The position numbers and the translations under genes are program-made. The notes beneath the pieces were generated by a model. It searched no databases. It was not told where the DNA came from and saw only the letters and a program-made list of their open reading frames with translations. A stretch of 64,000 bases of DNA. It comes from Patescibacteria group bacterium (lineage in GTDB: Bacteria; Patescibacteriota; UBA1384; XYA2-FULL-43-10; 1-14-0-10-43-13). This document shows, in pieces, positions 1 through 64,000 of the stretch. Positions within the stretch are counted from its first letter, which is position 1. Every line of letters starts with the position of its first letter. The DNA lies in contig JBAYVE010000004.1 in the NCBI GenBank assembly GCA_041674765.1, forward strand, positions 26,751-90,750. Reading direction: 5' to 3'.

Positions 1-300
<300 letters not shown>

Positions 301-455
301 AGTGGGGAAGGTAGAACGTAGAGCGGGGAACGTGGAACGTAGATTGGGAATGTAGAACGTAGAATGTAGATTGGGAACGTGGGAGGGGGAAGGTTGAGTG
401 TGGAGCGGGGAACGTAGAACGTGGAATGGGGGATAGAGAGCGTCAATAAGGAATA
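301..455. repeat. Purine-rich degenerate tandem repeat (units like GGAACGT / GTAGAACGT / GGAATGTAGAA)
   Basis: Direct reading: gtagaacgtagagcggggaacgtggaacgtagattgggaatgtagaacgtagaatgtagattgggaacgtggg...; related copy at 41621-41712. Confidence 0.8.
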
Positions 456-460
456 AAAAG

Positions 461-488
461 TGGCCGGTCACTGGCTGCTTTTTTATTT
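461..488 (+). terminator. Putative intrinsic terminator after serS/repeat
   Basis: Imperfect hairpin gccggtcactggc followed by TTTTTTATTTT. Confidence 0.5.
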
Positions 489-562
489 TGGAAACTTTGG
501 TACAATAAAACTGATATTGCATGTAGAAATTTAATCGGCTAATTTGTTAGAAAGGAGCCAGG

Positions 563-931
563 ATGAAGGTAGAATTTCATATTAAAGACATTGTGATTAG
601 CGCTAAACAGAAAGCATTGATCGAGAAGAAAGTGATGAAATTGAAGCGGTATTTGAAAGATGAGCCGATGATAATCGATATATATTTGAGGGATGAAACC
701 AGCCCTGAGAAGGGTGGCACGGATCAAGTAGTTGAATTATCGGCAGTTTTTGGTTCTGAAAAAATCTTTGTGCAACATGTCGATGACAGATTGATGCGTT
801 CCTTTGCTTACGCCTACAAATCCTTTGAGCGTGCAATGTCGGAATTCCAACGGAAAAGATTGGATAAGACGCAAAAAGGATCGACCGGTAAAATTGATAG
901 AGCACTACGACGGTTGGGAATAAGAAAGTAA
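563..931 (+). CDS. hpf: ribosome hibernation promoting factor / ribosome-associated inhibitor (YfiA/HPF family, short form)
   Basis: MKVEFHIKDIVISAKQKALIEKKVMKLKRYL...IDIYL pattern typical of HPF/RaiA; RBS aggagcc upstream; directly upstream of secA. Confidence 0.75.
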   Translation: MKVEFHIKDIVISAKQKALIEKKVMKLKRYLKDEPMIIDIYLRDETSPEKGGTDQVVELSAVFGSEKIFVQHVDDRLMRSFAYAYKSFERAMSEFQRKRLDKTQKGSTGKIDRALRRLGIRK

Positions 932-1226
932 GACAAGTTTACTGATGTTTTGTCCGAATGTAATGAGTACTTCTCACGCTCGAGCACCAAGCGTTCGAAG
1001 AATAAGTTATATATTTTTTAACTTGGTATCAGTTGCAATTGCTTTCATTGTATTGGGACTTTACTCGTGATAATATCTATTATGGCTGATGCCATTCTTT
1101 TAACTTAAAATTTAAAACGGAAAAGTTAAAACCATAATTTAAAAGGCAAAAATTTTCCGTGAGTTAAGTTTTACTGTTTTTGGGTTATGGTTTTTAGTTT
1201 TAACCTTTAATTTTTGAGTTATTATT

Positions 1227-4070
1227 ATGTCTTTACTCGATAAAATCTATAATCCCAGCCGTAGGGTGATAAGCTCCCTTCAGAGCCAGGTTGCGAAAAT
1301 CAACGCCTTTGAAAGCGAACTTAGCAAATTATCAGATGAGGCTTTGAAAGCCAAGACCTTGGAATTCAAAGAGAAGCTCGCTGATTTAGGCCGGCAGAAT
1401 GAAATCATAGAGGAGATCACACCCGAAGTTTTTGCGGTCATGAGAGAAGCGATGAAGCGTGTTTGGGGAGAACGCCATTTTGATGTCCAGCTGATCGGTG
1501 GATTGGTTCTTCATCAGGGTAAGATCGCCGAGATGAAAACCGGTGAAGGCAAAACGATTGTGGCTACTCTGCCCTTGTATCTGAATGCTCTGACCGGTCA
1601 GGGAGTCCACCTTGTGACTGTGAATGATTATCTTTCCCGCCATCAGGGAGAAGGAATGGGGGAAGTATTTCATTTTTTGGGTCTTTCTACCGGTATTATC
1701 CAGAGTAATCAGGAAACTTATCGTTTCGTTAAAAAACATAATTACAAACATTATTCGGAAAGTGAAGGCCTAAACTTAGAGCCTTGTTCGCGTAAGGATG
1801 CTTATGCTTGTGATGTCACTTATGGTACAAACAACGAATTTGGTTTTGACTATCTGCGCGATAACATGGCGCCGAGCGTTGAACTCTGCTCTCAGCGGAC
1901 GCTTAATTTTGCTATCGTTGATGAAGTGGACTCAATCCTGATCGATGAGGCTAGAACTCCGTTGATTATCTCGGCTCCGGCAGAGGAATCAACTGGCATG
2001 TATCAACAGTTCGCCTCACTCGTGCCACGGTTGAAAGAGGGAGAGGGATATATCGTCGATGAGAAGGACAAGGCAGTTTCGCTGACAGATAAGGGAATCG
2101 CCGAGATGGAAAAAATGCTTCATATAGACAATATTTATGAAGCCGGTGGTATCGCGATGGTTCATCACCTGGAGCAAGCCCTGAAGGCGCATGGTTTATT
2201 CAAAAAGGACCGTGATTATGTCGTCAAGGAAGGGGAAATTATTATCGTTGATGAGTTTACCGGCCGTTTGATGGTTGGCAGACGTTATTCGGAGGGACTC
2301 CATCAGGCAATTGAGGCGAAGGAAAATGTTGAAGTAAAAAGTGAGTCGCAGACCTTGGCTACAATCTCCTTCCAAAATTTATTTCGCATGTACGGAAAAT
2401 TGGCTGGTATGACCGGAACTGCCGCAACGGAAGCAGAGGAATTCTACAAAATTTACAAACTCGATGTTGTGGAAATTCCAACAAATAAATCAGTTGCCCG
2501 CAAGGATTTTCCTGATCAGATTTATAAAACGGTCGAAGCTAAGCTCGATGCGATTGTCAAAGATGTCAAAGAGAGAACCGAGAAGGGTCAGCCGATTTTG
2601 ATTGGTACTGTTTCTGTCGAAAGAAATGAGTTGCTGTCGAAAAGCTTGAAGAGGGCTGGCATCAAGCACGAAGTTTTGAACGCGAAGCAGCATGACCGTG
2701 AAGCCAAAATTATTGCCAAGGCAGGCCTCAAGGGCGCGGTGACTGTGGCAACAAATATGGCCGGACGCGGAACCGATATCAAATTGGGCGAAGGTGTCCG
2801 GGAAGTTGGAGGATTGCATGTTCTTGGTACTGAACGTCACGAGGCACGCCGTATTGACAATCAGCTCCGTGGCCGTTCCGGAAGGCAGGGCGATCCAGGG
2901 TCTTCTCAATTCTTTGTTTCGATGGAAGATGATCTAATGAGAATTTTTGGCGGCGAGCGGCTGAAGAATCTAATGAGTTCGTTGGGTCTGCCTGACGACA
3001 TGCCAGTCCAGAATGCGATGATTTCACGCTCAATTGAATCAGCCCAGAGAAGAGTTGAGGGATATAATTTCGACATTCGAAAACATCTCGTTGAATATGA
3101 TGATGTGATGAATAAGCATCGCGAGGTCATTTACAGGAAACGAAGAAGAATACTGGAATTAGAGGTCAACAACCAACAATCAACAACCAGCAACCAATCA
3201 AATTCCAATATTCAAAATCCAAATGACTATGAGACCATTGGACAGTCAGAGCCGACTGACCTGAGAAGCGAGATTCTCGAAATCATTGATGATGAGATTG
3301 AAGCAATAATCAATTTGAATATTGAAAACCCCGATAAGGCCAAATCGGAACTGACTGTAATGCTTGGTTCCCCGGTAGAGCTTTTGGATATGGAAAAACT
3401 AAAGGCTCAGGCAATAAGCCTTTATGAAGCTCGAGAAGAAAAGTTTGGGCCGGAAGTGATGCGTCAGATCGAGAAAGCGGTGTATCTAAGGACGATTGAT
3501 ATGCTTTGGGTCGAGCATCTGACAACGATGGACGAACTTCGAACCGGTATTGGACTTCAGGGTTACGGCCAGCGTGATCCTCTTATCGAATATAAGCAGG
3601 AAGCTTACCGTTTATTCGAAGGTCTACTCCGAAGCATTGAAAGTTCTGTGGCTAAAACAATTTTTCGCGTAGAAGTTTCTGCGCAACCCCAGCCGAGACC
3701 CATAGAAGAGAAAAAGCTGGAATATACTCAGCCTGATATTAGTGAAGTAGGCGGATTTGAGAATGACCTGCCCGCAGTCGCTAAAGCCCAGCTTTTGCAG
3801 GCGGGAAAAGAAGATCTGGCAGTTGCTCAGAAGATGCTTGCTATTCAGGCAGAGAGCCAAAAGCAAAAGGTTAAAAACGATGAGCTTTTAAAAAAATCAT
3901 TCGGTAAAGGCAGCAGCGTATATGACAGAATGAAGGAATCGAGTGCCTCAGGGCCTGCCTCTCAGGTCAGAAATAAATTATCAAAAGTCGGCAGAAACGA
4001 TCCCTGCCCATGCGGAGCGACTAAGGCAGACGGACGCCCGGTAAAGTACAAACATTGTCACGGGAAATAA
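1227..4070 (+). CDS. secA: preprotein translocase ATPase SecA
   Basis: 947 aa with DEAD-like motor motifs and C-terminal zinc-binding tail CPCGATKADGRPVKYKHCHGK; contains a low-complexity N/Q/S insert. Confidence 0.97.
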   Translation: MSLLDKIYNPSRRVISSLQSQVAKINAFESELSKLSDEALKAKTLEFKEKLADLGRQNEIIEEITPEVFAVMREAMKRVWGERHFDVQLIGGLVLHQGKIAEMKTGEGKTIVATLPLYLNALTGQGVHLVTVNDYLSRHQGEGMGEVFHFLGLSTGIIQSNQETYRFVKKHNYKHYSESEGLNLEPCSRKDAYACDVTYGTNNEFGFDYLRDNMAPSVELCSQRTLNFAIVDEVDSILIDEARTPLIISAPAEESTGMYQQFASLVPRLKEGEGYIVDEKDKAVSLTDKGIAEMEKMLHIDNIYEAGGIAMVHHLEQALKAHGLFKKDRDYVVKEGEIIIVDEFTGRLMVGRRYSEGLHQAIEAKENVEVKSESQTLATISFQNLFRMYGKLAGMTGTAATEAEEFYKIYKLDVVEIPTNKSVARKDFPDQIYKTVEAKLDAIVKDVKERTEKGQPILIGTVSVERNELLSKSLKRAGIKHEVLNAKQHDREAKIIAKAGLKGAVTVATNMAGRGTDIKLGEGVREVGGLHVLGTERHEARRIDNQLRGRSGRQGDPGSSQFFVSMEDDLMRIFGGERLKNLMSSLGLPDDMPVQNAMISRSIESAQRRVEGYNFDIRKHLVEYDDVMNKHREVIYRKRRRILELEVNNQQSTTSNQSNSNIQNPNDYETIGQSEPTDLRSEILEIIDDEIEAIINLNIENPDKAKSELTVMLGSPVELLDMEKLKAQAISLYEAREEKFGPEVMRQIEKAVYLRTIDMLWVEHLTTMDELRTGIGLQGYGQRDPLIEYKQEAYRLFEGLLRSIESSVAKTIFRVEVSAQPQPRPIEEKKLEYTQPDISEVGGFENDLPAVAKAQLLQAGKEDLAVAQKMLAIQAESQKQKVKNDELLKKSFGKGSSVYDRMKESSASGPASQVRNKLSKVGRNDPCPCGATKADGRPVKYKHCHGK

Positions 4071-4172
4071 GTTCTGAATTTTGTGAAAATCAAGCCGAGT
4101 CCCTTTCGTAGCTTTAGCGAAGGGGGACGGTTCTGGTAAGAAATATAAGAAATGCAACGGGAAATAACATAT

Positions 4173-4267
4173 CTACCTCACCTAGCCTCTCCTAAACTAG
4201 GAGAGGGATTAAACAGGATCATTGCAATTATTTCCCCTCCTGGATCAGGAGGGGTTAGGGGAGGTAG
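4173..4267. mobile_element. MITE-like hairpin repeat block (left copy) with ctacctc...gaggtag termini
   Basis: ctacctcacctagcctctcctaaactaggagagggat + second hairpin cccctcctggatcaggagggg; 37-bp core identical to 4630-4666. Confidence 0.7.
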
Positions 4268-4653
4268 TAAAAATAGAATATATTTTCAATAATAAAGATA
4301 GTGCTGATCTCAGGCGCAATCTTCGGAAGAATATGCCTATTACAGAAGTGGTTATTTGGCAGAGAATCAGGGCGGGCCAATTGGGTGGCTATAAGTTCAA
4401 AAGACAATATAGCGCCGCTAATTTTATTTTGGATTTTTACTGCCCATTAAAGAGACTAGCGATCGAGCTTGACGGTGAAAGCCATTATTTGGGCAACCAA
4501 AAAGAATACGATAAAGACAGAACTAAATATCTGAATTCGCTAAATATAAAGGTTGTTCGATTTACCAATAAAGAAGTGATGGAGAATATTGAGGGCGTGA
4601 TTGAGAGGATACTATCAATTTTAAATGAACCTACCTCACCTAGCCTCTCCTAA
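4222..4653 (+). CDS. DUF559 (Vsr/endonuclease-fold) domain protein
   Basis: LRRNLRKNMPITEVVIWQRIRAGQLGGYKFKRQ...ILDFYCP..LAIELDGESH...VVRFTNKEV matches the DUF559 signature. The ATG at 4222 lies inside the left repeat block, so the true start is uncertain. Confidence 0.75.
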   Translation: MQLFPLLDQEGLGEVVKIEYIFNNKDSADLRRNLRKNMPITEVVIWQRIRAGQLGGYKFKRQYSAANFILDFYCPLKRLAIELDGESHYLGNQKEYDKDRTKYLNSLNIKVVRFTNKEVMENIEGVIERILSILNEPTSPSLS

Positions 4654-4773
4654 ACTAGGAGAGGGATCAGAACGGGATCATCATGGCTACTTTCCCTTAT
4701 TTGATTAGGAGTGATTAGTAGGGCCATTGCAGCTACTTTTCCTTCTTCGATTAGGAGGGATTAAGGGAGGTAG
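4630..4773. mobile_element. MITE-like hairpin repeat block (right copy), direct repeat of 4173-4267 with a longer middle
   Basis: Same 37-bp core, shared ggatcat/attgca middle and terminal ...gggaggtag; overlaps the 3' end of the DUF559 ORF. Confidence 0.7.
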
Positions 4774-4788
4774 AAATCAGAAGCAATC

Positions 4789-5544
4789 TTATTTATTCTT
4801 ATCGGGACAAAGATCCCAAATTAAACGGAACCAAGTTCTATAGGTTTCTGCGAGTTCCGGATTAATCATGACAAAGATTGTGCCGTCCTCGCCGAAATTG
4901 CCAATGCCAACACTAGTAAAGGTAACGACATAATCTCCGAAAACATCGGTGACCCCTGGGGCTTCGTAGCCTTTGGGTAAAATTTTATATTCACCTCCGA
5001 CATTTTTGAGCGCCTCTGGCAGCTCTTTTTTGACTCTGGGATCGTAAAGAGTGTAATATTTCTTACCCTTTCTGGTCATCGCATCCTTATAGTCATCCAA
5101 ATACTGTTTCTCGACCCAGGGGGTAAACCAGAGGCCCTTGGCACCAAGAAAATAGGTATCCTCCGCCACATTGGCCATATCTCGAAGGTAATTTTTGTAG
5201 CCCTCTTTGCCCTTGTAAATAAAGGCGGCTTCTTTTTGGGGCTCAGTTTCATACATTTTTTTTAATTCAGGCAAAATATTATTCAACTGCTCCGACTGTT
5301 TCTGAAGCATCTCCTGCAATTTATCAGGACTGACCGCTCGAAATTTATTCTCTTCTTTCTTGAAAATACGAAAAACAAGGCCCTTTTCGATAAGGCGATT
5401 GAGCGTATCGTAAACATTGCGCCTGTTAACATCGGCTTTGAGTGAAATTTCGGCTACGCCGATCTCATTGGAAGAGAGTAGCGCCTCATAAATTTTTGCT
5501 TCATTGGGCGAAAGCCCTAAGTTACTAAAGATCTCTGAATACAT
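4789..5544 (-). CDS. TrmB-family transcriptional regulator
   Basis: N-terminal winged HTH (LGLSPNEAKIYEALL..GVAEIS) plus C-terminal TrmB-like sugar-sensing domain length. Confidence 0.6.
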   Translation of the reverse strand: MYSEIFSNLGLSPNEAKIYEALLSSNEIGVAEISLKADVNRRNVYDTLNRLIEKGLVFRIFKKEENKFRAVSPDKLQEMLQKQSEQLNNILPELKKMYETEPQKEAAFIYKGKEGYKNYLRDMANVAEDTYFLGAKGLWFTPWVEKQYLDDYKDAMTRKGKKYYTLYDPRVKKELPEALKNVGGEYKILPKGYEAPGVTDVFGDYVVTFTSVGIGNFGEDGTIFVMINPELAETYRTWFRLIWDLCPDKNK

Positions 5545-6100
5545 TTTTTCCTTTTCTTCCCCTCATTTTTAAGGAGGGGCTAGGGGTGGTTTATTTATTA
5601 ATTTTCAATTTTTAATTTAAATTTTTCTAATAACTATCAACGGATCAAATCTCTTCTAGCGTGTCATCCTCGGGACCGGCGGTGTTCTCTAGAGTGGTGC
5701 CTCATTCGAGTCTGCCTTCGATTCACACTCAGGCCCTGAGCCTGTCGAATGGGAGCCTGAGGGCTCTTCCCTCAGAGTCGAAGACCGGGGACCCAATTCC
5801 TTTTTTGCGGTGTCATCCTGAGGAACCGAAGGATCTCTGAACTTGTTTCAGGTGGCATTGACTTCGCATTCGCGAGGGATTCTTCGCCTCCTCAGAATGA
5901 CAGACTAATATGGTGTATAACTGATAGATTCTTCGCCTCCGAGAACATTGGCTCAGAATGACAGTTGTTATGGTGTATGTAATCACCATATGGTGATATT
6001 GACCACTCATTAACTTTATTATATACTTGCTCATCGTTCTTGTCAAGGCTTGCTTTGGTGAGAATGTTTTAAATATCAATCGAGCTCAAATTATGCTTTC
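5545..6100. repeat. Cluster of dispersed MITE-like repeats. Modules present: gtcatcctcgggacc; cctcagagtcgaagaccgggg; ctcagaatgacag; gattcttcgcctcc
   Basis: Modules recur at 20512-20740, 27545-27684, 30047-30225, 36294-36700, 40865-41000 and 45685-45960; no convincing ORF. Confidence 0.8.
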
Positions 6101-6150
6101 AAGCCTGGTTGGAGCTAGGACCTACACAACCTAGAGCGGGAGGGAAAGGT

Positions 6151-6789
6151 ATGCCAAGAATAGAGAGTGCAATTATCATCACTGATGATATGCGTAATCT
6201 GTTGATGCATTGTTGCCGATTGAGTGGGCTGACTCAGAAAGAGCTTGCTCGGAGGGCAGGAGTGGAACAGTCATGGGCTAGCAGAGCCTTAAATGGGAGT
6301 CGGAAACGTGTCGAGAGAGCGCTTATTCAAAGTACGGTCAAGGTAGTGGCGTCTGCCCTTGAAGAAAAACAGGAGATAGATTGCGAGCAAGCAGCAGCGC
6401 ACCTAAGAAGCGCTTTCGGCGTCGGCGGCGAGCTGGTTACAAATACAGCCATGTTGTTCCGGACGATAGCCATCACCGGGCTTGTAAATTGCGGTCTCGG
6501 AATGACCGATGAGCAGGCCGTGGTATTCTGCAACCTGCCCTGTCTATTCACGCGTTTAGAAGCAGTGAAAACGATTCTGCGCGGCTTGGTTGCTATTGCC
6601 AATGCGTCAAATGGCAAGGCAGCGGAAGCTGTCGGCCAAATGATTATTGTGGGGATTGTCAATTGCGGTCTTGGGATCACGGAAGACCAGGCCAAGAAAT
6701 TCGTCTCACAACCGAATCTGGGCGAGAGAATTGACAGTGTATTGAGTGCAATGAGTGCCATCGCGGCCGCATTCGAAACTGGCAATTGA
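6151..6789 (+). CDS. HTH (XRE-like) domain protein with two CGLG repeats, paralog A
   Basis: RBS gggagggaaaggt before the ATG; LTQKELARRAGVEQSWASRAL helix-turn-helix; internal repeats GLVNCGLGMTDEQAVVF and GIVNCGLGITEDQAKKF; GC about 52% versus about 41% in flanking DNA. Confidence 0.7.
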   Translation: MPRIESAIIITDDMRNLLMHCCRLSGLTQKELARRAGVEQSWASRALNGSRKRVERALIQSTVKVVASALEEKQEIDCEQAAAHLRSAFGVGGELVTNTAMLFRTIAITGLVNCGLGMTDEQAVVFCNLPCLFTRLEAVKTILRGLVAIANASNGKAAEAVGQMIIVGIVNCGLGITEDQAKKFVSQPNLGERIDSVLSAMSAIAAAFETGN

Positions 6790-6815
6790 GAAGAAGCGAA
6801 AGGAAGGGGGCAAAT

Positions 6816-7463
6816 ATGCCGCAGGTGGAAGTTACCCTACTAACGGGAGAGATGACAGATCTTCTCGTTAAATGTGTGAAAACGAGCAAGCTCAACCAGA
6901 AGGAATTGGCCGAAAAGGCGGGAGTACAACAATCATGGCTAAGCCGTCTTTTGAGGGGGGATCGCCATCGTTTAGAGGTAGAGTCGATCAATAAAGTTGT
7001 CGGAGCATTGGCTAAAACACTTGACACGATGGGCGCTGCTGCAAGCAATCAAGCAACATATCTCAGAGAAGTCTTCTTTGGCGATGTACTGAATGCCGGG
7101 CCAATGAGTGCTGTCAAAAAGATGGCTGTGATTGGGCTGATGAAATGCGGCCTCGGCATCGACGCAGATAGGGCGGGGGAAATGTTTGATAGTGATCCCT
7201 GTCTGATGACGAAAGTGCAGGGAGCCATTCAAGTGCTTAAGGCGATTGAGGCAATCATCAATGCAATCCCTGACAGTCTCAAGGACGCGGCAGTTGGGGA
7301 GATGATCACATCAGGGATCGAAGATTGTGGCTTTGGAACTCCTCATGATGTTGCCCGTGAATTCTGTAAGCCTGACGCGAAGGAAAAAATACAGAGGGCA
7401 GTGAGTGCCTTGAGCGGAGTGAGCGTCGTCATCGAGATCGCCCGAGGCGAGGATCGAAGTTAA
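6816..7463 (+). CDS. HTH (XRE-like) domain protein with two CGLG repeats, paralog B
   Basis: RBS aggaaggggg; LNQKELAEKAGVQQSWLSRLL HTH; repeats GLMKCGLGIDADRAGEMF and GIEDCGFGTPHDVAREF; same architecture as 6151-6789. Confidence 0.7.
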   Translation: MPQVEVTLLTGEMTDLLVKCVKTSKLNQKELAEKAGVQQSWLSRLLRGDRHRLEVESINKVVGALAKTLDTMGAAASNQATYLREVFFGDVLNAGPMSAVKKMAVIGLMKCGLGIDADRAGEMFDSDPCLMTKVQGAIQVLKAIEAIINAIPDSLKDAAVGEMITSGIEDCGFGTPHDVAREFCKPDAKEKIQRAVSALSGVSVVIEIARGEDRS

Positions 7464-7492
7464 TAACTAGTGACGCGCTAGCGAGAGTGGAC

Positions 7493-7540
7493 AAAAACCG
7501 ACCGTCCGGCGTGCAAGGATGCACAAAGGGCGGTTTTTTT
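7493..7540 (+). terminator. Putative intrinsic terminator after the HTH pair
   Basis: aaaaaccgaccg...gtgcaaggatgcac...gggcggttttttt compound hairpin with T-run. Confidence 0.5.
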
Positions 7541-7601
7541 AATTATTAATTTTAGTTATAATTTAATTGCATTTAATATTAGTCAACCTGAAAAGGAATC
7601 T

Positions 7602-8120
7602 ATGGAAAATAAAAGTGCTATACATTTTTTGATGACAGGTGGGACTATCGATTCTTACTTTGATCCGATAGAAGGCACAACGATACCCACTGAACACTCG
7701 TATATCCCAAAATTCATTCCCTTATTAAAACTTTATGAGAATTGCATTTTTACTGAAGTTTGCATGAAGGATAGCCGTGATTTGCTGGAAGATGACCGAA
7801 AGAGGCTGCTCAAAGCTATTAAAGAAAGTGATTCTCAAAGAGTAATTATTACTCATGGGAGTTATACTGTAAGCGATACCGCAAGGTTTATTCAGGAAAA
7901 TTTCAGAGAGAAAAATAAGACGATAATATTTGTTTGTGCGATGGTGCCGCTGGATGGTTTTTCACCGACAGACGCAGGGTTTAACTTAGGGTATGCGGTT
8001 GCTAAGTCTCAGGATTTGGAACCAGGTATATACGTTTGTATGAATGGCAGAGTATTTGACGCCGAAGAAGTTACAAAGATCCTTTCTGAAGGCAGATTTG
8101 GGTCAATCTATACTAAATAG
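7602..8120 (+). CDS. asparaginase/glutaminase family protein, N-terminal domain only
   Basis: LMTGGTIDS (TGGTI motif) and VIITHGSYT (THGTDT-like); only 172 aa, so it lacks the C-terminal domain. Confidence 0.5.
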   Translation: MENKSAIHFLMTGGTIDSYFDPIEGTTIPTEHSYIPKFIPLLKLYENCIFTEVCMKDSRDLLEDDRKRLLKAIKESDSQRVIITHGSYTVSDTARFIQENFREKNKTIIFVCAMVPLDGFSPTDAGFNLGYAVAKSQDLEPGIYVCMNGRVFDAEEVTKILSEGRFGSIYTK

Positions 8121-8194
8121 CTCGATTCAACCACTTGGGCAGGCGGAGGCTGCTGGCGGTTTTTTAAACCTCGAAATTTGGTTATAATAACTAT

Positions 8195-8947
8195 ATGGCA
8201 GAGAAGATAAAATATGGTTTTGGGGTGAGGCAATTCGGCAAGACCCCGAGGACTTTCGAGCAGGAAGTTGAGTTTGCAAAGATAAACGGTTTTGATTTTC
8301 TGCAAGTTTTTTATTTCTCTAAAAAAGGATTGGAGATGATCCCCCCAGGCAAAGGAATCGAGCGCATTCGTAAAGCCAATTTCCCGGTAATCATTCATGC
8401 GGGATTTGAACCAAGGGAGTTTCAAAAACAAATACCAAAGGTTGTAAATATCATTGATGAGCTTGGTGGCGGGGAGGTGATAATTCATCCCTGGAATCCC
8501 ACAGGTCGGCCTGAGAGCTCTTTCTCCGTCTTGATTCAGGAAATGGCAGTGGCTCGGGATATTTTCGAGGACAAGGGAATCAAGGTCTATGTGGAAAATA
8601 ATAGCGAAAAGGATTCGATTTTAATAGAACCTGAAGAAATCAAAGAGTTCTTCGGCCAATTTCCAGAGATGGAATTATTGCTAGATATAGGTCATATGGT
8701 CAGCTTCGAGAAGACAAAAGCGATCGCAAAAGTGAAATTACCGGCTCTGCTACACATGTCTGATCGTGATTTGAATGGTCCGCCAAATCATCTGCCTATC
8801 GGCAAGGGTAATATTGATTTTAAGAGGGTGATTGGGGAGATACTGCCTGATTTTCAGGGTAAGATTATTTTAGAGGTGACGGAGAGCGATGAGGCAATTA
8901 TTAATTCAAAAAAGATTATTGAATATATGTTAAGTAATAATTATTAA
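8195..8947 (+). CDS. sugar-phosphate isomerase/epimerase (xylose isomerase-like TIM barrel)
   Basis: VIIHAGFEP, VYVEN, LLDIGHM, HMSDRD..H.PIGKGNIDF pattern of AP_endonuc_2/XylA-like barrels. Confidence 0.55.
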   Translation: MAEKIKYGFGVRQFGKTPRTFEQEVEFAKINGFDFLQVFYFSKKGLEMIPPGKGIERIRKANFPVIIHAGFEPREFQKQIPKVVNIIDELGGGEVIIHPWNPTGRPESSFSVLIQEMAVARDIFEDKGIKVYVENNSEKDSILIEPEEIKEFFGQFPEMELLLDIGHMVSFEKTKAIAKVKLPALLHMSDRDLNGPPNHLPIGKGNIDFKRVIGEILPDFQGKIILEVTESDEAIINSKKIIEYMLSNNY

Positions 8948-8949
8948 TA

Positions 8950-9060
8950 GTTGGTCATCTCGACATCCGCCTCTGGCGAGACGAGAGATCTTCATTTGAG
9001 TGTTTGATTCTGGATTCCCGCCTACGCGGGAATGACAGCAGAAGAGGCGGTACATCAATG
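8950..9060. repeat. MITE-like repeat (ggattcccgcctacgcgggaatgac hairpin plus companion module)
   Basis: One mismatch from the 24-bp hairpins at 52013-52036 and 52214-52237. Confidence 0.7.
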
Positions 9061-9106
9061 ATAGATTGCTTCGCAAAGACACTCGCAATGACAGGTAAAA
9101 ATATTT

Positions 9107-9943
9107 ATGAAAAACAAAAACAAATTATCTTTTATTAAACGATTTGGCTGGTTGATTTTAATTGGTCTTGTACTTTTAATTGGTCTTTATTCGTATTTTG
9201 TCGAGCCCAAATTATTGGGTGTAAAGAGTTTCGTGTATGGGGGCGAGCAGGTGCCGGATGAGTTTATCGGCAAGAAGATTGTCTTTCTCTCGGATCTCCA
9301 TTTTGGTGTCGGCAATTTAGATTATGGCAAAATCGTTGAGAAAGTGAATGATGAAAAGCCGGACATAATCATTCTCGGCGGCGACTATATCGATCGCGAT
9401 CCCAAGTTTATCGATGAGTGCGTTTCTTATTTGGAAAAATTGAAAGCTCCTTTTGGGGTCTATGCGGTCTTTGGTAATCATGATAATCGCAGAAAAGTGT
9501 TACCAGGATTAAAAGCAGCTCTTTCCAAAACAGATATCAAAATTATCAACAACGAGTCCTTTTGGATTAATGCAGGTAGTTCAAGGATCAGAATCGGAGG
9601 AGTGGGCGATCTTGATACGGATGACCAATTGATTAAAAAAACGACCGCCGGCGTCTCAAGGGAGGAATTAATAATTTTGGCCTCGCATAATCCTGATTAT
9701 TTTGAGTCTTTGGTGGGGAATGAAGTTGATCTGGTATTCTCCGGCCACGTCCATGGCGGACAAATGAATTTTTTTAGGCTCTGGTATCCGATTTCGGTGA
9801 CGGCCTACGGAAAAAAATTTATGAATAGTTTGGTAGAGGAAAAGGGCATAAGTATCTTCACATCAAATGGCATCGGAATGACAGCCCTTCCTCTCCGTTT
9901 CTCAGCCAGACCGGATATAATCAGCGTTACTCTTGAGAAGTAG
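9107..9943 (+). CDS. metallophosphoesterase (calcineurin-like) with N-terminal TM anchor
   Basis: DLHFG, GGDYID, GNHD and SGHVHGGQ motifs. Confidence 0.85.
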   Translation: MKNKNKLSFIKRFGWLILIGLVLLIGLYSYFVEPKLLGVKSFVYGGEQVPDEFIGKKIVFLSDLHFGVGNLDYGKIVEKVNDEKPDIIILGGDYIDRDPKFIDECVSYLEKLKAPFGVYAVFGNHDNRRKVLPGLKAALSKTDIKIINNESFWINAGSSRIRIGGVGDLDTDDQLIKKTTAGVSREELIILASHNPDYFESLVGNEVDLVFSGHVHGGQMNFFRLWYPISVTAYGKKFMNSLVEEKGISIFTSNGIGMTALPLRFSARPDIISVTLEK

Positions 9944-10124
9944 CGCTTCAAGCATCCAAGTTCCAAATTCCAAGAACCAATCAATGTCCAAATTTCAAAA
10001 GTTAAGTTCTTTTGATTTGGAATTTAGAATTTGAATGGATGCTAGAGATTGGGTGTTGGTTGTTATTCTGTTGCCAGAAGTTTCTGTTATAATGTTCTTG
10101 TTGAATTATCTCTTGGAGGTTTAT

Positions 10125-11690
10125 ATGTCGCTCGCTAATAAAGTATTGTTGATTATATTGGATGGTTGGGGATTGTCTGGGAAGAAAGAGGGTAATGCCC
10201 CTTTGCTTGCTAAGACCCCGATTTTGGATTATGTCTACTCAACTTATCCGAAGACCTCTCTGACAGCCTCTGGCCTAGAGGTCGGGCTGGGGCAGGGAGA
10301 ACCCGGCAATTCTGAAGTTGGCCATCTAAATATCGGTTCCGGCCGGGTTATTTGGGAAAATTTGCCGAAGATTGATCAAATGATCGCAAATGGTGAGCTC
10401 TACAAGAATAAAGCTTTGCTCGAGATAATCGATCATGTTAAGAAAAATAACTCAACATTAAATTTCATCGGTCTTGTTTCGGACGGGGGAGTTCATTCCC
10501 ATATTATGCATCTATCTTCAATGATTGAATTTGCAGCCAAACAGGGGATAAAAAATATTAATATTCATATGATCACTGACGGACGGGATACACCGCCTTC
10601 TATCGCGGCAAGTTATGCTGAACAGCTCGAGGCCTTCTGCCGCGGTGTTGGTGCAGGTAAAATTGTAACTCTAGTTGGCCGTTATCTCGCTATGGACCGT
10701 GACAAGAATTGGGACCGGGAGAAGCAGGCTTTTGATCTTTTTACTCAGAATATAGGTGAAAAGTATGACACGGCTAAAGAAGCAATCGATGATAATTATG
10801 CTGCCGGAAAAACGGATGAATTTATTGAAGCCAGTGTAATCGGTGAGGGAGGTAAGGTTTCTGAAAACGACGGTGTTATATTTTTCAACCACCGTAATGA
10901 CCGGATGCGTCAGCTTCTCGATCTTTTCGAGGGGGGAGAAGGAGCTGCCGTTCCAACCGGCTTAAAATTAATCACGATGACGCAGTATTTCAAAGGACAA
11001 AAATCAGAATTTATTTTGTCGTCGCAGAATCTTGAAAATACCTTATCGGAGATTGTCTCCAAAAATGGCGGTACCCAATTTCATACGGCTGAAACTGAAA
11101 AGTATGCCCATGTAACTTATTTTTTCAAAGCAGGGAAAGAAGAGCCATACCAAGGAGAGGTTGATGAGGTCGTTCCGTCCAAGAAAACAACTTATGACAA
11201 ATTACCACAAATGTCAGCTCCTGAGGTAAGAGATCAGGTGGTTGCCAGCCTTAAAGAGGGATATAATTTGGTGATCGTAAACTTTGCAAATGGAGATATG
11301 GTTGGACATACCGGTGTTCTGGAAGCGGCGGTCAAGGCTTGTGAAGAGGTTGACCGAGATCTCGGTTTGGTTTTGGAAGGGGCCGCCGAACATGATTACA
11401 GGGTATTTATTACGGCTGATCATGGCAACTGTGAAGAGATGATTGCCCTAGACGGTACTACCCCAAACAAAGAGCATACGAGCAATCCCGTCCCCTTTGT
11501 CTACTTAAATTTTGAAAATCATCCTTACCGGCCCACCTCAGTGCCTTTTTTGGAACCGGATTATCTCCAATATGCTATAGGAACTCCGGTCGGAGTGTTG
11601 GCAGATATTGCGCCTTCCATCTTAGCCAATTTAGAAATTCCTCTGCCTGGAGAGATGGGTGGTATGGATTTGAGCGTAGCTATGCTATAG
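10125..11690 (+). CDS. gpmI: 2,3-bisphosphoglycerate-independent phosphoglycerate mutase
   Basis: LIILDGWGLS, GNSEVGHLNIGSGR, ITADHGNCE; RBS ggaggt before ATG at 10125 (ORF-track start 10035 is probably too early). Confidence 0.9.
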   Translation: MSLANKVLLIILDGWGLSGKKEGNAPLLAKTPILDYVYSTYPKTSLTASGLEVGLGQGEPGNSEVGHLNIGSGRVIWENLPKIDQMIANGELYKNKALLEIIDHVKKNNSTLNFIGLVSDGGVHSHIMHLSSMIEFAAKQGIKNINIHMITDGRDTPPSIAASYAEQLEAFCRGVGAGKIVTLVGRYLAMDRDKNWDREKQAFDLFTQNIGEKYDTAKEAIDDNYAAGKTDEFIEASVIGEGGKVSENDGVIFFNHRNDRMRQLLDLFEGGEGAAVPTGLKLITMTQYFKGQKSEFILSSQNLENTLSEIVSKNGGTQFHTAETEKYAHVTYFFKAGKEEPYQGEVDEVVPSKKTTYDKLPQMSAPEVRDQVVASLKEGYNLVIVNFANGDMVGHTGVLEAAVKACEEVDRDLGLVLEGAAEHDYRVFITADHGNCEEMIALDGTTPNKEHTSNPVPFVYLNFENHPYRPTSVPFLEPDYLQYAIGTPVGVLADIAPSILANLEIPLPGEMGGMDLSVAML

Positions 11691-11803
11691 CCACATTGGT
11701 CCTGATTTGCGGCCAGTCTATTTTAGAAGTATAATGTAATAGGAATCAAACCGGGCGAGAGTTTGTCAGGTAACTAAGTATCGAAGTAATATCAAAACAA
11801 AAT

Positions 11804-12583
11804 ATGGGCGATTTAGATCTGAAAGAAAAAGAGGAAACAGAGGAGAAGGGGGATAAGAAGAAGCCGGTCAAACCGGAAAAACCTTCGGAAAAAAACGAGG
11901 TCGTTATCTCATTCAAAAAAGTTTCCAAAATATATCAGTCGACCATCGAGGCATTGGTAGATATATCCTTTGATATCAATATTGGGGAATTTATTTCTGT
12001 GGTAGGGCCTTCGGGGGCCGGCAAATCAACTTTGATCCGACTCCTGACTTGCGAAGAGAAGCCCACAAGCGGGAGTATCTTGATAGCGGGCAGGGATGTC
12101 ACGCAGCTAAAGCAGAAGGATCTACCTTACTTTCGCCGAAAGGTCGGTGTAATTTTTCAAGACTTCAAACTTTTGCCGAAGAAGACAGTTTACGAAAATG
12201 TCTCATTTGCGCTTGAGGTGTCTGACGCAACAAACGAAGAGATCAACGACCGTGTCCCGAAGATCATCGAGCTGGTCGGTTTGACAAATCGTACAAATGC
12301 CTTAACCGAGCAACTGTCTGGCGGAGAAAAGCAGCGTGTCTCGATTGCCCGTGCTTTGGTTCACAATCCCAAATTACTTATCGCTGACGAGCCGACAGGA
12401 AATCTTGACCCCGTTTCTACCTGGGAAATTATCGAATTGTTATTCAAAATAAACAAGCAGGGAACAATAGTGATTTTGACAACACATGATAAAGAGGTAG
12501 TCGATTCGTTGGAGCGCAGAGTTGTAACGATAAAGAACGGCAGGATTGTATCAGATCAGGCTAAGGGGAAATATATACTTTAG
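11804..12583 (+). CDS. ftsE: cell-division ABC ATPase FtsE (with K/E-rich N-terminal extension)
   Basis: GPSGAGKSTLIRLL, LSGGEKQRVSIARAL, ADEPTGNLDP; followed by ftsX. Confidence 0.9.
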   Translation: MGDLDLKEKEETEEKGDKKKPVKPEKPSEKNEVVISFKKVSKIYQSTIEALVDISFDINIGEFISVVGPSGAGKSTLIRLLTCEEKPTSGSILIAGRDVTQLKQKDLPYFRRKVGVIFQDFKLLPKKTVYENVSFALEVSDATNEEINDRVPKIIELVGLTNRTNALTEQLSGGEKQRVSIARALVHNPKLLIADEPTGNLDPVSTWEIIELLFKINKQGTIVILTTHDKEVVDSLERRVVTIKNGRIVSDQAKGKYIL

Positions 12584-12587
12584 TTCA

Positions 12588-12700
12588 TCAAGTGCATAAA
12601 GCTAAAAGTTCATAAAGACTAAGGTTTGTAGAGTTAAAAGTTTGGAAAGTGCATAAGAACAAGAGTTCGTAAAGACTACTTTCCGTAGAGTCAGTCAGGA
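12588..12700. repeat. Two tandem ~55-bp units carrying the gtgcataaag/gttcataaagact motif
   Basis: gtgcataaagctaaaagttcataaagactaaggtttgtagagtta / gtgcataagaacaagagttcgtaaagactactttccgtagagtca; same motif at 18440, 23055 and inside prmC at 37640-37700. Confidence 0.65.
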
Positions 12701-12759
12701 AAATTTATATCATTTATTTTATTTATTACTTTGTTAATTTATTAAACTTCAGCTAGCTT

Positions 12760-13671
12760 ATGTTTTTCGTTTCCATTCATAGAATTTTGAAGACGTCGAT
12801 CATTTCTCTTTGGCGCAATCTCTGGTTATCTCTAGCGGCAATTTTGATTATGATTTTAACCCTTTTCACAATCTCCTTTTTTGTTACCCTGCTTTTTGTT
12901 ACTAGCAGAACGACCACGTCATTGCAGAGCAAGGTAGATATTTCTGCTTTCTTCAACGATACGACTTCGAAGGATCAGATTTTTGCGATCGAGAATAATC
13001 TGCTTTCCATGCCGGAGGTGAAATCAGTAGATTACGTGTCGAAAGAGGATGCTTTAGGGCGCTGGCAGGAGCGTAACAAGGACAATGAAAAATTGAGAAA
13101 TTTAGTTTCTGCTAATTTTAATCCTTTGCCGAGGAGTCTCGAAGTCAAAACCGACAAGCCGGAAAATCTTGAGAAGGTGTATGGCTACTTGAGCTCAGCT
13201 GACTACCAGCCTTTGATAAAAGAAATCAGCTATCAGAAGAACCGGGATCTCATCAATAGGCTCATGAAAATCACTACCTTTATCAAGATTATCGGCTGGG
13301 TTCTATCATCCGTATTTATACTTGTCTCAATCTTGATAATTTATAATACAATCAGACTGACAATCTACGCGCGTCATGATGAAATTGAAATAATGAAATT
13401 GGTCGGGGCAACGGACTGGTATACTGAAGGCCCTTTCTTCGTAGAAGGTCTCATGTACGGTTTGGTTGCGTCAATCATATCGGCGGTCGCACTTTACTTC
13501 GGCTATACACTTTCGATGCCGGCGGTCCAGAATTATCTGGATATAAGTATATTAAATTCCGGTAGCTTGGGATTAAACTTCTGGTTTATTACCTTTGTTC
13601 AAATAGTATTTGGATTGGTCTTGGGTACACTTTGCTCTGTTTTGGCAGTTAAAAAACATCTGAAAAAATGA
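12760..13671 (+). CDS. ftsX: cell-division permease-like protein FtsX
   Basis: N-terminal TM segment, large extracytoplasmic loop, three C-terminal TMs; located after ftsE. Confidence 0.85.
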   Translation: MFFVSIHRILKTSIISLWRNLWLSLAAILIMILTLFTISFFVTLLFVTSRTTTSLQSKVDISAFFNDTTSKDQIFAIENNLLSMPEVKSVDYVSKEDALGRWQERNKDNEKLRNLVSANFNPLPRSLEVKTDKPENLEKVYGYLSSADYQPLIKEISYQKNRDLINRLMKITTFIKIIGWVLSSVFILVSILIIYNTIRLTIYARHDEIEIMKLVGATDWYTEGPFFVEGLMYGLVASIISAVALYFGYTLSMPAVQNYLDISILNSGSLGLNFWFITFVQIVFGLVLGTLCSVLAVKKHLKK

Positions 13672-14888
13672 AAAATATTGCGATAAAATTTGTTATGTTT
13701 CTTCTACTTTTCACCTTTGTATTTACTCCTTTTTCTGTGAAATCAGCAAGCGTTAGTGATTTGCAAAAAACAAAAAATGCTTTGCAGGAACAGTTAAAAC
13801 AGATCAGCAACCAAAAGGTACAAAATGAGAAAGATCAGCAGATGCTACAGGACCAAATCACCAGGGTAACTGATCAAATTTCGCAAACCGAAAAAGTTCT
13901 GACTCAAACGTCAAGTCAGATCGGTGATACAGAAAGTGCGATCGAGACTTTGCTGGAACAAATTAAAACGCAGCAGGGTATACTGGCGGAGACGAAGGAC
14001 CGGCTTGGAAGAGTCGTTTCCTCTTGGTATATGGAGGGTAATGATGGTCTATTGACGGCACTTTTAAGCTCGGGAAATGTCTCTGAGTTGGTGGAAAAGC
14101 AGGAATATTATGATTCATTAAAACAACAGATCGAATCAGAAATAGATCAGATAGTAACTCTTCAGGCGAATTTGGCGGCTAAGAAGTCGGAGCAGGAGAA
14201 TCAATTGCAGGCGCTAAATAGTTTAAAGGAAGATCAAGCTAGCCAACAGCAGAATTTAGAGAAAAGTAAACAATACAAGGCTTATGTTCTGGACAACAAG
14301 AAGGATGCATTGGACGATCTGAAGACACAGGAGTCGGAAACGCAAAAGAGAATTAGTCAGATTGATTCACAGATACGGGCGTTGACGGCCACTAGCCGTT
14401 GGGGAGACCAGATCGTATCAGATAACGGAGGTTTGTCCGTGCCTTTTTACGCGCAGACGGGCAATTATACTAAATTGGGAAACAGTCCATATACAGTCAA
14501 TCAATATGGGTGTTTGATTACCTCAATTGCGATGGTAGCTTCATACTATGGCAATAACGTCACTCCTACATCAATTGCCTCTAACACAGCAATTTTTGAC
14601 AGAGAAGGTTATCTATTGGTTACAACGCCGCCGGGGGTTGGAGTTAATGTCCTGCCAAGCCAGGGAATAAATTGGGACACCGTGGATGCTGAGTTGGCAG
14701 CAAAGAGGCCGGTCATAATCAGTATATTTTTGCCGACTGTCGGTGCAGTTAACCGCGACGGATCTTCCCATTTCATCGTGATCAAGGGAAAAACGGGAAA
14801 CAAATATCTGATGAACGATCCGATCGGAATAGGAAGAGGTTACAATATGTCACAGGTGCGATCGATGAAATTAATAAGATCTTATTAG
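13668..14888 (+). CDS. secreted coiled-coil protein with C-terminal C39-like (papain-fold) peptidase domain; FtsEX-associated hydrolase analogue
   Basis: Signal peptide, long Q/E-rich coiled coil, then YGCLITSIAMVASYYG (Cys) ... SHFIVIKG (His); start overlaps the ftsX stop (ATGA). Confidence 0.65.
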   Translation: MKNIAIKFVMFLLLFTFVFTPFSVKSASVSDLQKTKNALQEQLKQISNQKVQNEKDQQMLQDQITRVTDQISQTEKVLTQTSSQIGDTESAIETLLEQIKTQQGILAETKDRLGRVVSSWYMEGNDGLLTALLSSGNVSELVEKQEYYDSLKQQIESEIDQIVTLQANLAAKKSEQENQLQALNSLKEDQASQQQNLEKSKQYKAYVLDNKKDALDDLKTQESETQKRISQIDSQIRALTATSRWGDQIVSDNGGLSVPFYAQTGNYTKLGNSPYTVNQYGCLITSIAMVASYYGNNVTPTSIASNTAIFDREGYLLVTTPPGVGVNVLPSQGINWDTVDAELAAKRPVIISIFLPTVGAVNRDGSSHFIVIKGKTGNKYLMNDPIGIGRGYNMSQVRSMKLIRSY

Positions 14889-14890
14889 CG

Positions 14891-16123
14891 TTGAAATCAA
14901 CTTTAGACAATAAACTTTCAAGTAATTCATGGAAGAAGCAGACTTTATTTTTCGTCGGCCTGATAGTTTGTTTTGCCATAGTTTTCTCGGTTGGTTATTC
15001 TATCGGTGAGAACGGCCGTATAGAAAAAAACGTAATTTCTAACTTTAAAAATACAAATTCAGGGAAGCCGGACAATTTAGATTTTTCGCTTTTTTGGGAG
15101 GCGTGGAGCAAATTAAGTGAAAGATCTGTTCAAGCGCCTGATCTGCAAAAGATGCTTTATGGTTCAATTTCGGGGATGCTATCATCGATGGATGACCCTT
15201 ATACGGTATTTTTCTCTCCAGAAGATAATAAGAGGTTCAGAGAAGACATACAGGGAGAATTTGATGGTATAGGAGTGGAGCTGGTTCTGAAGAATGGTTT
15301 GCCAACCGTTGTCGCGCCTTTATCAAAAAGTCCGGCAGATCAAGCAGGAATAAAAGCCGGTGATGTTATTTTGGCGGTGGATGAAGTTGATACATCAGGT
15401 CTCGGTTTCAATGAAACTGTTGATAAGATTAGAGGACCGAAGGGTAGCAAGGTACGCTTAAGGATATTTCGAGAGGGCAGCGATCAGCCTGTCAACGTAG
15501 AAGTTACAAGAGAAACCATTTCAATCAAAAGTGTTGAATGGGAATACCGAACTGAGAAAGGCAAAAAAATAGCGATAGTCCATGTACGCCAATTCGGCGA
15601 TGATACTGACAAACTGTTTGATGATTTTGTAAGTGAAATAGTAAAGACAAAACCGGCCGGTATAATAGTTGATCTGCGCAATAATCCCGGAGGGTATTTG
15701 GAAAGCGCGATCAATCTGTCAAGCTACTTTTTGGATGGCGGCATCGTCGTAAATGAGAAAGGAAGATCAGGCGATAATAAATCATATAATGTGACGAAAA
15801 AGAATAGGCTCTCTGGTTTTAGGACGGCAGTTTTGGTCAATAATGGCTCAGCCTCAGCCTCGGAAATTTTTGCTGGAGCGCTGCAGGATCGAAAAAGCGG
15901 ACGAGTTTTTGGCGAGAAAACCTTCGGCAAGGGTAGCGTTCAGGAGATAGTACAGTTGTCCGATGGCTCTGCTTTGAAGATTACCGTTGCCAAATGGTAT
16001 ACGCCAACTGGGCGTTCGATCAATGGTGAAGGGATAACTCCGGACGTAGAGATTAAAGGTAGCGACAGTAAAGAAGAAGATAGCCAGCTCGATGCAGCGC
16101 TTGAATATGTTATCGCTGATTGA
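14891..16123 (+). CDS. ctpA: carboxyl-terminal processing protease (S41) with PDZ domain
   Basis: PDZ GIKAGDVILAVDEV, S41 core LVNNGSASASEIFAGALQD..K. Confidence 0.9.
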   Translation: MKSTLDNKLSSNSWKKQTLFFVGLIVCFAIVFSVGYSIGENGRIEKNVISNFKNTNSGKPDNLDFSLFWEAWSKLSERSVQAPDLQKMLYGSISGMLSSMDDPYTVFFSPEDNKRFREDIQGEFDGIGVELVLKNGLPTVVAPLSKSPADQAGIKAGDVILAVDEVDTSGLGFNETVDKIRGPKGSKVRLRIFREGSDQPVNVEVTRETISIKSVEWEYRTEKGKKIAIVHVRQFGDDTDKLFDDFVSEIVKTKPAGIIVDLRNNPGGYLESAINLSSYFLDGGIVVNEKGRSGDNKSYNVTKKNRLSGFRTAVLVNNGSASASEIFAGALQDRKSGRVFGEKTFGKGSVQEIVQLSDGSALKITVAKWYTPTGRSINGEGITPDVEIKGSDSKEEDSQLDAALEYVIAD

Positions 16124-16166
16124 GCTTTGAAGCGGTTTTTTGTATAATGTTTCTGGAGGGATAATA

Positions 16167-18419
16167 ATGGTTGATGACACAAACACTACTAATATTGCTG
16201 CGAGACCTGCCGGGCAGAATATTGTTACAGGCGCTACATCGAGTTCCAAGGGCTTAAGTCCGTGGGATGACGATCTTGAGCTGCCTGAAGAAAAACCTAA
16301 GATTATTGGAACATTAGAGGGCGGCACTAGTCGAGTAGCGGCGAAGCCTTTTAGCTTGCCCGAGAATATAGAATCTACATCTGGCCCGAAAGTGGTTCAG
16401 GCCACAGATTTTATTCAGCCTGCGCCTCCAGCACCTCAAATGCCCCAGGCGTTGCAGGAGCCGGCGACGGTACAAGCCAAGCCTGAGATTAGCGGGATTA
16501 GCGATGCTAATTCTTCTTCCCCTGTTCCTGCTCAAACGATACCTCAAAAAGCTACGTTGTCATCACCACAACCGGTTGCCACCAAAAAATTTGTTGAGGG
16601 CTCTGCCCCCGACCAACCGACTGTTCAGGATATACGCCCTCCTATCTCGACTGTTACAACTCCTCCTGTTATGGAGATGAAGCCTCTCGCGCCAATTCCT
16701 GAGTCATCCAAGGCGACTGAACCTGAGCGAACGAAAACGAATCTTTTCTCCAGTTTGAGGATGTTTGGAAAAAAGGAGAAAAGAGCTGTCCCTGCTGCAC
16801 AAACAATTCAAACGAATGCCAATCCGAATAAAGAACCTTTCAATCTGAAGGTTCCGCTAACTGTTTTTACTTTTATTTTGATATTCATCGCCCTAGTTGC
16901 AGCAACGGAGAAAGGGTTTATCTCTATCGGGCTTGAGAAAGTTTACGGCGCTGTCGGAATCGAGCAGCTATGGGGAGGATTATCGAAGAACACAGAGCAG
17001 GCGCTTGGTAGATCGATTCTCAGTATGGCGGATCATCCTGAATTCAAGGTCAAAGGCAGTCTGGAACTCACGATAGATAAGACCATAAAATCGGAGATTA
17101 CTACACCACTAGTCTCTGAGAAAGAGGCCAGACAAATCTGGACTATGGCTCCGTTAACGCAGGCGATTTTGGCAGTTTTTGAAACAGACGTTTACGATGA
17201 TAATTCAGTATCTGACAATTCAAGCCTGTATTCTACTGATTATAGTTTCGGCGATACGAGTGATCCAGCCGCTGACGACAGTTATTATGGGGATTATGAT
17301 AATTCAAATAGTAACAACAGCAGCTCGCCGACAAACTCCAATACCGGACTTAGTAATACAAATACCCCTGCAGCTGATCTGGAGAATCCTTACCTAAATG
17401 AGAGCGAACTTTCTCCGTATGAAAGTATTGGAACTGAGACAACATCGAAGCAGATCAATATTGGCGTACAAGCCAACTCGAGTGCAGCGGGGCATGAAGC
17501 AACGTTGAGCGTTAACCGTGCGGCTGGAAGCTCTCAGATTTCACTTAAAAACAGTGATAATACGCTTTGGGTGAAGAGTGATAATATTTTATTTAGTAAC
17601 AACGCTGATCCGAATAAATGGTTGCAGTATGACTTCGCAAAGATGCAGGGTAACAAACTGAAGGATGTAATTTTCAGTCAAACAGTCGCAAAGAGCATTG
17701 TTATTGATGGTCAGCGCGTCGGAAGCGAAAAAATTGGTCAAACACTAACTTACAAATATACTATCTCTAAACTTGAATTTGGCGATAGTTTAGAAAAAAT
17801 CGGAATATCCTCCGACGTAGTTCAAAATATTCAGGGCGATGTTTGGATTGGCGTTGCCGATAAGCTCATACGCAAAATTACCTTGAAAATTGGAGCCTCT
17901 CCTTCCTATGCCGTCTCTGCGATGATTCTCAATTTAGAATTCTCCGAGTTCGATCAGAAAAATGAGTACATTTACCCTGATGTATCTTCGGTGGTCAAGC
18001 CTGACGGGAGTTCACTTGTTTCTGAAGAGATTATTGAGACGCCATCGGCGACTGGTTCAGAATCTTCAGTCAACAGTAATTCTTCTACTGTCACTGTTGT
18101 TCCGACAAATGATGAAACAAGAATGAGCGATTTGGCCGGGATCAAGGCTGCACTGGAGAACTATAAAATAGCTAATAAAAAATATCCTATTGCGGTTGAA
18201 AACGTCCGTCTCAATACTCTGGGCAATGCCGTCGAAAAGGCACTTGTCCCTAAGTATATTTCGGCGCTTGCAAAGGATCCAAACGATAGCTCCGGATGGT
18301 ACTATGGGTATAAATCCATCAACGGGTCCAGTTTTGAATTGAGTGCAAGAATTGAAGATATTTCAGACAGTCAGGCAAAAAAAGTCGGAAATGTATATCT
18401 TTACATTCTGACGAACTGA
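16167..18419 (+). CDS. large bitopic membrane protein: Pro/Thr-rich N-terminal region, one TM, and a C-terminal pseudopilin (GspG-like) domain
   Basis: RBS ggaggg; TM VPLTVFTFILIFIALVAATEKGF; C-terminus MSDLAGIKAALENYKIANKKYPIAVENV...AKDPNDSSGWYYGY resembles the T2SS G / type IV pseudopilin globular domain, but there is no N-terminal prepilin leader. Confidence 0.55.
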   Translation: MVDDTNTTNIAARPAGQNIVTGATSSSKGLSPWDDDLELPEEKPKIIGTLEGGTSRVAAKPFSLPENIESTSGPKVVQATDFIQPAPPAPQMPQALQEPATVQAKPEISGISDANSSSPVPAQTIPQKATLSSPQPVATKKFVEGSAPDQPTVQDIRPPISTVTTPPVMEMKPLAPIPESSKATEPERTKTNLFSSLRMFGKKEKRAVPAAQTIQTNANPNKEPFNLKVPLTVFTFILIFIALVAATEKGFISIGLEKVYGAVGIEQLWGGLSKNTEQALGRSILSMADHPEFKVKGSLELTIDKTIKSEITTPLVSEKEARQIWTMAPLTQAILAVFETDVYDDNSVSDNSSLYSTDYSFGDTSDPAADDSYYGDYDNSNSNNSSSPTNSNTGLSNTNTPAADLENPYLNESELSPYESIGTETTSKQINIGVQANSSAAGHEATLSVNRAAGSSQISLKNSDNTLWVKSDNILFSNNADPNKWLQYDFAKMQGNKLKDVIFSQTVAKSIVIDGQRVGSEKIGQTLTYKYTISKLEFGDSLEKIGISSDVVQNIQGDVWIGVADKLIRKITLKIGASPSYAVSAMILNLEFSEFDQKNEYIYPDVSSVVKPDGSSLVSEEIIETPSATGSESSVNSNSSTVTVVPTNDETRMSDLAGIKAALENYKIANKKYPIAVENVRLNTLGNAVEKALVPKYISALAKDPNDSSGWYYGYKSINGSSFELSARIEDISDSQAKKVGNVYLYILTN

Positions 18420-18528
18420 TAGTACGATAAGACAGTTCATAAGGTAAAGTTTTTAAGGCAGTAAGGAGCTTCAACTGCTGGATGAATTTTCCAACTTTAT
18501 ATCTTGAAAAACTAAAAAAGGAGCAAAT

Positions 18529-19080
18529 ATGGCATTTTGGATAATCATTGCTGTTATAGCGATACTAGCCATCGCCGTAATCGGCATATACAATAATTTA
18601 GTGAAATTACGAATCAGGGCAGACGAAGCTTGGAGCGATATCAACGTTCAGATGAAGAGAAGATATGATCTGATCCCAAATTTAGTTGAAACTGTCAAAG
18701 GTTACGCCAAACATGAGAGAGAGGCTTTTGAGAATGTTACCAAGGCCAGAGCAGAAGCTCTGGGTGCCACGGGCGTCGCCGATAAATCTAAGGCCGAAAA
18801 TCAGCTGGAAGGGGCGCTCAAAACAATATTCGCGGTTGCTGAAGCTTACCCAGACCTCAAGGCAAATCAGAATTTCGCACAACTACAGACCGAACTGACA
18901 GATACGGAAGATAAAATTCAGGCATCCCGTCGCTTTTATAATAGCAATGTGCGAGAGTTGAATATCGCGATTCAATCATTTCCGACCAGCATCCTCGCTG
19001 GTATGTTCCGCTTCCAAACGAAAGAGCTCTTCGAATTGGAGGAGGCAGAGGAAAAAGAGCCGGTCAAAGTTAAGTTTTAA
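18529..19080 (+). CDS. lemA: LemA family protein
   Basis: N-terminal TM, then NNLVKLRIRADEAWSDINVQMKRRYDLIPNLVETVKGYAKHE typical of LemA. Confidence 0.85.
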   Translation: MAFWIIIAVIAILAIAVIGIYNNLVKLRIRADEAWSDINVQMKRRYDLIPNLVETVKGYAKHEREAFENVTKARAEALGATGVADKSKAENQLEGALKTIFAVAEAYPDLKANQNFAQLQTELTDTEDKIQASRRFYNSNVRELNIAIQSFPTSILAGMFRFQTKELFELEEAEEKEPVKVKF

Positions 19081-19194
19081 ATGCTAAAATTATTCTTGGA
19101 GTGTTTATATCTTGAGCGTTTAAAAAATGAAAGACGTGTCAGAATGGAACGGTTTTAATCCGTTCGGATAGAAAACAATAATAAAACTGGAGTC

Positions 19195-19560
19195 TTGATG
19201 AAGTTAAATTTCAATAAACCGAACCTTTCGATCCCAAAAATGAAATTGGTCAAACTGGACATTTCTAAGATCAATCTTAGAAAGCTGAACGGAATGACTA
19301 TTTTGGCGGTCTTGTCATACTTAAGTATACTGGTAATAATCCCGGTATTATTTGGTCGAAAGAGTTCATATATCCGATTTCATGCGAGACAAGGGATCGC
19401 ACTGCTTTTTTTGTGGGTAATTTTTAGTTTTTCTTTTTATCTGCCTTTCATTCCGTGGGTGTTGGCAGTGATAATCATCGCTTCGATAATCTACGGCATA
19501 GTCAATGCGGTGACCGGAAAAGAGAGAATATTGCCGCTGGTGGGGAAATACGCCAAGTAA
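19195..19560 (+). CDS. small membrane protein (DUF4870-like), LemA/HtpX-associated
   Basis: Two TM helices with HARQGIALLF motif; start codon uncertain. Confidence 0.5.
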   Translation: MMKLNFNKPNLSIPKMKLVKLDISKINLRKLNGMTILAVLSYLSILVIIPVLFGRKSSYIRFHARQGIALLFLWVIFSFSFYLPFIPWVLAVIIIASIIYGIVNAVTGKERILPLVGKYAK

Positions 19561-19593
19561 TTAATGCGAAAATAGAAAATAAACTATTATATT

Positions 19594-20511
19594 ATGAATC
19601 TTTGGACACAAGTAGATAGTAATAAAAGGAGGAGCGCCGCACTGGTGTTCTTCTTTGTGTTAATCGTGATTGGGCTTGGTTGGCTTTTTTCATATGTTTA
19701 TAATTCTCCGGCAATTCTTGTGATTGCTGTCATAATAGCAGTTGTTCAAGCGCTTTTGAGTTATTATTCGGGTGACGCAATCGTTTTAGCAACTTCGGGC
19801 GCTCAACAAATACAAAAAAAGGATAATCCGGAACTCTGGCGCATTGTTGAGAACCTGTCGATAACTGCAGGCTTGCCGATGCCAAAAGTCTATATTATCC
19901 CCGATGCTGCACCAAATGCTTTTGCAACCGGCAGAGACCCGAAACACGCTTCGGTGGCAGTAACAGCAGGGCTGTTGCAACGCCTGGACAAAAATGAACT
20001 CTCTGGAGTGATCGCTCATGAACTATCGCATGTCGGTAATTACGATATTCGGCTGATGACGATCGTAGCAGTATTGGTTGGAGTAATCGCGCTCGTCTCT
20101 GACATTTTTCTGCGTTCTCGTTTATTTGGCTTTGGCGGGAAGAGGGATGAAAATAGTGGAGGCGGCCAAATTCAAACAATCTTACTGATTGTTTCCATTG
20201 TCGCCGCAATATTGGCGCCGATTATTGGCATCATCGTTCAACTTGCAATTTCACGACGGCGCGAATATTTGGCTGATGCCGATGGCGCTTTGTTGACAAG
20301 ATATCCGGAAGGATTGGCGGGTGCTTTGGAAAAAATATCACAGTATAAGGCTCCGATGCGAAAAACAAGCACTGCTACTGCTCATTTATTTATCGCCAAT
20401 CCACTTGGCGCGAAAGAAAAGGGTGAGGATCAATCCGGTTTTGTAAAATTATTCTCAACTCATCCGCCGGTAAAAGAGCGTATTAAGATTTTGAGAGAAA
20501 TGTCTCTCTAA
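19594..20511 (+). CDS. htpX: zinc metalloprotease HtpX (M48)
   Basis: HELSHVGNYD HExxH motif, four TMs, conserved STHPP C-terminal motif. Confidence 0.9.
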   Translation: MNLWTQVDSNKRRSAALVFFFVLIVIGLGWLFSYVYNSPAILVIAVIIAVVQALLSYYSGDAIVLATSGAQQIQKKDNPELWRIVENLSITAGLPMPKVYIIPDAAPNAFATGRDPKHASVAVTAGLLQRLDKNELSGVIAHELSHVGNYDIRLMTIVAVLVGVIALVSDIFLRSRLFGFGGKRDENSGGGQIQTILLIVSIVAAILAPIIGIIVQLAISRRREYLADADGALLTRYPEGLAGALEKISQYKAPMRKTSTATAHLFIANPLGAKEKGEDQSGFVKLFSTHPPVKERIKILREMSL

Positions 20512-20740
20512 TTCAGCTCCAAATGTCATCCTCGGGACCAATGGTGATCTTGGAAATGGTACCCGGGGATCCAATTCCTTATTTATATTAGAGGACAGGG
20601 GGCTCTTTCTCTTCGAGTCTGAGCGACGAGGTCGCTAGGCCTCAGAGTCGAAGACCGATGCCTGAATAATTCTATAAACCCCCTCTAGCTCCCCCTTGAG
20701 AAGGGGGAGAAAATAGTGTTTTGGTAAGATTCAATTGGAT
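20512..20740. repeat. MITE-like repeat cluster. Modules present: gtcatcctcgggacc; gaggacagggggctctttctcttcgagtctgag; cctcagagtcgaagaccg; ctcccccttgagaagggggag hairpin
   Basis: Modules shared with 5545-6100, 36430-36480 and 45790-45830. Confidence 0.8.
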
Positions 20741-20741
20741 A

Positions 20742-21314
20742 CTAATTAACTTTAAACATCCCGCCGTGGCCGGGGATGATATAATCGGCAAGTTCTAAGA
20801 CTTTTTTTCTCGATTCGATAAGTTCGGGCATATCAGTTGCATACGGATCATTTTCGGGATAGTTCTCTTTCCAAAAGACATCGCCGACAACGGCTACTTT
20901 GCCGCTTGTGGTTTGGACAAGAAAAGTCAGGGCGTCACGGTTATGCCCCGGGGTTTTGACGATCTCAATATTATCAGAATATTTACCATTTTCGATATCT
21001 CTGTCTCTACCTTCCTGCCATTCGCCGAAGAATTCAACAATTCTAGTCGTCTCCGGAAACATCCCCGCATTACGATAGTGATCAATATGTGAATGGGTGA
21101 TAAAGATATGGGTGATATCTATTACTTTCAAATTTTCCCTTGCCAGGGCATCAATAAGCATCTGTTGGCTAGGAAGTTCTCCGGGATCGACAATGCCAAT
21201 AATATCACCGTCTTTTATCAGTGATATTGTAGCTGCTGTAGTTGGCTCCTTGCCTGCCAAATGGCAGTCTTTATGCAGCCACCCCTCGATCAATATTTTA
21301 ACTTCTGCTGCCAT
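20742..21314 (-). CDS. MBL-fold metallo-hydrolase
   Basis: THSHIDH (HxHxDH) and downstream His/Asp ligands. Confidence 0.8.
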   Translation of the reverse strand: MAAEVKILIEGWLHKDCHLAGKEPTTAATISLIKDGDIIGIVDPGELPSQQMLIDALARENLKVIDITHIFITHSHIDHYRNAGMFPETTRIVEFFGEWQEGRDRDIENGKYSDNIEIVKTPGHNRDALTFLVQTTSGKVAVVGDVFWKENYPENDPYATDMPELIESRKKVLELADYIIPGHGGMFKVN

Positions 21315-22224
21315 AATACTCCTTGATTAGGGGGATAATTTCCTTGCGCATAATGATTCCTTGACGGATTGCATAATTATCCCTGAATTTGATATTTAGG
21401 ACGCTCTCGAGCATTTGACTGGTCTCTTTTTCCGTGGAGATAAACAGATTGAGATTATCACTCAGATCTATTGTTGTCAGGAATATCTCATCAAGCTCAA
21501 ATTGATTTTTTATTTCTGTTAATGTAATGGATATCTCTTGTAGTTTGCCAAGCAAAATATTTGAACCAGTTATTTCCAGTTGAAGAATACCTATCTTGAG
21601 ACCACCAAATTCCTGGATTTTCATATCATCAACCAGACTCTCCTCAAGATTGGCGAGAATTTCTTTTGTTTTGGTTTGCAGCATCGTGTCTGCAATATCT
21701 TTTGGAGCTTCAGCAATCTTGGATAACCAGTCTGCCATCACGATATCCCTATCAGTAGTTGTATTGGATTTAAAATTTAAGGTGTTGGAAACAATGCCGC
21801 CATACAAAAGGAAAGCTGAGTTCTTTGAGAGCTCAATTTTATTATTGTAGAATCTCTCCGCAATGAGTGTAGCTGCTGCCCCGACAGGTTCAATTTGCCG
21901 CTTTGCATTTTTGAAAGACGTTTCATCGGTTACTTTGCGGTGATCTATGATTTCGATAACATTGTCTGGGTTGATATCCTTAGACAAGCCTGGTAGATCG
22001 CTTGTATCTACCAAAACTAATTGGGATTTTGAACCAATTTTTCCGGTTGGAAATTCGATTTTGAGATAATTGAGTAAGTATTTAACTTCAGGATGCGGCT
22101 TACCGGTCAAGATCGGCATTGCCGGTTTGTCATTTTGGCACAAAAAGTCGGAATAGGCGATAGCGGACGCTGTGCCATCGAGGTCTGGCCCGTCATAGCT
22201 CGTTACGATTATTTTTTCTGTCAT
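21298..22224 (-). CDS. ppaC: manganese-dependent inorganic pyrophosphatase (family II, DHH/DHHA2)
   Basis: Recalled similarity to B. subtilis PpaC: DGPDLDGTASAIAY, LVLVDTSD, IEIIDHRKV (DHH motif reads DHR here), EPVGAAATLIAERFY, LLYGGIVSNTLNFKSNTTTDRD; 308 aa. Confidence 0.8.
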   Translation of the reverse strand: MTEKIIVTSYDGPDLDGTASAIAYSDFLCQNDKPAMPILTGKPHPEVKYLLNYLKIEFPTGKIGSKSQLVLVDTSDLPGLSKDINPDNVIEIIDHRKVTDETSFKNAKRQIEPVGAAATLIAERFYNNKIELSKNSAFLLYGGIVSNTLNFKSNTTTDRDIVMADWLSKIAEAPKDIADTMLQTKTKEILANLEESLVDDMKIQEFGGLKIGILQLEITGSNILLGKLQEISITLTEIKNQFELDEIFLTTIDLSDNLNLFISTEKETSQMLESVLNIKFRDNYAIRQGIIMRKEIIPLIKEYYGSRS

Positions 22225-22284
22225 CGTATGTCATCCTTTCAGAAGCTATTTTTAATAACCAAAGCATCTCAAAAAATCTAGCCC

Positions 22285-22314
22285 TTGACAATATTTAATT
22301 GATTATGCTACACT
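22285..22314 (+). promoter_or_regulatory. sigma70-like promoter (TTGACA, 18-nt spacer, TACACT)
   Basis: Read directly at 22285-22290 and 22309-22314, upstream of the TrpR-like gene. Confidence 0.5.
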
Positions 22315-22325
22315 GTGTTAACACG

Positions 22326-22655
22326 ATGATACTAATCAAGAATTATCAAAAAAAGATGAAAAGAGAATTGGAACCGGAATTACAATCAAAAGCAGCCAAG
22401 AAACTTTATGAAATTTTGGCGTTGATCGAAAAGCCAGAAGAGATGGCATCCTTTTTGCGCGATCTTTTGACCTTGGAAGAAATCGAAGAGGCGAGCCGGC
22501 GGTTTTTGATTGCCGGGCAACTTAAGAAAGGGGACAAAAGCATCCGTGACATTGCGAAGGAATTTGGCGTTTCGACAACGACTGTTGTTCGTATAAATTA
22601 TTGGTTGCATCACGGCACGGGTGGATATGGGATTGCTTTGGAGAAGCTAGAGTAG
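22326..22655 (+). CDS. TrpR-like (YerC/YecD family) DNA-binding protein
   Basis: LLTLEEIEEASRRFLIAGQLKKGDKSIRDIAKEFGVSTTTVVRIN fits the Trp-repressor-like fold; start ambiguous (22299, 22326 or 22356). Confidence 0.55.
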   Translation: MILIKNYQKKMKRELEPELQSKAAKKLYEILALIEKPEEMASFLRDLLTLEEIEEASRRFLIAGQLKKGDKSIRDIAKEFGVSTTTVVRINYWLHHGTGGYGIALEKLE

Positions 22656-22691
22656 ATTAGTTTCTCCAAGTGGAATTTCATATCTGCGATG

Positions 22692-22716
22692 AATCCGCAA
22701 TTACGCGGATTTTTTG
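22692..22716 (+). terminator. intrinsic terminator
   Basis: atccgc aattac gcggat followed by TTTTT. Confidence 0.7.
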
Positions 22717-22741
22717 GTGCCAAATTCTAGAGGAGTAAACC

Positions 22742-22939
22742 ATGAAATCACTCGCTAGTACGGAACAAAAACCTCAGGCGGTAATTGCCGAGAGGACAGC
22801 ACAGACTAGCCATACCACTCTTGAAGTGACTTGGGTCTGCCCGCAATGTAACCGAAAAATTATAACATTGGCATTTCCGGGCGATCTTGAGCTTGAGGCC
22901 GATTGTTCTTGCGGACATTCAGTAGCAATCCGTGTTTAG
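22742..22939 (+). CDS. small zinc-ribbon protein (CxxC...CxC)
   Basis: Strong RBS aggagt; CPQCNRK..DCSCGH; own terminator downstream. Confidence 0.5.
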   Translation: MKSLASTEQKPQAVIAERTAQTSHTTLEVTWVCPQCNRKIITLAFPGDLELEADCSCGHSVAIRV

Positions 22940-22980
22940 TTGTAATCTTCAGTTAGAGATTAGCGACAACGTCAACCTTT

Positions 22981-23014
22981 GCCCCGATGGTTTATTCCGT
23001 CGGGGCGCTTTTTC
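22981..23014 (+). terminator. intrinsic terminator
   Basis: gccccgatggtttattccgtcggggc followed by TTTTT. Confidence 0.75.
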
Positions 23015-23049
23015 TATTGAAGGAAGCAATATTAACGGTTAAAATCATA

Positions 23050-25223
<2,174 letters not shown>

Positions 25224-25236
25224 TAAAATATATTTT

Positions 25237-25494
25237 ATGTTAGATAAATCAGATATAAAAATTATCAAAACTCTTCTTGCCGAGCAAAAGGACGGCATTA
25301 TTGAGGAGGTCAAAGACATTGTTGATTTTGCGATAGAGAAATCAGAATCAAAGATGAATGATAGATTTGATAAGGTTGATCAGAGATTTGACCAAGTTGA
25401 TGTAAGACTTGATAAAATGGATCAGTCAATCTCGGATTTGGCGGAAACCGATCAATATATATTGGATCACCTAAATAAGCATGAAAAAAAATAG
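25237..25494 (+). CDS. hypothetical small coiled-coil protein
   Basis: 85 aa, D/K-rich heptad pattern, tight spacing after ligA. Confidence 0.4.
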   Translation: MLDKSDIKIIKTLLAEQKDGIIEEVKDIVDFAIEKSESKMNDRFDKVDQRFDQVDVRLDKMDQSISDLAETDQYILDHLNKHEKK

Positions 25495-25580
25495 TTCGTT
25501 TGGAAGTAAAAGCCGGAATTGGCGAAGTTTAGTCTCGTGACCTACTATTTTTGAACTATTTAGAGAATCACTTTTTATTT

Positions 25581-26498
25581 ATGAAAAAACTAGATTTACC
25601 AAAAATAGATATTCACAAGATTGAAGAAATCGCATCGCTTGGCAAGGCTGATTTGCATATCCACTCGAATCATTCTGACGCTCGTCCCTCAATCCAGGAA
25701 ATTCTTGATTATGTTGAAAATCATACGAATTTGGATGTGATTGCAATTACCGATCATGACAAAATTAGCGGAGCCTTGGAAGCACAGGAACTTTTGAGAC
25801 AGAAGAAATACCGCTTTGAGGTTATTATCGGCGAGGAAGTCACAAGTAAAGAAGGACACATTCTTGGTTTGTTCTTAAAAGAGCCAATTCCAGGCGGTTT
25901 AAATGCTCACCATACTTTGGAAAGGATTCATGCGCAGGGGGGTATTGCGATTGCAGCTCATCCATTTCAGCATGTCCGGGTAAGAGATCCCAGATATTTA
26001 ACGCTTGATGGTGTTGGTTTGGTCACAATTGTTAAAGAAAAGAACGGTTTTGATGCCGTTGAAGTAGTGAATGCAACGCCAACCTTGGGTGAAGAAAATC
26101 TCCGGGCCGCATTTGTAAATAGAACGATGCTTTTCAAAGGTGAAACTGGATCATCTGATGCTCATATTGTGGAAGCGATCGGCAAAGGTTATACGCTTTT
26201 TGAAGGCAATACAGTGCAAGATTTGCACAAAGCATTGAAGCATCATCAGACTCAAGCTATGTATGCCCCCTGGACTTTAATGGCTCTGTTTAAATATCTT
26301 TTCTTTTTCATCCCCAAAGGCCTCAGATTAGCTTTTTTCACACTAGTAAAAGGACGGAGAGAGAAACGCCCTCAATTGATCAATTTGCCAAAGATAAAAC
26401 TCCGTCCGGATCTATTCCTTAAAAGCAGCGGATTATTTACCCTCCGCAAACCGGAAGAAAAAGAAGACGGCAAAGAGGGAAAAATAACCATCAATTGA
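25581..26498 (+). CDS. PHP-domain metal-dependent phosphoesterase
   Basis: DLHIHSNHSD and AITDHD PHP motifs. Confidence 0.8.
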   Translation: MKKLDLPKIDIHKIEEIASLGKADLHIHSNHSDARPSIQEILDYVENHTNLDVIAITDHDKISGALEAQELLRQKKYRFEVIIGEEVTSKEGHILGLFLKEPIPGGLNAHHTLERIHAQGGIAIAAHPFQHVRVRDPRYLTLDGVGLVTIVKEKNGFDAVEVVNATPTLGEENLRAAFVNRTMLFKGETGSSDAHIVEAIGKGYTLFEGNTVQDLHKALKHHQTQAMYAPWTLMALFKYLFFFIPKGLRLAFFTLVKGRREKRPQLINLPKIKLRPDLFLKSSGLFTLRKPEEKEDGKEGKITIN

Positions 26499-26565
26499 AC
26501 GGTTTGCAGTTGAACTTTAGATGCGTTAATGTTAGGATTTCTTTGTAGCATTAACCAGATTTATT

Positions 26566-26859
26566 ATGCCAAAATTGACCGCTGAAGAGGTCTTGCATAT
26601 TGCTAGACTTTCTAAACTAGAGCTTTCAAAGGAAGAGACGGGAAAATATCAGGAACAGCTTTCTTCTATTTTGGCGTATGTGGAACAGCTAAATGAAGTT
26701 GATACAGATGGTGTCGAGCCGACTGCAAACGTCACGGGGCTGGAAAACGTGGAGCGCGAAGATATAGTTGAGCCGTCGGGAATTACACATGAAGATATCG
26801 CGAAGAATGCACCTGAATTTAAGGACGGCAGCTTCATTGTTCCGGGTGTATTCGAATAA
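26566..26859 (+). CDS. gatC: Asp/Glu-tRNA amidotransferase subunit C
   Basis: LTAEEVLHIARLSKLELSKEE...VEQLNEVDTDGVEPT typical GatC. Confidence 0.9.
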   Translation: MPKLTAEEVLHIARLSKLELSKEETGKYQEQLSSILAYVEQLNEVDTDGVEPTANVTGLENVEREDIVEPSGITHEDIAKNAPEFKDGSFIVPGVFE

Positions 26860-26881
26860 ATGATAAAATCAAAAGGAGATT

Positions 26882-27544
26882 ATGAACCCAGAACAATTTA
26901 GCGACGTTGGCGTTAGGCAGCCAAAAGATATGTCCCCAATGGATATACCCAGTGGGGTCGATCTTCATGAAAATAAGCTTCTTGACGACCAGGGAAGAGC
27001 CATTTTTAAATATGGCCTAGAGAGGATGTTGGCCGGGTCTATCAGGACTTTTGGAGAAGAACCAGATTCTCCAGCCGAGTATACCGATGGATCACTTCTC
27101 ATTTTTCAGCCCGGCTATTTTTATGTTCATGTAGCGAAACGAGACTTAGCAGCAGAAGAAATCAACAGTATTGGGCAGCTAGTAGCCGATCTAGATATTA
27201 AGTATAGCTATCACGAGTATCTAGCAAAGGCAGTGAAACAACTGGATGAAATTGCGCAGACAGCAAAACCACTCGAACTATCAAGGGCAAGGGTTGAGTC
27301 GGAGTATATTGTTGGGGAGAAAAGTAATACTGGTTTCGCTGATGATGCAATGAACAAGGAACTCGCTGATCTGGGTGTTATAGCTGGCAAAATGAGAGAA
27401 CGCCTTCCTGTCCTGCACGCTGAGATCTTGTCGATTCAAACAAATTTAAAAGAACTTGGAGTCTCGCTTATTCGAAGTCAAACTGGTGATCAAACTGGTG
27501 GAAGAGCGTTTCCAATCGGATTAGTTAGAGCGGATATTGAATAA
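26882..27544 (+). CDS. hypothetical protein inserted between gatC and gatA
   Basis: Strong RBS aaaggagat; 220 aa with no motif I recognise; followed by a MITE-like repeat. Confidence 0.55.
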   Translation: MNPEQFSDVGVRQPKDMSPMDIPSGVDLHENKLLDDQGRAIFKYGLERMLAGSIRTFGEEPDSPAEYTDGSLLIFQPGYFYVHVAKRDLAAEEINSIGQLVADLDIKYSYHEYLAKAVKQLDEIAQTAKPLELSRARVESEYIVGEKSNTGFADDAMNKELADLGVIAGKMRERLPVLHAEILSIQTNLKELGVSLIRSQTGDQTGGRAFPIGLVRADIE

Positions 27545-27684
27545 ATAATTGCCCCTTGGTTGTCATTTCGACTCCCTGATGTGTTGTCAGGGGCGGAGAA
27601 ATCTTTTGCGGCACAATGGCGTTAAGTCAGTCTAAAGATCTCTCGGCTGGCTACCGCCGCTCGAGATGACAGAAAAGAAAAACA
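27545..27684. repeat. MITE-like repeat (gtcatttcgactccctgatgtgttgtcagggg ... ctcgagatgacag)
   Basis: Near-copy at 36312-36350. Confidence 0.7.
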
Positions 27685-29169
27685 ATGAATTTGCATCAAT
27701 TTACAATCAAAGAGGCATCTGAGAAATTAAGAATGGGCGAAATTACTTCGGTGGAATTGACCGAAGCCATTTTTGTGAGGATTGATGAAGTCGAGTCAAA
27801 AGTAGGCGCATACATTACTCTTTGCAAAGAGAAGGCTATGGAGATGGCGAAGGCATCCGATGAGCGACGGAAAAATGGTAAAATTCTCAGCCAAATTGAT
27901 GGTATTCCTGTCGCCGTTAAGGATATTATTTTGACGAAAGATATCAAAACCACGGCTGCTTCAAAGATTTTAGAAGACTTTATACCGCCATATAATGCGA
28001 CAGTATATAAAAGGCTGGAACTATCTGGTTGTGTGCTTATTGGGAAGACTAATCTAGATGAATTTGCGATGGGTTCATCGACAGAGAATTCAGCTCTCGC
28101 TGTTACGAAAAATCCTTGGGCGATAGATAGAGTCCCTGGAGGATCATCGGGAGGCTCTGCGGCTGCGGTGGCGGCGGACGAGTGCCTGTTTGCGTTGGGG
28201 ACGGATACCGGCGGTTCGATTCGCCAACCAGCCAGCTTCTGTAGCGTGACAGGGCTAAAAGTCTCCTATGGATTGGTTTCCAGATATGGTGTGATGAGCT
28301 ATGCCTCGAGCTTCGATACTATCGGACCTTTCGCCAAATCTGTTGAAGATATTGCCATAATTCTAAACTCAATTGCCGGCAACGACAAAAAAGATGCCAC
28401 GACAGTTCAAGGAGAACTACCCGATTATTCGGAATGTCTAGCTGGTGACATTAAAGGTAAGAAGATCGGGATTCCGAAAGAATATTACGGAGAAGGATTG
28501 GACCATGAAGTGGCCGAGATATTAGAGCAAACTAAAAAGAAGTTTGAGGAATTAGGTGCTATAGTCGAAGAAGTATCATTACCCCTGACGCATTATGCGA
28601 TTGCGACTTATTACATCCTCGCCAAGTCAGAAGCATCATCGAATTTATCGAGATATGACGGAATTCGTTTCGGACATTCTGTCCTAAAATCACAAAAAAT
28701 AAACGACAAATCACAAACCTTGGAACAAGTCTATTTGGAATCCCGAAGTGAGGGATTTGGGCCGGAACCTAAGCGCTCAATAATGATGGGGACTCATGCG
28801 TTGTCATCAGGTTATTTTGATGCATACTACAAGAATGCTGCTAAAGTCCGGACGAAAATTCGAAAAGAATTCGAAAATATTTTCAAAGAGTATGATATAT
28901 TACTGACACCAGTCTCGCCGTTTCCGGCATTTAGGATCGGTGAGAAATTGGCTGATCCACTTTCGATGTATCTTGCAGATGTTGATACAGCGCCGGTAAA
29001 CGTCGCTGGAGTGCCTGCACTAAGCATGCCCGCCGGGCTTACAAGCGACGGTTTGCCAGTCGGAGCACAGCTGATAGGTCCGATGTTCGGCGAAGAAAAA
29101 ATATTGCAATTCGGCTATGCGTATCAATTGGCTACAGATTTTCATAAAAAGAAACCGTTTATTAGGTAA
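27685..29169 (+). CDS. gatA: Asp/Glu-tRNA amidotransferase subunit A (amidase signature)
   Basis: GGSSGGSAAAVAA amidase signature, 494 aa. Confidence 0.95.
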   Translation: MNLHQFTIKEASEKLRMGEITSVELTEAIFVRIDEVESKVGAYITLCKEKAMEMAKASDERRKNGKILSQIDGIPVAVKDIILTKDIKTTAASKILEDFIPPYNATVYKRLELSGCVLIGKTNLDEFAMGSSTENSALAVTKNPWAIDRVPGGSSGGSAAAVAADECLFALGTDTGGSIRQPASFCSVTGLKVSYGLVSRYGVMSYASSFDTIGPFAKSVEDIAIILNSIAGNDKKDATTVQGELPDYSECLAGDIKGKKIGIPKEYYGEGLDHEVAEILEQTKKKFEELGAIVEEVSLPLTHYAIATYYILAKSEASSNLSRYDGIRFGHSVLKSQKINDKSQTLEQVYLESRSEGFGPEPKRSIMMGTHALSSGYFDAYYKNAAKVRTKIRKEFENIFKEYDILLTPVSPFPAFRIGEKLADPLSMYLADVDTAPVNVAGVPALSMPAGLTSDGLPVGAQLIGPMFGEEKILQFGYAYQLATDFHKKKPFIR

Positions 29170-29179
29170 ATATAATAAA

Positions 29180-30046
29180 ATGGGATCCCCGGGTCATGGC
29201 TTTGCCTGCTCCGAGGATGATAAGGAGAAAATGGGTAAACGAGCACAAATCAGGAGGGAGAAAAAAGAATATGTTCAAAAGGTTCGCAAGGAAACTTTGC
29301 GTATAATTGAGCGAAGCAAAAATCCTTGGGAAAACTTTTGGCGGACGATCAATTTCTGGATTTATTGTGCCTGTTTTATTGCTATTATCGCTTTCCCTTT
29401 CATTAAAAAGGACACTATGAATGGAATAGAAAACGCTGTCATCTATACCTCGATGGGAGATATAGAGATCGAATTGTACTCAAAGGATGCGCCGAAGACT
29501 GTCGAGAATTTTGTCGAATTATCTAAGCAAGGTTTTTACGACAATTTAACATGGCACCGAGTTATTAAGGGGTTCATGATACAAGGTGGCGATCCGAAGG
29601 GCGACGGAACTGGAGGCGAGAGCGCCTTTGGTGGGACTTTTGAGGATGAAATTAACGCGACAGCCCTCGGCCTAGACAAACAGATTGTCAAAAACACTCC
29701 TTCTGTCTCCGGCCAAATTGGTACTGAGGATTTGGAAAAATATGGTCAGCTGACAGTAAAGGAATATTATGAACAGATCAAAGGTTACCAGTATAGTGAA
29801 AATCTAAAATCTCATAAGATGCAAGCCGGTTCAATAGCTATGGCTAATTCTGGTGCCGATACCAACGGAAGTCAATTTTTCATAATTACTGAACAGGATC
29901 AGCCCCATCTAGATGGTATGCACACAGTATTCGGCAGGGTGACGAAGGGCTTGGATATAGCCCTAAAAATTTCGGAGGTACCTGTTGACGACAGCGACAA
30001 GCCAATTGATCCGGTGATGATTCAGTCGGTAGAGATTGTTGATTAG
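29180..30046 (+). CDS. cyclophilin-type peptidyl-prolyl isomerase with N-terminal membrane/basic extension
   Basis: VIYTSMGDIEIELY..APKTVENF..GFYDNLTWHRVIKGFMIQGGDP cyclophilin core. Confidence 0.85.
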   Translation: MGSPGHGFACSEDDKEKMGKRAQIRREKKEYVQKVRKETLRIIERSKNPWENFWRTINFWIYCACFIAIIAFPFIKKDTMNGIENAVIYTSMGDIEIELYSKDAPKTVENFVELSKQGFYDNLTWHRVIKGFMIQGGDPKGDGTGGESAFGGTFEDEINATALGLDKQIVKNTPSVSGQIGTEDLEKYGQLTVKEYYEQIKGYQYSENLKSHKMQAGSIAMANSGADTNGSQFFIITEQDQPHLDGMHTVFGRVTKGLDIALKISEVPVDDSDKPIDPVMIQSVEIVD

Positions 30047-30225
30047 AGTTCCTTTGTCATTCCAGACTGTAAGCTTGATCCGCTAGCTAGCGGGCTGGAA
30101 TCCAGTTACCTGCACAAGCAAAGCAACTTCCTGGATTCCCGGATCATGGATCGCCCAACTATTAGATTTCAAAGGTTAAGGCTCATCCTGTCCGAGAATG
30201 ACAATACTTAATTTATGGGAAAGAT
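30047..30225. repeat. MITE-like repeat cluster (gtcattccagactgtaagcttgatccgctagctagcgggctggaatcc; ggattcccggatcatgg; gtcatcctgtccgagaatgac)
   Basis: Near-identical element at 40877-40930. Confidence 0.8.
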
Positions 30226-30228
30226 ATT

Positions 30229-30708
30229 ATGAATTATAATTCGAGTTATCACAAAAAACAAAAATATCAGCAGCAGCCCGGTGTCGCCGAGGTTTTGATT
30301 GTTGGAATTTTTAAGATGCTTTGGTGGCTGGTCAGACTGCCATTTAGGGGGTTGAAGCTTGGTGTTAAGAAAACAGGCTTGAAGATCGAAGATAGAAGTT
30401 ATATCACTTCTAAAAGGTTAGAGGTCGAAAAAATGTTAAATGCTGAAAATCAAATAGAACTTAAACATGCCGTGATGGAGGCTGATAAATTAGTTGATTA
30501 TGCTTTGCAAGTAGCTGGATATCCGGGACAGACATTTGCTGATAGGTTTAGAAGTGTACGCAATTCTATCAGTCCATCATTGTATGATGAAGTTTGGCAG
30601 GGCCATATTGTCAGAAACCAGATAGCTCATGCGCAGGAGTCGAATATTATGAGTAGCGAATTACGAAATGCTGCCCGGAAACTATTGAATTATTTGGAGA
30701 GGATTTAA
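30229..30708 (+). CDS. membrane-anchored HEPN-like protein (R-N-x3-H motif)
   Basis: TM VAEVLIVGIFKMLWWLV; C-terminal HIVRNQIAHAQE matches the HEPN Rx4-6H motif; stop overlaps the next start. Confidence 0.4.
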   Translation: MNYNSSYHKKQKYQQQPGVAEVLIVGIFKMLWWLVRLPFRGLKLGVKKTGLKIEDRSYITSKRLEVEKMLNAENQIELKHAVMEADKLVDYALQVAGYPGQTFADRFRSVRNSISPSLYDEVWQGHIVRNQIAHAQESNIMSSELRNAARKLLNYLERI

Positions 30709-30709
30709 A

Positions 30710-31105
30710 ATGAGTGGAGAATTTGAAACCGTTGACCCACGTAATCCAAGGGAAATTTTCCATAGTCTTTTTGATACTTATAGTAACTTTCTTCTATCTC
30801 TTGAGCATGAGCAGTACGGTGGAATCGTTCAGGCCGGCGGCATCGAGTCCTATTCTAGACTAGGAGAGGAGAGGGTAGAAAAGGCTAAAAAATTTCAGGA
30901 TCACATCAAGTATGTGATGGGTATAGTCCGCTTGAGTGGAGCCGACATCGCACGATTGAAAGAACTGGAAGGCGAGCCCTCTGAATATCAATTTACCGAA
31001 GAAGAAGTACAATTCGCGTTAAAGACAGAAGCCAAAGTGAAGATTGCATTCGAGATGATGAAGGGGCGCGAAGATGAATACACAGAGGAGTTTCTGAAGA
31101 GCTAG
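30710..31105 (+). CDS. hypothetical acidic protein, translationally coupled partner of the HEPN-like gene
   Basis: TAAAATGA overlap; 131 aa with no motif I recognise. Confidence 0.5.
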   Translation: MSGEFETVDPRNPREIFHSLFDTYSNFLLSLEHEQYGGIVQAGGIESYSRLGEERVEKAKKFQDHIKYVMGIVRLSGADIARLKELEGEPSEYQFTEEEVQFALKTEAKVKIAFEMMKGREDEYTEEFLKS

Positions 31106-31140
31106 CAAAGTTTAACAAGAAAATTTAAATTATAATAAAT

Positions 31141-32637
31141 ATGACAGAGTTAAAAACTACAATGGATTCGACAAGCTCACCACAGGTGGATTCGACTACC
31201 CTCGTTACAACGATCGGATTGGAAATCCACGTACAGCTAAAGACAAAAAGTAAAATGTTTTGTAGTTGTGATAACCAATCCTTCGTTGAAGCTACGGATG
31301 GCAAGTACGCTGCAGTAGAACCCAACACTCTTGTGTGCCCAGTCTGTCTTGGCTTGCCTGGAGCTTTGCCGGTGGCAAACAAGCAGGCGATTCTATGGAC
31401 AATCAAAACAGGTTTGGCTTTGGGTTGTTCTATTCCCAAAATTGCGAAATTTGACCGCAAACATTACTTTTATCCTGATCTGCCAAAGGGTTATCAGATC
31501 AGCCAGTACGATGAACCATTCGCGATCAATGGATCGCTTAAGTCAAAAGTTGAAGAGGAAGAAATCACTATTAGATTAAATAGAATTCACCTAGAAGAAG
31601 ATGCGGGGAAGCTTATTCATTCGGGTGGGAAGAGCTTGGTTGATTTGAATAGATCGGGAACTCCGCTAATGGAGATCGTAACGGAGCCGGATATTACTTC
31701 GCCGGAAATGGCGGGACAATTCTTGCGAAAGTTGCAAAAAATCGTTCGGGATGTCGTCGAGGTATCAGATGCCGATATGGAAAAGGGTCATCTTCGTTGT
31801 GATGCTAATATTTCAATTAGTGAAAGGCCAAAAGATGAAAATGGGAAGCACAGGATGTCCCAGATCATCGAATTGAAGAATTTGAACTCGTTTAGATTTG
31901 TGGAAAAAGCGTTGGCTTTGGTTGAGACCAAGTTGAAAGAGGAGCACGAAGATTGGCCCGCGAAATTGACCAAAGAAACTTGGGGCTATGACAGCATCAA
32001 CAATGAAGTTTATTTGCAGAGAAGAAAGGAAGAAGCAGCCGACTATCGTTATTTCCCAGAGCCGGATTTGCCGCCATTCGATACTTCGGCTATGAATTTG
32101 GATATATTAAAGTCAGAATTCAAAGAGACCGAGGAGGAAAAAATTGATAAATTAACTTCTCTTGGTATCCCTGAAGCGGAGGGCAAAGTTTTGGCTTCCG
32201 ATAGAAGCAAGAGCCAAGCCTTTTGCCAAATTAAAGATGAACTTTCAGATCAAAGCTATCCACTCCTTGCGAAAGCAATTGTGCATAATTATTTTGGTTT
32301 TGTTCCAAGCGATGAGAAAAAGTCGGCAGAATTTGCTAAAGCGATTGACAATTTGGCCGACGGCAAAATCAATAAGCAAACCTTTACGGCTATCGTGCAA
32401 GAAATTAATTGCGGGAAAACCTTTGAAGATGCATTTGAAAATTCTCAAGGAGAGGCAATCGATTTGTCGTCGATCGTCGGAAAGATTGTTTCGGCAAATT
32501 TGAAAGAATTAGAGCGCTATAAAAATGGTGAAAAACAGCTTTTCGGCTTTTTTATGGGGCAACTAATGAAAGAGACAAAAGGACAGGCAGATCCAAGAGA
32601 GGCAAATAGAATATTAAAAGAAAAATTAGAAAAGTAA
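31141..32637 (+). CDS. gatB: Asp/Glu-tRNA amidotransferase subunit B
   Basis: TTIGLEIHVQL, FDRKHYFYPDLPKGYQISQ, HLEEDAGK GatB/E motifs. Confidence 0.95.
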   Translation: MTELKTTMDSTSSPQVDSTTLVTTIGLEIHVQLKTKSKMFCSCDNQSFVEATDGKYAAVEPNTLVCPVCLGLPGALPVANKQAILWTIKTGLALGCSIPKIAKFDRKHYFYPDLPKGYQISQYDEPFAINGSLKSKVEEEEITIRLNRIHLEEDAGKLIHSGGKSLVDLNRSGTPLMEIVTEPDITSPEMAGQFLRKLQKIVRDVVEVSDADMEKGHLRCDANISISERPKDENGKHRMSQIIELKNLNSFRFVEKALALVETKLKEEHEDWPAKLTKETWGYDSINNEVYLQRRKEEAADYRYFPEPDLPPFDTSAMNLDILKSEFKETEEEKIDKLTSLGIPEAEGKVLASDRSKSQAFCQIKDELSDQSYPLLAKAIVHNYFGFVPSDEKKSAEFAKAIDNLADGKINKQTFTAIVQEINCGKTFEDAFENSQGEAIDLSSIVGKIVSANLKELERYKNGEKQLFGFFMGQLMKETKGQADPREANRILKEKLEK

Positions 32638-32710
32638 TAAGGAATTGGATTCCCGATGCCACTTCGCCAAGGCTATGAGGCACATGGTCAGGTCGGGAAT
32701 GACACTATTT
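32638..32710. repeat. 66-bp mini-element with inverted termini ggattcccga ... tcgggaatgac
   Basis: Read directly from the sequence. Confidence 0.75.
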
Positions 32711-32722
32711 TAAGGAAAAACT

Positions 32723-32998
32723 ATGGATAAAATAAAGAAAAAAAGCAATGAGTTGAGAATGGAATTTTTAAAGACAATGATTTCTCTGGCTACGGCTGGC
32801 TTTGGCCTTGCTGCGGCATTGGCCTGGAATGAAACGATTCAAGCGGTTATCACTGAGATCATACCAGAAAAAGGATCGGCAATTTGGTCAAAACTTATTT
32901 ACGCTTTGATTGTGACAGGCATCGCTGTATTGGTAACTTACTCTTTGGGCAAGATGATCCAAAAAGAGGAGAACGAAGCTGAGCTGATCAAAAAGTAA
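32723..32998 (+). CDS. small two-TM membrane protein
   Basis: 91 aa, two hydrophobic helices. Confidence 0.45.
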   Translation: MDKIKKKSNELRMEFLKTMISLATAGFGLAAALAWNETIQAVITEIIPEKGSAIWSKLIYALIVTGIAVLVTYSLGKMIQKEENEAELIKK

Positions 32999-33126
32999 AT
33001 TTCAGCAAATTTTCAGCTTAATTCCTGATAATAATTATATAATCTCTTGTTGCGTATTTAGGCCAAACGTCATATACTTTAATTTAGCGGAGATTTCGTT
33101 ATTTTTTATTAAGAAAGGGTTTATCA

Positions 33127-33399
33127 ATGACGTTAGAGCAAATACTAGTTCTCGTATCCATTATTGCCGTTCTATTATTATGTGCAGTTCTCCTGCGTCT
33201 TTATCAGATAATGACCAATGTAAAGAAGACGAGTGATATCATGGAAAAGAGGGTTTCCGAGCTTGACCGGGCGATTGATAAACTTGAGGCCAAAGCTGAA
33301 ACGCTTGTAGAAATGGTGAAAGGTTTTTTCTATTCAATGGATTTTATCAAAAAAATAAAAAGTTCGGTAAACAAAAAAGGAGAGACAGATGAAGAATAG
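33127..33399 (+). CDS. small membrane/coiled-coil protein (DUF948-like)
   Basis: N-terminal TM then coiled coil; overlaps the next ORF start. Confidence 0.45.
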   Translation: MTLEQILVLVSIIAVLLLCAVLLRLYQIMTNVKKTSDIMEKRVSELDRAIDKLEAKAETLVEMVKGFFYSMDFIKKIKSSVNKKGETDEE

Positions 33400-33586
33400 C
33401 AACAAATTCGTCCTCGGAGCACTTCTGGGCGGGGCAATCGGGGCAGTCGCTGGCATTTTATTTGCTCCAAGGAGTGGGAAAGAAACAAGAAAAATTGTCA
33501 GTAAAAAAGCCAATGATCTGACTGAAAAGGGCAAGGAATTAATTAAAGAAACGGCTGACACCATTTCCGATAAGCTCGATAAATAG
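33389..33586 (+). CDS. YtxH-domain protein
   Basis: FVLGALLGGAIGAVAGILFAPRSGKETR is the YtxH signature. Confidence 0.6.
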   Translation: MKNSNKFVLGALLGGAIGAVAGILFAPRSGKETRKIVSKKANDLTEKGKELIKETADTISDKLDK

Positions 33587-33593
33587 GAGAATT

Positions 33594-34802
33594 ATGTCAA
33601 AGTTGGAATATGAAGATTCATCTATGAAGGAGTATGTCGCTGATAAAAAAAATAAAGGCGCTCAATTAGCTTTTATCGTTATTATTGTGATTCTGATCTT
33701 TTTTGCAGGTGCGGTGGGTGGGATTGGAGGGGTCGTCCTTCTTTCTCAGAATAACGGAGAGTTGGCTACCAAAATAGGGCTATCCAGATTCAAAGATTTA
33801 GCGATTCCGACAACATCAACTCAAAAAATTACGGTTGAGGAATCAAATGCATTTATTGATGTCGTTAACAAAGTGTCAAACTCAGTAGTCTCTATTACAC
33901 AAAAATCGACTGTTCAAACGATTCTTGGTTCTTATGAAACTCAGGCGGCTGGGACAGGTTTTATTATAACAAGCGATGGTCTGATCTTAACTAACAAACA
34001 TGTCGTTAGCGATACAAACGGGACTTACACGGTAATCATGCGTGATGGGAAAACCTATGATGCCAAGGTTCAGTCGCTGGATCCGGTAAATGACCTTGCT
34101 GTGATAAAAGTGGAAGCTCGAAATCTTCCGGTGGTGGAGTTGGGTGATTCTGATCAGCTCCAGGTCGGACAATGGGTCATCACCGTCGGCAATGCACTCG
34201 GACAATTTCAAAATACTGTAACTTCGGGCATAATCTCAGCCAAGGGGCGCAAGATTGATGCTTCAAGCGCAAGCGGATCTAGCTCAGAAACCTTGAGCGA
34301 TTTGCTTCAGACTGATGCGGCAATCAACTCGGGAAATTCAGGTGGCCCTCTGGTAAATCTGGCCGGTCAAGTGATTGGTATAAATACCGCTGTCGCCTCT
34401 GGCGCACAGGGAATCGGTTTTGCAATCCCCATCAACGCGGCAAAATCGGCAATTGATAGTATCAAGAAAACCGGTAGGATAATCAGACCATACCTAGGTG
34501 TTAGATATTTTGAGATCACACCAAGCGTGGCCAAACAATCCAGTCTCCCGTCTGATCATGGGGCTCTCGTCCAACGCGGCAGGGGTTTAACCGACTTTGC
34601 AGTGGTGCCAGGATCGCCTGCCGATAAGGCCGGAATCGCCGAGAATGATATCATTACAGAGGTAAACGGACAGATTATCAATGAAGATCACAGCCTTGTT
34701 CAACTAGTTCAGCAATATCAGGTAGGTGAAACCGTCACGTTGAAGGTTGTTTCGAAGGGAGAAACGAAAGAAGTCAAAGTAAAACTAGAAGAAAGTAGAT
34801 AA
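33594..34802 (+). CDS. htrA: HtrA/DegP family serine protease with PDZ domain
   Basis: TNKHVV (His), DLAVIKV (Asp), GNSGGPLVN (Ser), C-terminal PDZ. Confidence 0.9.
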   Translation: MSKLEYEDSSMKEYVADKKNKGAQLAFIVIIVILIFFAGAVGGIGGVVLLSQNNGELATKIGLSRFKDLAIPTTSTQKITVEESNAFIDVVNKVSNSVVSITQKSTVQTILGSYETQAAGTGFIITSDGLILTNKHVVSDTNGTYTVIMRDGKTYDAKVQSLDPVNDLAVIKVEARNLPVVELGDSDQLQVGQWVITVGNALGQFQNTVTSGIISAKGRKIDASSASGSSSETLSDLLQTDAAINSGNSGGPLVNLAGQVIGINTAVASGAQGIGFAIPINAAKSAIDSIKKTGRIIRPYLGVRYFEITPSVAKQSSLPSDHGALVQRGRGLTDFAVVPGSPADKAGIAENDIITEVNGQIINEDHSLVQLVQQYQVGETVTLKVVSKGETKEVKVKLEESR

Positions 34803-34952
34803 AAGGCGGATTACGAATCACAGATTGGAAGAACTCTCTTAGGATGAAATCAAGAAAAACCGTTCCTCAACAGGGCGGTTTTTCATTATCCAACTATCTG
34901 TACAAAATGATTTTGTGCTATATTGGTAAGAGAATAATAAAAAGGAATTGAG

Positions 34953-36293
34953 ATGGATAAAATTACAATTGAGTCTAAGGGCATCGATATTAACGGAAAT
35001 GACTTTAGTCTCATCAAATCCGAAATAGCAGAGGCGTATCAAAAAATTGAAGACAAAAGCGGTGCCGGCAATGAGATGCTTGGCTGGGCTGATCTACCAA
35101 GTCAAATAAGCCAATCTGAAATCGTTGATATCAGGGAAACAGCAGAAAAAATCAAGGATAATTCCGATGCTTTTATTGTTATCGGCATTGGCGGTTCATA
35201 TCTGGGCTCCAGGGCAGTCATCGAAGCCCTGAAGCCATCATTTTTTAATAGTCTGCCAAAGAAGAAAAGGGATTACCCTGAAATTTATTTTGCCGGTAAT
35301 AATATCAGCGGAAAATATTTATCCGACCTTCTGCATGTTTTAGAAGGGAAGGATATCAGTATCAACGTGATATCGAAATCGGGGACTACGACAGAGCCGG
35401 CCATTGCATTTAGAGTATTCAAAGAATATCTGGAGAATAAGTATGGAAAGGACGAGGCGGCTAAGCGTATCATCGTAACTACAGATAAGGAAAAGGGTTC
35501 TCTTAAGAAACTCGCTGGTGACGAGGGCTATAAAACATTCGTCATCCCTGACAATATCGGCGGCAGATATTCAGTTTTGACTCCTGTGGGCCTTCTCCCT
35601 ATCGCTGTCGCAGGTATTGATATCGATGAACTAATCGGTGGCGCTAAAGCGAGTGAAGAAGATTTGAAGGGAAGAGATACTGAAAAAAATGACGCTTGTA
35701 TTTATGCAGCCGTACGTAATTTACTCTATCGGCAAGGTAAAAGCTTGGAGATCTTAGTAAATTATGAGCCTTCTCTTCATTATTTTGCCGAATGGTGGAA
35801 GCAGCTTTTCGGTGAGAGTGAAGGCAAAGGGGGAGCAGGAATCTTTCCGGCTTCCGTTGACTTCACGACTGATCTTCATTCTCTCGGGCAGTATATTCAA
35901 GCGGGAAAAAGAAATTTATTCGAAACGGTTTTAAATATACGGGATCAAGAACAGGACATTCCATTGGGGGAGGTCGAAGGAAATATTGATGGTCTGAACT
36001 TTCTTGCCGGAAAATCAATCAATTTTGTAAATCAAAAAGCTCTGGAAGCTACAGTTATGGCACATACGGACGGAGGAGTTCCAAATATTATCATCAATAT
36101 TCCAAAGATTAATGCTTATTATCTCGGCAATCTGATCTATTTCTTCGAGAAGGCTTGTGCTATCAGCGCTTACACTCTGGGAGTCAATCCGTTCGACCAG
36201 CCAGGCGTTGAGACCTATAAGAATAAAATGTTTTCTTTGCTCGGAAAACCAGGATATGAAGAACTAAAACCAGAGTTGGAAAAAAGAATCTAA
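34953..36293 (+). CDS. pgi: glucose-6-phosphate isomerase (short bacterial/archaeal type)
   Basis: [30 protein letters not shown] motifs. Confidence 0.85.
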
Positions 36294-36700
36294 ACATTTT
36301 TTATTTTATTTGTTTGTCATTTCGACACCTCAATGTGTTGTCGAGGTTTATTCAGGATCAAATTCCTTGCTTCCTCACCTTCTCGAGGGGAGGCTAGGTG
36401 GGGTGTATAAAATATAACTCCATTTGTTATTTTCTTTTTTTGAGGACAAAGGGACTTATTCTCTTCGAGTCTGAGAGTCTTTGATGTTTCTTTTTATCGA
36501 ATTGATATTTGCTAAGCAAAGTAACTGATCATCCCCCCATCGTCATTCCGGACTGTAAGCTAGAGATCTGGAATCTATCGTTATAATAGATCCTGAAACA
36601 AGTTCAGGATGACAGAATGAGTGAGGAGTTACTAAGCTAACTATTGACAAAATATTAATAATATACTATAATATATATAGATATCTGGATCTGATGGTAT
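36294..36700. repeat. MITE-like repeat cluster. Modules present: gtcatttcgacacc...; cctcaccttctcgaggggagg hairpin; gaggacaaagggacttattctcttcgagtctgag; gtcattccggactgtaagctagagatctggaatc; gatcctgaaacaagttcaggatgacag
   Basis: No coding potential; several modules match other clusters. Confidence 0.8.
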
Positions 36701-36714
36701 GAGGAGCAAAACTA

Positions 36715-37029
36715 ATGAAAATTCCCATTCATTCAGGATGGTTGGCTGTTGCAACGGCCATGGTGACACTCGCGGCCACGGGTGTAATACCGTGGTTGTG
36801 GATAGTGTGCTGGGCAGCGGTGTTTGTAGCCTTTTGGCTCATTACATCGCGTTTCGGGCTTCACAGAACGTGGGCCGCTGATCCTGCTTCAGTATCCATC
36901 ATCGCAGTTGTTGGCATCGTCCAAGCAGGATTGATTCTGCAGAACTACTCCTTCCAGGGACTGGTATTGGCCTTTGGAAATATGGTCATTATCAGCCTGT
37001 GCTGGCTAAACATTCGAAGATTCAGTTAG
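36715..37029 (+). CDS. small polytopic membrane protein (GC-rich, about 55%)
   Basis: 104 aa, 3-4 hydrophobic helices, W-rich; composition differs from the neighbouring genes. Confidence 0.45.
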   Translation: MKIPIHSGWLAVATAMVTLAATGVIPWLWIVCWAAVFVAFWLITSRFGLHRTWAADPASVSIIAVVGIVQAGLILQNYSFQGLVLAFGNMVIISLCWLNIRRFS

Positions 37030-37092
37030 CCAGTCAGTTAGCCAGTATGTATAATGCTACCCCTCGCCCAACTAGGTGAGGGGACAGCTATA
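37030..37092. repeat. ttagccagtcagttagccagt direct repeat plus cccctcgcccaactaggtgagggg hairpin
   Basis: Read directly from the sequence. Confidence 0.6.
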
Positions 37093-38103
37093 TTAATAGC
37101 TAGATAACGATATTGTAAGATAACGATCAAGACCTGCAAGGTCTTTTTTTAGTTCTATTTTTGCGGTTGGATAGTGATAGTGTGAAAATTTTTCTATCTC
37201 CATAGCATTTCTGGGATCAAGTTCAATTAAAATCGTACCATCTTCAGCAAGGTGGTTTCGGGCTTGCGCTAGAAATCGTTTGATTATCTCTGAACCATTG
37301 TCGTCGGCAAAGATTGCATTTTGGGGTTCAAACTTAACCGTATTATGTATTATGTATTTGGTATTATGAGTTTCCAGCTCATTGCTTAATACTTTATACT
37401 CACACTTTGATACCAGCTTCGGGACATACGGCAAGTTGGCGATAATAAGATCAAACCCGCCTGACGGCGAGGCAGGCTTTTTATGAAGTTGATGATTTTG
37501 GAATAAGTCAGAATGAATAAATTTAATCGTATTGTTCGAGCACAAGCGAGAACCAGCTTGGTTTGATAGTTCTCGGCCTCTGGCCTCGAACAATAACTTC
37601 TTTGCATTCTTCCTGGCCATTTTCAGGGCTTTTGCAGAAATATCGGAGGCGTATAAGTTTATAAAGTTGGAAAGTTCATAAAGTTCATCAAGTTTTTTGG
37701 CCAGTGAGATGATGAGGCAGCCGGAGCCGGTACCAAGGTCTAAAATTTTCAATTTACAATTTACAATTTTCAATTTTTTCTGAAGGACTTCAACCGCTTG
37801 TTCTACCAAAAATTCACTTTCGGGGCGGGGGATAAGGACATCGGGCGTTACCAGAAATTCGTACCCGAAAAATTCTTTTTTTCCGGTAAGATAGACAATC
37901 GGTACATTGTTTTGGCGTTTTTTCAACAATTTCTGGAATTTATTAATTTGGCTCTTTGACGGCTCGAACTCAGGATGGCTCAGAAGGAACGTCTTGTCTT
38001 TGCTAGTCGCGTATGACAAAAGAACCTGAACATCGAGTTCGGGAGAGGCACTTACCTCTTTGAGTTTGAGGACGGATTGAGAATATAGTTTCTTCAGGTT
38101 CAT
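37093..38103 (-). CDS. prmC: release-factor glutamine N5-methyltransferase PrmC/HemK, carrying repeat-derived in-frame insertions
   Basis: DLGTGSGC and NLPYVP (NPPY) motifs; located downstream of prfA; extra segments encoded by hairpin/repeat DNA (37440-37470, 37540-37600, 37640-37700, 37745-37790). Confidence 0.8.
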   Translation of the reverse strand: MNLKKLYSQSVLKLKEVSASPELDVQVLLSYATSKDKTFLLSHPEFEPSKSQINKFQKLLKKRQNNVPIVYLTGKKEFFGYEFLVTPDVLIPRPESEFLVEQAVEVLQKKLKIVNCKLKILDLGTGSGCLIISLAKKLDELYELSNFINLYASDISAKALKMARKNAKKLLFEARGRELSNQAGSRLCSNNTIKFIHSDLFQNHQLHKKPASPSGGFDLIIANLPYVPKLVSKCEYKVLSNELETHNTKYIIHNTVKFEPQNAIFADDNGSEIIKRFLAQARNHLAEDGTILIELDPRNAMEIEKFSHYHYPTAKIELKKDLAGLDRYLTISLSSY

Positions 38104-38171
38104 GGATTAATTTTCAATTAATAATTTAAAATTTAGAAATATTTTTAAATTATTAAATTCTAAATTTTAAA

Positions 38172-39239
38172 TTATGACTGTGCTGCCAGCTTCCTTGCTT
38201 GGTCTTCGGTCATAAGGGCGTTAACTATCGGCTCGATATCGCCATCCATAATATTTGGCAGAGAGTGCCAAGATTGATTTATTCTGTGATCGGTAACACG
38301 ATCTTGAGGGAAATTGTAAGTTCTAATTTTTTCAGAACGATCCCCTGTCCCGACCTGAGAAAGACGCAAGTCCTTTCTTTCTTTTTGCAGTCGTTCTTCT
38401 TCGGCGGCCAAAATTCTTGAGCGGAGAATACTCATTGCCTTGTCTTTGTTCTTCATTTGGCTTCGTTCATCCTGACACTGCACTACAATGCCGGTAGGGA
38501 GGTGAGTGATTCGGACAGCGGAATACGTTGTGTTCACAGATTGTCCGCCAGCTCCTCCTGAGCAGAAGGTATCGATGCGGAGGTCTTCAGTTTTTATATT
38601 TATATCGGCCTCTTCTGCCTCAGGCAAGACAGCGACAGTAACGGTGGAAGTGTGGACTCTCCCCTGTTTTTCCGTTTCCGGCGTACGCTGAACACGGTGA
38701 ACTCCGCTTTCATATTTCATCTTCGAATATACTTTTTGTCCGCTGACTTCAAATGTGACTGACTTTAATCCGCCAATTCCCGTTGTTTGAGATTCCAAAA
38801 TGTTTGCCCGCCAACCTTGACGTTCGGCGAAGCGGGTATAAAGGCGGAATAACTCGGCGGCGAATAATTCTGATTCGTCTCCGCCCGCTCCTGGCCTTAT
38901 TTCAATAATAGAGTTTTTTTCATCGTTCGGATCTTTTGGCAGGAGAGCCAATTCCAACTCTTTCTCCATCTTGTCTTTCTTGGGATTTAGTCGGTTTATT
39001 TCTTCGTGCGCCATCTCTCTGAGTTCTTCGTCGCTAGAACTGATCATCTCTTCGCTATCGGAGATATTCTTGAGTACGCTAAAATAAGAATTGATTAATT
39101 GTGCAAGATCATCAAGACTGGATTTCTCTCTTGCAATTTTAGTGAATTCTGCATTATTGGCTTGAATTTCAGGCCTCTCTAAGCTTGCTGAGAGTTCGTT
39201 GTATCTGTCTAAAATTTTTTGTAGTTTTTCTTTATTCAT
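38172..39239 (-). CDS. prfA: peptide chain release factor 1
   Basis: GGQ motif ([18 protein letters not shown]), PxT-like decoding region. Confidence 0.95.
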
Positions 39240-39284
39240 AATCTTTAAATGCTAAAGGTAAAATAACCGAAATAACGAAATCAT

Positions 39285-39322
39285 AGTTTTTAGTTGTTTA
39301 GTTTCTTTTCGCATTTAGCGTT
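39285..39322 (+). repeat. ribosomal-locus repeat copy A (ttagttgtttagtttcttttcgcatttagcg)
   Basis: Family also at 39862-39932, 40025-40093 and 40822-40860 (reverse orientation). Confidence 0.75.
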
Positions 39323-39415
39323 GTAATTAAAAAGCCAGCCTTTATCTCAATAATTATATTATAAAGATTTTGGGCCGACTTTAATACCCGCCTGCCGGCG
39401 AGGCAGGTAGAGTAG

Positions 39416-39700
39416 CTATTTGTCTTCTGTTTTTTTCTCTTCTTTGGCAGGTTTGGCTGCTTTTACGGCTTCCTTTTTGGCTGCCTCTTCTTTCATCTTT
39501 TTGGAAGCTTCCATTCTGGCCTTGAATTTATCTACTCTGCCGGCTGTATCAACAAGTTTCTGCTTGCCGGTGAAGAATGGATGACATTGAGAACAAATTT
39601 CAACACTAATATCGTCCCTGGTTGATCCGGCGGAAAATTTGGCTCCACAGGCGCAGGAAATAGTGATATCTTTGTAATTTGGGTGGGTATTTTTTTTCAT
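39416..39700 (-). CDS. rpmE: 50S ribosomal protein L31 with K/E-rich C-terminal tail
   Basis: [25 protein letters not shown]. Confidence 0.9.
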
Positions 39701-39861
39701 TTCAAAAACAGATTACTAATCATACAAATCTACAGATATCGAATTGTTACCGACTATTGGTAATCAATAATCCGTTAGTATTTGTTTTACTTGAATGATT
39801 CTATCACACTCTTGAACTTGAGTCAATAATATGATAAGATCGTACTTAGTTCAAGTTAATG

Positions 39862-39932
39862 CGAAAAACTAAAAGAAACGAAAGAACGAAATTTAGTTTT
39901 TTGTTGTTTAGTTTATTTTCGTATTTAGCTTT
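39862..39932 (+). repeat. ribosomal-locus repeat copy B (internally palindromic, about 70 nt)
   Basis: gcgaaaaactaaaagaaacgaaag...tttagttttttgttgtttagtttattttcgtatttagc. Confidence 0.75.
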
Positions 39933-40024
39933 AAAGGGGGAAGTCGACACATTCGTCTCAAATCTCTCTCCTTCCAAGGAGCCAGTCGAATGGATGAGGA
40001 TAATAAGAGAAAGTTCAGTTCAAC

Positions 40025-40093
40025 TCTAAAAACTAAAATAAACCAAATAGCGAAATTTAGTTTTTAGTTGTTTAGTTTATTTTCGTTTTTAGC
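40025..40093 (+). repeat. ribosomal-locus repeat copy C, 24 nt upstream of the rpsB start
   Basis: ctaaaaactaaaataaacc...tttagtttttagttgtttagtttattttcgtttttagc. Confidence 0.75.
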
Positions 40094-40116
40094 ATTATTT
40101 AGTAATAAGGATTTTT

Positions 40117-40821
40117 ATGAACCAGTTACCGAGTTTGAGAGAGATGCTTGACGCCGGTGTTCACTTCGGTCACAAGACCTCCAGATGGCACCCAAAAATG
40201 GCGCCTTACATTTACATTTCTAAATCTGGCGTCCACGTTATCAACTTGGAAGAGACAGAAGCGAAATTGAAAGAAGCAGTCGAATTCATCAGTCGTGAGG
40301 CTTCAGAAGGCAAAACTTTTATTTTTGTCGGGACCAAAAAGCAGTCCGGTGAAATTGTCAAAGAAGCTGCTGTTGAAGCGGGCATGCCTTATGTAAATGT
40401 TCGTTGGCTCGGTGGTACTATTACCAATTTTGAAGCTATCAAGAGCGCTGTCAAAAACTTTCAGAAACAAAAGGAAGAACTTGAAAAAAATAATGATCTG
40501 CCAAAGAGTGAACTCTCAAAACTTCGTAAAGAAGTTGCAAGAGGCGAAAAGTTTCTCGGCGGTTTAGTCGGTATGGACAGAAAGCCGGACGCGTTGATCC
40601 TTTTCGGTTCGTACGACGAGAAGATCGCACTCAGAGAAGCAAAAGGTATCAATATCCCCGTCGTCGCAGTTGTCGATACAAATGCTGATCCAAATGCTGT
40701 AGAGTATCCGATTCCTGCCAATGATGATGCCACAAAATCAGTAAAACTGATCGCAGACACTTTCGCTCGTGCTATCAAAGAAGCAAAAGCCAAGTCAGCC
40801 AAAGTAGCTGAAACAAAGTAA
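40117..40821 (+). CDS. rpsB: 30S ribosomal protein S2
   Basis: MLDAGVHFGHKTSRWHPKM N-terminus. Confidence 0.95.
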   Translation: MNQLPSLREMLDAGVHFGHKTSRWHPKMAPYIYISKSGVHVINLEETEAKLKEAVEFISREASEGKTFIFVGTKKQSGEIVKEAAVEAGMPYVNVRWLGGTITNFEAIKSAVKNFQKQKEELEKNNDLPKSELSKLRKEVARGEKFLGGLVGMDRKPDALILFGSYDEKIALREAKGINIPVVAVVDTNADPNAVEYPIPANDDATKSVKLIADTFARAIKEAKAKSAKVAETK

Positions 40822-40860
40822 CTAACGCTAAAAACGAAAAGAAACTAAACAACTAAGTAT
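40822..40860 (-). repeat. ribosomal-locus repeat copy D (inverted relative to A-C), immediately after the rpsB stop
   Basis: gctaaaaacgaaaagaaactaaacaactaa is the reverse complement of ttagttgtttagtttcttttcgtttttagc. Confidence 0.75.
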
Positions 40861-40864
40861 TACA

Positions 40865-41000
40865 TATTTCCCTCGTATGTCATTCCAGACTGTAAGCTCG
40901 ATCCGCCAGCTGGCGGACTGGAATCCAGGAAGTTTGGTCGTTATAATATAAAGTATTGGATTCCCGGATCATAGCGCTGTCTATCCGAGAATAACATTGG
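40865..41000. repeat. MITE-like repeat (gtcattccagactgtaagctcgatccgccagctggcggactggaatcc; ggattcccggatcatagcg; gagaataacat)
   Basis: Near-copy of 30055-30140. Confidence 0.8.
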
Positions 41001-41022
41001 GGGTAATTAAACAAAGGAATTT

Positions 41023-41619
41023 ATGTCAAATATTACAGCAAAACAAATCGCAGATTTGAGAGCCAAAACAGGCATAGGAATGATGGAATGCAAGAACGCT
41101 CTTGTCGAGGCCGGCGGTAATGAAGAAAAAGCGATGGAAATCCTTCGCAAAAAAGGTGCAGCCAAGGCAGCTAAAAGATCCGAAAGGGAGACAAAAAACG
41201 GAATCATCGAATCATATATACATGCCGGTGGAAAAATCGGTGTAATGGTTGAAGTGCTCGCCGAGACAGATTTTGTCGCAAAAAACGAAGAGTTCAAAGA
41301 GTTTGCGCACGACGTTGCTCTTCATATCGCTGCGATGGCGCCGAAATTTGTTAGTCGTGACGAGGTCCCTGCAGAAGAAGTCGCAAAAGAAAGAGAAATC
41401 CTTCTCGAAGAAGTAAAAGCTTCTGGTAAGCCTGAGAATATTGCTGAAAAAATTGTAGAGGGCAGACTTTCAAAATTCTATAGTGAAATTTGTCTACTCG
41501 AACAATCTTTCGTCAAGAATCCGGACTTAACTATAAATGACCTTTTGAATGAAAAAATTTCTAAGATCGGCGAGAAAATCGTTATCTCAAGATTTTGTCG
41601 GTTTGAAATTGGAGCATAG
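41023..41619 (+). CDS. tsf: elongation factor Ts (short form)
   Basis: ITAKQIADLRAKTGIGMMECKNALVEAGG UBA-like N-terminus. Confidence 0.9.
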   Translation: MSNITAKQIADLRAKTGIGMMECKNALVEAGGNEEKAMEILRKKGAAKAAKRSERETKNGIIESYIHAGGKIGVMVEVLAETDFVAKNEEFKEFAHDVALHIAAMAPKFVSRDEVPAEEVAKEREILLEEVKASGKPENIAEKIVEGRLSKFYSEICLLEQSFVKNPDLTINDLLNEKISKIGEKIVISRFCRFEIGA

Positions 41620-41620
41620 A

Positions 41621-41712
41621 ATAGTGGAATGTAGAATGTGGAATGTAGAACGTGGAAGGGGGAACGTGGAATGGGCGATGGGGAACGGGGCAGAACGGGG
41701 GAAAGAATGGAA
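41621..41712. repeat. Purine-rich degenerate tandem repeat, second locus (ggaatgtagaatgtggaatgtagaacgtggaagggggaacgtggaatggg...)
   Basis: Shares ggaatgtagaacgtgga and gggaacgtggaatggg with 301-455. Confidence 0.8.
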
Positions 41713-41717
41713 GGGAT

Positions 41718-41776
41718 ACCGGCCGCATGAAGGTGCTGCCGGTTTTTTTAATCGCCCCATGGGGGTGGGGCGATTA
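41718..41776 (+). terminator. tandem hairpins: accggc..gccggt + T7, then atcgcccc..ggggcgat
   Basis: Read directly from the sequence. Confidence 0.7.
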
Positions 41777-41837
41777 AAATCCCAATAAATGGGGCAAAAA
41801 CCTTCCGCTCGGCGGAACTTTTTGGTATTGTCTAATT

Positions 41838-42542
41838 ATGAAATATAACAAAATACTCATTAAACTCTCCGGCGAGGCCCTTCAGGGGAGCCGGCAGAGC
41901 GGCATTGATCCAGAGGTTGCTCAATTTGTTGCTTCCGAGATCAAGGAAGCGCAGGACTTGGGGGCAAAAGTAGCTGTTGTTGTTGGGGGCGGTAACATTT
42001 ACCGTGGCGCTGAGTCCTTTGAAAAAGATGGGATTAGAGAGGAAACCAGTCATTGGATGGGGATGCTAGCTATTTGTATAAATTGTCTGGCTTTGTCTGA
42101 TCTATTCAAGTCCTTTGGTGTTGAAAATCATGCTCTCTCTGCTTTGGGACAAGTTGGTGATATGGGATCATATTCAGTTTCAGAGGGCAAAAAAACATTG
42201 GACCAGGGTAAGGTTTTGCTTTTGTCAGGCGGTGAGGGAAAACCATTTCGCTCCTCAGATTCTGGGGCAGCGACCAGAGCCAAAGAGCTCGATATGGAGG
42301 TAATTTTCAAGATGACAAAGGTTGACGGAGTCTATGATTCTGATCCTTTTGTAAATCCAAATGCGAAAAAGTTTTCTGCGATCAGTTTTGATGAGGTTTT
42401 GGAGAGAGACTTGAAGGTGATGGACAGGGGCGCTTTTGAAACGTGCAAGGAAAATGGTATTTCAATAGTTGTTTTTAGGTTGGAAAAAGGTAATATTAGG
42501 AAAGCAGTGATGGGTCAGGAAATAGGGACCGTCGTTAAATAA
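41838..42542 (+). CDS. pyrH: UMP kinase
   Basis: ILIKLSGEAL, VVVGGGNIYRG. Confidence 0.9.
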   Translation: MKYNKILIKLSGEALQGSRQSGIDPEVAQFVASEIKEAQDLGAKVAVVVGGGNIYRGAESFEKDGIREETSHWMGMLAICINCLALSDLFKSFGVENHALSALGQVGDMGSYSVSEGKKTLDQGKVLLLSGGEGKPFRSSDSGAATRAKELDMEVIFKMTKVDGVYDSDPFVNPNAKKFSAISFDEVLERDLKVMDRGAFETCKENGISIVVFRLEKGNIRKAVMGQEIGTVVK

Positions 42543-42626
42543 TAAAAAACAGATTACAGATAATACGAATGTACGGATATATTTCGATCCAAATATTCGT
42601 AATCTGTGGTAAAAACGGAGTAAATT

Positions 42627-43184
42627 ATGATTGATGGAATTTTAAAAGAATCCAAACCAAAAATGCAGGCCTCCATTGCTGCATTTAGTGCCGAACTATC
42701 AAAAATCCGCACGGGCAGAGCCAATCCGGCCATACTCGATGGAATAATGGTTTCTTATTATGGCACGAACACATCCATCAAGGAGGTTGCTACAATTTCT
42801 GTTCCGGAGTCAAATCAGATCGTAGCAAAACCCTGGGATAGAAACGCTCTTGGCGCTATCGAGACAGCAATTCGAAATTCCGATATTGGGCTTGCTCCTG
42901 TCAACGATGGACAGCAGATTAGATTGATGCTTCCTCCAATGACGGAGGAAAGAAGAAGAGAAATAGCAAGTCAGGTCAGAAAAATGGCCGAAGAAGCTAA
43001 AATATCGGTTCGAAATGTCAGAAGAGAATCTTGGGACAAAGTCCAGACGGCCGAGAAGAATAATGAAGCAACAGAAGATGACCGTCGTTGGGCCGAAGAA
43101 GAATTGAACAAAATGGTTAACGATATGAACAAGGAAGTCGATCGTGTAGCGGCCGAAAAAGAAGCAGAAGTGATGAAAATTTAG
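42627..43184 (+). CDS. frr: ribosome recycling factor
   Basis: 185 aa; LSKIRTGRANPAILDGI and later RRE...VRNVRRE pattern. Confidence 0.9.
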   Translation: MIDGILKESKPKMQASIAAFSAELSKIRTGRANPAILDGIMVSYYGTNTSIKEVATISVPESNQIVAKPWDRNALGAIETAIRNSDIGLAPVNDGQQIRLMLPPMTEERRREIASQVRKMAEEAKISVRNVRRESWDKVQTAEKNNEATEDDRRWAEEELNKMVNDMNKEVDRVAAEKEAEVMKI

Positions 43185-43291
43185 TTTTTGCTATTTTCTA
43201 GTCGATAAAGTCGAAGATCGTGAAGTCAAAGATTTGCATTTAAGCAAGAATTTTAGAACTTACAACTTGAAAACTTTTAACTAAAGGAATT

Positions 43292-44434
43292 ATGTTAACA
43301 ACTATTATCGCATTTATCATAGTCCTCGGGGTCCTAGTCATGGTCCATGAACTGGGACATTTCGTCGCGGCCAAGTTATCTGGGGTGAAAGTGTTGGAAT
43401 TTGCGATCGGTTTTCCTCCGAGAATTATTTCATTCATCAAAAAAGAGACAAAGTACACAATCGGGCTTTTGCCGTTTGGCGGTTATGTGCAGATGCTTGG
43501 GGAGAATGGCGCCGACTTCACTTCAAAAACCAGTAAGGGCTCGAACGAGAAGGATAAAAAAGGAAATATTCTTAGCGATCCTCATGCTTTCCTTAATCAA
43601 TCTCCTGGCAAAAGATTTCTGATCAGTATCGCCGGAGTCCTCATGAACTTTGTGTTGGCTTGGCTGCTTTTGACCGTTGGTTATGTTGCTGGAATGGCCC
43701 CGATGACAGTATCACTGGAAAATGTCGCCGGGAAAGTATCATCTCCCAAAATTTATGTCGTCGAGGTGCAAAAAGATTCGCCGGCGGCGAAAGCCGGTTT
43801 GGAGCCGGAGGATATAATTTTGAAGGGAACCGACTCAGATCAAACAGTAACCTTCGATTCCGAGCAAAGCGTTAGTGATTTCACGGGTGCCAATAAGGGC
43901 AGAGAAGTGACTTTGACAGTTAGCCGTGAAGGGCAAATTTTGGACAAGAAATTGATCGTATCGGACAATAGCGATGCTCCGATTGGAATAGGAATATATA
44001 ACCAATCAGTGATTAGACTGCCATGGTACAAAGCCCCTTACTATGCTGCCCTTGAGGTCGGAGGCATTACCAAACAAATGTTTGTATTTCTGGGTAGCTT
44101 TTTCCACCAATTATTTGCAAGAGGGGAAATCTCCAAAGAGGTAGGTGGCCCTGTAGCAATCTTCAATTTGACAGGCGCAGCTGCAAGAGCCGGTGTAACG
44201 GCGTTGATTCAATTTATGGCTTTGCTCTCTATAAATTTGGGTCTAATCAATATTCTGCCTTTCCCTGCACTGGACGGCGGAAGGTTGCTATTCATTATTC
44301 TAGAAAAAATATTTGGCAAAAAGGTGGTCAAGGAGGAAGTCGAGGGAATAATTCATACCGTGGGTTTTGCTCTTTTAATACTTCTTATCCTGGCTGTGAC
44401 ATATAAAGATGTGATGAGAATGCTTGGTAAGTAG
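43292..44434 (+). CDS. rseP: RIP site-2 metalloprotease RseP (M50) with PDZ
   Basis: HELGHFVAAK HExxH, PDZ segment, C-terminal LDGG. Confidence 0.9.
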   Translation: MLTTIIAFIIVLGVLVMVHELGHFVAAKLSGVKVLEFAIGFPPRIISFIKKETKYTIGLLPFGGYVQMLGENGADFTSKTSKGSNEKDKKGNILSDPHAFLNQSPGKRFLISIAGVLMNFVLAWLLLTVGYVAGMAPMTVSLENVAGKVSSPKIYVVEVQKDSPAAKAGLEPEDIILKGTDSDQTVTFDSEQSVSDFTGANKGREVTLTVSREGQILDKKLIVSDNSDAPIGIGIYNQSVIRLPWYKAPYYAALEVGGITKQMFVFLGSFFHQLFARGEISKEVGGPVAIFNLTGAAARAGVTALIQFMALLSINLGLINILPFPALDGGRLLFIILEKIFGKKVVKEEVEGIIHTVGFALLILLILAVTYKDVMRMLGK

Positions 44435-44462
44435 CCCAATTAAATTGAAAGTTGGAGAAGTT

Positions 44463-45680
44463 ATGAAACAATCGAAATTATTTTTAAAAACTCGAAAAGA
44501 AGTGCCGGCAGATGCCGATTCGATTAACGCATCTTATCTGATACGTGCCGGTTTTGTTGAGAAGCAGATGGCCGGAGTCTATGCATTTTTGCCGCTTGGC
44601 CTTCGGGTTCTCAAAAAGATCGAGAATATTGTTCGTCTGGAGATGAACGATATCGATGGCCAGGAAATTTTAATGAATGTACTCCAGCCCAAAGAGCTTT
44701 GGGAGGAAACAGGACGGTGGGAATCTGCTGTTGATGTTTTTTACAAATTGACGGATAGCCGGGGCAAAGAGCTAAATCTCGCGCCAACTCACGAAGAACA
44801 GGTAATTGATATCGTTCGCAGAAAGATTAAGTCATACAAAGATCTGCCGCTTTCTCTTTATCAAATTCAGACAAAGTTCAGAAATGAACCAAGAGCTAAA
44901 TCTGGGCTGCTGCGTGGCCGTGAATTTATTATGAAAGATATGTATTCCTTTCATGAAAGCGAAGAAGATCTCTGGAAGTATTATGACAGGGCTATCGCCG
45001 CGTATAACAAAGTTTTCAATCATCTTGGACTAGAGGTAAAACTGGTCGAAGCATCAGGCGGTATCTTTTCAAAATTTTCGCATGAATTTCAGGTTTTGAC
45101 TCCTGTTGGCGAAGATACCATTTTCTACTGTGATAAATGTGATTTTGCTCAAAATAAGGAAATCGCCGAAGTAAAGGAGGGCGATAAGTGTCCTAAGTGT
45201 GATGGTAAGATCAAAATGGACCGGGGGATCGAAGTCGGGAACATTTTTCCGCTGATGGATAAATATTCGAAGCCGATGAAGGCGACATTTCTCGACAAGG
45301 ACGGGAAGGAAAAGACTTTTACCATGGGTTGCTACGGTATCGGCATTTCTAGATCTTTGGCGACTATTGTTGAAGTGAATTACGATGCTACAAAGAACCA
45401 AATGATCTGGCCAGCTGCGATTGCTCCCTATGAGATCCATTTGATTTCGCTAAACCAAAATGCTGAAGCGGAGAAAATATATAATGGATTAATAAAAGAC
45501 GGCAAACAGGTACTTTTCGATGACAGGGATATTTCGGCAGGTGAAAAATTCGCCGAGGCTGACCTTGTCGGTTGCCCGGAGAGAATTATTGTTTCCAAAA
45601 AATCTCTGGAAGCTGGCGGTTATGAATTAGTCGATGTCAAAAGCGGTAAGACTGAGATAAAAAAATCTAACTTAAAATAA
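44463..45680 (+). CDS. proS: prolyl-tRNA synthetase (short, no editing insertion, Zn-ribbon CxxC..CxxC)
   Basis: Class II motifs (FLPLGLRVL, FRNEPRAKSGLLRGREF), CDKCDF..CPKCDG, C-terminal anticodon-binding domain. Confidence 0.85.
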   Translation: MKQSKLFLKTRKEVPADADSINASYLIRAGFVEKQMAGVYAFLPLGLRVLKKIENIVRLEMNDIDGQEILMNVLQPKELWEETGRWESAVDVFYKLTDSRGKELNLAPTHEEQVIDIVRRKIKSYKDLPLSLYQIQTKFRNEPRAKSGLLRGREFIMKDMYSFHESEEDLWKYYDRAIAAYNKVFNHLGLEVKLVEASGGIFSKFSHEFQVLTPVGEDTIFYCDKCDFAQNKEIAEVKEGDKCPKCDGKIKMDRGIEVGNIFPLMDKYSKPMKATFLDKDGKEKTFTMGCYGIGISRSLATIVEVNYDATKNQMIWPAAIAPYEIHLISLNQNAEAEKIYNGLIKDGKQVLFDDRDISAGEKFAEADLVGCPERIIVSKKSLEAGGYELVDVKSGKTEIKKSNLK

Positions 45681-45684
45681 TGTC

Positions 45685-45960
45685 TTCCTGAACCGACGCC
45701 AGTCGTCCGTACTCGATGCGGGATCTGCATCTTGATTCAGAATCAAATTCATTTATTGTTCGAGCTTGTCGAGAACTATTTGCTGTTTTTTCTTCTCTTT
45801 GAGGACAAGGGGACTCATTCCGAAGTCGTCCCCCTATCCTCAAACACCAACCCCCTACACGGTATAGAGGTATTCTTCTCTTTTATAAAAAATTGAACTC
45901 CTTTTAGTCGCCCTTCGGGTAAGTAATTTTTTATGTAGGAGAAGAATTATCTGTATAAAA
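45685..45960. repeat. MITE-like repeat cluster (gggatctgcatcttgattcagaatc; gaggacaaggggactcattccgaagtcg; cccctacacgg...)
   Basis: Modules shared with 23115-23145, 36430-36480 and 20590-20640. Confidence 0.75.
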
Positions 45961-46017
45961 AAATATGCAGGGCCCCGAATTATCGGGGGCCCTGCATCGG
46001 TGCAGGAAAGCGGGGCA

Positions 46018-46524
46018 TCAACCCCGTACGACCATTTCTCCTTCCGGCGTTGACGTGAGCCGTGATCGAATATCACAGAGTGTTTCCATGAGGGAGGGAT
46101 TGGCACGCGTACCTTCTTCGAGAAATGTCGCCTTGACTTGAGCCACGGCGTTGTCGAAGCGATCGAGGAGAAATTCCGGCAATTGGTCGATCGCTTTGAA
46201 GCCGATGATAACAGCACGAAACGCGCGGTGAGATCTGGCGACTTCCAGAAGTTTGATACATTGTACGGGGTCGGGTTGAATTTCAAGTTCAACTTCAATC
46301 CGCATGATTTGTGCCCATGTACTCTGCATGGACAAATCGTTCAGCCCTTGATTGAGATACCAACAGGCTTGTGAGCGAGCGAGTGCATTTTGTCGTGCTT
46401 GGCGAGAGATTTCATGCAAGGCGTTCGCACGGAGACTCGGTCTTGTTTTGGCGATACTGTACAGATCAGCGATAGAGCGCTGATTCAAAGGAATTCGAGC
46501 ATTCTTATCCAAGGGTTTGGACAT
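46018..46524 (-). CDS. hypothetical protein (GC-rich island)
   Basis: 168 aa, about 53% GC, divergent from 46862-47743. Confidence 0.5.
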   Translation of the reverse strand: MSKPLDKNARIPLNQRSIADLYSIAKTRPSLRANALHEISRQARQNALARSQACWYLNQGLNDLSMQSTWAQIMRIEVELEIQPDPVQCIKLLEVARSHRAFRAVIIGFKAIDQLPEFLLDRFDNAVAQVKATFLEEGTRANPSLMETLCDIRSRLTSTPEGEMVVRG

Positions 46525-46861
46525 GGGATTTCCTCCTAATCTGGATTGTGTAGATTGCAGGGAAGTCTTTCGGGAGACGTCCCCTGAATATATACAAAAA
46601 ATCTGGCTCGGAATCCGGCCAGTTTTATTAGCGTTTCAATATTTTAGAATGACGACACTAAAAAGCTGGCCTCTTTGCGAGGAAATCTACCTTACCAACT
46701 TTTCTAATACATAAATTCATTATGGGGATATATTAGCAAAGGAGGCTTGGAAAATCAATAGTACCATCTCGGCGTTGACTATTTAGCGTTTTTAGGTTAT
46801 GAATAGTCTAACTTGTCAAGGCTGGTATCTTGGCTTGATTTTTATGACGGGGGGTCGTTTC

Positions 46862-47743
46862 ATGGCAACTTTCGTATTACCAGAGAAAACGCAAATAGCA
46901 AAAATTGTTGACCCTGCTGTTAGAGCAGACACTGTGGCACGATTTGCGCTAGAGCATATTCTGCTCGCTCAGCACATCCAAGTGCTGATCACAGAGGGGA
47001 TGGAGCTGCCGTTGGAATACAAGGAGTATCTTTTTCCGACGGTAGGCAATATCTCACTGGCGCTCGGAGAGGGCTACGCTGATAATTTCGTCAGCAAGGC
47101 ACTTCGCCGTAGCAGGATTATCAGCCCTGAGGACAAATCATACCTCAGAATGCTGACCGAAGCCCGTTACTTCCGCCACTCTGCGAAGGAAATCGAAGCC
47201 TTACTAGCGAGAATTCGGAAAGAGATCGCCAGCGGCAAGGCTAGCGGCTACAGACTGCTGAAAAAGGAGTTTGGTTTTCAGCCGGTCGAATTGGGCAATT
47301 TTTGCCGGGATTTTCTAACGCCTGAACAGTGCGAGGCACGAAACTCTTTGGCGATTCACCACAAACCGGAGAGGCCAACTGATCCCCAGATCAGTGCTCT
47401 CATCTTGGCTGACGCTAAGGCCAGGCTTCGCGAAGGAAAAGCCGTGAGTGCTAAGTCTTATGCCAGGCTTCACCATATTGGCTTAGGCAGCGTCAACAAG
47501 GGACTTCGGGGACTGAGCCGTGACGAAGCGGCTGATAGAAAACGGATTCTGAAACAGAAGACCTTTTACCCGAATTCCCCTGATCCGGAAGTCTCTCTCG
47601 GAGTAGCCATCGATAATCTTTCGAAGATTGCCGAAAGTCCGGAAGTAACGCCGGCTCGTGCTGCAGAAATTGCTGATACGGTCGAATTTTATGTGGCGCG
47701 ATTGCGAGCATTGGCGGCAGATGCCGATCATGGCCCATCTTGA
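46862..47743 (+). CDS. hypothetical protein (GC-rich island)
   Basis: About 293 aa from MATFVLPEK; putative promoter ttgact..tatgaat upstream; no motif I recognise. Confidence 0.5.
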   Translation: MATFVLPEKTQIAKIVDPAVRADTVARFALEHILLAQHIQVLITEGMELPLEYKEYLFPTVGNISLALGEGYADNFVSKALRRSRIISPEDKSYLRMLTEARYFRHSAKEIEALLARIRKEIASGKASGYRLLKKEFGFQPVELGNFCRDFLTPEQCEARNSLAIHHKPERPTDPQISALILADAKARLREGKAVSAKSYARLHHIGLGSVNKGLRGLSRDEAADRKRILKQKTFYPNSPDPEVSLGVAIDNLSKIAESPEVTPARAAEIADTVEFYVARLRALAADADHGPS

Positions 47744-47801
47744 TTCATTCTGAATCAAGATGGGCTTGTTTTATATCAGGAAATTCATTACATTTAGGTG
47801 T

Positions 47802-49103
47802 ATGACAAATATCAAAGATAAAATCAAAGATTTACCGAAAGAGCCGGGTGTTTATCATTTCATAGATGAAAAAGGCTCTGTTCTATATGTCGGGAAGGCC
47901 AAGAATTTACAAAACCGTCTCAGACAGTATTTCCTGAAAGAGCTTGGACGTGGTCCAGCGATAGAACAAATGGTAGAAAAAGCAAGAGATATTAAATGGA
48001 TCGAGACAGAATCGGAGATTGAGGCTGTCATACTTGAGGCAGAGCTGATCAAGAAGCTAAAACCGAAATATAATATCCGCCTCAAAGATGATAAAAGCTT
48101 TTTGGTGATTAGAATTACTAAAGAAGATTTCCCAATCGTTGAATTGGTTCGCTTTCGAAATGTCGATTTATCGGACAAATCTGCTTGGTATTTCGGCCCA
48201 TATCCTGCGGGGGAACTCCTTAGAAAATCATTAAATTATTTGCGCAAGATCTTTCCCTTCCGCGATTGCTCTAAGGCAAAGTTCAATACTTACAAAAAGA
48301 AGCAGCGAACCTGTATCTATGGAGATATTAGGGTTTGTTCTGGCCCCTGCAACGCCTGGGTGAATAAATCTCAATATAATAAGAATATTATCTATCTAAA
48401 AAATTTCCTCCGGGGTAAGAAAGGAAAGATTATTGCCGACTTGGAAAAGGAGATGAAAGCCTTTAGTCGAGCACAGCGATTTGAACAAGCGGCGCTAGTC
48501 CGGAATAAGCTAGCGGGACTTGAACACTTAAAAGATGTGGCCTTGGGCCTCAGAGACGACGTTTTCAACGGCAGAGAGGTGTCTTTCCATCGAATAGAGT
48601 TTTATGACATTGCGAACATCGGTAAAGAGCACGCTGTTGGATCAATGGTTGTCTTCACGGACGGCAAATCCGATAAAGACGAATACCGGAAGTTTAAAAT
48701 TGAGGATGAGATTTCTCCGACCTCGAAAACAGGGGGTCGAAATGACACTATTTTATTGAATAACGATCTAGGCCGCTTAAAGCAAGTTTTGCAGAGGAGG
48801 TTTAAAAATGATTGGCCAATGCCCGATCTAGTTCTAGTCGATGGCGGACCCCTACAGCTCAAGATTGCCAAAGAAGTAATTTCTGGTCTAGGGCTAAACA
48901 TTCCACTAGCTTCGGTTTCCAAAGGGCCTCGGCGGGAAAAGAATGATTTTCATTATGGCGACCTCAACATCGCAAATTTCATTGGCAATGATCGGCAACT
49001 CCAGAATATTTTGATAGAAGCGAGGGATGAGGCTCACCGCTTTGCAATTTCTTATTATCGCAAACTACATCGGAAAAGTGTTTTTCAAAATGACTCTCAA
49101 TAA
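47802..49103 (+). CDS. uvrC: excinuclease ABC subunit C homologue lacking the C-terminal HhH region
   Basis: GIY-YIG (PGVYHFIDEKGSVLYVGKAKNL..R), Cys-rich UvrC motif, UVR helix, RNase-H-like endonuclease region; only about 433 aa. Confidence 0.8.
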   Translation: MTNIKDKIKDLPKEPGVYHFIDEKGSVLYVGKAKNLQNRLRQYFLKELGRGPAIEQMVEKARDIKWIETESEIEAVILEAELIKKLKPKYNIRLKDDKSFLVIRITKEDFPIVELVRFRNVDLSDKSAWYFGPYPAGELLRKSLNYLRKIFPFRDCSKAKFNTYKKKQRTCIYGDIRVCSGPCNAWVNKSQYNKNIIYLKNFLRGKKGKIIADLEKEMKAFSRAQRFEQAALVRNKLAGLEHLKDVALGLRDDVFNGREVSFHRIEFYDIANIGKEHAVGSMVVFTDGKSDKDEYRKFKIEDEISPTSKTGGRNDTILLNNDLGRLKQVLQRRFKNDWPMPDLVLVDGGPLQLKIAKEVISGLGLNIPLASVSKGPRREKNDFHYGDLNIANFIGNDRQLQNILIEARDEAHRFAISYYRKLHRKSVFQNDSQ

Positions 49104-49146
49104 TATTTTCTATTTTTTTCCAATCGCTCGCATGTATAGTTGAACA

Positions 49147-50172
49147 GTGAATAATATTATAAAAACTTGGTGGAAATGGCTGAAATATGGTCCCGACGAC
49201 CCTCGTTTCGATGCCGGTGGTGATGTAAAGATTGCTGTGATCGGCGGAGGGACAGGCTTGTCCACTTTGCTTCGAGGTTTAAAGCAATATTCAAATAAAA
49301 TAACGGCCGTTGTCACTGTTGCCGATGACGGAGCTTCTTCGGGAATATTAAGGCGGGAATTCGATATTCTCCCACCCGGCGATATCAGGCAGTGTATTTC
49401 AGCTTTGTCTTATGACGAAAAGTTAATTTCCGGAATACTAGAGTATAGGTTTTCCAAGAGCAATAAAAGCTTTGGCGGCCATACTCTCGGCAATATTTGG
49501 ATAACGGCGCTTTCCAATCATCTTGGTTCTTTTGAAAGAGCGTTAGAAGCAACGACAGCTATTTTTCAAACTGCCGGCAGAGTCTTGCCTGCAACCCTCG
49601 AAAAAATCGAATTATGCGCTGAATTTGAAAATGGTACGGTCATAAAAGGGGAATCAAAATTGAAAGCTGGTAAGAAGATAGCAAAAGTTTTTCTGAATAA
49701 GAAAGGTGTCCGGGCCTACAAAGAGGCTGTCCTGGCCATCAAAAGCGCTGATCTAATTATCCTGGGGCCTGGAAGCTTATTCACGAGTGTAATCCCAAAT
49801 ATTTTGATCTCAGGCGTTAGGGAGGCTGTATCTGCAAATAGCAAAGCGGTTAGGGTTTTTGTCGCAAATTGCTCGACTGAAGTTGGGGAAACTGAAAATT
49901 ATACGATAGATGATCACATAAAGGCTCTGAATGCGCATGCTGGAAAAAGAATATTTGATTATTGTTTGGTGAACAGCAAAGTTTTGAAGGAATCAAGAAT
50001 TACTGAAAGAATTGGTGAAATTAATAACATTACGACAAACAAATCAGTTATATCTGAGGTGAAAATAAAAAGAGCCGATGTGGTTAATAGCGCAAAACCG
50101 CTCTATCACGACCCTCAGAAACTAGCAAAGGCATTGATCTCGTTGTATAATGATAATAGGAAATCAAAGTAA
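49147..50172 (+). CDS. YvcK/gluconeogenesis-factor family (CofD-like) protein
   Basis: IAVIGGGTGLSTLLRGLK, DDGASSG, LPPGDIR. Confidence 0.8.
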   Translation: MNNIIKTWWKWLKYGPDDPRFDAGGDVKIAVIGGGTGLSTLLRGLKQYSNKITAVVTVADDGASSGILRREFDILPPGDIRQCISALSYDEKLISGILEYRFSKSNKSFGGHTLGNIWITALSNHLGSFERALEATTAIFQTAGRVLPATLEKIELCAEFENGTVIKGESKLKAGKKIAKVFLNKKGVRAYKEAVLAIKSADLIILGPGSLFTSVIPNILISGVREAVSANSKAVRVFVANCSTEVGETENYTIDDHIKALNAHAGKRIFDYCLVNSKVLKESRITERIGEINNITTNKSVISEVKIKRADVVNSAKPLYHDPQKLAKALISLYNDNRKSK

Positions 50173-50190
50173 TCGAAAAGCGAGGGGAAA

Positions 50191-50970
50191 ATGCGCAGGC
50201 CTATTGTAGTTGCTAATTGGAAAATGCATACTCACTCGGCAGATGCTGGGATATTGGCAACATCTGTCAGGAACAATGTTGCTGATTTTGAGGGTGTTTC
50301 AATTATTATCTGTCCACCGATGATCTGGCTTACTGAAGTTGCGTCTATCATCGGAAAAGGCGGTCGTTTGGAGGTTGGAGCTCAAAATGCCTTCTTCGAA
50401 GCCGAGGGCGCGTATACGGGGGAAGTTTCTCCCACAATGATCAAGGACGTCGCCAATTATGTAATTGTCGGCCATTCAGAGCGCAGAGAGTATTTTGGTG
50501 AAACTGATCTGGATGTCAACGAAAAAACGATCGCTGCGTTGAAGGCTGGTCTGACGCCAATTATTTGCGTTGGCGAGCGGAAGAAGAAAAACAATCCCGA
50601 TGAACCGGTAAGTGAGCTAATCGAAGCATTGGCTCATATCCCAAAGAAAAATTACAAAGATATTATTGTTGCTTATGAGCCGGTATGGGCGATCGGAACA
50701 GGCGAGAATGCTGATCCAATTTATGTTTCTAAAATAATCACAAAGCTTCGAGAGATAGTTCACTCAAACACGTCAATCCTTTATGGGGGCAGCGTAAATT
50801 CAGGGAACGCTGAGTCATACGCCAAGATGCCACAAGTTGATGGTTTATTGGTAGGCGGGGCATCCCTTCGGGCTGCTGATTTTGTCAAAATATGCCGGAC
50901 TTGGTCGTTATCTAAGAATTTTAAGAATGATCTCTTTGTGATCAAGGAGGAAGATGAAGATAGCAATTAA
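50191..50970 (+). CDS. tpiA: triosephosphate isomerase
   Basis: VVANWKM, GHSERR, YEPVWAIGTGE. Confidence 0.95.
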   Translation: MRRPIVVANWKMHTHSADAGILATSVRNNVADFEGVSIIICPPMIWLTEVASIIGKGGRLEVGAQNAFFEAEGAYTGEVSPTMIKDVANYVIVGHSERREYFGETDLDVNEKTIAALKAGLTPIICVGERKKKNNPDEPVSELIEALAHIPKKNYKDIIVAYEPVWAIGTGENADPIYVSKIITKLREIVHSNTSILYGGSVNSGNAESYAKMPQVDGLLVGGASLRAADFVKICRTWSLSKNFKNDLFVIKEEDEDSN

Positions 50971-51943
50971 CGGTTTCGGCCGGATCGGCCGGGCTGCCGC
51001 CAAAATAATTACCGGACGCACTCAAATGGAATTGGTGGCTATCAATGATTTGACCGATGTCCCTACCCTAGCCCATTTGCTAAAGTATGATAGCTGCTAT
51101 GGCACATGGAAGTGTGAAGTTGGCTATGACGAGGGGGATATACTGATAGAAAAGCAAAGAATTCACGCCTATGCAGAGAAAGATCCGGCGTTGTTGCCAT
51201 GGCGTGAGCTTGGGATTGATATTGTTCTAGAATGTACTGGGCATTTTCTCACGACGAAAGATGCAGGGGCGCATCTAAAGGCAGGCGCCAAGAAGGTTAT
51301 ACTGTCTGCGCCGCCGAAGGATGAAACGCCGATGTATGTCATGGGAGTCAATGCTGGGAAATATGATGGAGAAAATATTGTTTCAAACGCTTCTTGCACA
51401 ACCAACTGTATAGCTCCTGTGATGAAGGTACTCGAAGATGAATTCGGCATTGAAAAGTCTCTGATGTCGACAATTCACTCCTATACTGCCGACCAGAATT
51501 TGGTTGATGGACCGCACAAGGATCTTCGACGCGCTAGAGCAGCAGGGATGAATATAGTCCCGACTTCGACGGGTGCGGCAAAAGCAGCATACAAAACTGT
51601 GCCGGCGCTTGAGGGTAAATTTGATGGTATTGCGCTCAGAGTGCCGACTCCGGTCGTTTCGCTTTCCGATATCACGGCTGTTCTCAAGAAAAATGTCACG
51701 GTTGAGGATATCAATAAGGCTTTTAAGTCGGCTGAAAAAGGTGTTATGTCGGGATTCCTAGCGACGACTGATGAGCAATTGGTCTCAATTGATTTTCGAG
51801 GATCTCAATTTTCGACGATTGTAGATCTATCTTTGACACAAGTGGTGGGCGATAATTTAGTCAAGGTGATCGCCTGGTATGATAACGAGTGGGGATACAG
51901 TGAGCGTTTGGTAGACTTGGCGGAGCTAATCAACAAGCGCTGA
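50954..51943 (+). CDS. gap: glyceraldehyde-3-phosphate dehydrogenase
   Basis: INGFGRIGR, ASCTTNCIAP. Confidence 0.95.
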   Translation: MKIAINGFGRIGRAAAKIITGRTQMELVAINDLTDVPTLAHLLKYDSCYGTWKCEVGYDEGDILIEKQRIHAYAEKDPALLPWRELGIDIVLECTGHFLTTKDAGAHLKAGAKKVILSAPPKDETPMYVMGVNAGKYDGENIVSNASCTTNCIAPVMKVLEDEFGIEKSLMSTIHSYTADQNLVDGPHKDLRRARAAGMNIVPTSTGAAKAAYKTVPALEGKFDGIALRVPTPVVSLSDITAVLKKNVTVEDINKAFKSAEKGVMSGFLATTDEQLVSIDFRGSQFSTIVDLSLTQVVGDNLVKVIAWYDNEWGYSERLVDLAELINKR

Positions 51944-52004
51944 TTAGCATTTTCAATTTTTTTGTCATTTGATCAGATGGACTCGCAGGCCCAGAATCTA
52001 GTGT

Positions 52005-52245
52005 TCTGTATTGTCATTCCCGCGGAGGCGGGAATCTATACAATGTAAATTCCTTTTATGAAACTATATTATGTTTATATATTAGCGAGTGAAAAGAACG
52101 GAACTTTGTATATTGGTGTTACTTCTGATTCAAAGAAAAGGGTTTGGCAACACAAGAATAAATTGGTAGTGGGAAGATTTATATTTTAATATTTAAGGCA
52201 AAACAACTTCCTCGATTCCCGCCTCCGCGGGAATGACGGACAAGG
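52005..52245. mobile_element. Truncated GIY-YIG nuclease mini-element bracketed by perfect 24-bp inverted hairpin repeats
   Basis: gtcattcccgcggaggcgggaatc at 52013-52036 and its exact reverse complement at 52214-52237; internal ORF 52058-52189. Confidence 0.75.
52058..52189 (+). pseudogene. GIY-YIG nuclease N-terminal fragment (43 codons)
   Basis: MKLYYVYILASEKNGTLYIGVTSDSKKRVWQHKNK matches the GIY-YIG signature; ORF stops well short of a full domain. Confidence 0.7.
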
Positions 52246-52253
52246 AGAAAAAT

Positions 52254-52484
52254 ATGTGTCTTGCGATTCCTGGAAAAATTGAAAAAATCGAAGGCTCAAA
52301 GGCATTCTTTAAATATGATCATAAAAAGTATGAAGTTGATATTCTGCTGGCACCCGAAGTCGAGATCGGTGACTGGATCCTAATGCATGATGGCCGGGCC
52401 CTTTCAAAAATTACAGAAGAGGAGGCCAAAGAAAATTTAGAGTTTATAAAACAACACAAGGAAATGGCCTGTCTGCCTCATTGA
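52254..52484 (+). CDS. hypC: hydrogenase maturation factor HypC
   Basis: MCLAIPGKI N-terminus with Cys2, about 77 aa. Confidence 0.8.
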   Translation: MCLAIPGKIEKIEGSKAFFKYDHKKYEVDILLAPEVEIGDWILMHDGRALSKITEEEAKENLEFIKQHKEMACLPH

Positions 52485-52497
52485 AATGCGAATATAT

Positions 52498-52911
52498 TTA
52501 CTTTATATTCCATAAAATACTGCTCATAAGAGCCCCCGCTCTTTTGAAGAAAGTTGGCTTTTGGGGAGAAGTTAGCCTCCTCAATTCATTGACCTTTAGT
52601 TGTTTGTTGTAGGCCGATTCTTGCTCGCGCAGCAATTTCGCATTTGATCCAGGAACAATAGCATCTCCTCTTCTCAGTGCCGCAAATTGCTCCGGATCAA
52701 AACCGGGAACTTTTGGCATTTCCGCAATTTCATTTTTGAGAAGTGCGATTCGAGCCAACCTTCCTACCTCTGCAGATCCTCTATTTGGGGCAGGTTTTTT
52801 GGTCAAGTTTTTGCTTGCCGGAGGCATTTTGGGAGATTGCTCTATCGGCTTTTGTTCTTCTGATTCTTCGAAAACTTGAGGTTCTTCTATTTCGCTATTT
52901 TCCACTCCCAT
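52498..52911 (-). CDS. hypothetical protein downstream of the ABC permease
   Basis: 137 aa; start overlaps the permease stop. Confidence 0.4.
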   Translation of the reverse strand: MGVENSEIEEPQVFEESEEQKPIEQSPKMPPASKNLTKKPAPNRGSAEVGRLARIALLKNEIAEMPKVPGFDPEQFAALRRGDAIVPGSNAKLLREQESAYNKQLKVNELRRLTSPQKPTFFKRAGALMSSILWNIK

Positions 52912-53705
52912 TACACATCCTTTCGGTTGAAAACAATTAGTGATCCGGCTAAGCCGAGAGCAAAAACTCCTAGTAATACATATATTTGGTAGTATTCAAA
53001 ACCTGTATTTCTCAATAATTTCTCAGGGTCATAGAGATAAAAAATCGAATACATATCTAAATTCTGTAATTTTTCTACCAGACGGGTAAGTGAGAGAAAG
53101 ACATAAGACCCAAGTGTGAAGGCGACAGTGAGTAGCATTACTCCGATTTTTGATTTGAGAATCGAAGAAAGAAATAGGCCAATACCATACAGTGCCCATA
53201 TCAACAACGTGGCGATGACAGTAAAGTTAGCAATGCCTTTGGCACTGATTGCAACATCAAATAAAATGCAGAATAAGTAGGTGAAAGAAGAAACGAAAAC
53301 AGTGATAAGGCTGGAGTAAAATAGAGCGGTGATTGCCTCAGCTAAAACTAGTTTTGTTCTAGAAATTGGCTGCGACAGGTTGAAATCCATCGTCCGTTTT
53401 TCGATTTGTCCGGCAATGGCCGAACCGGCTGCGCTACCTATATAGAAAGAAGTGATCAGAATGAAAAAAAGTGAGAAAAATTCCATTGATAGAAAACCTT
53501 CGATCGTACCGAAAGAGGCCATCCCTGAATCACCGAAAAATTTGGCAAAATCCTCCGGATAGCTTGAAATCAAGGCGTCGATGTCCATCTTTTTCATCGA
53601 AGGGAACATACTGATCATAAGAAACGTATACCCGACAAGACTGGCGATGTAGACTGCGACACTGTTTCTTTGTTCTTTCAATTTTTGTTTTATTATTGTA
53701 AACAT
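52911..53705 (-). CDS. ABC-2 type transporter permease
   Basis: Six hydrophobic helices; follows the ATPase gene. Confidence 0.75.
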   Translation of the reverse strand: MFTIIKQKLKEQRNSVAVYIASLVGYTFLMISMFPSMKKMDIDALISSYPEDFAKFFGDSGMASFGTIEGFLSMEFFSLFFILITSFYIGSAAGSAIAGQIEKRTMDFNLSQPISRTKLVLAEAITALFYSSLITVFVSSFTYLFCILFDVAISAKGIANFTVIATLLIWALYGIGLFLSSILKSKIGVMLLTVAFTLGSYVFLSLTRLVEKLQNLDMYSIFYLYDPEKLLRNTGFEYYQIYVLLGVFALGLAGSLIVFNRKDV

Positions 53706-53739
53706 AATGCGAATTAAGAAGATATGACTTTAAGTTGAA

Positions 53740-54621
53740 CTACTTATAAAAATGTAAAAATATCTCTTCTAGCGATGGTTCGGTAATTTTGAAATCGGTA
53801 ATATTAAATTTGGCCAGAGCTTTGATGATCTCGCCGTTTGGTCCGGCGGTCACAAACTTATAACCGTTGGTAGTACGGCCAATTTTCTTCAAGCCGGCGC
53901 TTTTCAGGGCGGAGAGGGGAATGGACTCTTTCGTTTCTACGAAAATAGTTCTAATATTTTTCTCTTTAAAATCCTCAATGTTTTCTATTTTTAGTAATTT
54001 GCCAGATTTTATGATACCAACTCGATCACAAATTTTTTCTGCTTCGGTCAGAATATGGGTTGAAAAGAAGGTGGTAGTTCCCCACTTCTTAGTCTCTAAA
54101 ATTGTATTGTAAAATTCTTGCTGGTTGATTGGATCCAAGCCGCTTGTAGGCTCATCGAGGATCAAAAGCTTCGGTTTATGCATTAGAGCCAATACTATCG
54201 CTAGTTTTTGTTTATTTCCCTTTGAATAAGCGCTAACTCTTTTTGATAAATTAAGCTCAAACCTTCTAAGCAGAACCTTCAGATAATTCTTATCAATTTT
54301 TTCTTTAAAGCCGCTGTAAAAATCGACGCACTCCTGGCCAGTCATATTCTCTTGCAGAAATATTTCTCCAGGCAGGAAGCCTATCCCCCTCCTGATTTGA
54401 ACGGATTTTTGATTTATATCAAGACCAAAAACCTGACCGCTCCCAGAGGATGGCCGAATCAAATCCAGAAGCAGGCGAATTGTGGTTGATTTGCCAGCGC
54501 CGTTTGGACCGATAAATCCAAATATCTCTCCCTCTTCTATTTCTAGATTCAAATCCTTGATGCCGATAACTTTGCCGCGGGAGTAGTATTTCGTTAAATT
54601 TTTTGTCTCGATGAGGTTCAT
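53740..54621 (-). CDS. ABC transporter ATP-binding protein
   Basis: GPNGAGKSTT Walker A, signature and Walker B regions. Confidence 0.9.
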   Translation of the reverse strand: MNLIETKNLTKYYSRGKVIGIKDLNLEIEEGEIFGFIGPNGAGKSTTIRLLLDLIRPSSGSGQVFGLDINQKSVQIRRGIGFLPGEIFLQENMTGQECVDFYSGFKEKIDKNYLKVLLRRFELNLSKRVSAYSKGNKQKLAIVLALMHKPKLLILDEPTSGLDPINQQEFYNTILETKKWGTTTFFSTHILTEAEKICDRVGIIKSGKLLKIENIEDFKEKNIRTIFVETKESIPLSALKSAGLKKIGRTTNGYKFVTAGPNGEIIKALAKFNITDFKITEPSLEEIFLHFYK

Positions 54622-54675
54622 ATACTGATTATAGCAATTCTTTTTTATTTTATAAACTTTATGACTTTCGACTGT

Positions 54676-55935
54676 TTAATGTGTTGCACAGGTGATACAG
54701 GGGTCATAAGCGCGAATGAGCATTTCAATATTTTTGTTTCTCTCTTTTACAGACAGGTCGTTTAATTTGGGAAGGAATAACGCCATATCTTTTTCCAGAG
54801 CTGGTAAGTTCTGAACCGTTGGAGTAACAAGGTCGCAACTGGTAATTCTCCCCTTATCATCAAGTTCATAATGATGAAAAAGAGTACCCCTTGGAGCTTC
54901 ACAAGCGGCAGTTCCGATACCAAATTTTTTTGGCAATTGTTGGTGTTCTTCTTTTATACTTTTTGATAGTTCTTCGAGTAATTCGACAGAATGTATGACA
55001 AAGTAATAATTTTCGATTGCTTGAGCTAATATATTGTCGAATGGATTGAGGAATGGCAGCTTTATCCCCAGTTCTTTCAAAATATCTTTTACAAAATCAT
55101 TTGGAAAAATATTTAGGTTTGTTCTAGCAGCGGCGCCAACTTGCATTATCTTGCCTTTTAGAGTTCCGAATTTTGTGCTGGTGTATTCTTTTAGCTCTTC
55201 ATCAATATAATCAGTATAATTCCCGGCTTCAAAAACTTGGCCTGTCGATGTCCATATATCTCCTTCATAGTAGGCAAATTTACCTTTTTGATGCAATGCG
55301 CTATCAATAATCTTGCGCTCTACTTCTGGATAATCGAAACTGGCAAAAAGTCTTAATGTTGATTCGGCTATTTCAATAACTGTTTGAGCGCTTCCTATTA
55401 ATTCTTTTAATTGGCTTTTTGCCGGATAAGATTTGAAACCGCCTGGGACATTGGTAATCGGGTGGACGGCTCTGCCGCCGATTACTTCGATAATTTTATC
55501 GGCGAATTTTTTGAGTTCGATCGCATTCTTGAACAGGTCGGGATGATTTTTTTGGAGTTCGAAGGATGAACTAACGCCGACATAGTCAGGCAAAACCAAA
55601 AGGTATAGATGTAGTGAATGACTCTGTATCATCTGTGCTGCGAGCATCAATTCACGCAACTTTATCGTCTGGTCCGACGGCGTTATACCGCAGGCGGCCT
55701 CAATGGCTTTTGTAGAGGTTACATTGTGTATGACCGGACAGATGCCACAAATTCTCGAAGTAATAATCGGGGCTTCCCAAAACTCTCGTCCGACTAAAAT
55801 TTTTTCGATAAAACGGTCGTTTTCGAGGCCAATAAATCTGGCCTTTTCAACTTCATTATTCCTCAGATGGGCATAAAATGCCGCATGGCCTTCAATTTTT
55901 GGTACTGCTTCCATGAAGAACTCTCCAAATTCCAA
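54676..55935 (-). CDS. hydA: [NiFe]-hydrogenase large (alpha) subunit, group 3b-like
   Basis: N-terminal RICGICPVIH and C-terminal DPCITCATH Ni-Fe ligating Cys pairs; about 419 aa. Confidence 0.85.
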   Translation of the reverse strand: MEFGEFFMEAVPKIEGHAAFYAHLRNNEVEKARFIGLENDRFIEKILVGREFWEAPIITSRICGICPVIHNVTSTKAIEAACGITPSDQTIKLRELMLAAQMIQSHSLHLYLLVLPDYVGVSSSFELQKNHPDLFKNAIELKKFADKIIEVIGGRAVHPITNVPGGFKSYPAKSQLKELIGSAQTVIEIAESTLRLFASFDYPEVERKIIDSALHQKGKFAYYEGDIWTSTGQVFEAGNYTDYIDEELKEYTSTKFGTLKGKIMQVGAAARTNLNIFPNDFVKDILKELGIKLPFLNPFDNILAQAIENYYFVIHSVELLEELSKSIKEEHQQLPKKFGIGTAACEAPRGTLFHHYELDDKGRITSCDLVTPTVQNLPALEKDMALFLPKLNDLSVKERNKNIEMLIRAYDPCITCATH

Positions 55936-56193
55936 AATATTACGAATTAACAGTGCAATTTTTCTTAATTCTTTGTTTAAATCAACATAATGTTATTCAC
56001 TGATCAGTAAGCCAATACCCTTTTAATCGTGATTCCCTAAAACCCTATTAAATGTATTTATTCTTCGAATGGTGCTCTTAAAAATGAGAAGTCTGTTACT
56101 GTATTAATAAGTGACCATAGTTCTCGTCGTTCCTCCTCGAACAATAAGGAACAGGGAAATAGTAAGGTTTTCGGGATCACGTTCTTTTACCTA

Positions 56194-56222
56194 TTGACAA
56201 AAGTAACAATTAAGTATATAAT
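56194..56222 (+). promoter_or_regulatory. consensus sigma70 promoter TTGACA, 17-nt spacer, TATAAT
   Basis: Read directly at 56194-56199 and 56217-56222. Confidence 0.65.
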
Positions 56223-56228
56223 GAGTAT

Positions 56229-56356
56229 ATTGTTACTTTAGTTGTGGGTGTGGCGTTAAGCCGTGCCTCTCGCGGCAGACGAGTTTATCTGCCGGAAGGA
56301 AGGGCCGCAGAAATGTGGTAGATACGACTCGTCGGACACAACCGACGAGTCTTTTT
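56229..56356 (+). ncRNA. ffs: putative small RNA, possibly SRP RNA (4.5S-like)
   Basis: Starts about 7 nt after the -10 box; contains CCGGAAGGAAG (the apical GGAA tetraloop region of SRP domain IV in E. coli and B. subtilis, as I recall it); ends in hairpin gactcgtcgg/ccgacgagtc + T5. Confidence 0.4.
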
Positions 56357-56357
56357 A
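56326..56357 (+). terminator. intrinsic terminator (hairpin + T5); A-tract on the other side allows bidirectional use after hydD
   Basis: gactcgtcgg acacaa ccgacgagtc ttttt. Confidence 0.75.
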
Positions 56358-57041
56358 TTTATCCAAATTTCCATAAATCGTGAACAGATTCTCTGTTTCT
56401 TCCCTCTCCACCATTGTATCAAGAATTTGCTTCAATTTCTTTACGTTCGGCTGGGGTATCGGGCCACGGCAGCCGAGACAGGCTTCGCCATTATTAACAC
56501 AGACAGAATTGCAGCCCATGCGAGTGATCGGCCCAAGGCAAGCTTTTCTATTTTTCAATCGGCATTCGTTTTCATTTTGCCGGCATTCGAAGCATACGGC
56601 CAGATCTGGAAGTGTGAATTCTTTCCCCCAATAAATGTCCAAGAGGCACTTATAGAGCTCTTCGTGACGGATCGGGCAGCCAGGGATGATGAAATCAACC
56701 TTTATTACCTCGGGGACCGTTTTGACTTTATCAGTTTTCGTGAATTCTTTCCCGTTTCGTTCTGATTGTATCCCTCCCAAATGCGCGCAGGCTCCAAGGG
56801 CGATGATAATTCCTGATTCTTTTCGTATTTTTTTTAGATGCTCAATCTGTTCTTTGCTGCCAGGGGAGCCCTCAACGATGGCAACATCATAGGGCCCTTC
56901 TTCTTTTTTATTTGAGCCGAGCCGGAAGTTCTTTATATCAAAATAGTCCAGTAGTTTGCTGAACTCTTCATAACTATTTAGCATTTCAAATTGACAACCT
57001 TCACAGCTTGTAAGCGAAAATATGGCAAGTGACTTCCTCAT
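56355..57041 (-). CDS. hydD: [NiFe]-hydrogenase small (delta) subunit
   Basis: LTSCEGCQ and GACAHLGG...GCPI Fe-S ligating motifs; start at MRKSLAIF. Confidence 0.8.
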   Translation of the reverse strand: MRKSLAIFSLTSCEGCQFEMLNSYEEFSKLLDYFDIKNFRLGSNKKEEGPYDVAIVEGSPGSKEQIEHLKKIRKESGIIIALGACAHLGGIQSERNGKEFTKTDKVKTVPEVIKVDFIIPGCPIRHEELYKCLLDIYWGKEFTLPDLAVCFECRQNENECRLKNRKACLGPITRMGCNSVCVNNGEACLGCRGPIPQPNVKKLKQILDTMVEREETENLFTIYGNLDK

Positions 57042-57097
57042 AAAACTCCTAATTAAATTCCAACTGCAACGCCCAACATCCATTCAAATTCTAAATT

Positions 57098-57469
57098 CTA
57101 TTTTTTCAAGATAGCTGCAAAAATAAGTATCAATTCATGAACTTCCTTGTAAATTTTTGCAGCCCAATCTCGCTTATTCGGATCTGCTTTCACAATCATC
57201 CTGAGCCAATGTAATGTTTCTTTAGCTTCTTTCTTGGCTATGGCAATCTTGTTCTGAAAATCTTTTTTTGAGTTTGCTTCGTTTGCTTCAGCATAATTAG
57301 CCCCTATACTTGTTCCGGATCGGACGATCTGACTTATCAATGGATTGGTAATAACTGATCCCTTAATATTTTGGCAAAATTCAATAACATCTTCGCCAAC
57401 CTTAGCCGTTCTATCCAGTAGATCGAATTTCTGAATATTGGAATTTGGTTGTTGATTGGATGTTGACAT
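57098..57469 (-). CDS. four-helix-bundle protein (23S rRNA-IVS / Avd-like family), copy 1
   Basis: SIGANYAEANEANSKKDF..AKKEAKETLHWL family signature. Confidence 0.75.
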   Translation of the reverse strand: MSTSNQQPNSNIQKFDLLDRTAKVGEDVIEFCQNIKGSVITNPLISQIVRSGTSIGANYAEANEANSKKDFQNKIAIAKKEAKETLHWLRMIVKADPNKRDWAAKIYKEVHELILIFAAILKK

Positions 57470-57513
57470 TGATATTTGGAATTTAACTCAGGGTAATTTA
57501 AATTGTTAATTAA

Positions 57514-58314
57514 TTATTTATTTAACTCTGGCTGAATATGATCCCACCGGAAAACCGGTCCGTCCTTACAGACTAAGTGTTTTCCGCAGTTGCAATGCTG
57601 ACAAACGCCGATTCCGCACTCCATCCGTCTCTCCATCGAAACGTAGATTTGGTCATCCAAAACACCACGTTTGTTTAACTCGCTGATCACGTATTGGTAC
57701 ATAATCTCCGGTCCGCAGATAAAAACCAGCGCTTTCTTTGCATTAAATTCTAGCGTCCTGATCGGCTCAGTAATCAAACCCTTTTTGCCGAAAAAATGTC
57801 TATCTGATCTCTCGGCATAGGCTTCAACATCAATTAAATCTTGGAGTTTCTCAATTTCATCGTAAAAGACAAAATGGTGTGATGTCTTGGCGCCGGCGAT
57901 AAGATGGATCTTCTTGTTCTTTGATCTTTTAATCGTAAGATCATGGAGAAGCGACCGGATTGGAACCATGCCCATTCCTCCGCCGACAAGAATCAGCTCT
58001 CTATTTTTAATCTGATCTATTGGCCAGCCGTTGCCGTATGGGCCTCTTATTTTCAAGCTATCGCCCACTAGCAGATTTGAAATCGCAGCAGATCTGTTGC
58101 CGTTAGCTCTGATGCAGAGTTCGAAAAAATCAATATTCTTATGGTGAGAGCAGGGAGCGAGAGTTATGGTTCCGAAGTGATCCAGGGCGGCTTCTATAAA
58201 TTGGCCGGGTTTGAAATCTAGATGCCCTTCAAGCCGGAATAAAAAAGATTCGGGAGCTATCTCTTCTTTATCGAGTATCCTATATTCTTTGTATGATAAA
58301 TTAAGCATTGGCAT
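57514..58314 (-). CDS. hydG: hydrogenase gamma subunit (FAD/NAD(P)-binding oxidoreductase with C-terminal 2Fe-2S Cys cluster)
   Basis: FNR-like fold, CGIGVCQHCNCG. Confidence 0.8.
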   Translation of the reverse strand: MPMLNLSYKEYRILDKEEIAPESFLFRLEGHLDFKPGQFIEAALDHFGTITLAPCSHHKNIDFFELCIRANGNRSAAISNLLVGDSLKIRGPYGNGWPIDQIKNRELILVGGGMGMVPIRSLLHDLTIKRSKNKKIHLIAGAKTSHHFVFYDEIEKLQDLIDVEAYAERSDRHFFGKKGLITEPIRTLEFNAKKALVFICGPEIMYQYVISELNKRGVLDDQIYVSMERRMECGIGVCQHCNCGKHLVCKDGPVFRWDHIQPELNK

Positions 58315-59278
58315 CGACTTTTTTTAACCTATCTTCTTCCTCCGCTATATTGGCCAGCGTCTGAATTATTTTTTTCTGATTGAGATTGGCCGGGCAAGCT
58401 TTGATACAACGTCCACAACCGGTACAGAGAATTTGACCACTTGATTGTTTGGCTCTGACAAATTTATGATGATACCAATTGTATAGACGGTCAGCATTTT
58501 CTGGTCGATAGTCAAAGTGATTTTGAATTTCAGAAAAGCTTTTAGAAAAACAGCTATCCCATGAGAGACAATGCCGGCAGCCAGATTTTTCATCATTGAC
58601 AATCTCCTGTTTGGTACAATAGCAAAGCGGACAAACCGCTGTACATGCACCGCAGCCAAAACAGTTCGAAGCTATTCCTTGCCAAAAAGCTTTAGAGCCA
58701 GCCTTGTCTTCTATCTTCTGCTCTAAGAGATTCAGATTTATAATTTCCGAGTTTTTTTCGATTGGTGTAATTGGCCTAGCTTTGGGGTCGTTTTTTATTC
58801 CACAATCAATTAAAATCTTTTGGCCCCGGGTTGAACCGCTGAAGATGTCGTATTTCTTACCGTTGGATTGGATATGGAGGTCAAACGATTTAACCTCGTT
58901 ATGGCCGAAAGCAGTGCAGAAGCACTCTCCGTCAGGTTTGCACTCTGTTGAGATAACTAGCGGCTTTCCGGGTAATAAATTGGTTTCCGAAAATTCCTTG
59001 TATAATTTTGCTAGAGCAATTACATCGCAATTTGTAAGACCGAAAAAAGCTAGTTTCCTCGCTTCCTTTTTTGCGGGCAGATATTGGAAGTGGTTTGGCC
59101 AGACTATCCCCTTGAAAGGCATGGTTGTCTTTGGGGTTGGTATAGGTATTTGATGGAAGTTTTGCAAAATTCCGAATTTAATATCCCCACCCTCTTTTTT
59201 GGTGCCAAAAATACTATATTCCCTTTCGATATAGCGGAAAATATGTTCAAGCTGAAACTCGGTGACTATTGATTTCAT
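58301..59278 (-). CDS. hydB: hydrogenase beta subunit (4Fe-4S cluster protein)
   Basis: CFGCGACTAVCP and CTGCGRCIKACP ferredoxin motifs. Confidence 0.8.
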   Translation of the reverse strand: MKSIVTEFQLEHIFRYIEREYSIFGTKKEGGDIKFGILQNFHQIPIPTPKTTMPFKGIVWPNHFQYLPAKKEARKLAFFGLTNCDVIALAKLYKEFSETNLLPGKPLVISTECKPDGECFCTAFGHNEVKSFDLHIQSNGKKYDIFSGSTRGQKILIDCGIKNDPKARPITPIEKNSEIINLNLLEQKIEDKAGSKAFWQGIASNCFGCGACTAVCPLCYCTKQEIVNDEKSGCRHCLSWDSCFSKSFSEIQNHFDYRPENADRLYNWYHHKFVRAKQSSGQILCTGCGRCIKACPANLNQKKIIQTLANIAEEEDRLKKVDANA

Positions 59279-59378
59279 CTCTTTTTATTTTATCTTTTTC
59301 GAGTTGAAACAGCAATTGTTTGCTGGTATCGCTTTATTATAGTAAAATTATCTTAGGGTTATTAGGTACGAGGGAATT

Positions 59379-60497
59379 ATGGAACTATTACAAGACGTTT
59401 CTTTGAGGGGAAAGAAGGTATTTCTCCGGGTTGATTTTAATGTACCTTTGGAAAAGGGTAAGATTTTAGATAACAACAGAATCAAGGCGGCTATTCCGAC
59501 TATTAGATTCCTAGCGGAAAGCCGGGCTATTATAATTATCGGAACTCATTGCGGCCGTCCGGAAGGAAAACCCAGTCCTGAAACTTCCGTGGCACTGATT
59601 GCCAAGGAATTAGAAAGAGTATTGAACCTAAAAGTTTTGATGGCAGAGGGTATTGTCGGAGAAAATATAAAAGGCGTAATAGATAGCTTACATCCAGGTC
59701 AAATTATCGTGCTAGAGAATCTTCGCTGGGACCCACGGGAGGAAGCCAACGACCCGGCATTTGCCAAAGAATTAGCCGGGTATGCTGATATATATGTCAA
59801 CGACGCTTTCGCAGTGTCTCATAGGGCAAATTCATCGGTTGATGCGATCACCAAATTTTTGCCAAGTTATGCCGGACTTTTGATGCAGTCAGAAATTACA
59901 AATCTGAGGCTCCTTTTGGAGAAGCCGGTTCGTCCCTTCGTTTTAATTGTCGGAGGCATAAAGGTGGCCGATAAAGCGGCGATGATCAAGAGGCTTGCCC
60001 CTCTAGCGGACAAAATTCTTGTCGGCGGCGGAGTGGCTAACACATTTTTGAAAGCAAGAGGCCAGGATATCGGGAAATCGGTTTTTGACGAGGAAATGAT
60101 TGCTGAGTGCAAAACAATGCTTGAAAAATTCGGTAGCAAGATTGTTTTGCCGGTAGACAGTGTTAGAGAAGATTTGGGAAGCGGCGAGTTTGGGATTATG
60201 GATATAGGACCGGAGACTAGAAAAATTTTTATTTCGGAAATATTGAATGCCAAGACAGTTTTGTGGAATGGCAATCTTGGCAAGAGCGAAGACGAAAAAT
60301 ATAGGGATGGTATGAGAGACGTAGCAATGGCGATGGCAAAAATTAGGCAGCACACCGTTGTGGCCGGAGGAGATACGGCCGCCTTTGTAATAGAAGAAAA
60401 ATTAAATAATGGCATTGCCTTCATTTCTACCGGCGGCGGCGCTGCCCTGGAATTTTTGGCAGGGGAGAAATTGCCTGGGATAGAAGCTCTACGATAA
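59379..60497 (+). CDS. pgk: phosphoglycerate kinase
   Basis: VFLRVDFNVPL N-terminus, 372 aa. Confidence 0.9.
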   Translation: MELLQDVSLRGKKVFLRVDFNVPLEKGKILDNNRIKAAIPTIRFLAESRAIIIIGTHCGRPEGKPSPETSVALIAKELERVLNLKVLMAEGIVGENIKGVIDSLHPGQIIVLENLRWDPREEANDPAFAKELAGYADIYVNDAFAVSHRANSSVDAITKFLPSYAGLLMQSEITNLRLLLEKPVRPFVLIVGGIKVADKAAMIKRLAPLADKILVGGGVANTFLKARGQDIGKSVFDEEMIAECKTMLEKFGSKIVLPVDSVREDLGSGEFGIMDIGPETRKIFISEILNAKTVLWNGNLGKSEDEKYRDGMRDVAMAMAKIRQHTVVAGGDTAAFVIEEKLNNGIAFISTGGGAALEFLAGEKLPGIEALR

Positions 60498-60526
60498 TTG
60501 CTATATTGCTTTATTGTTAGATTGTT

Positions 60527-60907
60527 ATGGAAACAAAAAAGTATCTACAACTTAATGACATTGAGGCATATAAAACAGCTTTTTCATTATCAAATTATGT
60601 TTGGGATAGGATAGTGGCTTGGGACCACTTCTCTAAGAGTACAATCGGTAATCAATTTGTCAGAGCAATCGATTCAATCTCGGCAAATATCGCTGAAGGA
60701 TTTGGCAGATACGGCAAGAAAGATAAAATCTGTTTCTATCGATATAGTTACGGATCAATCAAAGAGTCCCTTGATTGGAATGAGAAGGCAAAAGATAGGA
60801 AATTAATTTCCGAAGAAGAATACAGTCGTATCTTTGCAGATTTACAAAAACTGCCTAAATCTGTCAACTATCTCATCAAATTTACTAACGAAAAATTAAC
60901 AATATAA
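60527..60907 (+). CDS. four-helix-bundle protein (23S rRNA-IVS / Avd-like family), copy 2
   Basis: SISANIAEGFGRY..SYGSIKESLDW. Confidence 0.75.
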   Translation: METKKYLQLNDIEAYKTAFSLSNYVWDRIVAWDHFSKSTIGNQFVRAIDSISANIAEGFGRYGKKDKICFYRYSYGSIKESLDWNEKAKDRKLISEEEYSRIFADLQKLPKSVNYLIKFTNEKLTI

Positions 60908-60911
60908 CAAT

Positions 60912-61769
60912 ATGACAATACAACAATCGTCGCCTGATAAAACAGTCTTACAAGTCATAGACGTTAAGTCAGAGTTAATTAGAGCCAGACGTGAACATTA
61001 TGCAATCGGGGCTTTCAATACCAATAATCTCGAGGTGACGAAAGCAATCTGTCAGGCTGCCACCAAATTTGATGCGCCCATTTTGGTCCAGACAACACCA
61101 TCGGCGATCGAATATGCTGGATTAAGGCAGATTTTTGATATCATAACAACGGAAATTATAAACACCAAAATCAAGGCAGCAATTCATTTGGATCATGCCA
61201 AAGATTTTTCAATTATTTCTCATGCTATACGAGCCGGCTATCGGTCTATTATGTTTGATGGGTCAAAGTTGCCATACCGTGAAAACGTTCATTTAACATC
61301 GAAAGTGGTAAATTTTGCTCATAGCTATGGAGCGTCAGTGGAGGCCGAGATTGGTGTTATCTCTCATGAAGAGGGTGGGCATCTTTCTGGTAAAGCAGAA
61401 TTGAGCTCACCTTTGCAGGTCAAGGAATTTGTCAAACTGACCGGAGTTGATTCCATTGCAGTCTCAGTTGGGAATGAACATGGCGCTCCAAAGGGCGAAC
61501 ATGTTGATTTCAATCTGTTGGAGAAAATTTCTTTAGCAGTGGATATTCCTCTAGTCATGCACGGAGCCTCCGGTTTGACGGCAGGAGACATCCGGGAGGC
61601 GATCTCCTTTGGCGTCGCCAAGTTCAATATCGACACTAAAATCAAGAAGGTTTTTACCCATGAACTCGAAACCTCCGAAGCTTCCGATTATCGAGATGCG
61701 ATGAAGGAGGGAATGGCGGAAGTGGAAAAAGTCGTTGAGAATTATATAAAGCTTTTTTCAAATAACTGA
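60912..61769 (+). CDS. fba: class II fructose-bisphosphate aldolase
   Basis: IHLDHAKDF, MHGASG. Confidence 0.85.
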   Translation: MTIQQSSPDKTVLQVIDVKSELIRARREHYAIGAFNTNNLEVTKAICQAATKFDAPILVQTTPSAIEYAGLRQIFDIITTEIINTKIKAAIHLDHAKDFSIISHAIRAGYRSIMFDGSKLPYRENVHLTSKVVNFAHSYGASVEAEIGVISHEEGGHLSGKAELSSPLQVKEFVKLTGVDSIAVSVGNEHGAPKGEHVDFNLLEKISLAVDIPLVMHGASGLTAGDIREAISFGVAKFNIDTKIKKVFTHELETSEASDYRDAMKEGMAEVEKVVENYIKLFSNN

Positions 61770-61847
61770 TTGCAAATCACAAATAACAATTACCAAATTA
61801 CAAATAAATCACAAATCTAAAATCACGAATCTAACACAAACGAACAG

Positions 61848-62198
61848 ATGGCTAATTCTGAAAAAATATATGATCTTGAGGAAAGGACTTTTATATTTGC
61901 TAGGAATACGGTTATTCTCATTAAAAAACTACCTAAAACAATATCAAATATCGAATATGGCAAACAAGTAATCCGGTCTTCCGCTTCAACAGGCGCAAAC
62001 TATATTGAAGCGAATGAAGCTTTGGGTAAGAAAGATTTCCTTATGAGGATTAAAATCTCCCGCAAAGAAGCGAAGGAATCGGCTTTCTGGTTTAGGCTTC
62101 TGAAAGAAACCAATTCAAATTTTGCTCAAGAGCTAGAATCATTACTGAATGAGGCTACTGAGTTGAAAAAAATATTTTCATCAATGCTTGGAAATTGA
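61848..62198 (+). CDS. four-helix-bundle protein (23S rRNA-IVS / Avd-like family), copy 3
   Basis: STGANYIEANEALGKKDF..SRKEAKESAFWF. Confidence 0.75.
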   Translation: MANSEKIYDLEERTFIFARNTVILIKKLPKTISNIEYGKQVIRSSASTGANYIEANEALGKKDFLMRIKISRKEAKESAFWFRLLKETNSNFAQELESLLNEATELKKIFSSMLGN

Positions 62199-62258
62199 TA
62201 TACTTTGGGAGTTGTTATTTATTTGTAATTTGGTATTTGGGATTTGGAGTTTAGAAAT

Positions 62259-63221
62259 ATGCAGCATGATGTTGTTACAATCGGAGATGCTTTCGAAGAT
62301 GTTTTTGTCCAACCTGACTTGAAGGTAAATTCGGATAGATCCTTTGGCTCCGGTAAGGGGATCTGCTTCGAATTTGGTGAGAAAATTCCTCTAAATTTTG
62401 TCCAGTATGAAATTGGAGGCTCTGCATGCAATATTGCTGTTGGTCTCTCGAGGCTAGGATATAAAACTACTTTTGTAACAGCGCTTGGCAAGGATACGCC
62501 AGCTCAAAGAATCATCCGGCAGCTGGAAGATGAGGGAGTTGATACCAAAAATGTCATTGAAAAATCAGATATTCAAACCGGTTTTTCGGTGGTATTTTCT
62601 GTCGACGGTGAGCGGACGATTTTTTCATATCATGCACTAAAAGATTATTCCAAATTGAAGATCAAAGATAGCCTCAAATCAAAATGGCTTTTTGTCACTT
62701 CTCTTGGGGAAAATATTGGTGAGATCGAGAAAAGGATAATTGCTGAAGTTTCAGAGGAGGGGTCTCTTTTTGCCTGGAATCCGGGATCCATTCAGATTGC
62801 CAGAGGTGCCAGTCATTATCGTCATCTGCTTCGTTGCACTTCGATCTTATTCCTGAACCGTGAGGAGGCAATAAAATTTCTGGATTATCCGGCAAGACCT
62901 ATCATCGAAGAGGTGATGAAGAAATTGCATAATTTTGGTGCAAGAATTGTTGTGGTGACCAACGGCAAGGAAGGGGCCAGGGCCTATGATGGCCAGGAAT
63001 TTTATGAGATGTCAGCGATTCAGAGAACTGAGCGTATAGATGCTACGGGTGCCGGAGATGCTTTCGCAACAGGATTTCTAGGTAGATTGATCGATGAAGA
63101 TTGGAAAAAAGATATTGATTCCGACATCATAAAAAATGCTTTGAAATGGGGGATTGCGAACTCGAACTCCGTGATCCAGCACATAGGGGCGCAAAAAGGG
63201 CTGCTTGCAGAGATTGATTGA
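62259..63221 (+). CDS. PfkB-family carbohydrate kinase
   Basis: GGSACNIAVGLSRLG, DATGAGDAF. Confidence 0.8.
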   Translation: MQHDVVTIGDAFEDVFVQPDLKVNSDRSFGSGKGICFEFGEKIPLNFVQYEIGGSACNIAVGLSRLGYKTTFVTALGKDTPAQRIIRQLEDEGVDTKNVIEKSDIQTGFSVVFSVDGERTIFSYHALKDYSKLKIKDSLKSKWLFVTSLGENIGEIEKRIIAEVSEEGSLFAWNPGSIQIARGASHYRHLLRCTSILFLNREEAIKFLDYPARPIIEEVMKKLHNFGARIVVVTNGKEGARAYDGQEFYEMSAIQRTERIDATGAGDAFATGFLGRLIDEDWKKDIDSDIIKNALKWGIANSNSVIQHIGAQKGLLAEID

Positions 63222-63302
63222 CTCAAAGGAGCAAAAAGTGATATAGGATAAAAAGAACTCACCGCTATTTTCCTGTCCAAGGGCAGGCAAAGGAGTAAAA
63301 CC

Positions 63303-63857
63303 GTGAAAAGTCTAACGGGGCAGTGTTATGCTCAGATGATGCATGTGTTGGCAAAAATCGTCGAGCGCGTAGTGATTTCGTGGTCTTTGCCACGACGCCG
63401 GGATATTGACCAATATGTCCAGACCATCGACCTCATTGGGATCAACGGCAATGGATTGTTGAGACTCATGGTACAGGATCTCCGGCAGCATCCTGAACGT
63501 GCGAATGTTCTGCTTGATTTGATTGAGTCATTTGCACGGCGTCTGGGTGTGGAGTTTCCGGAGGTGACTGATGACATGAAGCGCCATCTTGCTGTGCGCC
63601 GAGCTGCAGTTTTGGATTGGTTCGATGGCATCGATCTGGAGTTGGGATTTCCCTTCAATCTGGTTTCCATGGTTGGAACGAGCGATATCACTGTAACATC
63701 GAGATTGAAGGACGGTAGTTTTAAAACATCTGGGGTCGGTGCGATTACCTTCCTTAATCCTGATAATCAATCGCCGATCGAGCCAACCATTGGAGCTCTG
63801 GTCACCGTCGTTTCAGGGGGCGGTCCGATGGATGGCCAATATCGAATTCAGGACTAA
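63303..63857 (+). CDS. hypothetical protein (GC-rich, about 52%)
   Basis: 184 aa; composition unlike the flanking pfkB gene; start uncertain. Confidence 0.4.
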   Translation: MKSLTGQCYAQMMHVLAKIVERVVISWSLPRRRDIDQYVQTIDLIGINGNGLLRLMVQDLRQHPERANVLLDLIESFARRLGVEFPEVTDDMKRHLAVRRAAVLDWFDGIDLELGFPFNLVSMVGTSDITVTSRLKDGSFKTSGVGAITFLNPDNQSPIEPTIGALVTVVSGGGPMDGQYRIQD

Positions 63858-63884
63858 CAATGCCTGGCTTCTCAAACGACAGTG

Positions 63885-63923
63885 CTCGCCGCCCCCGAAA
63901 TGGATTCGGGGAGCGGCTTTTTA
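63885..63923 (+). terminator. intrinsic terminator
   Basis: gccgcccccgaa..ttcggggagcggc + TTTTT. Confidence 0.65.
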
Positions 63924-64000
63924 TAATTGCTAGGTTTGAAAAAATTTAATTTTGTGCTAGAATTATGCGGAAAATAAAAAATTAATTCAAGGATAAAATG

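Follow-up and report, generated by a model that had tools for sequence, protein, structure and literature searches.

Decayed heptanucleotide arrays between stop codon and terminator of serS and tsf in a Patescibacteria genome, a likely product of old slippage

Why should a small bacterial genome carry two long, purine-rich repeats directly behind the stop codons of serS and tsf, and do they do anything there? The two regions lie in the 64-kb stretch of DNA analysed here, which we call the window, and belong to a small-genome Patescibacteria MAG. A sequence-only reading had likened their multiple spaced GGA motifs to protein-sponge RNAs of the CsrB/RsmZ type and had offered slippage-prone simple repeats as the alternative. 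At positions 301–455 (array 1) and 41621–41712 (array 2), degenerate copies of the heptamer RGAAYGT follow one another head to tail. They likely represent a pair of old slippage-born heptanucleotide arrays that are carried passively between stop codon and terminator.

That both regions are imperfect, purine-rich tandem arrays, as had been claimed, is borne out by Tandem Repeats Finder (TRF), by a pattern test and by base composition alike. Array 1 was reported by TRF with a period of 7 at 306–426 (17.6 copies, 67 % matches) and with a period of 21 at 297–431, array 2 with a period of 14 at 41617–41673 (86 % matches) and with a period of 7 in two adjoining stretches, 41617–41650 (4.7 copies) and 41648–41690 (6.1 copies); parsing gave 17 units for the former and nine for the latter. 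When up to two mismatches were allowed, GGAAYGTRGAAYGT had 15 matches as compared to 2.3 ± 1.6 in shuffles, and 13 of them fall inside the two arrays; the remaining two constitute an inverted pair (9958–10032). A per-position table of the units shows that G2, A3, and G6 of the consensus are nearly invariant and that positions 1, 5, and 7 are variable, with G at positions 2 and 6 being fully invariant in array 1. The base counts are G69 A49 T26 C11 in array 1 (76 % purine, 7 % C) and G42 A31 T13 C6 in array 2 (79 % purine, about 7 % C), that is, a G-rich sense strand with 45 % G, paired to a complementary strand with 45 % C and 7 % G. The 5′ part of array 2 is well preserved (GTGGAAT/GTAGAAT) and its 3′ part is degenerate and enriched in G. 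A repeat search joined both arrays in one direct-repeat family (D1), and the longest exact strings that they have in common measure 14 nt (GAACGTGGAATGGG and GGAATGTAGAACGT); the 17-mer ggaatgtagaacgtgga and the 16-mer gggaacgtggaatggg, previously quoted as shared, occur in array 2 only.

The window opens with the 3′ end of serS (1–300; Pfam tRNA-synt_2b), followed by hpf and secA, and tsf (41023–41619; Pfam EF_TS) is located between rpsB and pyrH. Array 1 occupies the serS–hpf spacer and array 2 the tsf–pyrH spacer, both of them non-coding, and the placement directly between a stop codon and an intrinsic terminator had been correctly recognized at both loci (Table 1). We infer that the arrays are probably co-transcribed with the preceding genes, in whose 3′ UTRs they would form a C-poor section without predicted structure.

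Table 1. Coordinates of the two arrays, of the signals around them, and of further heptamer arrays in the window.
Feature	Position	Strand	Remarks and basis
serS stop codon TAG	298–300	+	in register with GTAGA of the first repeat units
Array 1	301–455	+	about 17 degenerate RGAAYGT units; repeat core 297–434
Terminator-like hairpin and T-run, 3′ of array 1	455–490 (hairpin 455–483)	+	terminator scan, centroid fold
TTTTGGG-like heptamer array	1178–1220		period scan
AATTTTC-like heptamer array	5591–5625		period scan
TCCAAGT/TCCAAAT (complement of GGAATTT/GGAACTT; 9955–9980) facing GGAATTTAGAATTT (10019–10032)	9955–10032	.	RGAAYGT-related
Heptamer array GTATTAT (on +) within prmC	37340–37400	-	period scan, protein alignment
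AT-rich heptamer arrays AATTTTC/TTTTAAA	38109–38173	.	fill the prfA–prmC spacer; TRF, period scan
tsf stop codon TAG	41617–41619	+	in register with the repeat
Array 2	41621–41712	+	about 10–13 units, same RGAAYGT family as array 1
Sole canonical G4 motif (G3+N1-7 x4) in the 64-kb window	41673–41701	+	regex, both strands
Intrinsic terminator hairpin CCGGCCGC...GCTGCCGG, then T7	41719–41749 (hairpin 41719–41742)	+	RNA fold
Two further hairpins after the array 2 terminator	41750–41779, 41803–41822	+	fold; terminator scan for 41803–41822
Heptamer array CAAATCA/CAAATAA	61773–61831	+	intergenic, family unlike RGAAYGT; TRF, period scan
Heptamer array TATTTGG	62205–62255	+	inverted partner of 61773–61831; TRF, period scan

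Translation of the repeats would be the simplest reason for their presence, and an ORF on the minus strand across array 1 (190–522) as well as an ORF over array 2 are indeed open; for the latter, an automatic pipeline even called a 54-aa gene (41624–41788, plus strand) in two contigs (L001 and L002). However, the contig annotation has no gene call over array 1, where all three plus-strand frames contain stop codons, and Pfam returned no match for either of the spanning ORFs. With 67 % matches at a period of 7 nt and 70 % at 21 nt, the longer period was judged no better, and as a 7-nt periodicity uses all three frames in turn, it cannot be reconciled with selection on a peptide. ORF 190–522 on the minus strand is open for the simple reason that A and G are scarce there, and it extends over both the 3′ end of serS and the terminator. 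The sequence is moreover absent from the spacers of relatives, whose serS–hpf spacers of 14–135 nt are too short for such a gene. That either ORF encodes a real small protein is scarcely conceivable on these grounds, and the earlier verdict that the spanning ORFs are unlikely genes stands on the 7-nt period, the lack of Pfam matches and the absence in relatives; its assignment of both to the reverse strand does not, the ORF within 41549–41788 being on the plus strand. The calls over the repeats should be flagged as spurious, and the 54-aa 'gene' over array 2 is already in public data.

GGA occurs 12 times in the 155 nt of array 1 and eight times in the 92 nt of array 2. The arrays therefore invite interpretation as a sponge of the CsrA/RsmA type, or as a CsrA-regulated 3′ UTR, that titrates a GGA-binding protein, and they do share with CsrB, CsrC, and RsmX/Y/Z the presence of several GGA in a purine-rich RNA ending at an intrinsic terminator. 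These counts, however, equal the expectation from mononucleotide composition (9.7 ± 2.2 for array 1 and 6.4 ± 1.7 for array 2), and the CsrA-preferred context ANGGA is under-represented (one occurrence vs 3.0 expected in array 1, one vs 2.1 in array 2). Within the arrays, neither MFE nor centroid folds contain a hairpin with GGA in its loop, the only stable elements being the terminators; for the region of array 1, predicted folding is at the level of shuffles (z = −0.4), and the z of −2.8 obtained for the region of array 2 is due to the terminator hairpins. Rfam gave no match at the gathering threshold across the whole window, and in E-value mode on both regions the sole Csr match was to CsrC, on the terminator hairpin, with 6.7 bits as compared to a cut-off of 61 bits. 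A scan for tRNA and tmRNA found none. A gene for CsrA, for which the sequence-only reading had advised a search, had no match in the 64-kb window by tblastn, and Hfq, CspA, HutP, and TRAP returned noise only, all with approximate queries. The arrays also begin at a stop codon and not at a promoter, and they are not conserved in relatives. In sum, they differ from the known sponges in lacking GGA stem-loops, a promoter of their own, a covariance-model match, GGA enrichment, and conservation; the proposal is largely refuted already and retains hardly any probability, which removes a tempting but wrong annotation as sRNA sponge.

The unit length of 7 nt proved to be a property of the surroundings as well. 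A self-similarity scan over shifts of 1–24 nt, with a soft mismatch penalty and Markov shuffles as background, identified 7 as the one strongly over-represented period of the window (12 arrays vs 0.3 in shuffles); periods 14 and 21 are raised along with it, and all others stay near background except for a few multiples of 3 within genes. Nine of these 12 arrays are intergenic, although intergenic sequence accounts for 11 % of the window. The units of the other arrays (CAAATCA, TATTTGG, AATTTTC-like, TTTTGGG-like) are mutually unrelated, and the RGAAYGT-related inverted pair listed in Table 1 lies in the spacer after a phosphoesterase gene. Two arrays stand in frame within prmC: the first coincides, in a protein alignment, with a 13-residue insertion (ETHNTKYIIHNTV) relative to the Berkelbacteria orthologues, the second is found at 37744–37777, and the PrmC encoded here comprises 336 aa as compared to 290–301 aa in relatives. 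Since such in-frame arrays add residues, they point to a process at the DNA level. This genome generates or tolerates 7-nt arrays wherever the sequence is dispensable. A similar picture emerged from 447 kb of SerS-homologue loci, chosen regardless of repeats and most of them 41–52 % identical, which contain 23 period-7 arrays vs 2 in shuffles; multiples of 3 aside, no periods other than 7 and 14 are strongly raised. RGAAYGT itself forms only two arrays in 73 kb, and a complementary (ACRTTCY)n partner was found neither in the window nor in 9.4 kb further upstream. As the window displays heptamer arrays that are solitary, adjacent and inverted, or flanking a gene, it could frame experiments on why period 7 is favoured. 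Apart from this, secA carries a CAACAAC array at 3167–3196.

The window forms part of a 92-kb ENA metagenome contig, and NCBI assigns its Tsf to a Patescibacteria MAG, which is close to Berkelbacteria. The nearest other Tsf proteins are 79–81 % identical, some of them from organisms named Candidatus Berkelbacteria, and no strain closer than 81 % Tsf identity was present in the collections searched. In six contigs of these relatives, the terminator follows directly after the tsf stop in a tsf–pyrH spacer whose further contents include a small ORF for a membrane protein on the minus strand and, in 1–4 copies, an element of ~190 nt, and in none of the six does this spacer contain the purine heptamer array. 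For serS, a relative with 79 % identity has a different gene downstream, relatives with 76 % have a serS–hpf spacer of ~125 nt without an array in one case and of 14 nt in another, and a relative with 68 % has a spacer of ~135 nt with a different heptamer array, AAATTCC. As orthologous spacers thus lack the arrays, these are lineage-specific and labile. Within the lineage itself, the sequence is identical across the arrays in the only other contigs that encode identical Tsf or HPF, and the ENA and Logan assemblies, which may derive from the same reads, agree over both arrays. A change in unit steps was found in a more distant relative, of which two otherwise near-identical metagenome contigs (L179 and L180) carry a perfect (ACGAATC)n array directly upstream of serS (2903–2983 vs 2931–2982, respectively). 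Their difference amounts to exactly 28 nt, or four units, with flanks that differ by one base, and could in principle be an assembly artefact.

Taken together, the period-7 excess, the diversity of the units, the non-conserved spacers, and the 28-nt unit-step difference favour the slippage-prone simple repeats that had been named only as the alternative. Most likely, slipped-strand mispairing in steps of 7 nt would have created the arrays in a dispensable spacer between stop codon and terminator, and subsequent decay by point mutation would have reduced the identity of the units to ~67–85 %. We further infer neutrality, that is, the arrays would have no sequence-specific regulatory role and would at most increase the distance from stop codon to terminator. 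Some use of this spacing is possible, given that 155 + 92 nt of decayed repeat persist in a genome that is nevertheless compact (89 % coding).

Such repeats have precedents. Among the tandem repeats between prokaryotic genes, heptamers have already been described as the most abundant kind, and a survey is given by Mori et al. 2019 (PMC6344855). For long simple sequence repeats (SSRs), PMC4692102 and PMC4679880 refer to Mrazek et al. 2007. Earlier work cited in the same two papers noted that heptamer repeats are over-represented and proposed that ~7 nt correspond to the length in contact with DNA polymerase, which would favour slippage. Genome-specific families include GGGAATC in Xanthomonas and GGGGAYT in Nostoc (PMC4692102), TAACTGA in Beggiatoaceae (PMC4679880), and the cyanobacterial tandem heptanucleotides. 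The present arrays resemble the prokaryotic intergenic heptanucleotide SSRs in their head-to-tail 7-nt units, their intergenic position, the over-representation of period 7, and the variation among relatives, but they are strongly decayed instead of perfect and their host is a small-genome Patescibacteria MAG; the richest genomes of the long-SSR survey, as far as its content is relayed, are those of Burkholderia, Cyanobacteria, Actinobacteria, and Xanthomonas. With Xanthomonas GGGAATC and Nostoc GGGGAYT (Rehm et al. 2015, PMC4692102) they have in common a G-rich family at several intergenic loci per genome, the occasional occurrence as inverted pairs, and a length and sequence that vary between related species, whereas the G3–G4 tracts of those units, for which G-quadruplexes were proposed, have no counterpart in RGAAYGT with its GG only. 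TAACTGA of marine Beggiatoaceae, Cyanobacteria, and some Bacteroidetes (MacGregor 2015, PMC4679880) and the cyanobacterial STRR are comparable in that one family occupies many intergenic sites, and TAACTGA also in that the heptamer is found in distant phyla without an evident mechanism of transfer; its sets, however, comprise 2–6 units mostly just upstream of start codons, as compared to 10–17 units just 3′ of stops in the present case. The arrays thus fit the known heptamer class in every testable feature and differ only in unit, decay, and host lineage. A compact Patescibacteria genome is thereby added to the hosts of intergenic heptamer repeats, but the finding alone matters little, and the question 'why seven?' is not made more testable by this instance.

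One aspect would not have been predicted from independent local slippage. The two arrays are 41 kb apart and yet belong to the same unit family, have the same orientation (the purine, G-rich strand being the sense strand), and keep the same register to the TAG stop, which hints at family-specific spread, gene conversion, or selection and leaves a small residual chance for a sequence-specific role or a family-specific spread. Conceivably, the arrays could serve as a platform for a protein that binds single-stranded RNA or DNA and reads it in steps of 7 nt, either of the OB-fold/cold-shock type or a HutP-like reader of NAG-N4, in which case the bound protein would modulate the adjacent terminator or mRNA stability and RGAAYGT would be a genome-specific functional family. 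The occurrence of one family at two loci in one orientation, both times abutting stop and terminator, would suit such a function, as would the contrast between the almost invariant and the variable unit positions and a UAG-N4-UAG-N4-UAG string in array 1 (353–369). We take the spacing of this string to be the one known for HutP sites. These consist of two sets of three NAG triplets with 4-nt spacing, upstream of or over a terminator; array 1 has one such set and lacks a second clean one. None of Csp, HutP, TRAP, Hfq, and CsrA was detected in the window by tblastn with the approximate queries, the arrays are not conserved in relatives, and the 73 kb contain no more than these two arrays and no complementary one.

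Families of this kind do occur at many loci elsewhere (Prevotella RUG383, Xanthomonas GGGAATC, Beggiatoa TAACTGA), and CspB binds heptamer repeats with one protein per heptamer (PMC4679880), both of which count in favour of a platform. For RGAAYGT, GGAAYGTRGAAYGTRGAAYG was searched for in a single genome of each species, which gave more than 119 loci as compared to a calculated chance expectation of ~35. The matches listed come from Prevotella, Planctomycetota, Chloroflexota, Acidobacteriota, Gemmatimonadota, cyanobacteria, and several Patescibacteria lineages, and among them the arrays are intergenic, often have many units, and often start a few bases from a stop codon; in Prevotella RUG383, one heptamer family was present at no fewer than six loci among these matches. 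An inverted partner lies within 200 nt in 25 of the 125 listed RGAAYGT arrays, so that a hairpin would form. Counted over the intergenic classes only, as crude ORF calling wrongly places arrays 'inside gene' where the GC content is high, the 125 listed arrays include 27 purine-sense and 16 pyrimidine-sense cases in co-directional contexts, and 22 convergent vs 8 divergent contexts. These splits indicate that gene 3′ ends are preferred and that the orientation to transcription is not fixed, the latter of which argues against such a platform. In viral contigs, (GGAATGT)3 was found in 2 loci and three composition-matched scrambles in 4, 15, and 11 loci. RGAAYGT as a special cross-phylum motif was accordingly rejected; with scrambles at least as frequent in these contigs, its recurrence reflects the general abundance of heptamer arrays. 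A unit no commoner than its scrambles speaks against the binding platform, too, which we consider unlikely in view of all these points.

The G-richness of the sense strand raises the possibility of G-quadruplex 3′-UTR elements that, in analogy to the Xanthomonas and Nostoc repeats, affect termination or RNA stability, the more so as the sole canonical motif of the window falls into array 2 and G-rich heptamer repeats have been studied as quadruplex formers (PMC4692102). The consensus unit, however, offers only GG, so that regular units cannot give G3 tracts, and array 1 is devoid of any canonical motif. The motif in array 2 is situated in its most decayed part and looks incidental, and quadruplex elements are a very unlikely explanation for the arrays. 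Conversely, the complementary strand might load Rho in the manner of a rut site and thereby stop antisense transcripts that enter from downstream, or the array might insulate neighbouring units. Rut sites follow a general C>G rule, with which the composition of the minus strand agrees, and the arrays are located at boundaries of transcription units; yet the downstream genes are co-directional, so that no antisense promoter is expected, and the other heptamer arrays of the window differ greatly in composition, which renders either role highly improbable. Triplex or H-DNA formation was rejected in view of the T and C that interrupt the tracts, and an SD-like ribosome trap was rejected with one GGAGG-like site only.

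A last and more far-reaching proposal, to which we attach a quite low probability, is that the 7–8-nt arrays form a modular toolkit for RNA structure in this lineage, with inverted pairs as long stems around cassettes and solitary arrays such as the RGAAYGT tracts as functional half-sites, through which one shared factor would influence how the 3′ ends of serS and tsf are formed. If this were true, the arms that bracket two genes for 23S-rRNA-IVS proteins as well as rpsB would perhaps be RNase III sites, and the half-sites might either bind a protein that reads every 7 nt or base-pair in trans to complementary arrays at other places in the genome. Passively carried, decayed slippage products remain our preferred interpretation of arrays 1 and 2.

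The arms themselves merit description in their own right. Two PF05635 ('23S rRNA intervening-sequence protein') genes at 60527–60907 and 61848–62198 lie among the glycolytic genes pgk, fba, and pfkB, each bracketed by inverted arms of short tandem repeats (60497–60927 and 61773–62255, respectively). The arms are (ATTGCTAT)n/(TAACAATA)n for the first gene and (CAAATMA)n/(TATTTGG)n for the second, where they extend over 43 nt with 84 % complementarity, and an RNA fold of 61765–62260 closes the long-range stem (z = −4.0). By analogy, the architecture resembles an rRNA intervening sequence set in an mRNA spacer. The same arrangement of arms recurs in another phylum, namely in a Flavobacteriales MAG (contig L117, 7240–7930) with (GGAATGT)n, a 121-aa ORF, and an inverted (ACATTCY)n arm ~620 nt downstream; by eye, we take this ORF to be of the IVS-protein/four-helix-bundle type. 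A Moraniibacteriota MAG (contig L052, reverse, about 2218–2620) carries (GGAACGT)4 and, 365 nt downstream, its inverted copy, both within one ORF, which by eye presumably resembles miaA and would then place the repeat arms in coding sequence. The gene rpsB is bracketed by 47-nt arms with 85 % complementarity, T-rich upstream (40055–40101) and A-rich downstream (40819–40865), which could pair the 5′ and 3′ UTRs, and a related AT-rich hairpin element of 86 nt is present in three copies around rpmE and rpsB (39238–39323, 39848–39933, and 40012–40097).

Further dispersed elements were encountered in the window and its relatives. Of the ~190-nt element (TGTCAAAGGACAGGGGACTCGTTCCGATGTCGTCCCC...) of the tsf–pyrH spacers, one Berkelbacteria contig (L124, 1950–2882) has four copies in tandem and another (L125, 2324–2698) a single copy, although both encode identical Tsf, and pieces related to it occur in the window spacers 45681–46017, 36294–36714, and 20512–20741. 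The element has no Rfam match at the gathering threshold; a MITE is one possibility, an unclassified structured RNA another. Palindromic elements of the form GTCATTCC...GGAATGAC, which look MITE- or REP-like, are scattered over 9010–9037, 52012–52036, 52211–52237, 30050–30105, 40873–40928, 27556–27588, and 36310–36342, and comprise, at 52013–52237, a perfect inverted pair of 24 nt with a spacing of 177 nt. The motif AAGTTCATAAAG / AAGTGCATAAAG recurs in spacers upstream of genes (12584–12759, 18420–18528, 22940–23189, and 37655–37694) and may be a shared regulatory or promoter-associated site. Finally, a perfect 37-nt direct repeat, CTACCTCACCTAGCCTCTCCTAAACTAGGAGAGGGAT, at 4173–4209 and 4631–4667 flanks a 143-aa gene of the DUF559/MTES_1575 family (4222–4653) and looks like a duplication at an insertion site.

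Follow-up and report, generated by a model that had tools for sequence, protein, structure and literature searches.

In the 64-kb stretch of DNA analyzed here (the window), from an uncultured Patescibacteria genome, a gene for a DUF559 nuclease lies between repeats of the BoxC/PIT "intrastrand triplex motif" class, and we favor, with moderate confidence, the reading that gene and repeats constitute a selfish or co-propagating unit that would home by repeat homology. Genes of this DUF559 subfamily normally show such a repeat-bracketed layout in many phyla, Escherichia coli ycjD included. Intrastrand triplex motifs have been described as BoxC, PIT and TM(ECO) elements (Bergler 1992, Hoyne and Maher 2000, Holder et al. 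2015, PMC4666352), and hypervariability at such repeats was recorded with its mechanism termed unclear and with no associated mobility gene (PMC4666352). No gene associated with these motifs is reported in the literature searched, and the pairing with DUF559 across phyla suggests that these repeats, previously without a protein partner, have one.

An earlier note on this DNA had described a 37-bp core repeated directly within two larger blocks with inverted termini. The core pair is real: CTACCTCACCTAGCCTCTCCTAAACTAGGAGAGGGAT occurs in two exact copies in direct orientation in the window, at 4173-4209 and 4631-4667 (the second had been placed one nucleotide off), with a match in 0 of 100 shuffled sequences and 0 expected by chance. 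The left block (4173-4267) stands as an imperfect inverted repeat whose 40-nt arms show 78% complementarity, and as single-stranded DNA it is predicted to form a three-way junction, with dG -23.8 kcal/mol and z = -5.9. It is a triplex-motif dimer with the block structure that PMC4666352 gives for the class II purine motif, composed of an L arm (4173-4209, motif on the minus strand) with its mirror block at 4176-4182 and hairpin at 4186-4206, a spacer (4210-4230), and an R arm (4231-4267) in which a hairpin with a TTA loop (4234-4254) is followed by the mirror purine block GGGGAGG (4258-4264) and then TAG. The right block spans 4631-4776. Its L arm (4631-4667) is identical to that on the left; after a spacer come two R arms in decay, at 4691-4730 and 4737-4776, which share 63% and 80% identity with the arm of the left block and have pyrimidine blocks eroded by C-to-T changes. 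The repeat-unit period around the gene is 458 bp. Every arm is a BoxC/PIT triplex motif made up of a pyrimidine block, a purine block and a mirror purine block, and the arms pair up into inverted dimers, in agreement with both the three-block definition and the paired arrangement of PMC4666352. The searched 64 kb holds five triplex motifs at three sites. One solo motif of R type (5559-5589, plus strand; CCCCTC..GAGGGG CTA GGGGTGG) lies just upstream of a divergent TrmB-like gene (4789-5544, minus strand), and another, which reads as L type on the plus strand (20679-20709, motif on the minus strand; CCCCCTC TAG CTCCCCCTT GAG AAGGGGGAG), lies between convergent genes and shows that this genome has dispersed copies of the family.

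The ORF enclosed by the blocks (4222-4656, plus strand) matches PF04480 with E = 6.6e-32 over a domain at 4303-4623, bearing out its earlier assignment to the Vsr-like DUF559 family. It retains 18 of 18 family-invariant residues and matches PDB 3HRL with E = 2e-22, and its structure model, with pLDDT below 50 at the repeat-encoded ends, has TM-scores of 0.87 to 3HRL and 0.75 to the homing endonuclease I-Bth0305I, which at a Foldseek probability of 1.00 is the closest characterized structural relative after 3HRL (PMC3239194). Judged by homology and by this model, the ORF is a genuine DUF559/YcjD-family, Vsr-fold, PD-(D/E)XK nuclease gene; its match, at 75.9 bits, falls short of the YcjD equivalog cut-off of 218. 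The claim that its only ATG lies inside the left block proved incorrect, as there is no in-frame ATG in that block: the reading frame begins at TTG 4222, within the spacer, its sole in-frame ATG is at 4333 (Met38), inside a conserved domain that starts at residue 28, and an ATG at 4152, upstream of the block, is in a different frame. ATA 4273 aligns with Met1 of the homologs, 7 nt downstream of a GGAGGT (4260-4265) in the left R arm, and the stop codon TAA (4654-4656) lies within the loop of the right L arm. The upstream R arm provides the Shine-Dalgarno (SD) sequence and the downstream L arm the stop codon, so that there is one repeat unit on either side of the gene, and the locus is, as first suspected, a repeat-bracketed, cassette-like unit whose layout recurs across phyla. 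Because the ancestral ATG now reads ATA, the gene of the window may at present be weakly expressed or decaying. An assembly artefact, which the earlier note had considered, is unlikely, since records from ENA, JGI and NCBI contain these same secA and DUF559 proteins and the architecture is repeated in dozens of unrelated assemblies.

The secA gene just upstream (1227-4070, plus strand; 947 aa in the ORF list, the exact protein being on record as Patescibacteria SecA) ends in a long "Form B" zinc-finger tail, CPCGATKADGRPVKYKHCHGK and stop. Duplication of the secA tail was noted earlier and is genuine: positions 4029-4070 and 4126-4167 share 25 of 42 nt without gaps, a level reached by 0 of 7858 other 42-mers of the window, and encode the peptides DGRPVKYKHCHGK and DGSGKKYKKCNGK, each followed by a stop codon. 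What had been described as a 65-bp hairpin insert does not separate two full copies but is part of a 115-nt insertion (4013-4127, plus strand) into the SEC-C coding segment of secA, defined by aligning the window and a filled relative, L203 (141 nt), against the empty site of a congener, L209. The insertion has CGG at both ends and contributes a new tail (ATKADGRPVKYKHCHGK) with a stop codon, plus a weakly folding hairpin (about 4094-4131, z = -1.9); it thereby supplies a replacement zinc finger and displaces the last 12 original codons. The original tail, a canonical SEC-C "Form A" with a His-to-Asn change, persists at 4123-4167 on the plus strand (reading GDGSGKKYKKCNGK and stop), +1 out of the secA frame, and is intact in L203 (GDGSGKKYKKCCGK and stop; 84% identity over 51 nt). 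As L203 has the insertion and the remnant with neither DUF559 nor repeats nearby, and L209 has an empty site, the proposal that tail duplication and repeat cassette belong together is not supported; comparison with relatives indicates that the former is an independent, older insertion. In E. coli icd, insertion of e14 or phage 21 replaces the gene's 3' end, and the insert likewise gives a functional substitute 3' end and stop while the original 3' end persists just downstream; the secA insertion differs in being only 115-141 nt long, in having no integrase or other gene, and in supplying a tail of altered length with a Cys-to-Cys spacing of 14 instead of 8. The DUF559 cassette forms the left edge of a lineage-specific islet of ~5 kb (4168-9106) that by Pfam holds DUF559, the TrmB-like regulator, two paralogous HTH genes, an asparaginase-like gene and an AP_endonuc_2 gene. 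Other repeat families also lie within the islet, and in the six gene neighborhoods of relatives Metallophos or iPGM directly follows secA.

Across 80 DUF559 loci, drawn from named genomes in many phyla, the density of pyrimidine/purine hairpins is 5.53 per kb up to 200 nt from the gene versus 0.23 per kb farther out, and 6.78 versus 0.74 per kb (9-fold) when only non-coding DNA is counted. A hairpin lies within 120 nt of 76 of the 80 DUF559 genes versus 11 of 106 other ORFs of the same loci (Fisher p = 1e-34), and full three-block motifs are enriched 28-fold beside DUF559 (3.16 vs 0.115 per kb). Motif orientation differs between the two sides of the gene (34 R vs 19 L upstream, 30 L vs 12 R downstream), and hairpin enrichment was found again in 40 more distant loci (6.2 vs 0.72 per kb). 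Direct repeats of at least 30 bits, up to 159 nt long and 91-100% identical, flank the gene at 29 of 77 loci and inverted repeats at 27 of 77, with 0 of 65 in displaced controls. In homologs the N- or C-terminal end of the ORF extends into the arms, and the enclosed gene is always DUF559, never arbitrary cargo. Gene-less forms also occur: of 107 arms in metagenomes, 37 form R-spacer-L dimers, whose spacer is 2-35 nt long (mode 10), and 11 have the L-loop-R arrangement; only 4 of 119 arm loci (about 4%) have a DUF559 gene, always directly adjacent. In E. coli, BoxC arms and a duplicated remnant of the 3' end lie downstream of ycjD, which occurs in 3378 of 5426 genomes at a median of 1 and a maximum of 2 copies and accompanies a higher BoxC copy number (median 20 in ycjD-positive vs 4.5 in ycjD-negative genomes; p = 7e-8, uncorrected for phylogeny).

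In the mechanism that we propose, a small, probably dimeric nuclease would recognize the repeat, most likely the "tail-to-tail" dimer ...GGGGTAG-N~10-CTACCCC... or the hairpin or triplex extruded from it. A break or nick there might be repaired from a copy with the gene between two units, which would copy the gene plus one unit into a solo repeat; recombination between the flanking units could delete the cassette again, and nuclease and repeats would thus spread as one selfish-type entity. In the window, the L arms agree at 37/37 positions while the neighboring R arms have decayed, which would make L the recombination joint and suggests that the cassette landed in an older resident repeat cluster. 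Several observations speak against this cassette reading: few arms adjoin DUF559, E. coli O157 lacks ycjD yet retains ~14 BoxC copies, the ancestral start codon is lost in the window, no triplex motif is present at the corresponding junctions of the E. coli eef-positive allele, and no orthologous filled/empty pair was found for the cassette.

Among other explanations, an ordinary host gene, for example for Vsr-like repair or defense, accompanied by hairpins that act as co-travelling cis signals (RBS sequestration, mRNA 3'-end protection, insulation) and are not acted on by the nuclease, is unlikely. It would account for the AGGAGG-like 3' stem and anti-SD-like 5' stem of the arm hairpin, for the SD sequence from the R arm and, at locus L128, from a second repeat unit that serves the next gene, and for G·T pairs between L and R arms that, by direct inspection, are tolerated on the plus (mRNA) strand only; the Caulobacter DUF559-domain protein VsrA, proposed to be a mismatch-repair enzyme (PMC12907096), also speaks for it and against the cassette reading. 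However, no cytosine methyltransferase was found among the neighboring genes, most repeats occur without the gene, SD-to-start spacing varies from 0 to 53 nt without conservation, a consensus scan called no terminator at the arms, PIT elements had no promoter, terminator or expression effect in earlier work (PMC4666352 introduction), and the long direct repeats on both sides are left unexplained. We also consider it unlikely that DUF559 is a domesticated, single-copy, vertically inherited partner that multiplies or maintains the triplex repeats as RAYT does REPINs, itself immobile with its own substrates deposited beside it. Single-copy ycjD and a gene site common to three Hymenobacter species look like vertical inheritance and count against active mobility, and the scarcity of gene-adjoining arms, the higher repeat number in ycjD-positive E. 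coli and the occurrence of arms as singlets and head-head or tail-tail dimers resembling GTAG-tagged REPs (PMC3733652) would also fit; against it stand the patchy distribution of the family across phyla at a flat 40-55% identity, the replacement of the eef operon by ycjD in several E. coli lineages (PMC12817139), the near-identical direct repeats and ycjD 3'-end remnant, which suggest gene gain and loss, and the differing chemistry of a PD-(D/E)XK nuclease and an HUH transposase.

The earlier "MITE-like" and "composite transposon" terms imply two direct MITEs carrying DUF559 as cargo for an IS transposase acting in trans, or else repeated MITE insertion into the secA terminator. The inverted termini CTACCTC...GAGGTAG, the 40-nt inverted repeat and the dispersal of the arms speak for this, but it is improbable: neither block has target-site duplications, no transposase is seen in the locus or in published gene contexts, the cargo never varies, and the secA change arose independently of the repeats. 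A lineage-specific MITE or IS derivative was rejected because the arms, conserved across phyla, belong to a widespread class without a known mobility gene. Coincidence, in which triplex motifs and a gene gained by horizontal transfer would both accumulate in a variable intergenic region that is permissive to them, would suit the hypervariability of triplex-motif loci and an islet shared with other repeat families, but is effectively refuted by the association statistics, the enrichment over other non-coding DNA of the same loci, and the orientation of motifs with the gene.

The co-propagating unit that we favor has partial counterparts in known systems. With BoxC, PIT and TM(ECO), the window motifs share a C-rich block followed by the complementary G-rich block, a TTA or CTA loop of 3 nt and a mirror G-rich block, as well as a dispersed, intergenic distribution, frequent inverted pairing and hypervariable loci. 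They differ from TM(ECO) in having 7-nt blocks (CCCCTCC or CCTCTCC) rather than the 9-nt CCCTCNCCC, a GTAG tag after the third block, a Patescibacteria host where TM(ECO) is reported only in Proteobacteria, and a bracketed nuclease gene where TM(ECO) has no associated gene in the literature searched. At the sapF-ycjD-fabI locus of E. coli K-12, a stand-alone DUF559 protein of ~117 aa is likewise encoded by an ORF extending into a C-rich/G-rich arm that gives the stop codon, with downstream BoxC arms, remnants of repeated insertion and strain-polymorphic presence; unlike in the window, the upstream hairpin is of another kind and not a triplex-motif dimer. The RAYT-REPIN system and GTAG-tagged REPs (PMC3116915, PMC3733652) also combine short palindromic, GTAG-tagged repeats, in singlets and inverted doublets, with one small nuclease-type gene flanked by repeats and far from most of them. 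RAYT, however, is an HUH Y1 transposase whereas the window protein has a PD-(D/E)XK Vsr fold, in the window the third (triplex) block stands between the stem and GTAG, and the triplex-motif sequence is conserved across phyla whereas REPs are species-specific. I-Bth0305I and its relatives, Vsr-like EDxHD homing endonucleases that are free-standing or intron-borne (PDB 3R3P, PMC3239194), share with DUF559 the catalytic fold, a gene set amid a palindromic site that is found uninterrupted elsewhere, and a patchy phylogenetic distribution. DUF559 differs from them in having no intron or intein and no extra N-terminal DNA-binding region, and the presumed target of its putative homing is a dispersed repeat rather than a conserved gene.

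DUF559 proteins form a very large family that includes E. coli YcjD. The BoxC/PIT/triplex-motif repeats, a class known since 1992, are found in large numbers in hundreds of genomes, where they mark loci that are hypervariable. Each is already known separately; the systematic, oriented pairing of the gene with the repeat class appears undescribed in the literature searched. The window, which derives from a member of the Patescibacteria near Berkelbacteria, carries a single DUF559 gene, bracketed by repeat blocks at 4173-4267 and 4631-4776. The earlier note had reported a 37-nt core in direct orientation on both sides of this gene, and two exact copies are present, with zero matches in shuffled sequence; the coordinates of the first (4173-4209) hold, while those of the second were one nucleotide off and should read 4631-4667.

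The left block consists of two 40-nt arms, L and R, that are 78% complementary and separated by 15 nt. As single-stranded DNA it is computed, with folding confined to hairpins and three-way junctions, to form a three-way junction (-23.8 kcal/mol, z = -5.9) in which a CTACCTC/GAGGTAG outer stem encloses two 9-bp hairpins. The right block opens with the same left arm, followed by a spacer and then by two decayed right arms with 63% and 80% identity to the left-block arm. In the R arm, a pyrimidine block is followed by the complementary purine block and then by a mirror purine block (CCCCTCC-TGGATCA-GGAGGGG-TTA-GGGGAGG), and L arms have this three-block structure on the opposite strand, with one triad mismatched. 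Five full three-block motifs occur in the window (at 4186, 4234, 4644, 5559 and 20689), and the 64 kb hold three motif sites, all intergenic (4173-4776, 5559 and 20679), where about one such hairpin is expected per shuffled window. The cassette, that is, the gene with its flanking units, is laid out as [L-x-R]-DUF559-[L-x-R'...], the R arm providing the SD and the L-arm loop the stop codon. An Rfam scan of 3900-6200 returned only a sub-threshold miRNA match and placed the blocks in no known RNA family.

The ORF between the blocks is a genuine DUF559 gene, as had been proposed (PF04480, E = 6.6e-32; 110.1 bits against a cut-off of 20.6; profile positions 4-108 of 109). Its product scores 75.9 bits against the YcjD equivalog model (NCBIfam PRK09767), for which the cut-off is 218, and by sequence it is classed as a YcjD relative and not an equivalog. 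All 18 family-invariant columns are kept, including D71, E82, D84 and H88. The protein matches 3HRL, a DUF559 structure from N. gonorrhoeae, in sequence (E = 2e-22), and its predicted model (pLDDT 81) superposes on 3HRL with a TM-score of 0.87 and an rmsd of 1.5 A; second comes the homing endonuclease I-Bth0305I, matched through its catalytic domain (3R3P; probability 1.00, TM-score 0.75). The modelled fold is Vsr-like PD-(D/E)XK, and the N- and C-terminal extensions, which are encoded by the repeats, are disordered in the model. The only ATG of the gene had been placed inside the left block; instead, that block contains no in-frame ATG, the ORF opens at TTG 4222, and the sole in-frame ATG (4333) lies within the conserved domain. 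An ATA codon at 4273, with GGAGGT 7 nt before it, aligns with Met1 of several homologues, suggesting either that an ancestral ATG has mutated or that a weak start is in use. The database protein P0001 is the same apart from start-codon translation and has no independent assembly on record. Relatives of the protein come from many phyla at a flat 40-55% identity, and many annotated homologues carry repeat-encoded peptides at one end (e.g. PSLDKEGVGGV or TPP..LGGE).

In the literature searched, no function is assigned to stand-alone DUF559 proteins such as YcjD. Identity with the Vsr very-short-patch repair endonuclease was rejected: the window neighbours are secA, TrmB-like, HTH and asparaginase-like genes, with no linked cytosine-5 methyltransferase gene, and Pfam lists DUF559 and MTES_1575 only, with no Vsr profile match. 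A recognised defence system was likewise set aside, PADLOC giving only weak nuclease-domain matches, as was phage carriage, with only 40 DUF559 loci in 2.9 million viral contigs, many of them at contig ends.

The triplex motif is defined by a pyrimidine block, a complementary purine block and, after a short loop, a mirror purine block (PMC4666352), and the window arms possess all three. Such motifs number 23 copies in E. coli K-12 and 3610 across 262 proteobacterial genomes, are always intergenic, occur in several cases as inverted pairs and are located in hypervariable loci (PMC4666352). The same 2015 survey found neither a function, a mobility gene nor a mechanism for the BoxC/PIT/triplex-motif repeats, stating 'We never found ... 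transposases or integrases' and calling the mechanism unclear (PMC4666352). TM(ECO), a family within the class, has the published pattern CCCTCNCCC-N3-6-GGGNGAGGG-N3-GGGNGAGGG (PMC4666352), which the window arms do not match, having 7-nt blocks of other sequence. Judged from their sequence, they are within the triplex-motif class and outside the TM(ECO) family proper, as a 7-nt-block variant with a GTAG tag. Across the 64-kb window and the metagenome arms, the repeats are dispersed, multi-copy, intergenic and found as inverted pairs, as is the BoxC/PIT class. Gene-less R-spacer-L dimers, joined tail to tail (...GGGGTAG-spacer-CTACC...; spacer 2-35 nt, mode 10), are common, accounting for 37 of the 107 non-redundant metagenome arms listed, beside 11 L-loop-R units like the left block and 59 solo arms; these counts come from regex and hairpin scans, the nhmmer arm model being too strict for diverged partner arms.

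A second dispersed repeat family of about 135 nt (5661-5797 and 20524-20656), with conserved ends TGTCATCCTCGGGACC and CCTCAGAGTCGAAGACCG, adjoins a solo triplex motif at each copy, and a related short motif, GTCATYCNNNG, occurs 10 times in the window against 3.1 expected. The hairpin TCCCGC-N4-GCGGGA, followed by ATGAC, has three window copies (9016-9031, 52018-52033 and 52217-52232), and similar sequences adjoin triplex arms in unrelated metagenome contigs (e.g. L020 and L021).

The pairing of gene and repeats was measured at 80 DUF559 loci from named genomes. Pyrimidine/purine hairpins occur at 5.53 per kb within 200 nt of DUF559 and at 0.23 per kb beyond (6.78 vs 0.74 per kb, at the same limit, in non-coding DNA only), and a hairpin lies at most 120 nt from 76 of 80 DUF559 genes vs 11 of 106 other ORFs (Fisher p = 1e-34). 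Full three-block motifs are present at 52 of the 80 loci, with a density of 3.16 per kb near DUF559 vs 0.115 per kb in the comparison DNA, a 28-fold difference, and they are oriented relative to the gene: R exceeds L upstream (34 vs 19), and L exceeds R downstream (30 vs 12). Flanking direct repeats of at least 30 bits, up to 159 nt long and 91-100% identical, were found at 29 of 77 loci, and flanking inverted repeats of the same strength at 27 of 77, vs 0 of 65 displaced controls for either type. The same enrichment recurred in 40 further relatives, more distant and independent of the first set (6.2 vs 0.72 hairpins per kb). Viewed from the arm side, DUF559 is present at 4 of 119 arm loci among the matches listed, directly adjacent every time. 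The window layout is therefore a typical case of a general architecture and no oddity. A general role of the arms as the SD of DUF559 was rejected, the spacing varying from 0 to 53 nt. In a WOR-3 bacterium MAG (L198, 2620-2960 and 3350-3460), tandemly arrayed 38-nt triplex-motif units surround DUF559, with about nine copies upstream and four downstream.

The model DUF559 gene, ycjD of E. coli K-12, neighbours fabI (envM), the region of the first BoxC description. The K-12 ORF ends within a C-rich/G-rich arm, BoxC arms come after it, and the remnant of a second ycjD 3' end lies about 45 nt downstream (NC_000913.3, 1351000-1351900). A 17-bp perfect hairpin, present also in the eef-positive allele, is overlapped at its 3' end by the annotated GTG start, and in strain ETEC6 ycjD is split into two pseudogene fragments by an internal IS1. 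The gene is single-copy and present in 3378 of 5426 complete E. coli genomes. At the sapF-fabI site, some E. coli carry ycjD and other phylogroups the eefRABCD operon, which is inferred to have been lost two or three times (PMC12817139). The eef-positive allele was considered as an 'empty site'; neither of its junctions carries a triplex motif, and E. coli therefore yields no clean empty site. Genomes of the E. coli collection carry between 2 and 34 BoxC/TM copies each. Among 59 evenly spaced genomes, in which phylogeny is an uncorrected confounder, ycjD-positive genomes have a median of 20 BoxC copies (range 11-30, n = 37) and ycjD-negative genomes a median of 4.5 (range 2-20, n = 22; Mann-Whitney p = 7e-8, confounded by phylogeny); with phylogeny likewise uncorrected, all 37 positives have at least 11 copies and 13 of 22 negatives at most seven. 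O157 strains lack ycjD, yet keep about 14 copies. These counts are suggestive of more BoxC copies where ycjD is present, a trend confounded by phylogeny.

Immediately upstream of the cassette, the earlier note had seen a duplicated secA tail and linked it to the cassette. Two tails are indeed present; they represent not a duplication but an insertion with a substitute tail and stop codon. Relatives end SecA either in a canonical Form A (...CPCGSGKKYKKC[CH]GK, stop) or in a longer Form B (...CPCGAxKxDGRPxKYKHC[HC]GK, stop). The window SecA has Form B, and downstream, in another frame, GDGSGKKYKKCNGK followed by a stop is a Form A tail in which Asn replaces His. The proposed comparison of secA 3' regions in related genomes set a filled locus, L203 (P0123, Form B), which has the same arrangement with the remnant intact, against L209, a collinear congener with 84% nucleotide identity to L203 and plain Form A. 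In the alignment the insertion is clean, between CCATG/CGG and GGGGGA/CGGTTCTGG, and measures 141 nt in L203 and 115 nt in the window (4013-4127). The original last 12 codons survive downstream, so that insertion plus remnant cover 4013-4167 in the window and 6254-6431 in L203, and L209 is empty at 5240-5290. With the tail excluded from the SecA tree, one clade has Form B fixed; in the other it is sporadic, each such case being sister to Form A sequences. The remnant has been lost at three other Form B loci, and recombination among related secA genes is the probable means by which the insertion spreads. Simple tandem duplication (the post-stop sequences are unrelated), ribosomal bypass (take-off and landing codons differ, GGA vs GGT) and a small intron (a self-splicing one needs more than 115 nt) were each rejected. 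The secA change is independent of the cassette, since L203 has insertion and remnant with no DUF559 nearby. An essential gene's zinc-finger tail can evidently be swapped by a 115-141-nt insertion carrying its own replacement.

Between secA and a Metallophos gene lies an islet of roughly 5 kb (4168-9106), with the cassette at its left edge. Besides DUF559, the islet contains genes for a TrmB-like regulator and an asparaginase-like protein, two HTH genes and an AP_endonuc_2 gene; relatives lack the islet, and in them Metallophos or iPGM directly follows secA. The tandem HTH genes (6109-6789 and 6786-7463) are paralogous (36% identity over 214 aa) with a stop/start overlap; of the pair, Pfam detects no more than the N-terminal HTH of the first.

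While the sequence observation of the earlier note largely stands, its reading of the locus as a MITE-like composite transposon does not. Inverted termini are present, but no transposase was seen in the locus, and the block flanks (catat-block-taaaa and tgaac-block-aaatc) contain no target-site duplications. A lineage-specific MITE is ruled out by the occurrence of the arm, in a degenerate pattern scan, in at least 119 contigs from metagenomes of sediments, groundwater, soil and human gut. An integron attC cassette was rejected as well, the termini being CTACCTC/GAGGTAG and not GTTRRRY R''/R' core sites; no integrase was seen among the window neighbours.

We favour a reading in which the DUF559 nuclease would act on the repeats, the gene with one unit being gained at a solo repeat by break-induced copying or recombination and lost through recombination between flanking units. 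It is favoured because the gene occupies the position of the roughly 10-nt spacer of tail-to-tail dimers, because, among characterised proteins, a homing endonuclease has the closest fold, and because the two L arms are identical at 37 of 37 positions beside spacers and R arms that differ between the sides, the right-hand R arms being eroded. Such a pattern would be expected had an incoming cassette been joined, through recombination in L, to a repeat cluster that was already resident and older. Against a mobile gene stand the single-copy state of ycjD in E. coli, one site common to three Hymenobacter species, and a search for an orthologous filled/empty pair of the DUF559 cassette that found none; on these three grounds the gene may instead be fixed, with the repeats alone spreading, as for RAYT. 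The hairpins may also be purely cis-regulatory; a terminator and promoter scan made no call at the arms. The tight, oriented, cross-phylum pairing gives the repeats and DUF559 each a candidate partner, and strains of E. coli K-12 that already exist allow the gene/repeat question to be tested.

The pairing makes DUF559 a concrete, testable candidate for the protein partner that the BoxC/triplex repeats have long lacked. We consider it possible, if rather doubtful, that DUF559/YcjD nucleases are the missing trans-acting partner of the BoxC/PIT/triplex-motif repeats, a PD-(D/E)XK analogue of RAYT-REPIN, and that they would cut the extruded hairpin/triplex or the palindromic dimer, spread or maintain the repeats, copy their own gene between them and cause the hypervariability of triplex loci in E. 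coli and other bacteria. The singlet/doublet organisation of the triplex-motif arms parallels that of GTAG-tagged REPs (PMC3733652). The GTAG tag and inverted doublets of REP/REPIN elements are also found here; however, a third block separates tag from stem in the window arms. Finally, a homing endonuclease gene resides inside its own palindromic target, which is the place of DUF559 in the tail-to-tail dimer.

Follow-up and report, generated by a model that had tools for sequence, protein, structure and literature searches.

The GTCAT…ATC hairpins dispersed over the window, i.e. the whole 64-kb stretch of DNA analysed here, very probably are CGTC/TGTC-tagged REPs and thus the same as the Ssn-related motifs (SRMs). 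They do not form a new MITE family; the class has already been described in 2013 and 2025. CGTC-tagged REPs comprise the families CGTC-1 to CGTC-4 and include the Neisseria dRS3 and the Rickettsia elements RPE-4 (CGTC-4) and RPE-6 (CGTC-1) (Di Nocera, De Gregorio & Rocco, 2013, BMC Genomics 14:522, PMC3733652). The tag CGTC, with TGTC or CCTC allowed, is followed by a stem of 8-9 bp with a loop of 4-5 nt and the tail CCA. Most copies are HH dimers, and TT dimers are rare (PMC3733652). SRMs, termed NTS in Neisseria, have been reported together with the GIY-YIG ssDNA endonuclease Ssn (Chenal et al., 2025, Nat Commun 16:2388, PMC11893778). Ssn, a single-domain GIY-YIG protein of ~94 aa, binds the SRM hairpin and cuts ssDNA a few nt 5' of the tag. 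Binding and cutting have been demonstrated biochemically for the Neisseria and Wolbachia homologues, and mutagenesis identified asymmetric tag and tail positions that matter for ssDNA cleavage and binding (PMC11893778). The window derives from a MAG of Patescibacteria placed near Berkelbacteria.

A family of tagged hairpins

The dispersed hairpin-repeat family is real. About 23 units of the form (T/C)GTC-AT-stem-loop-stem-AT-C are present in the window. A strict scan accepted only units that have GTCAT, a stem starting with AT and paired without mismatch over at least 5 bp, the tail ATC, and a span of up to 70 nt. It yielded 18 units in the whole window, compared with 2.2 ± 1.6 in dinucleotide shuffles. 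Intergenic DNA, 8,141 nt in total, contained 14 units for 0.22 expected (maximum 2 in 500 shuffles). A relaxed hairpin scan (7/8 pairs, span up to 140 nt; 17 matches, 9.9 expected) was too noisy and was therefore applied solely to recover the units at 20525 and 30134. All 13 sites named in the earlier note carry the modules attributed to them. Its two near-identical pairs were recovered with 92% identity each, 30055-30105 with 40878-40928 over 51 nt and 23159-23194 with the inverted 36542-36578 over 37 nt. Additional copies occur at 9064-9092, 29183-29222 and 48710-48746, the last within uvrC. The assignment of all modules to a single family failed, as they represent at least three unrelated families, namely the GTCAT/SRM hairpins, family B and family C. 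Site 37030-37092 consists of family C alone, and site 45685-45960 of a headless relative and family B, with nothing else.

The SRM unit is an imperfect palindrome with the unpaired 5' tag (T/C)GTC. The stem opens with an A-T and a T-A pair, after which the 5' arm continues in pyrimidines; an unpaired C closes the 3' end, usually with (T/C)A next. The GTC of every strict unit is a consequence of the scan design. Conservation extends to unselected positions: the base before GTC (position -1) is T in 16/19 units, C in 2/19 and G in 1/19, Y occupies position +1 in 18/19 and A position +2 in 13/19 (ATCYR), the 5' arm is pyrimidine-rich, and most units end in a CYA tail. Stems of 8 bp are combined with a 4-nt loop in units 9013-9036, 52013-52036 and 52214-52237 and with a 5-nt loop in unit 36589-36613. 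In the remaining units, 5-7 pairs are perfect and the loops measure 10-40 nt, many of the loops being enlarged to 13-40 nt and structured. About 9 stem types were distinguished among the 23 units. The canonical units have strong DNA folds (z about -4.7), and the TTCTGAG and TCCTGAG variants as well as one TTTCGAC copy fold weakly (nearest-neighbour DNA parameters). A terminator reading of the hairpins was not supported, no terminator signature being found. A tRNA scan of the window found none, and thus no integration-site tRNA.

The affiliation to SRMs is indicated by direct sequence comparison. Unit 9013 with its flanks (9010-9037) agrees with the Neisseria NTS consensus CGTCATTCCCGCGMAVGCGGGAATCYRG at 26/28 positions, and 52012-52039 at 25/28. 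The published degenerate SRM motif, HGTCWYN(0-2)YYVSBRHN(0-5)WNVSBRGN(0-2)RNCYNB (PMC11893778), had 3 matches in the window for 0.13 in shuffles; two of them are true units (9010-9037 and 36541-36571). The copies at 52013 and 52214 miss the pattern by one loop base, the others by loop length. The tag is (T/C)GTC and not GTAG, and neither Y1_Tnp nor any other transposase occurs among the Pfam-scanned genes or the contig's precomputed calls.

Individual units and their pairing

An SRM of the GTCATCCTCGG…CCGGGGAyC type (5663..5795, + strand) has the same ends as 20525-20571; a family-B hairpin breaks its loop, and the tail ATC is mutated to ACC. Unit GTCATCCTGAGGAACCGAAGGATC (5812..5835, +), on the left, and GTCATTCTGAGGAGGCGAAGAATC (5878..5901, -), on the right, form an HH dimer (tags outward) with a 42-nt spacer. 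Unit 5927..5962 (-) resembles 5878-5901 with a 12-nt loop insertion. At the next site, a unit of the ATCTCGAC stem type (8954..8990, +), 6 nt past the upstream stop codon, is a left HH partner. The canonical SRM TGTC-ATTCCCGC-GTAG-GCGGGAAT-CCAG (9013..9036, -) fits the published SRM pattern with its 8-bp stem, 4-nt loop and CCA tail (DNA fold -8.9 kcal/mol, z = -4.7). It is followed by a unit of the ATTGCGAG stem type (9064..9092, -).

The SRM GTCATCCTCGGGACC…GGTACCCGGGGATC (20525..20571, +) is located 13 nt past an M48 peptidase gene. In GTCATTCCGGACTGTAGCTTGAGATCCGGAATC (23162..23194, -), the ATG of the tag overlaps the called ligA start. A headless relative of the CCTGAA…TTCAGG unit, GGGATCTGTATCTTGTTTCAGGATC (23120..23144, +), has a second copy at 45720-45744 with 88% identity. 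Between orphan ORF 26882-27544 and gatA, an SRM of ATTTCGAC type (27562..27603, +) is the left HH partner of one of ATCTCGAG type (27637..27670, -). A solo degenerate arm with the head ATCAT (29183..29222, -), 14 nt past the gatA stop codon, shares 95% identity over 38 nt with the right arm of the gatC|gatA junction dimer in the collinear relative L169.

Composite element E2 consists of a left arm of ATTCCAGA type with an enlarged structured loop (30056..30102, +) and a right arm of ATTCTCGG…CCGGGAAT type (30134..30202, -). The subterminal GCAAAGCAACTTCCT of this right arm recurs at the right end of the ssn remnant. The left arm of composite element E3 (40879..40925, +), between rpsB and tsf, has 92% identity to the E2 left arm, and the head of the right arm (40957..40996, -) has decayed from GTCAT to GTTAT. 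A single SRM with a ATTCCCGA stem and a 40-nt loop (32648..32703, -) is situated between gatB and a DUF5654 gene. The partial SRM GTCATTTCGAC… (36315..36345, +) is devoid of a tail and has 85% identity to 27556-27588. It precedes the left HH partner CGTCATTCCGGACTGTAAGC… (36542..36575, +) and GTCATCCTGAACTTGTTTCAGGATC (36589..36613, -). In a Moraniibacteriota MAG (L024), the SRM preceding an intact ssn gene has exactly the sequence of the latter. Another SRM of ATTTCGAC type (48710..48746, -) lies within the uvrC coding sequence, with the in-frame reading …ISPTSKTGGRND….

HH dimers prevail. The strict scan counted four +/- and no -/+ pairs in the window. Three further pairs with a degenerate partner and the ssn cassette add to this count; pairs outside the strict scan include 30056/30134, 40879/40957 and 52013/52214. 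In 2.4 Mb of other loci, 25 dimers were of the HH type (+/-) versus 3 of the other. Many copies form inverted, MITE-like pairs, in line with the MITE-like reading of the earlier note.

The position of many units relative to genes would suit host-selected RNA-level elements at gene 3' ends, acting on mRNA stability or read-through attenuation, with the nuclease link incidental. Units in same-direction arrays (8954, 20525, 27562, 29183, 30056, 32648, 36315) start 6-21 nt past the upstream stop codon, and such a role has been proposed for REPs (Di Nocera et al., 2013, PMC3733652). This explanation is nevertheless unlikely. No U-tract follows the hairpins, none was called terminator-like, and Rfam at gathering thresholds gave no match to them. 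Units are arranged both ways round as HH dimers, so that any transcript would contain half of them in antisense. The positions that matter for Ssn on ssDNA are those of the conserved asymmetric tag and tail, and SsnA does not bind RNA (PMC11893778). Unit types also differ at the same junction across relatives, e.g. at gatC|gatA among the window, L003, L011 and L169. Recognition of the hairpins as ssDNA by Ssn is the preferred reading.

The truncated ssn gene

A truncated GIY-YIG gene (52058..52189, +) with 43 codons left, ~39 of them homologous, is placed between the SRMs 52013..52036 (+) and 52214..52237 (-). Both tags point outward, and the SRMs are perfect 24-nt inverted repeats (fold z = -4.7 for the left copy); the enclosed ORF noted earlier is real. 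Judged by homology, it appears to encode the remnant of an Ssn-type ssDNA nuclease and not of a homing endonuclease. PF01541 relatives share 58-84% identity (HMM E = 3e-22), and PF01541 is the only domain match; similarity to the UPF0213 structures 1ZG2 and 1YWL is weak. The gonococcal SsnA ortholog, a 94-aa protein with 12 NTS surrounding its gene, has 65% identity over 34 aa (E = 1e-15). The remnant has lost the C-terminal half bearing the glutamate equivalent to E64 of N. meningitidis SsnA, a cofactor-site residue (PMC11893778). PDB contained no Ssn structure, and the WD40 matches were spurious. Hairpins of this kind also flank the relatives in two other loci (L083, L086) and the intact CPR gene in the Moraniibacteriota MAG.

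The earlier note had suggested decayed homing-nuclease mini-elements. The tie to a small GIY-YIG gene, with one decayed copy, was retained, and the homing part was abandoned. A free-standing or intron-borne GIY-YIG enzyme with a double-stranded target would account for the fragment between inverted repeats, and the group I intron endonuclease model TIGR01453 matches weakly, with scores of 17.4 and 19.7 bits where the cut-off is 56. Full-length ssn relatives have 92-97 aa and a single domain, without a DNA-binding extension. Characterised members cut ssDNA only (PMC11893778), and no intron or intein context was found. An origin from homing endonucleases is therefore extremely improbable, and a remnant of Ssn is favoured. 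The 64-kb window and the 8.8 kb upstream (~73 kb) contain no intact ssn gene; current activity is for this reason unproven.

Signs of past movement

Past insertion is indicated by several comparisons. At exactly the place of the 12-codon SRM insert 48710-48746, 12 residues are missing from the UvrC ortholog in L008. In L169, which is collinear with the window, related HH-dimer types are found at gene junctions that are not orthologous, an argument for past mobility; the matches for one of these two types are short (14 nt, E = 0.024). The SRM types at the gatC|gatA junction likewise vary between the window, L003, L011 and L169. An identical 25-mer SRM is shared across distant lineages, there beside the intact CPR ssn gene. 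Together, these are comparative evidence for copying to new sites, and the earlier suspicion of insertion is supported by the uvrC copy and the dimer types. A metagenome scan with PGI retrieved only relatives of at most 67% identity, mostly on large non-CPR contigs, and the best identity in a GTDB scan with GatB was 59%.

Classical MITEs, i.e. deletion derivatives of insertion sequences moved in trans by a DDE or other transposase, were considered because the window pairs are inverted, measure 75-150 nt and have conserved spacers, and because the same element types recur at several loci. A check for target-site duplications on 7 dimers and 2 singletons found no flanking direct repeat of at least 2 nt. 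No transposase or RAYT was encountered among the Pfam-scanned genes of the window or the precomputed calls in the sampled parts of the contig, and the sole gene found between such ends is the GIY-YIG nuclease. Each "terminal repeat" is an autonomous hairpin, which is found singly as well. MITEs are thus a very improbable explanation, and SRM units served by Ssn are preferred.

A single-stranded SRM unit would fold into the hairpin and be bound by Ssn, with the ssDNA cut 5' of the tag. The gene-carrying form is SRM-ssn-SRM with outward tags, as in the one cassette at 52013-52237, whose ssn is dead. The most plausible reading of gene-less HH dimers is as non-autonomous derivatives, and of singletons as decayed dimers. 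The units were probably moved or copied in the past of the lineage. Because a GIY-YIG nuclease forms no covalent intermediate, break-induced or template-directed copying seems favoured over true transposition. Present activity would require an intact ssn elsewhere in the genome. Otherwise, the repeats would be relics that may still affect the recombination of incoming ssDNA, as in Neisseria.

Other hairpin families and variable genes

Family B is a long hairpin (gaggacaagggg… / cctcagagtcgaagaccg) separate from the SRMs. The best-preserved copy is GAGGACAGGGGG…TCTTCGAGTCTGAG…CCTCAGAGTCGAAGACC (20591..20657, +); other pieces are located at 5697-5787, 36442-36475 and 45801-45841. Family C, also outside the SRM family, comprises polypyrimidine-stem hairpins (cccctc..gagggg). 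Three of these tagged hairpins (4175-4209, 4234-4266, 4633-4667) accompany a DUF559 nuclease gene (ORF 4222-4653; locus 4175..4667, +), and solo copies occur at 5557-5592, 20679-20709, 36373-36409 and 37058-37085. Family-C hairpins flank the DUF559 nuclease genes in 6/6 loci examined. No paper describing this association was found, and it is a more novel lead than the SRMs. If general, it would stand as a separate example of this design that has so far gone undescribed.

The proposed concentration of repeats at the borders of cargo genes is suggestive and falls short of significance (hypergeometric P about 0.06-0.3). Among 21 conserved backbone junctions, 6 have lineage-specific genes, 7 have SRMs, and 3-4 have both. 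Composition anomaly was verified for 6109-7463, 36715-37029, 46018-46524 and 46799-47743 (GC z > +2.1), and the blocks 26882-27544 and 30229-31105 did not show it. Region 30229-30708 is conserved in 17 relatives and hence is not cargo. The block 20525…23194 had been considered as an SRM-bracketed mobile cassette; this was rejected in part, as L169 has the MBL and DHH (pyrophosphatase) genes in the corresponding position. The "cargo" orphan genes had no match in Pfam, NCBIfam, PHROG or PADLOC.

Significance

Patescibacteria are tiny symbiotic bacteria with DNA uptake. The known pairing of repeat and nuclease is extended to this group. The data bear on the spread of CGTC REPs and SRMs, a question left open by both papers, given that a hydrolytic ssDNA nuclease is the sole associated enzyme. 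A more far-reaching proposal is possible, if rather doubtful. SRM-ssn-SRM cassettes and HH dimers would be true mobile elements, spreading by means of the hydrolytic GIY-YIG ssDNA nuclease and break-induced copying without a transposase. They would repeatedly target, or help to create, the same variable junctions in streamlined CPR genomes. The DUF559 (Vsr-like) nuclease gene between its own tagged hairpins, with solo copies scattered over the genome, would be a parallel system and point to "small nuclease plus cognate hairpin" elements as a general class. Practical benefits are modest; the many short and diverse SRM/Ssn pairs of CPR genomes might be turned into ssDNA-cutting tools.

Comparison with known systems

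GIY-YIG homing endonucleases of the I-TevI type share the catalytic fold with the remnant. They differ in being multi-domain enzymes with double-stranded targets, encoded in introns or free-standing in phages, and the window gene stays below their family model. REP/REPIN elements with RAYT, an IS200/IS605-like Y1 transposase, are likewise tagged hairpins recognised as ssDNA; HH dimers are the replicating unit, and copies of the repeat lie on both sides of the enzyme gene. They have the tag GTAG instead of CGTC, and a tyrosine transposase with strand-transfer chemistry, absent from the window, in place of a GIY-YIG hydrolase.

The Rickettsia RPE-4/RPE-6 elements insert in-frame into protein-coding genes, comparable to the uvrC copy; the host differs, and the window has one intragenic copy only. 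The Neisseria dRS3/NIME arrays and "minimal mobile elements" have the same core palindrome, ATTCCC-N8-GGGAAT, and also form mosaic intergenic clusters beside variable genes, interleaved with other repeat families. In contrast, the window holds no large arrays, with one to four units per junction, and the tie to variable genes is statistically insecure in this window.

The CGTC REPs have in common with the window units the TGTC tag variant, A-T/T-A first stem pairs, a CCA-like tail, and the 8-bp stem with a 4/5-nt loop in canonical copies (9013, 52013, 36589). HH dimers with often conserved spacers of 20-100 nt predominate in both, several families coexist per genome, and copies lie within genes, notably excinuclease genes (here uvrC). 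Differences are the enlarged structured loops of many window units (13-40 nt instead of 4-5 nt) and the predominance of TGTC (T before GTC 16/19). Patescibacteria are outside the five phyla listed in 2013, and that paper found no dedicated enzyme (PMC3733652).

From the published SRM/Ssn systems, the window differs in its truncated ssn without an intact copy in ~73 kb, in the ~9 stem types among 23 units of one small genome, and in the recovery of just 2 true units by the strict published pattern. Neisseria units nearest ssnA point inward, so that the cassette architecture is not uniform. The functional evidence, on natural transformation, comes from Neisseria only, and Patescibacteria go unmentioned in the available text (Chenal et al., 2025, PMC11893778); a Berkelbacteria-related lineage does not appear in the accessible parts of either paper (PMC3733652, PMC11893778). 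Both systems nevertheless share the motif, the small single-domain GIY-YIG gene with the motif on both sides, and repeats that are nearly all intergenic and clustered near particular genes.

Hairpin units and their class

The dispersed repeats that the earlier note had placed at 13 sites of the window are real and share one unit, GTCAT-stem-loop-complementary stem-ATC. A strict scan (fully paired stem, 5 bp or longer, beginning at AT; span of at most 70 nt) detected 18 units in the window, compared with 2.2 ± 1.6 in dinucleotide shuffles. Intergenic DNA (8,141 nt, 12.7%) held 14 units versus 0.22 in shuffles. BLAST with known units and the junctions of relatives identified degenerate copies at 5663-5795, 29183-29222, 30134-30202, 36315-36345 and 40957-40996. 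The total is about 23 units of roughly nine stem types. The near-identical pairs noticed previously held up, each at 92% identity (over 51 nt and over 37 nt). As single-stranded DNA, canonical copies form strong folds (-8.9 kcal/mol, z about -4.7), whereas the folds of some variants are weak. A reading as elements of the RNA level is weakened by Rfam, which gave no match in the window.

In CGTC-tagged REPs, a short palindrome carries an unpaired tag (CGTC or TGTC), a stem of 8-9 bp starting with A-T/T-A as first two pairs, a loop of 4-5 nt and a CCA tail. They occur mostly as HH dimers, inverted units with the tags outside and spacers of 20-100 bp. Intragenic copies exist, notably in uvr genes. 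Members of the class include dRS3 of Neisseria and RPE-4/6 of Rickettsia (Di Nocera et al., 2013, PMC3733652). Ssn, a 94-aa single-domain GIY-YIG nuclease, binds the same motif as ssDNA and cuts a few nucleotides upstream. The motif is named NTS (CGTCATTCCCGCGMAVGCGGGAATCYRG) in Neisseria and Ssn-related motif (SRM) in general. For cleavage the three bases before the palindrome are important, for binding the C after it. SRMs are located on both sides of ssn in 42% of the homologues, and in Neisseria the action of Ssn reduces the integration of NTS-carrying transforming DNA (Chenal et al., 2025, PMC11893778). The unit at 9010-9037 matches the Neisseria NTS consensus in 26 of 28 positions, and the published degenerate SRM pattern occurs three times in the window (0.13 expected). 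Unselected positions fit the published logo: GTC follows a T in 16 of the 19 units, and the bases after ATC are Y, then A. On the basis of these sequence matches, the units are assigned to the CGTC-tagged REP/SRM class.

The ATG within the SRM tag (GGAATGAC) at 23190 and 52233 is a spurious upstream start codon, so that ORF callers stretch both genes, ligA and hypC, into the repeat; in the gene call that belongs to the contig, hypC starts at 52254.

The ssn cassette and its relatives

An enclosed GIY-YIG fragment had been reported at 52058-52189. The ORF, which reads MKLYYVYILASEKNGTLYIGVTSDSKKRVWQHKNKLVVG…, is indeed enclosed by two SRMs that are perfect 24-nt inverted copies with tags outward, forming an SRM-ssn-SRM cassette (52013-52237). 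PF01541 is present in all database relatives of the fragment, many of them likewise truncated or interrupted; the PDB contained no close relative. The Neisseria gonorrhoeae chromosome, taken for comparison from a PLSDB record wrongly labelled as plasmid, yielded a single match, a 94-aa ORF amid 12 NTS (65% identity over 34 residues, E = 1e-15), which we interpret as the SsnA ortholog of the gonococcus. The fragment retains both GIY-YIG tyrosines and lacks the C-terminal half, and with it the glutamate corresponding to E64, the cofactor site that Chenal et al. (2025, PMC11893778) mutated. No further ssn copy was detected by the family HMM in the window or 8.8 kb upstream. The proposal that the elements are homing-endonuclease relics is weakened: the group I intron endonuclease model scored far under its cut-off.

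Tag-outward hairpins also flank ssn in three comparison loci. The gene is broken by a stop codon in L083 and by a frameshift in L086, while L024, from a Moraniibacteriota MAG, has an intact 92-aa ssn. The upstream SRM of L024, GTCATCCTGAACTTGTTTCAGGATC, is identical to window 36589-36613.

Orientation, composite elements and past insertion

Neighbouring strict units are arranged + then - (tags outside) in four cases and - then + in none. Three more pairs with one degenerate partner and the ssn cassette likewise have their tags outside; the ratio in 2.4 Mb of unrelated loci is 25 to 3. Both the cassette architecture and the HH-dimer rule hold in the window. The genome has three copies of one composite element, two in the window (30056-30202 and 40879-40996) and one upstream of it (L167, 7648-7775). 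The subterminal sequence on the right side of this element is shared with the right end of the ssn cassette. Target-site duplications, the mark sought for classical MITEs, were not found as flanking direct repeats at any element checked, which weakens that explanation.

The backbone M48-ligA-PHP-gatC-gatA-(PPIase)-g30229-gatB-…-prmC-prfA-L31-rpsB-tsf-frr-rseP-proS-uvrC is common to around 16 Patescibacteria loci. A nearer collinear relative is L169 (GCA_964543385.1; LigA 79% identical). The unit at 48710-48746 is in frame within uvrC, resulting in a 12-residue insert that is missing in the L008 ortholog. Embedded in-frame units were found in housekeeping genes of several Patescibacteria: gatA of L007 (8836-8871) and prmC of L004 (14244-14279) and L011 (11869-11958). 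At the gatC/gatA junction, SRM types differ among four lineages. L169 has a dimer there that is similar to the window's composite element, and the right arm of this dimer shares 95% identity with the solo arm that occupies the gatA/PPIase junction of the window (29183-29220). The TTTCGA/CTCGAGATGAC dimer type is located at the PPIase/g30229 junction in L169, but before gatA in the window. Sequence comparisons of this kind indicate that SRM units were historically inserted in this lineage.

Genomic setting and neighbouring genes

The window consists of a series of housekeeping genes with about 42% GC (secA, ligA, gatCAB, prfA, rpsB, tsf, frr, proS, uvrC, gap and others), in which a tRNA scan found no tRNA gene. 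Its sequence is contained without differences in the 92,114-bp ENA contig ERZ27247358:k141_1979706. The nearest GatB among GTDB representatives belong to Patescibacteria and Candidatus Berkelbacteria MAGs (55-59% identity). Over 21 junctions of the backbone, the window has lineage-specific genes at 6, SRMs at 7 and both at 3-4. The repeats had been described as concentrated at borders of cargo genes; this is only suggestive, because the hypergeometric estimate is P ~0.06-0.3. Of the genes described as anomalous in composition, 6109-7463, 36715-37029, 46018-46524 and 46799-47743 are indeed unusual, with the highest GC beside repeat clusters; none has a recognisable function. Region 30229-30708 is conserved across 17 relatives. 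L169 also has the MBL/DHH pair that the SRMs at 20525 and 23162 enclose, so this pair was ruled out as a window-specific insertion.

A perfect sigma-70 consensus (36644-36672; TTGACA, 17 nt, TATAAT; 12/12) lies within a repeat cluster, immediately upstream of the high-GC orphan ORF 36715-37029. The high-GC orphan pair 46018-47743 is located between 45720-45744 and 47735-47763, which have 16 nt in common in inverted orientation (CATCTTGATTCAGAAT); the one on the right is a perfect, terminator-like palindrome.

A phosphoglucose isomerase gene (34953-36293) is missing at the conserved g33594/prmC junction of all relatives examined, and most of its best matches (55-67% identity) come from large contigs outside the CPR, which suggests horizontal acquisition. 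Three paralogous 23S_rRNA_IVP four-helix-bundle genes (PF05635) are low in GC (z -1.7 to -2.4): 57098-57469 (-), 60527-60907 (+) and 61848-62198 (+). The last is bracketed by a 43-nt inverted repeat (61780-61822/62204-62246). Intergenic 7-nt tandem arrays (GGAACGT/AGAACGT/GGAATGT) occur at 297-442 and 41610-41701, one of them between tsf and pyrH. AT-rich repeats of 60-85 nt near the L31 and rpsB genes (39238-39323, 39848-39933, 40012-40097, inverted 40819-40865) are 85-94% identical to each other and not related to SRMs. A [NiFe]-hydrogenase gene set on this Patescibacteria contig (52233-59278) comprises large and small subunits, HypC and FAD/Fe-S subunits.

Families B and C

The single repeat family of the earlier note had merged two other hairpin families with the SRMs. 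Family B, a long hairpin, has its best-preserved copy at 20591-20657. Family C has a polypyrimidine stem with adjoining tag, ACCTCACCTAG followed by CCTCTCC-N7-GGAGAGG; near DUF559 genes the form is CCYCACCTAG followed by CCYCTCC-loop-GGAGRGG. Solo copies were found in the window at 5557-5592, 20679-20709, 36373-36409 and 37058-37085. Three copies (4175-4667) flank a DUF559 (Vsr-like) nuclease gene at 4222-4653, and the same kind of hairpin is present on both sides of all five other DUF559 genes examined, on unrelated contigs (L171, L172, L175, L176, L178). The six genes have 15 hairpins within 150 nt, versus a background of 0.26 per 10 kb (2.4 Mb). Many DUF559 C-termini ('TSPSLS', 'PSP') are the downstream hairpin read through. 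A literature search found no paper connecting DUF559 with repeats, and this association is a more novel by-product than the SRM finding.

Mechanism and relation to known systems

The gene-less dimers may be non-autonomous derivatives of the ssn cassette. Since a GIY-YIG hydrolase is without strand-transfer chemistry, copying would go through break-induced repair and not through transposition; any current activity would require another ssn copy outside the stretch examined. The study that defined CGTC-tagged REPs identified no transposase dedicated to them (Di Nocera et al., 2013, PMC3733652). The earlier interpretation is right in part, in that the hairpin family is linked to a nuclease, resembles MITEs and shows signs of mobility, but the class has been known since 2013, and its nuclease since 2025. 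The repeats are of modest interest, as an already known class in a new host lineage.

Follow-up and report, generated by a model that had tools for sequence, protein, structure and literature searches.

A membrane-anchored protein of Patescibacteria carrying a pilin/GspG-type head without a prepilin leader

Nearly all known type IV pilin folds belong to filament subunits, whose defining elements are a class III leader and a polymerisation helix. The locus studied here, in a 64-kb stretch of Patescibacteria DNA (the window), encodes a 750-aa protein which an earlier note described as bitopic, with a pseudopilin-like C-terminal domain and no prepilin leader. The features of the gene, of its product and of the neighbouring genes are presented in Table 1. 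The coding sequence, stop codon included, lies in an open frame from 16140 to 18419 on the forward strand and is preceded by GGAGG, and its product is identical to the MAG-derived NCBI entry MFA7253655.1 ('hypothetical protein WC107_03795 [Patescibacteria group bacterium]'), which confirms the ORF reported earlier. The gene may also have its own promoter: a candidate site at the end of ctpA matches the consensus at 10 of 12 positions, which is the top score between 11600 and 20800 and is shared by three sites. One search returned 13 full-length homologues, and the family comprises at least 138 clusters at 50% identity (E<=1e-30); the gene is therefore real and not a chance ORF. All named family members are annotated 'hypothetical' and none has a family-level Pfam model. 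A phmmer search of the full protein against the PDB sequences returned noise only (synaptotagmin, E 0.31).

Table 1. Features of the locus, in order along the window (basis: evidence or remark).
Feature	Residues	Position	Strand	Basis
ftsE		11804-12583	+	Pfam
ftsX		12760-13671	+	Pfam
Coiled-coil + Peptidase_C39_2, putative wall hydrolase		13668-14888	+	Pfam
ctpA, S41/PDZ protease		14891-16123	+	Pfam
Promoter-like TTGAGC-17 nt-TATAAT		16120..16148	+	Consensus match only; overlaps ctpA end
Shine-Dalgarno GGAGG		16155..16159	+	Read from sequence; 7 nt 5' of ATG at 16167
CDS of the 750-aa bitopic protein	1-750	16167..18419	+	ORF, RBS, NCBI identity
Pro/Ala/Ser/Thr/Gln-rich disordered tail	1-226	16167..16844	+	pLDDT <50; cytoplasmic side inferred
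Short linear motif SPWDDDLELP	31-40	16257..16286	+	Family consensus SPWDEELP
Single TM helix (signal anchor, N-in/C-out)	229-247	16851..16907	+	Kyte-Doolittle 2.51
Juxtamembrane motif TE.G..S.GLEK.YG..G.E.LWGG	247-272	16905..16982	+	Short helices into barrel
LolA/LprG-like domain, first part	250-318	16914..17120	+	Three short helices + strand β1; model, Foldseek
Hypervariable disordered loop	319-424	17121..17438	+	After β1; pLDDT <50
LolA/LprG/LppX-like half β-barrel, main body	425-612	17439..18002	+	β2-β11 + two helices; model, Foldseek
Ser/Thr-rich flexible linker	613-646	18003..18104	+	Composition; pLDDT <50 for 615-646
Pilin/GspG-type globular head	647-750	18105..18416	+	α1C + 4-5-stranded sheet; without leader or α1N
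lemA		18529-19080	+	Pfam
Small TM protein gene		19195-19560	+	Downstream context
htpX, M48 protease		19594-20511	+	Pfam

Concerning the N-terminal region, the P/T/A/Q-rich disordered segment and the single TM helix described earlier are both borne out. The N-tails of the family contain 15.5% Pro and vary in length from 19 to 418 aa. The short motif of the tail has S31, P32, W33 and P40 invariant in family alignment A1; in the form [STA]PW[DENQ] it is found in 93 of the 119 family N-tails, and a distant subfamily has related W motifs. The TM helix spans residues 228-248 in the AF2 model, and exactly one strong hydrophobic segment is present in 119 of 120 relatives. Based on the positive-inside rule (K/R excess on the N-flank in 112 of 119 relatives), the topology prediction proposed in the earlier note gives N-in/C-out. 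The invariant columns of the juxtamembrane motif are T247, E248, G250, G255, E257, Y260, G261, E266, W269, G270 and G271, and the distant subfamily keeps a diverged form of it. These data establish, or at least strongly indicate, a single-pass, signal-anchored N-in/C-out envelope protein of Patescibacteria, which would be inserted into the membrane via the general Sec/YidC route and not the prepilin pathway. An anti-sigma-factor reading (cytoplasmic domain, TM helix and sensor) was rejected, as the N-tail is disordered, with a short motif and no folded anti-sigma domain.

The location of the gene after an FtsEX-peptidase-CtpA cluster, also noted previously, agrees with the Pfam assignments (FtsE, FtsX, Peptidase_C39_2 and CtpA-type S41). 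The order ftsE-ftsX-hydrolase-ctpA is identical in every locus that reaches upstream. Among loci L001-L021, the 19 whose sequence reaches far enough upstream all have ctpA there, and 21 of 21 have lemA immediately downstream, as do L022 and L024; the position among envelope housekeeping genes is fixed in 25 of the 25 loci examined. The distant subfamily (20-39% identity) keeps the slot even where an M23 peptidase replaces the C39-like hydrolase, with rplI lying between the gene and ctpA. The loci stay collinear for more than 20 kb (pgm … ligA, gatCAB, PPIase, htrA). Because this collinearity spans unrelated housekeeping genes, we treat the adjacency as weak functional evidence, and synteny as a strong argument for function was downgraded; the conserved adjacency may stem from macro-synteny across the whole lineage instead of an operon.

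There is also a difference in the conservation of the parts of the protein. The head is the best-conserved part, with a mean column identity of 62%, compared with 52% for the barrel and 38% for the whole protein. Many proteins consist of a tail, TM helix, linker and head. Since one positional orthologue (P0169) occupies the same genomic slot without a barrel and another (P0166) has two heads, the comparison shows that the tail, TM helix and head are the invariant core. Within the window the gene is single-copy, with no extra copies of the barrel or head domain.

These observations bear on the suggestion of the earlier note that the protein serves attachment, in which case the tethered head and/or the variable loop would bind the host cell carrying the epibiont. 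The extracytoplasmic topology suits an adhesin; type IV pili and pilins mediate the host interaction of Saccharibacteria (PMC11623550), and a cultivated Patescibacterium is reported to have essential envelope proteins with binding domains (PMC10633639). The hypervariable loop ranges from 5 to 454 aa in length (median 80, 120 relatives) and is absent from P0012 and P0014. The gene is, together with the C39-like hydrolase gene (33-45% identity), the most divergent of the syntenic block (27-39%), as could likewise be expected of a surface protein that is under pressure to diversify. However, the head, the best-conserved part, shows no sign of diversification, and the loop is of low complexity and disordered, with no folded binding domain. 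Adhesins are more often multi-copy and variable, whereas this gene is single-copy in the window and keeps its place among housekeeping genes across deep divergence; the conserved cytoplasmic motif would be superfluous for a passive adhesin. No positive evidence for attachment was found, and we consider an adhesin unlikely.

The region between the membrane and the head was described earlier as β-rich middle domains. It is β-rich in the AF2 model (residues 293-304 and 427-593, pLDDT ~85-90), and residues 271-300 of its first part are modelled with pLDDT 85-92, but the plural does not hold: residues 250-318 and 425-612 together are predicted to form one open, 11-stranded half-barrel with lid helices, which is like LolA, LprG and LppX. 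The S/N/D/Y-rich low-complexity stretch is present and disordered, at residues ~340-420, where it makes up the core of the loop; it is not a region of its own, as had been proposed, and is instead a variable insertion within the barrel. The assignment comes from one Foldseek search with a model for which 14 sequences were used; the target-normalised TM is only about 0.5. The best match in the PDB is M. tuberculosis LprG (3mh9; E 4e-7, probability 1.0, target-normalised TM 0.51 over 181 columns), LprG is matched with seven chains, and LppX (2byo) and LolA3 (9tp6) are matched as well. Although the predicted fold is alike (3mh9, 3mha, 4zra, 2byo and 9tp6; probability 1.0, E 4e-7 to 1e-4), the Foldseek alignments have 8-16% identity and no profile-level relationship to a member family such as PF03548, PF07161, DUF2092 or DUF4367 is detectable. 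A barrel profile of 26 sequences has no match among the PDB sequences at E<=10, and the 26 + 14 + 15 members scanned have no consistent Pfam family in the barrel. One distant member has a lone match to DUF2092, which we take to be a member of the LolA clan; with E 0.019 this is a hint only, too weak for use. The barrel also differs from LprG, LppX and LolA by the disordered insertion after β1, and from LprG and LppX by its anchor: those two use a lipobox acyl anchor, whereas this barrel is one part of a larger protein and is held by a TM helix on its N-terminal side. The 750-aa sequence contains no Cys and therefore no possible lipobox, and in place of a soluble or lipobox-anchored state of the LprG/LppX/LolB type it has the TM anchor and the 226-aa tail.

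The barrel might make the protein a tethered lipid or lipoprotein carrier, binding acyl chains and shuttling lipids (for example host-scavenged ones) between surface and membrane while the head docks. Its best structural matches are indeed lipid or glycolipid carriers (LprG with PIM or triacylglyceride, LppX, LolA3), and Patescibacteria are largely without lipid biosynthesis and must acquire their lipids. On the other hand, the barrel is dispensable in P0169 and has no sequence relationship to the LolA/LprG families, LolA-fold proteins can also be pure protein regulators (e.g. GerS), and the helices that would plug the barrel contain the family's most conserved motif. We regard a carrier function as improbable.

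The head comprises the C-terminal 104 residues, with α1C (residues 648-670) packed on an antiparallel β-sheet, as in the globular α/β heads of pilins. On this protein, Pfam T2SSG (PF08334) scores 15.3 bits (E 0.022), below its 21-bit cut-off, and TIGR01710 (GspG) 14.1 bits, below its cut-off of 88.85. The relatives score better: T2SSG is matched in 11 of 14 close relatives (best 3.9e-5) and 13 of 15 distant ones (best 2.3e-7), 24 of 29 overall, and P0137 has a precomputed PF08334 label. For this reason the head is, judged by its profile scores, a divergent T2SSG-type domain, and the protein is no GspG equivalog. In a search of the PDB with a profile of the C-terminal domain (CTD), the eight best matches are all GspG/EpsG/PulG (E 0.0016-0.12). 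The same profile, in a word-indexed search of 5.8e9 sequences, gave five matches (a count limited by the index), all of them canonical N_methyl/T2SSG pilins of Patescibacteria (E 1e-7 to 4e-4). With hhalign, the CTD matches canonical Patescibacteria pilins at probabilities of 97.9% (E 4e-13) and 97.8%, and the alignment begins at 'RDA(R/K)RK.DL', just where their α1N helix has ended. For the head alone, Foldseek gives weak matches (best E 0.35), with pilins among the best-ranked. Residues 647-750 are thus confirmed as a genuine pilin/GspG-type head, as the earlier note had supposed; the profile and structure check of the C-terminus that it proposed supports a pilin fold and not the lack of one.

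The closest sequence relatives of the head are type IV pilins or GspG-like pseudopilins of Patescibacteria (P0162 and P0163, the latter annotated 'type II secretion system protein GspG [Candidatus Roizmanbacteria]'); canonical pilins combine Pfam N_methyl (PF07963) and T2SSG (PF08334). They share with it, in one register, RDA(R/K)RK.DL..I..AL..Y....G.YP, Y...(L/I)P.DP, an aromatic-rich strand and LE(N/D)..D. However, these pilins, of 136-170 aa, open with a class III signal peptide (KGFTLIEL…) and have a hydrophobic α1N continuous with α1C, whereas the 750-aa protein has neither and places 646 unrelated residues (tail, ordinary TM helix, barrel and linker) ahead of the head. GspG/EpsG/PulG of type II secretion systems (PDB 4lw9, 3gn9, 3fu1, 5wda) also have the leader and α1N which are missing here. 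The GspG profile alignments stop at position 78 of 105 of the CTD; the unaligned C-terminal part is presumably the place of the GspG Ca-binding loop. In further contrast to those systems, the protein occurs in a monoderm-type Patescibacterium and no T2SS genes are found among the window ORFs scanned.

The absence of a prepilin leader extends beyond this protein. The motif G[FMYWL][TS][LIVM]xE (G[FM]T[LI]xE) is found neither in the protein or any ORF of the window, nor within the N-terminal 60 residues of any of 161 relatives. The hydrophobic helix begins at residue 229, behind the long tail and not behind a class III signal peptide. It is not continuous with α1C, which is preceded by the disordered Ser/Thr linker (residues 615-646), and ~400 residues, including two disordered segments, lie between TM helix and head. 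Since the head starts at α1C, it lacks the class III leader, Glu5 and the hydrophobic α1N polymerisation helix. In consequence the protein can be neither cut by a prepilin peptidase nor built into a filament, and pilin-type processing and polymerisation are closed to it. A prepilin-like processing site near the TM helix was also considered and rejected, as the invariant Thr-Glu is at the outer end of the helix and not at +5 of Gly-Phe. No pilus-assembly genes are found among the 27 window ORFs scanned against Pfam, and no PilB/GspE, PilC/GspF or PilD in the ~20-kb flanks of 25 related loci.

A genuine but atypical pilus or pseudopilus subunit, in which the protein or a proteolytic fragment (e.g. 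via CtpA) enters or caps a type IV filament, is very improbable: the head is homologous to real pilins and a C-terminal processing protease is encoded next door, but the G-1/F+1/E+5 motif and a contiguous α1N are lacking, the head is far removed from the TM helix, the window ORFs scanned include no assembly genes, and CTPs trim from the C-terminus, so that the head would be destroyed and not released. That the C-terminus is an unrelated small α/β domain with a convergent or spurious resemblance to pilins would explain the sub-threshold Pfam and TIGRFAM matches of this single sequence and the non-significant Foldseek E-values of the isolated head, but is hardly credible when independent methods agree in one register, from the GspG entries heading the PDB profile search and the N_methyl pilins to hhalign and the T2SSG matches of the relatives.

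A filament subunit has thus apparently been exapted as a tethered, monomeric, non-filament ectodomain. As a whole, a tethered, non-filament pilin head together with a role as trans-envelope tether or regulator is the best explanation of the data, although we hold it to be about evenly balanced between right and wrong. From inside to outside, the layout is a ~225-aa proline-rich tail with its SPWDEELP-type motif, the TM helix, the juxtamembrane motif, the barrel, the linker and the distal head. The motif would recruit an intracellular partner, the barrel would act as a membrane-proximal pedestal, and the linker would allow the conserved head to extend into the wall or across it and there to bind a conserved self component, such as the wall itself or an enzyme that remodels it. 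In this role as trans-envelope tether or regulator, the protein would have a plausible link to the flanking FtsEX-hydrolase-CtpA and LemA-HtpX genes and a layout comparable to that of pneumococcal MapZ.

MapZ has a single TM helix and an N-terminal cytoplasmic domain (PMC7055233), and its ectodomain is bi-modular: a membrane-proximal pedestal is joined through a flexible Ser-rich linker to a conserved distal subdomain, in which the function resides (PMC4931243). The likeness of MapZ/LocZ of Streptococcus pneumoniae is in architecture only (N-in bitopic, pedestal, linker, distal subdomain): there is no sequence or fold relationship, and its subdomains are neither LolA-like nor pilin-like. MapZ-type division-site markers bind FtsZ with the cytoplasmic domain and peptidoglycan with the distal subdomain, and localise to the division site. 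For the 750-aa protein, a division role is only suggested, by the neighbouring ftsEX. Other likenesses concern envelope-anchored, non-enzymatic regulators of peptidoglycan hydrolases or CtpA. LolA-like GerS activates the amidase CwlD (bioRxiv 10.1101/2025.01.13.632879), and CtpA of P. aeruginosa requires its partner LbcA for the degradation of wall hydrolases (PMC8764530, PMC11021448); the gene studied here adjoins ctpA and is near an FtsEX-type hydrolase. GerS has the LolA-like fold in common with the barrel, without sequence similarity, and LbcA has a spiral shape (PMC8764530). Unlike the 750-aa protein, both are lipoproteins without a pilin head, TM anchor or cytoplasmic tail. The Cell 2023 Patescibacteria Tn-seq paper does not mention FtsX, CtpA, LemA or a comparable protein. 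Our best guess, by analogy, is a MapZ-like tether or regulator of wall remodelling, and not a pilus subunit or a variable adhesin. A more specific form of this reading is put forward tentatively, as a possibility with the balance against it: the protein may be a Patescibacteria-specific, single-copy trans-envelope organiser in which the exapted head is a non-polymerising module binding wall or enzyme, the SPWDEELP motif and the ectodomain couple an intracellular partner (possibly the divisome) to FtsEX-hydrolase/CtpA, and the LolA-like pedestal is optional and lipid-binding. It would then be an analogue of MapZ or of CtpA/amidase adaptors, made from different parts.

The family is a case of a fold already known in a new architecture, conserved among ultra-small Patescibacteria. 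Its head has been cut from the leader and α1N and joined to a membrane anchor of the ordinary kind, in most cases with a LolA/LprG-like barrel in front of it, so that a pilin head is able to evolve into a stand-alone ectodomain. 'T2SSG/pilin-like' matches in Patescibacteria genomes should therefore be checked for a leader before they are counted as pilus components. The protein is also a candidate for a factor of the envelope or of division; in this phylum the biology of the cell envelope is largely unexplored and the canonical regulators are apparently absent. If its link to FtsEX and CtpA is real, it would provide an entry point to the control of wall hydrolysis in ultra-small cells.

The target protein reported in the earlier note is encoded by a real gene: an open frame spans 16140 to 18419 on the + strand, a GGAGG precedes the start codon, and the product is identical to NCBI MFA7253655.1, 'MAG: hypothetical protein WC107_03795 [Patescibacteria group bacterium]'. 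The traits read from the sequence alone are also present: a Pro/Thr/Ala/Gln-rich N-terminus, a single TM helix (one strong hydrophobic helix, residues 229–247, Kyte–Doolittle 2.5) and a Ser/Asn/Asp/Tyr-rich stretch at about residues 340–420.

Features of the target gene, its neighbourhood and other ORFs (window positions)
Feature	Position	Strand	Remarks
Promoter-like TTGAGC-17-TATAAT	16120-16148	+	Just upstream of target; consensus match only; among the top three matches of this kind across the 9-kb neighbourhood
GGAGG	16155-16159	+	Before target ATG 16167
Target CDS	16167-18419	+	ATG at 16167, 750-aa product
Upstream genes of target			ftsE, ftsX, coiled-coil protein with Peptidase_C39_2, CtpA-type S41/PDZ protease (Pfam)
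Downstream genes of target			lemA, small TM protein, M48 htpX (Pfam)
Phosphoglycerate mutase ORF	10035-11690	+	
ftsE-ftsX, then 406-aa protein	11804-14888	+	406-aa protein: long coiled coil and C-terminal Peptidase_C39_2 (papain-like)
Small two-to-three-TM protein	19195-19560	+	Between lemA and htpX
314-aa ORF	46799-47743	+	No Pfam match at E<=1e-5
[NiFe]-hydrogenase large-subunit-like ORF	54676-55935	-	NiFeSe_Hases, E 7e-41
4Fe-4S dicluster protein	58301-59278	-	Same small Patescibacteria genome fragment as the NiFeSe_Hases ORF

Concerning the C-terminal domain (residues 647–750), the target alone gives weak matches to Pfam T2SSG (E 0.022, 15.3 bits against a cut-off of 21) and TIGR01710 (E 0.037), both at about residues 650–717. 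For a profile of 10 sequences with a mean column identity of 62%, the eight best matches among PDB sequences are all GspG, EpsG or PulG (E 0.0016 to 0.12); among annotated proteins it matches canonical Patescibacteria pilins with N_methyl (PF07963) or T2SSG (PF08334) at E 1e-7 to 4e-4, one of them named GspG, from a Roizmanbacterium. Alignment of the domain with two of these pilins by hhalign gives probabilities of 97.9% (E 4e-13) and 97.8%, and opens at the pilins' 'RDA(R/K)RK.DL', the first residues past the hydrophobic α1N helix. T2SSG is matched in 11 of the 14 close relatives (best 3.9e-5) and in 13 of the 15 distant ones (best 2.3e-7). Foldseek on the model of the domain is not significant (best E 0.35), with PilE, PilW and PilA1 among the best-ranked. 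The two profile searches, hhalign and Pfam are independent lines that agree in one register, and by these sequence comparisons the domain is a predicted pilin head, which bears out the pilin-like resemblance first noticed; the outcome that the earlier note named as refuting, a domain with no predicted pilin fold, thus did not occur. The two-headed relative P0166 (815 aa) carries tandem C-terminal pilin heads at residues 591–692 and 711–812. Outside the window, the protein P0147 (755 aa) seems to string pilin-like modules together in a single polypeptide: six tandem pilin-head-like units of about 125 aa, each with a short hydrophobic 'FGTLFALD' before it and a Cys-containing 'GVGYQGTG…PPDCPF' at its end.

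Prepilin peptidase processing and α1N polymerisation are established requirements of type IV filament assembly. The lack of a prepilin leader was rightly described: the class III signal motif is found neither in the target nor in any frame of the window, nor within the N-terminal 60 residues in 161 relatives. The sole hydrophobic helix begins at residue 229 and, in the model, is followed by some 400 residues, two disordered segments among them, before the head. Because the leader is missing and the head is remote from the TM helix, neither processing nor α1N polymerisation should be possible, and, as far as can be judged from sequence, the target is not a pilin. A prepilin-type site at the TM helix was rejected, the invariant Thr-Glu at the outer end of the helix not being at +5 from a Gly-Phe cleavage site. 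Pfam scans of 27 ORFs in the window turned up no pilus-assembly gene. The same leaderless head also ends many simpler proteins (Pro-rich tail, TM helix, Ser/Thr linker, head), so the tethered pilin head is a wider Patescibacteria theme.

The middle region had been described as β-rich domains; its β-richness stands, but the model and Foldseek point to a single LolA/LprG-like domain into which a loop is inserted. The overall confidence of the full-length AF2 model is low because of the disordered parts; residues 270–310 and 425–610 are modelled confidently (pLDDT about 85–92) and form 11 strands plus short helices. The top seven Foldseek matches in the PDB are M. tuberculosis LprG (E 4e-7 to 7e-5, probability 1.0), with a target-normalised TM of about 0.5 over about 180 columns; P. 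gingivalis LolA3, LppX and a DUF1329 protein follow, and MucB more weakly. The Ser/Asn/Asp-rich stretch is wholly absent from two homologues, and in 120 relatives the insert between β1 and β2 is between 5 and 454 residues long, with a median of 80; this segment is thus a hypervariable loop, predicted to be disordered, inside one domain. No match in PDB sequences was found with a 26-sequence profile of the domain, and Pfam scans of 55 members gave no consistent family; as the domain is an orphan by sequence, the LolA/LprG assignment is fold-level and model-based only.

The first search gave 13 full-length homologues with 35–55% identity, none with Pfam labels. Across 1.84 billion cluster representatives, an exhaustive search with a profile gave 4859 matches at E<=1e-3, of which 672 reach E<=1e-10 and 138 reach E<=1e-30; the majority of those ranked highest (about 110) are 550–950 aa long and aligned across most of the profile. 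In the alignment, the family plan is fixed and, from N to C, consists of an SPWDEELP-type motif (S31, P32, W33 and P40 invariant), a Pro-rich tail of varying length, the TM helix, an invariant juxtamembrane motif (TE.G..S.GLEK.YG..G.E.LWGG), the β domain, a Ser/Thr linker and the C-terminal domain. Exactly one TM-like segment is present in 119 of 120 relatives. The topology check suggested earlier predicts N-in/C-out, since the N-terminal flank is richer in Lys/Arg in 112/119 relatives (mean excess 2.5). The tails contain 15.5% Pro and no Cys (120 relatives), and [STA]PW[DENQ] occurs in 93 of 119. In a distant subfamily (430–530 aa, 20–39% identity) the plan is unchanged and the tails are shorter; some members retain a Trp motif (ETWKTP, KPWDVP). 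By their labels, the GTDB-representative genomes in which the gene occurs belong to Berkelbacteria, Saccharibacteria (TPA MAGs) or unclassified Patescibacteria. The head is the most conserved module, with a mean column identity of 62% against 52% for the barrel and 38% for the whole protein. Also, between ctpA-rplI and lemA the slot is filled in one case by P0169 (394 aa), a positional orthologue that has the tail, TM helix, linker and head, and no barrel. The sequences thus indicate that the invariant functional core is the tethered head, not the barrel.

The target gene lies after an FtsEX–peptidase–CtpA cluster, as the earlier note stated. Across loci L001–L021, lemA is directly 3' of it in 21/21 and ctpA directly 5' in all 19 having upstream sequence; ctpA in turn follows ftsE, ftsX and the hydrolase gene wherever sequence is available. 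The order in the distant subfamily (4 loci) is ftsE, ftsX, hydrolase, ctpA, rplI and target gene, with lemA-htpX-ligA after it in both loci extending downstream; in one locus, L024, an M23 peptidase (5639-6796) fills the hydrolase slot in place of the C39-like protein. We take the ftsE-ftsX-coiled-coil hydrolase arrangement to resemble FtsEX-PcsB/CwlO/EnvC, with an unusual catalytic module. The most divergent products of the block are the target (27–39% best-HSP identity) and the C39-like hydrolase (33–45%); the others are 43–92% identical, except the small TM protein (31–57%). This last protein is conserved in the close lineage and missing from the distant loci L022 and L024; its homologues match MamF_MmsF (PF09685), faintly in one of two. 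Collinearity runs on through pgm, ligA, gatCAB, PPIase and htrA and thus represents macro-synteny; adjacency alone is weak evidence for functional coupling of the target and its neighbours. Window positions ~10000–36000 share with L022/L024, over more than 20 kb, one order of genes (pgm, ftsEX, hydrolase, ctpA, target, lemA, htpX, ligA, gatC/A, PPIase, gatB, htrA), with target orthologues only 20–39% identical; so much macro-synteny is unusual for genomes so divergent. The listed start of the phosphoglycerate mutase ORF lies about 30 codons ahead of the likely true start (…MSLANKVLLIILDGWG…), so the mechanical call carries a spurious hydrophobic N-terminal extension. Neither the head nor the barrel domain has a second copy in the window.

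We consider it highly probable that the target has a Sec/YidC-type signal anchor, a disordered cytoplasmic tail with a conserved short linear motif, and a two-module ectodomain. From the membrane outward, the ectodomain would comprise the LolA-like barrel, some 32 residues of flexible linker and, at the distal end, a pilin head that is monomeric. The tail motif may recruit a cytoplasmic partner; the modelled barrel would act as a pedestal, possibly also as a hydrophobic-ligand or regulator module, and the conserved head may bind a conserved self component, e.g. wall material or a wall-remodelling enzyme. MapZ combines a pedestal subdomain and a Ser-rich linker with a distal subdomain that is conserved and sets function, a layout parallel to this one (PMC4931243; PMC7055233). 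Precedents for accessory envelope proteins controlling wall hydrolases or CtpA are the LolA-like GerS (bioRxiv 10.1101/2025.01.13.632879) and LbcA (PMC8764530, PMC11021448). A wall- or division-linked function can be proposed tentatively, at a probability well below even; the explanation as a whole is about as likely as not. An extracellular location and a variable loop would also suit a host adhesin, but the conserved head, the single-copy gene among housekeeping genes and the cytoplasmic motif make this unlikely. The best fold matches of the modelled barrel bind lipids, as expected of a tethered lipid carrier, a role that is rather improbable given that an orthologue does without the barrel. 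That the leaderless target is an atypical true pilin, or that a resemblance found in one register by several methods is spurious, is in either case extremely improbable.

The folds of the modules of this proposed wall- or division-linked protein are already known; the architecture, in which an ordinary membrane anchor carries a pilin head that lacks a leader, usually behind a LolA-like barrel, appears to be undescribed. All named family members are annotated 'hypothetical', neither Pfam nor NCBIfam has a family-level model, and our literature search found nothing equivalent to it. The architecture is conserved and single-copy within a Patescibacteria lineage, and the target is both a clean example of an exapted domain and a candidate envelope factor, in a phylum that is poorly understood.
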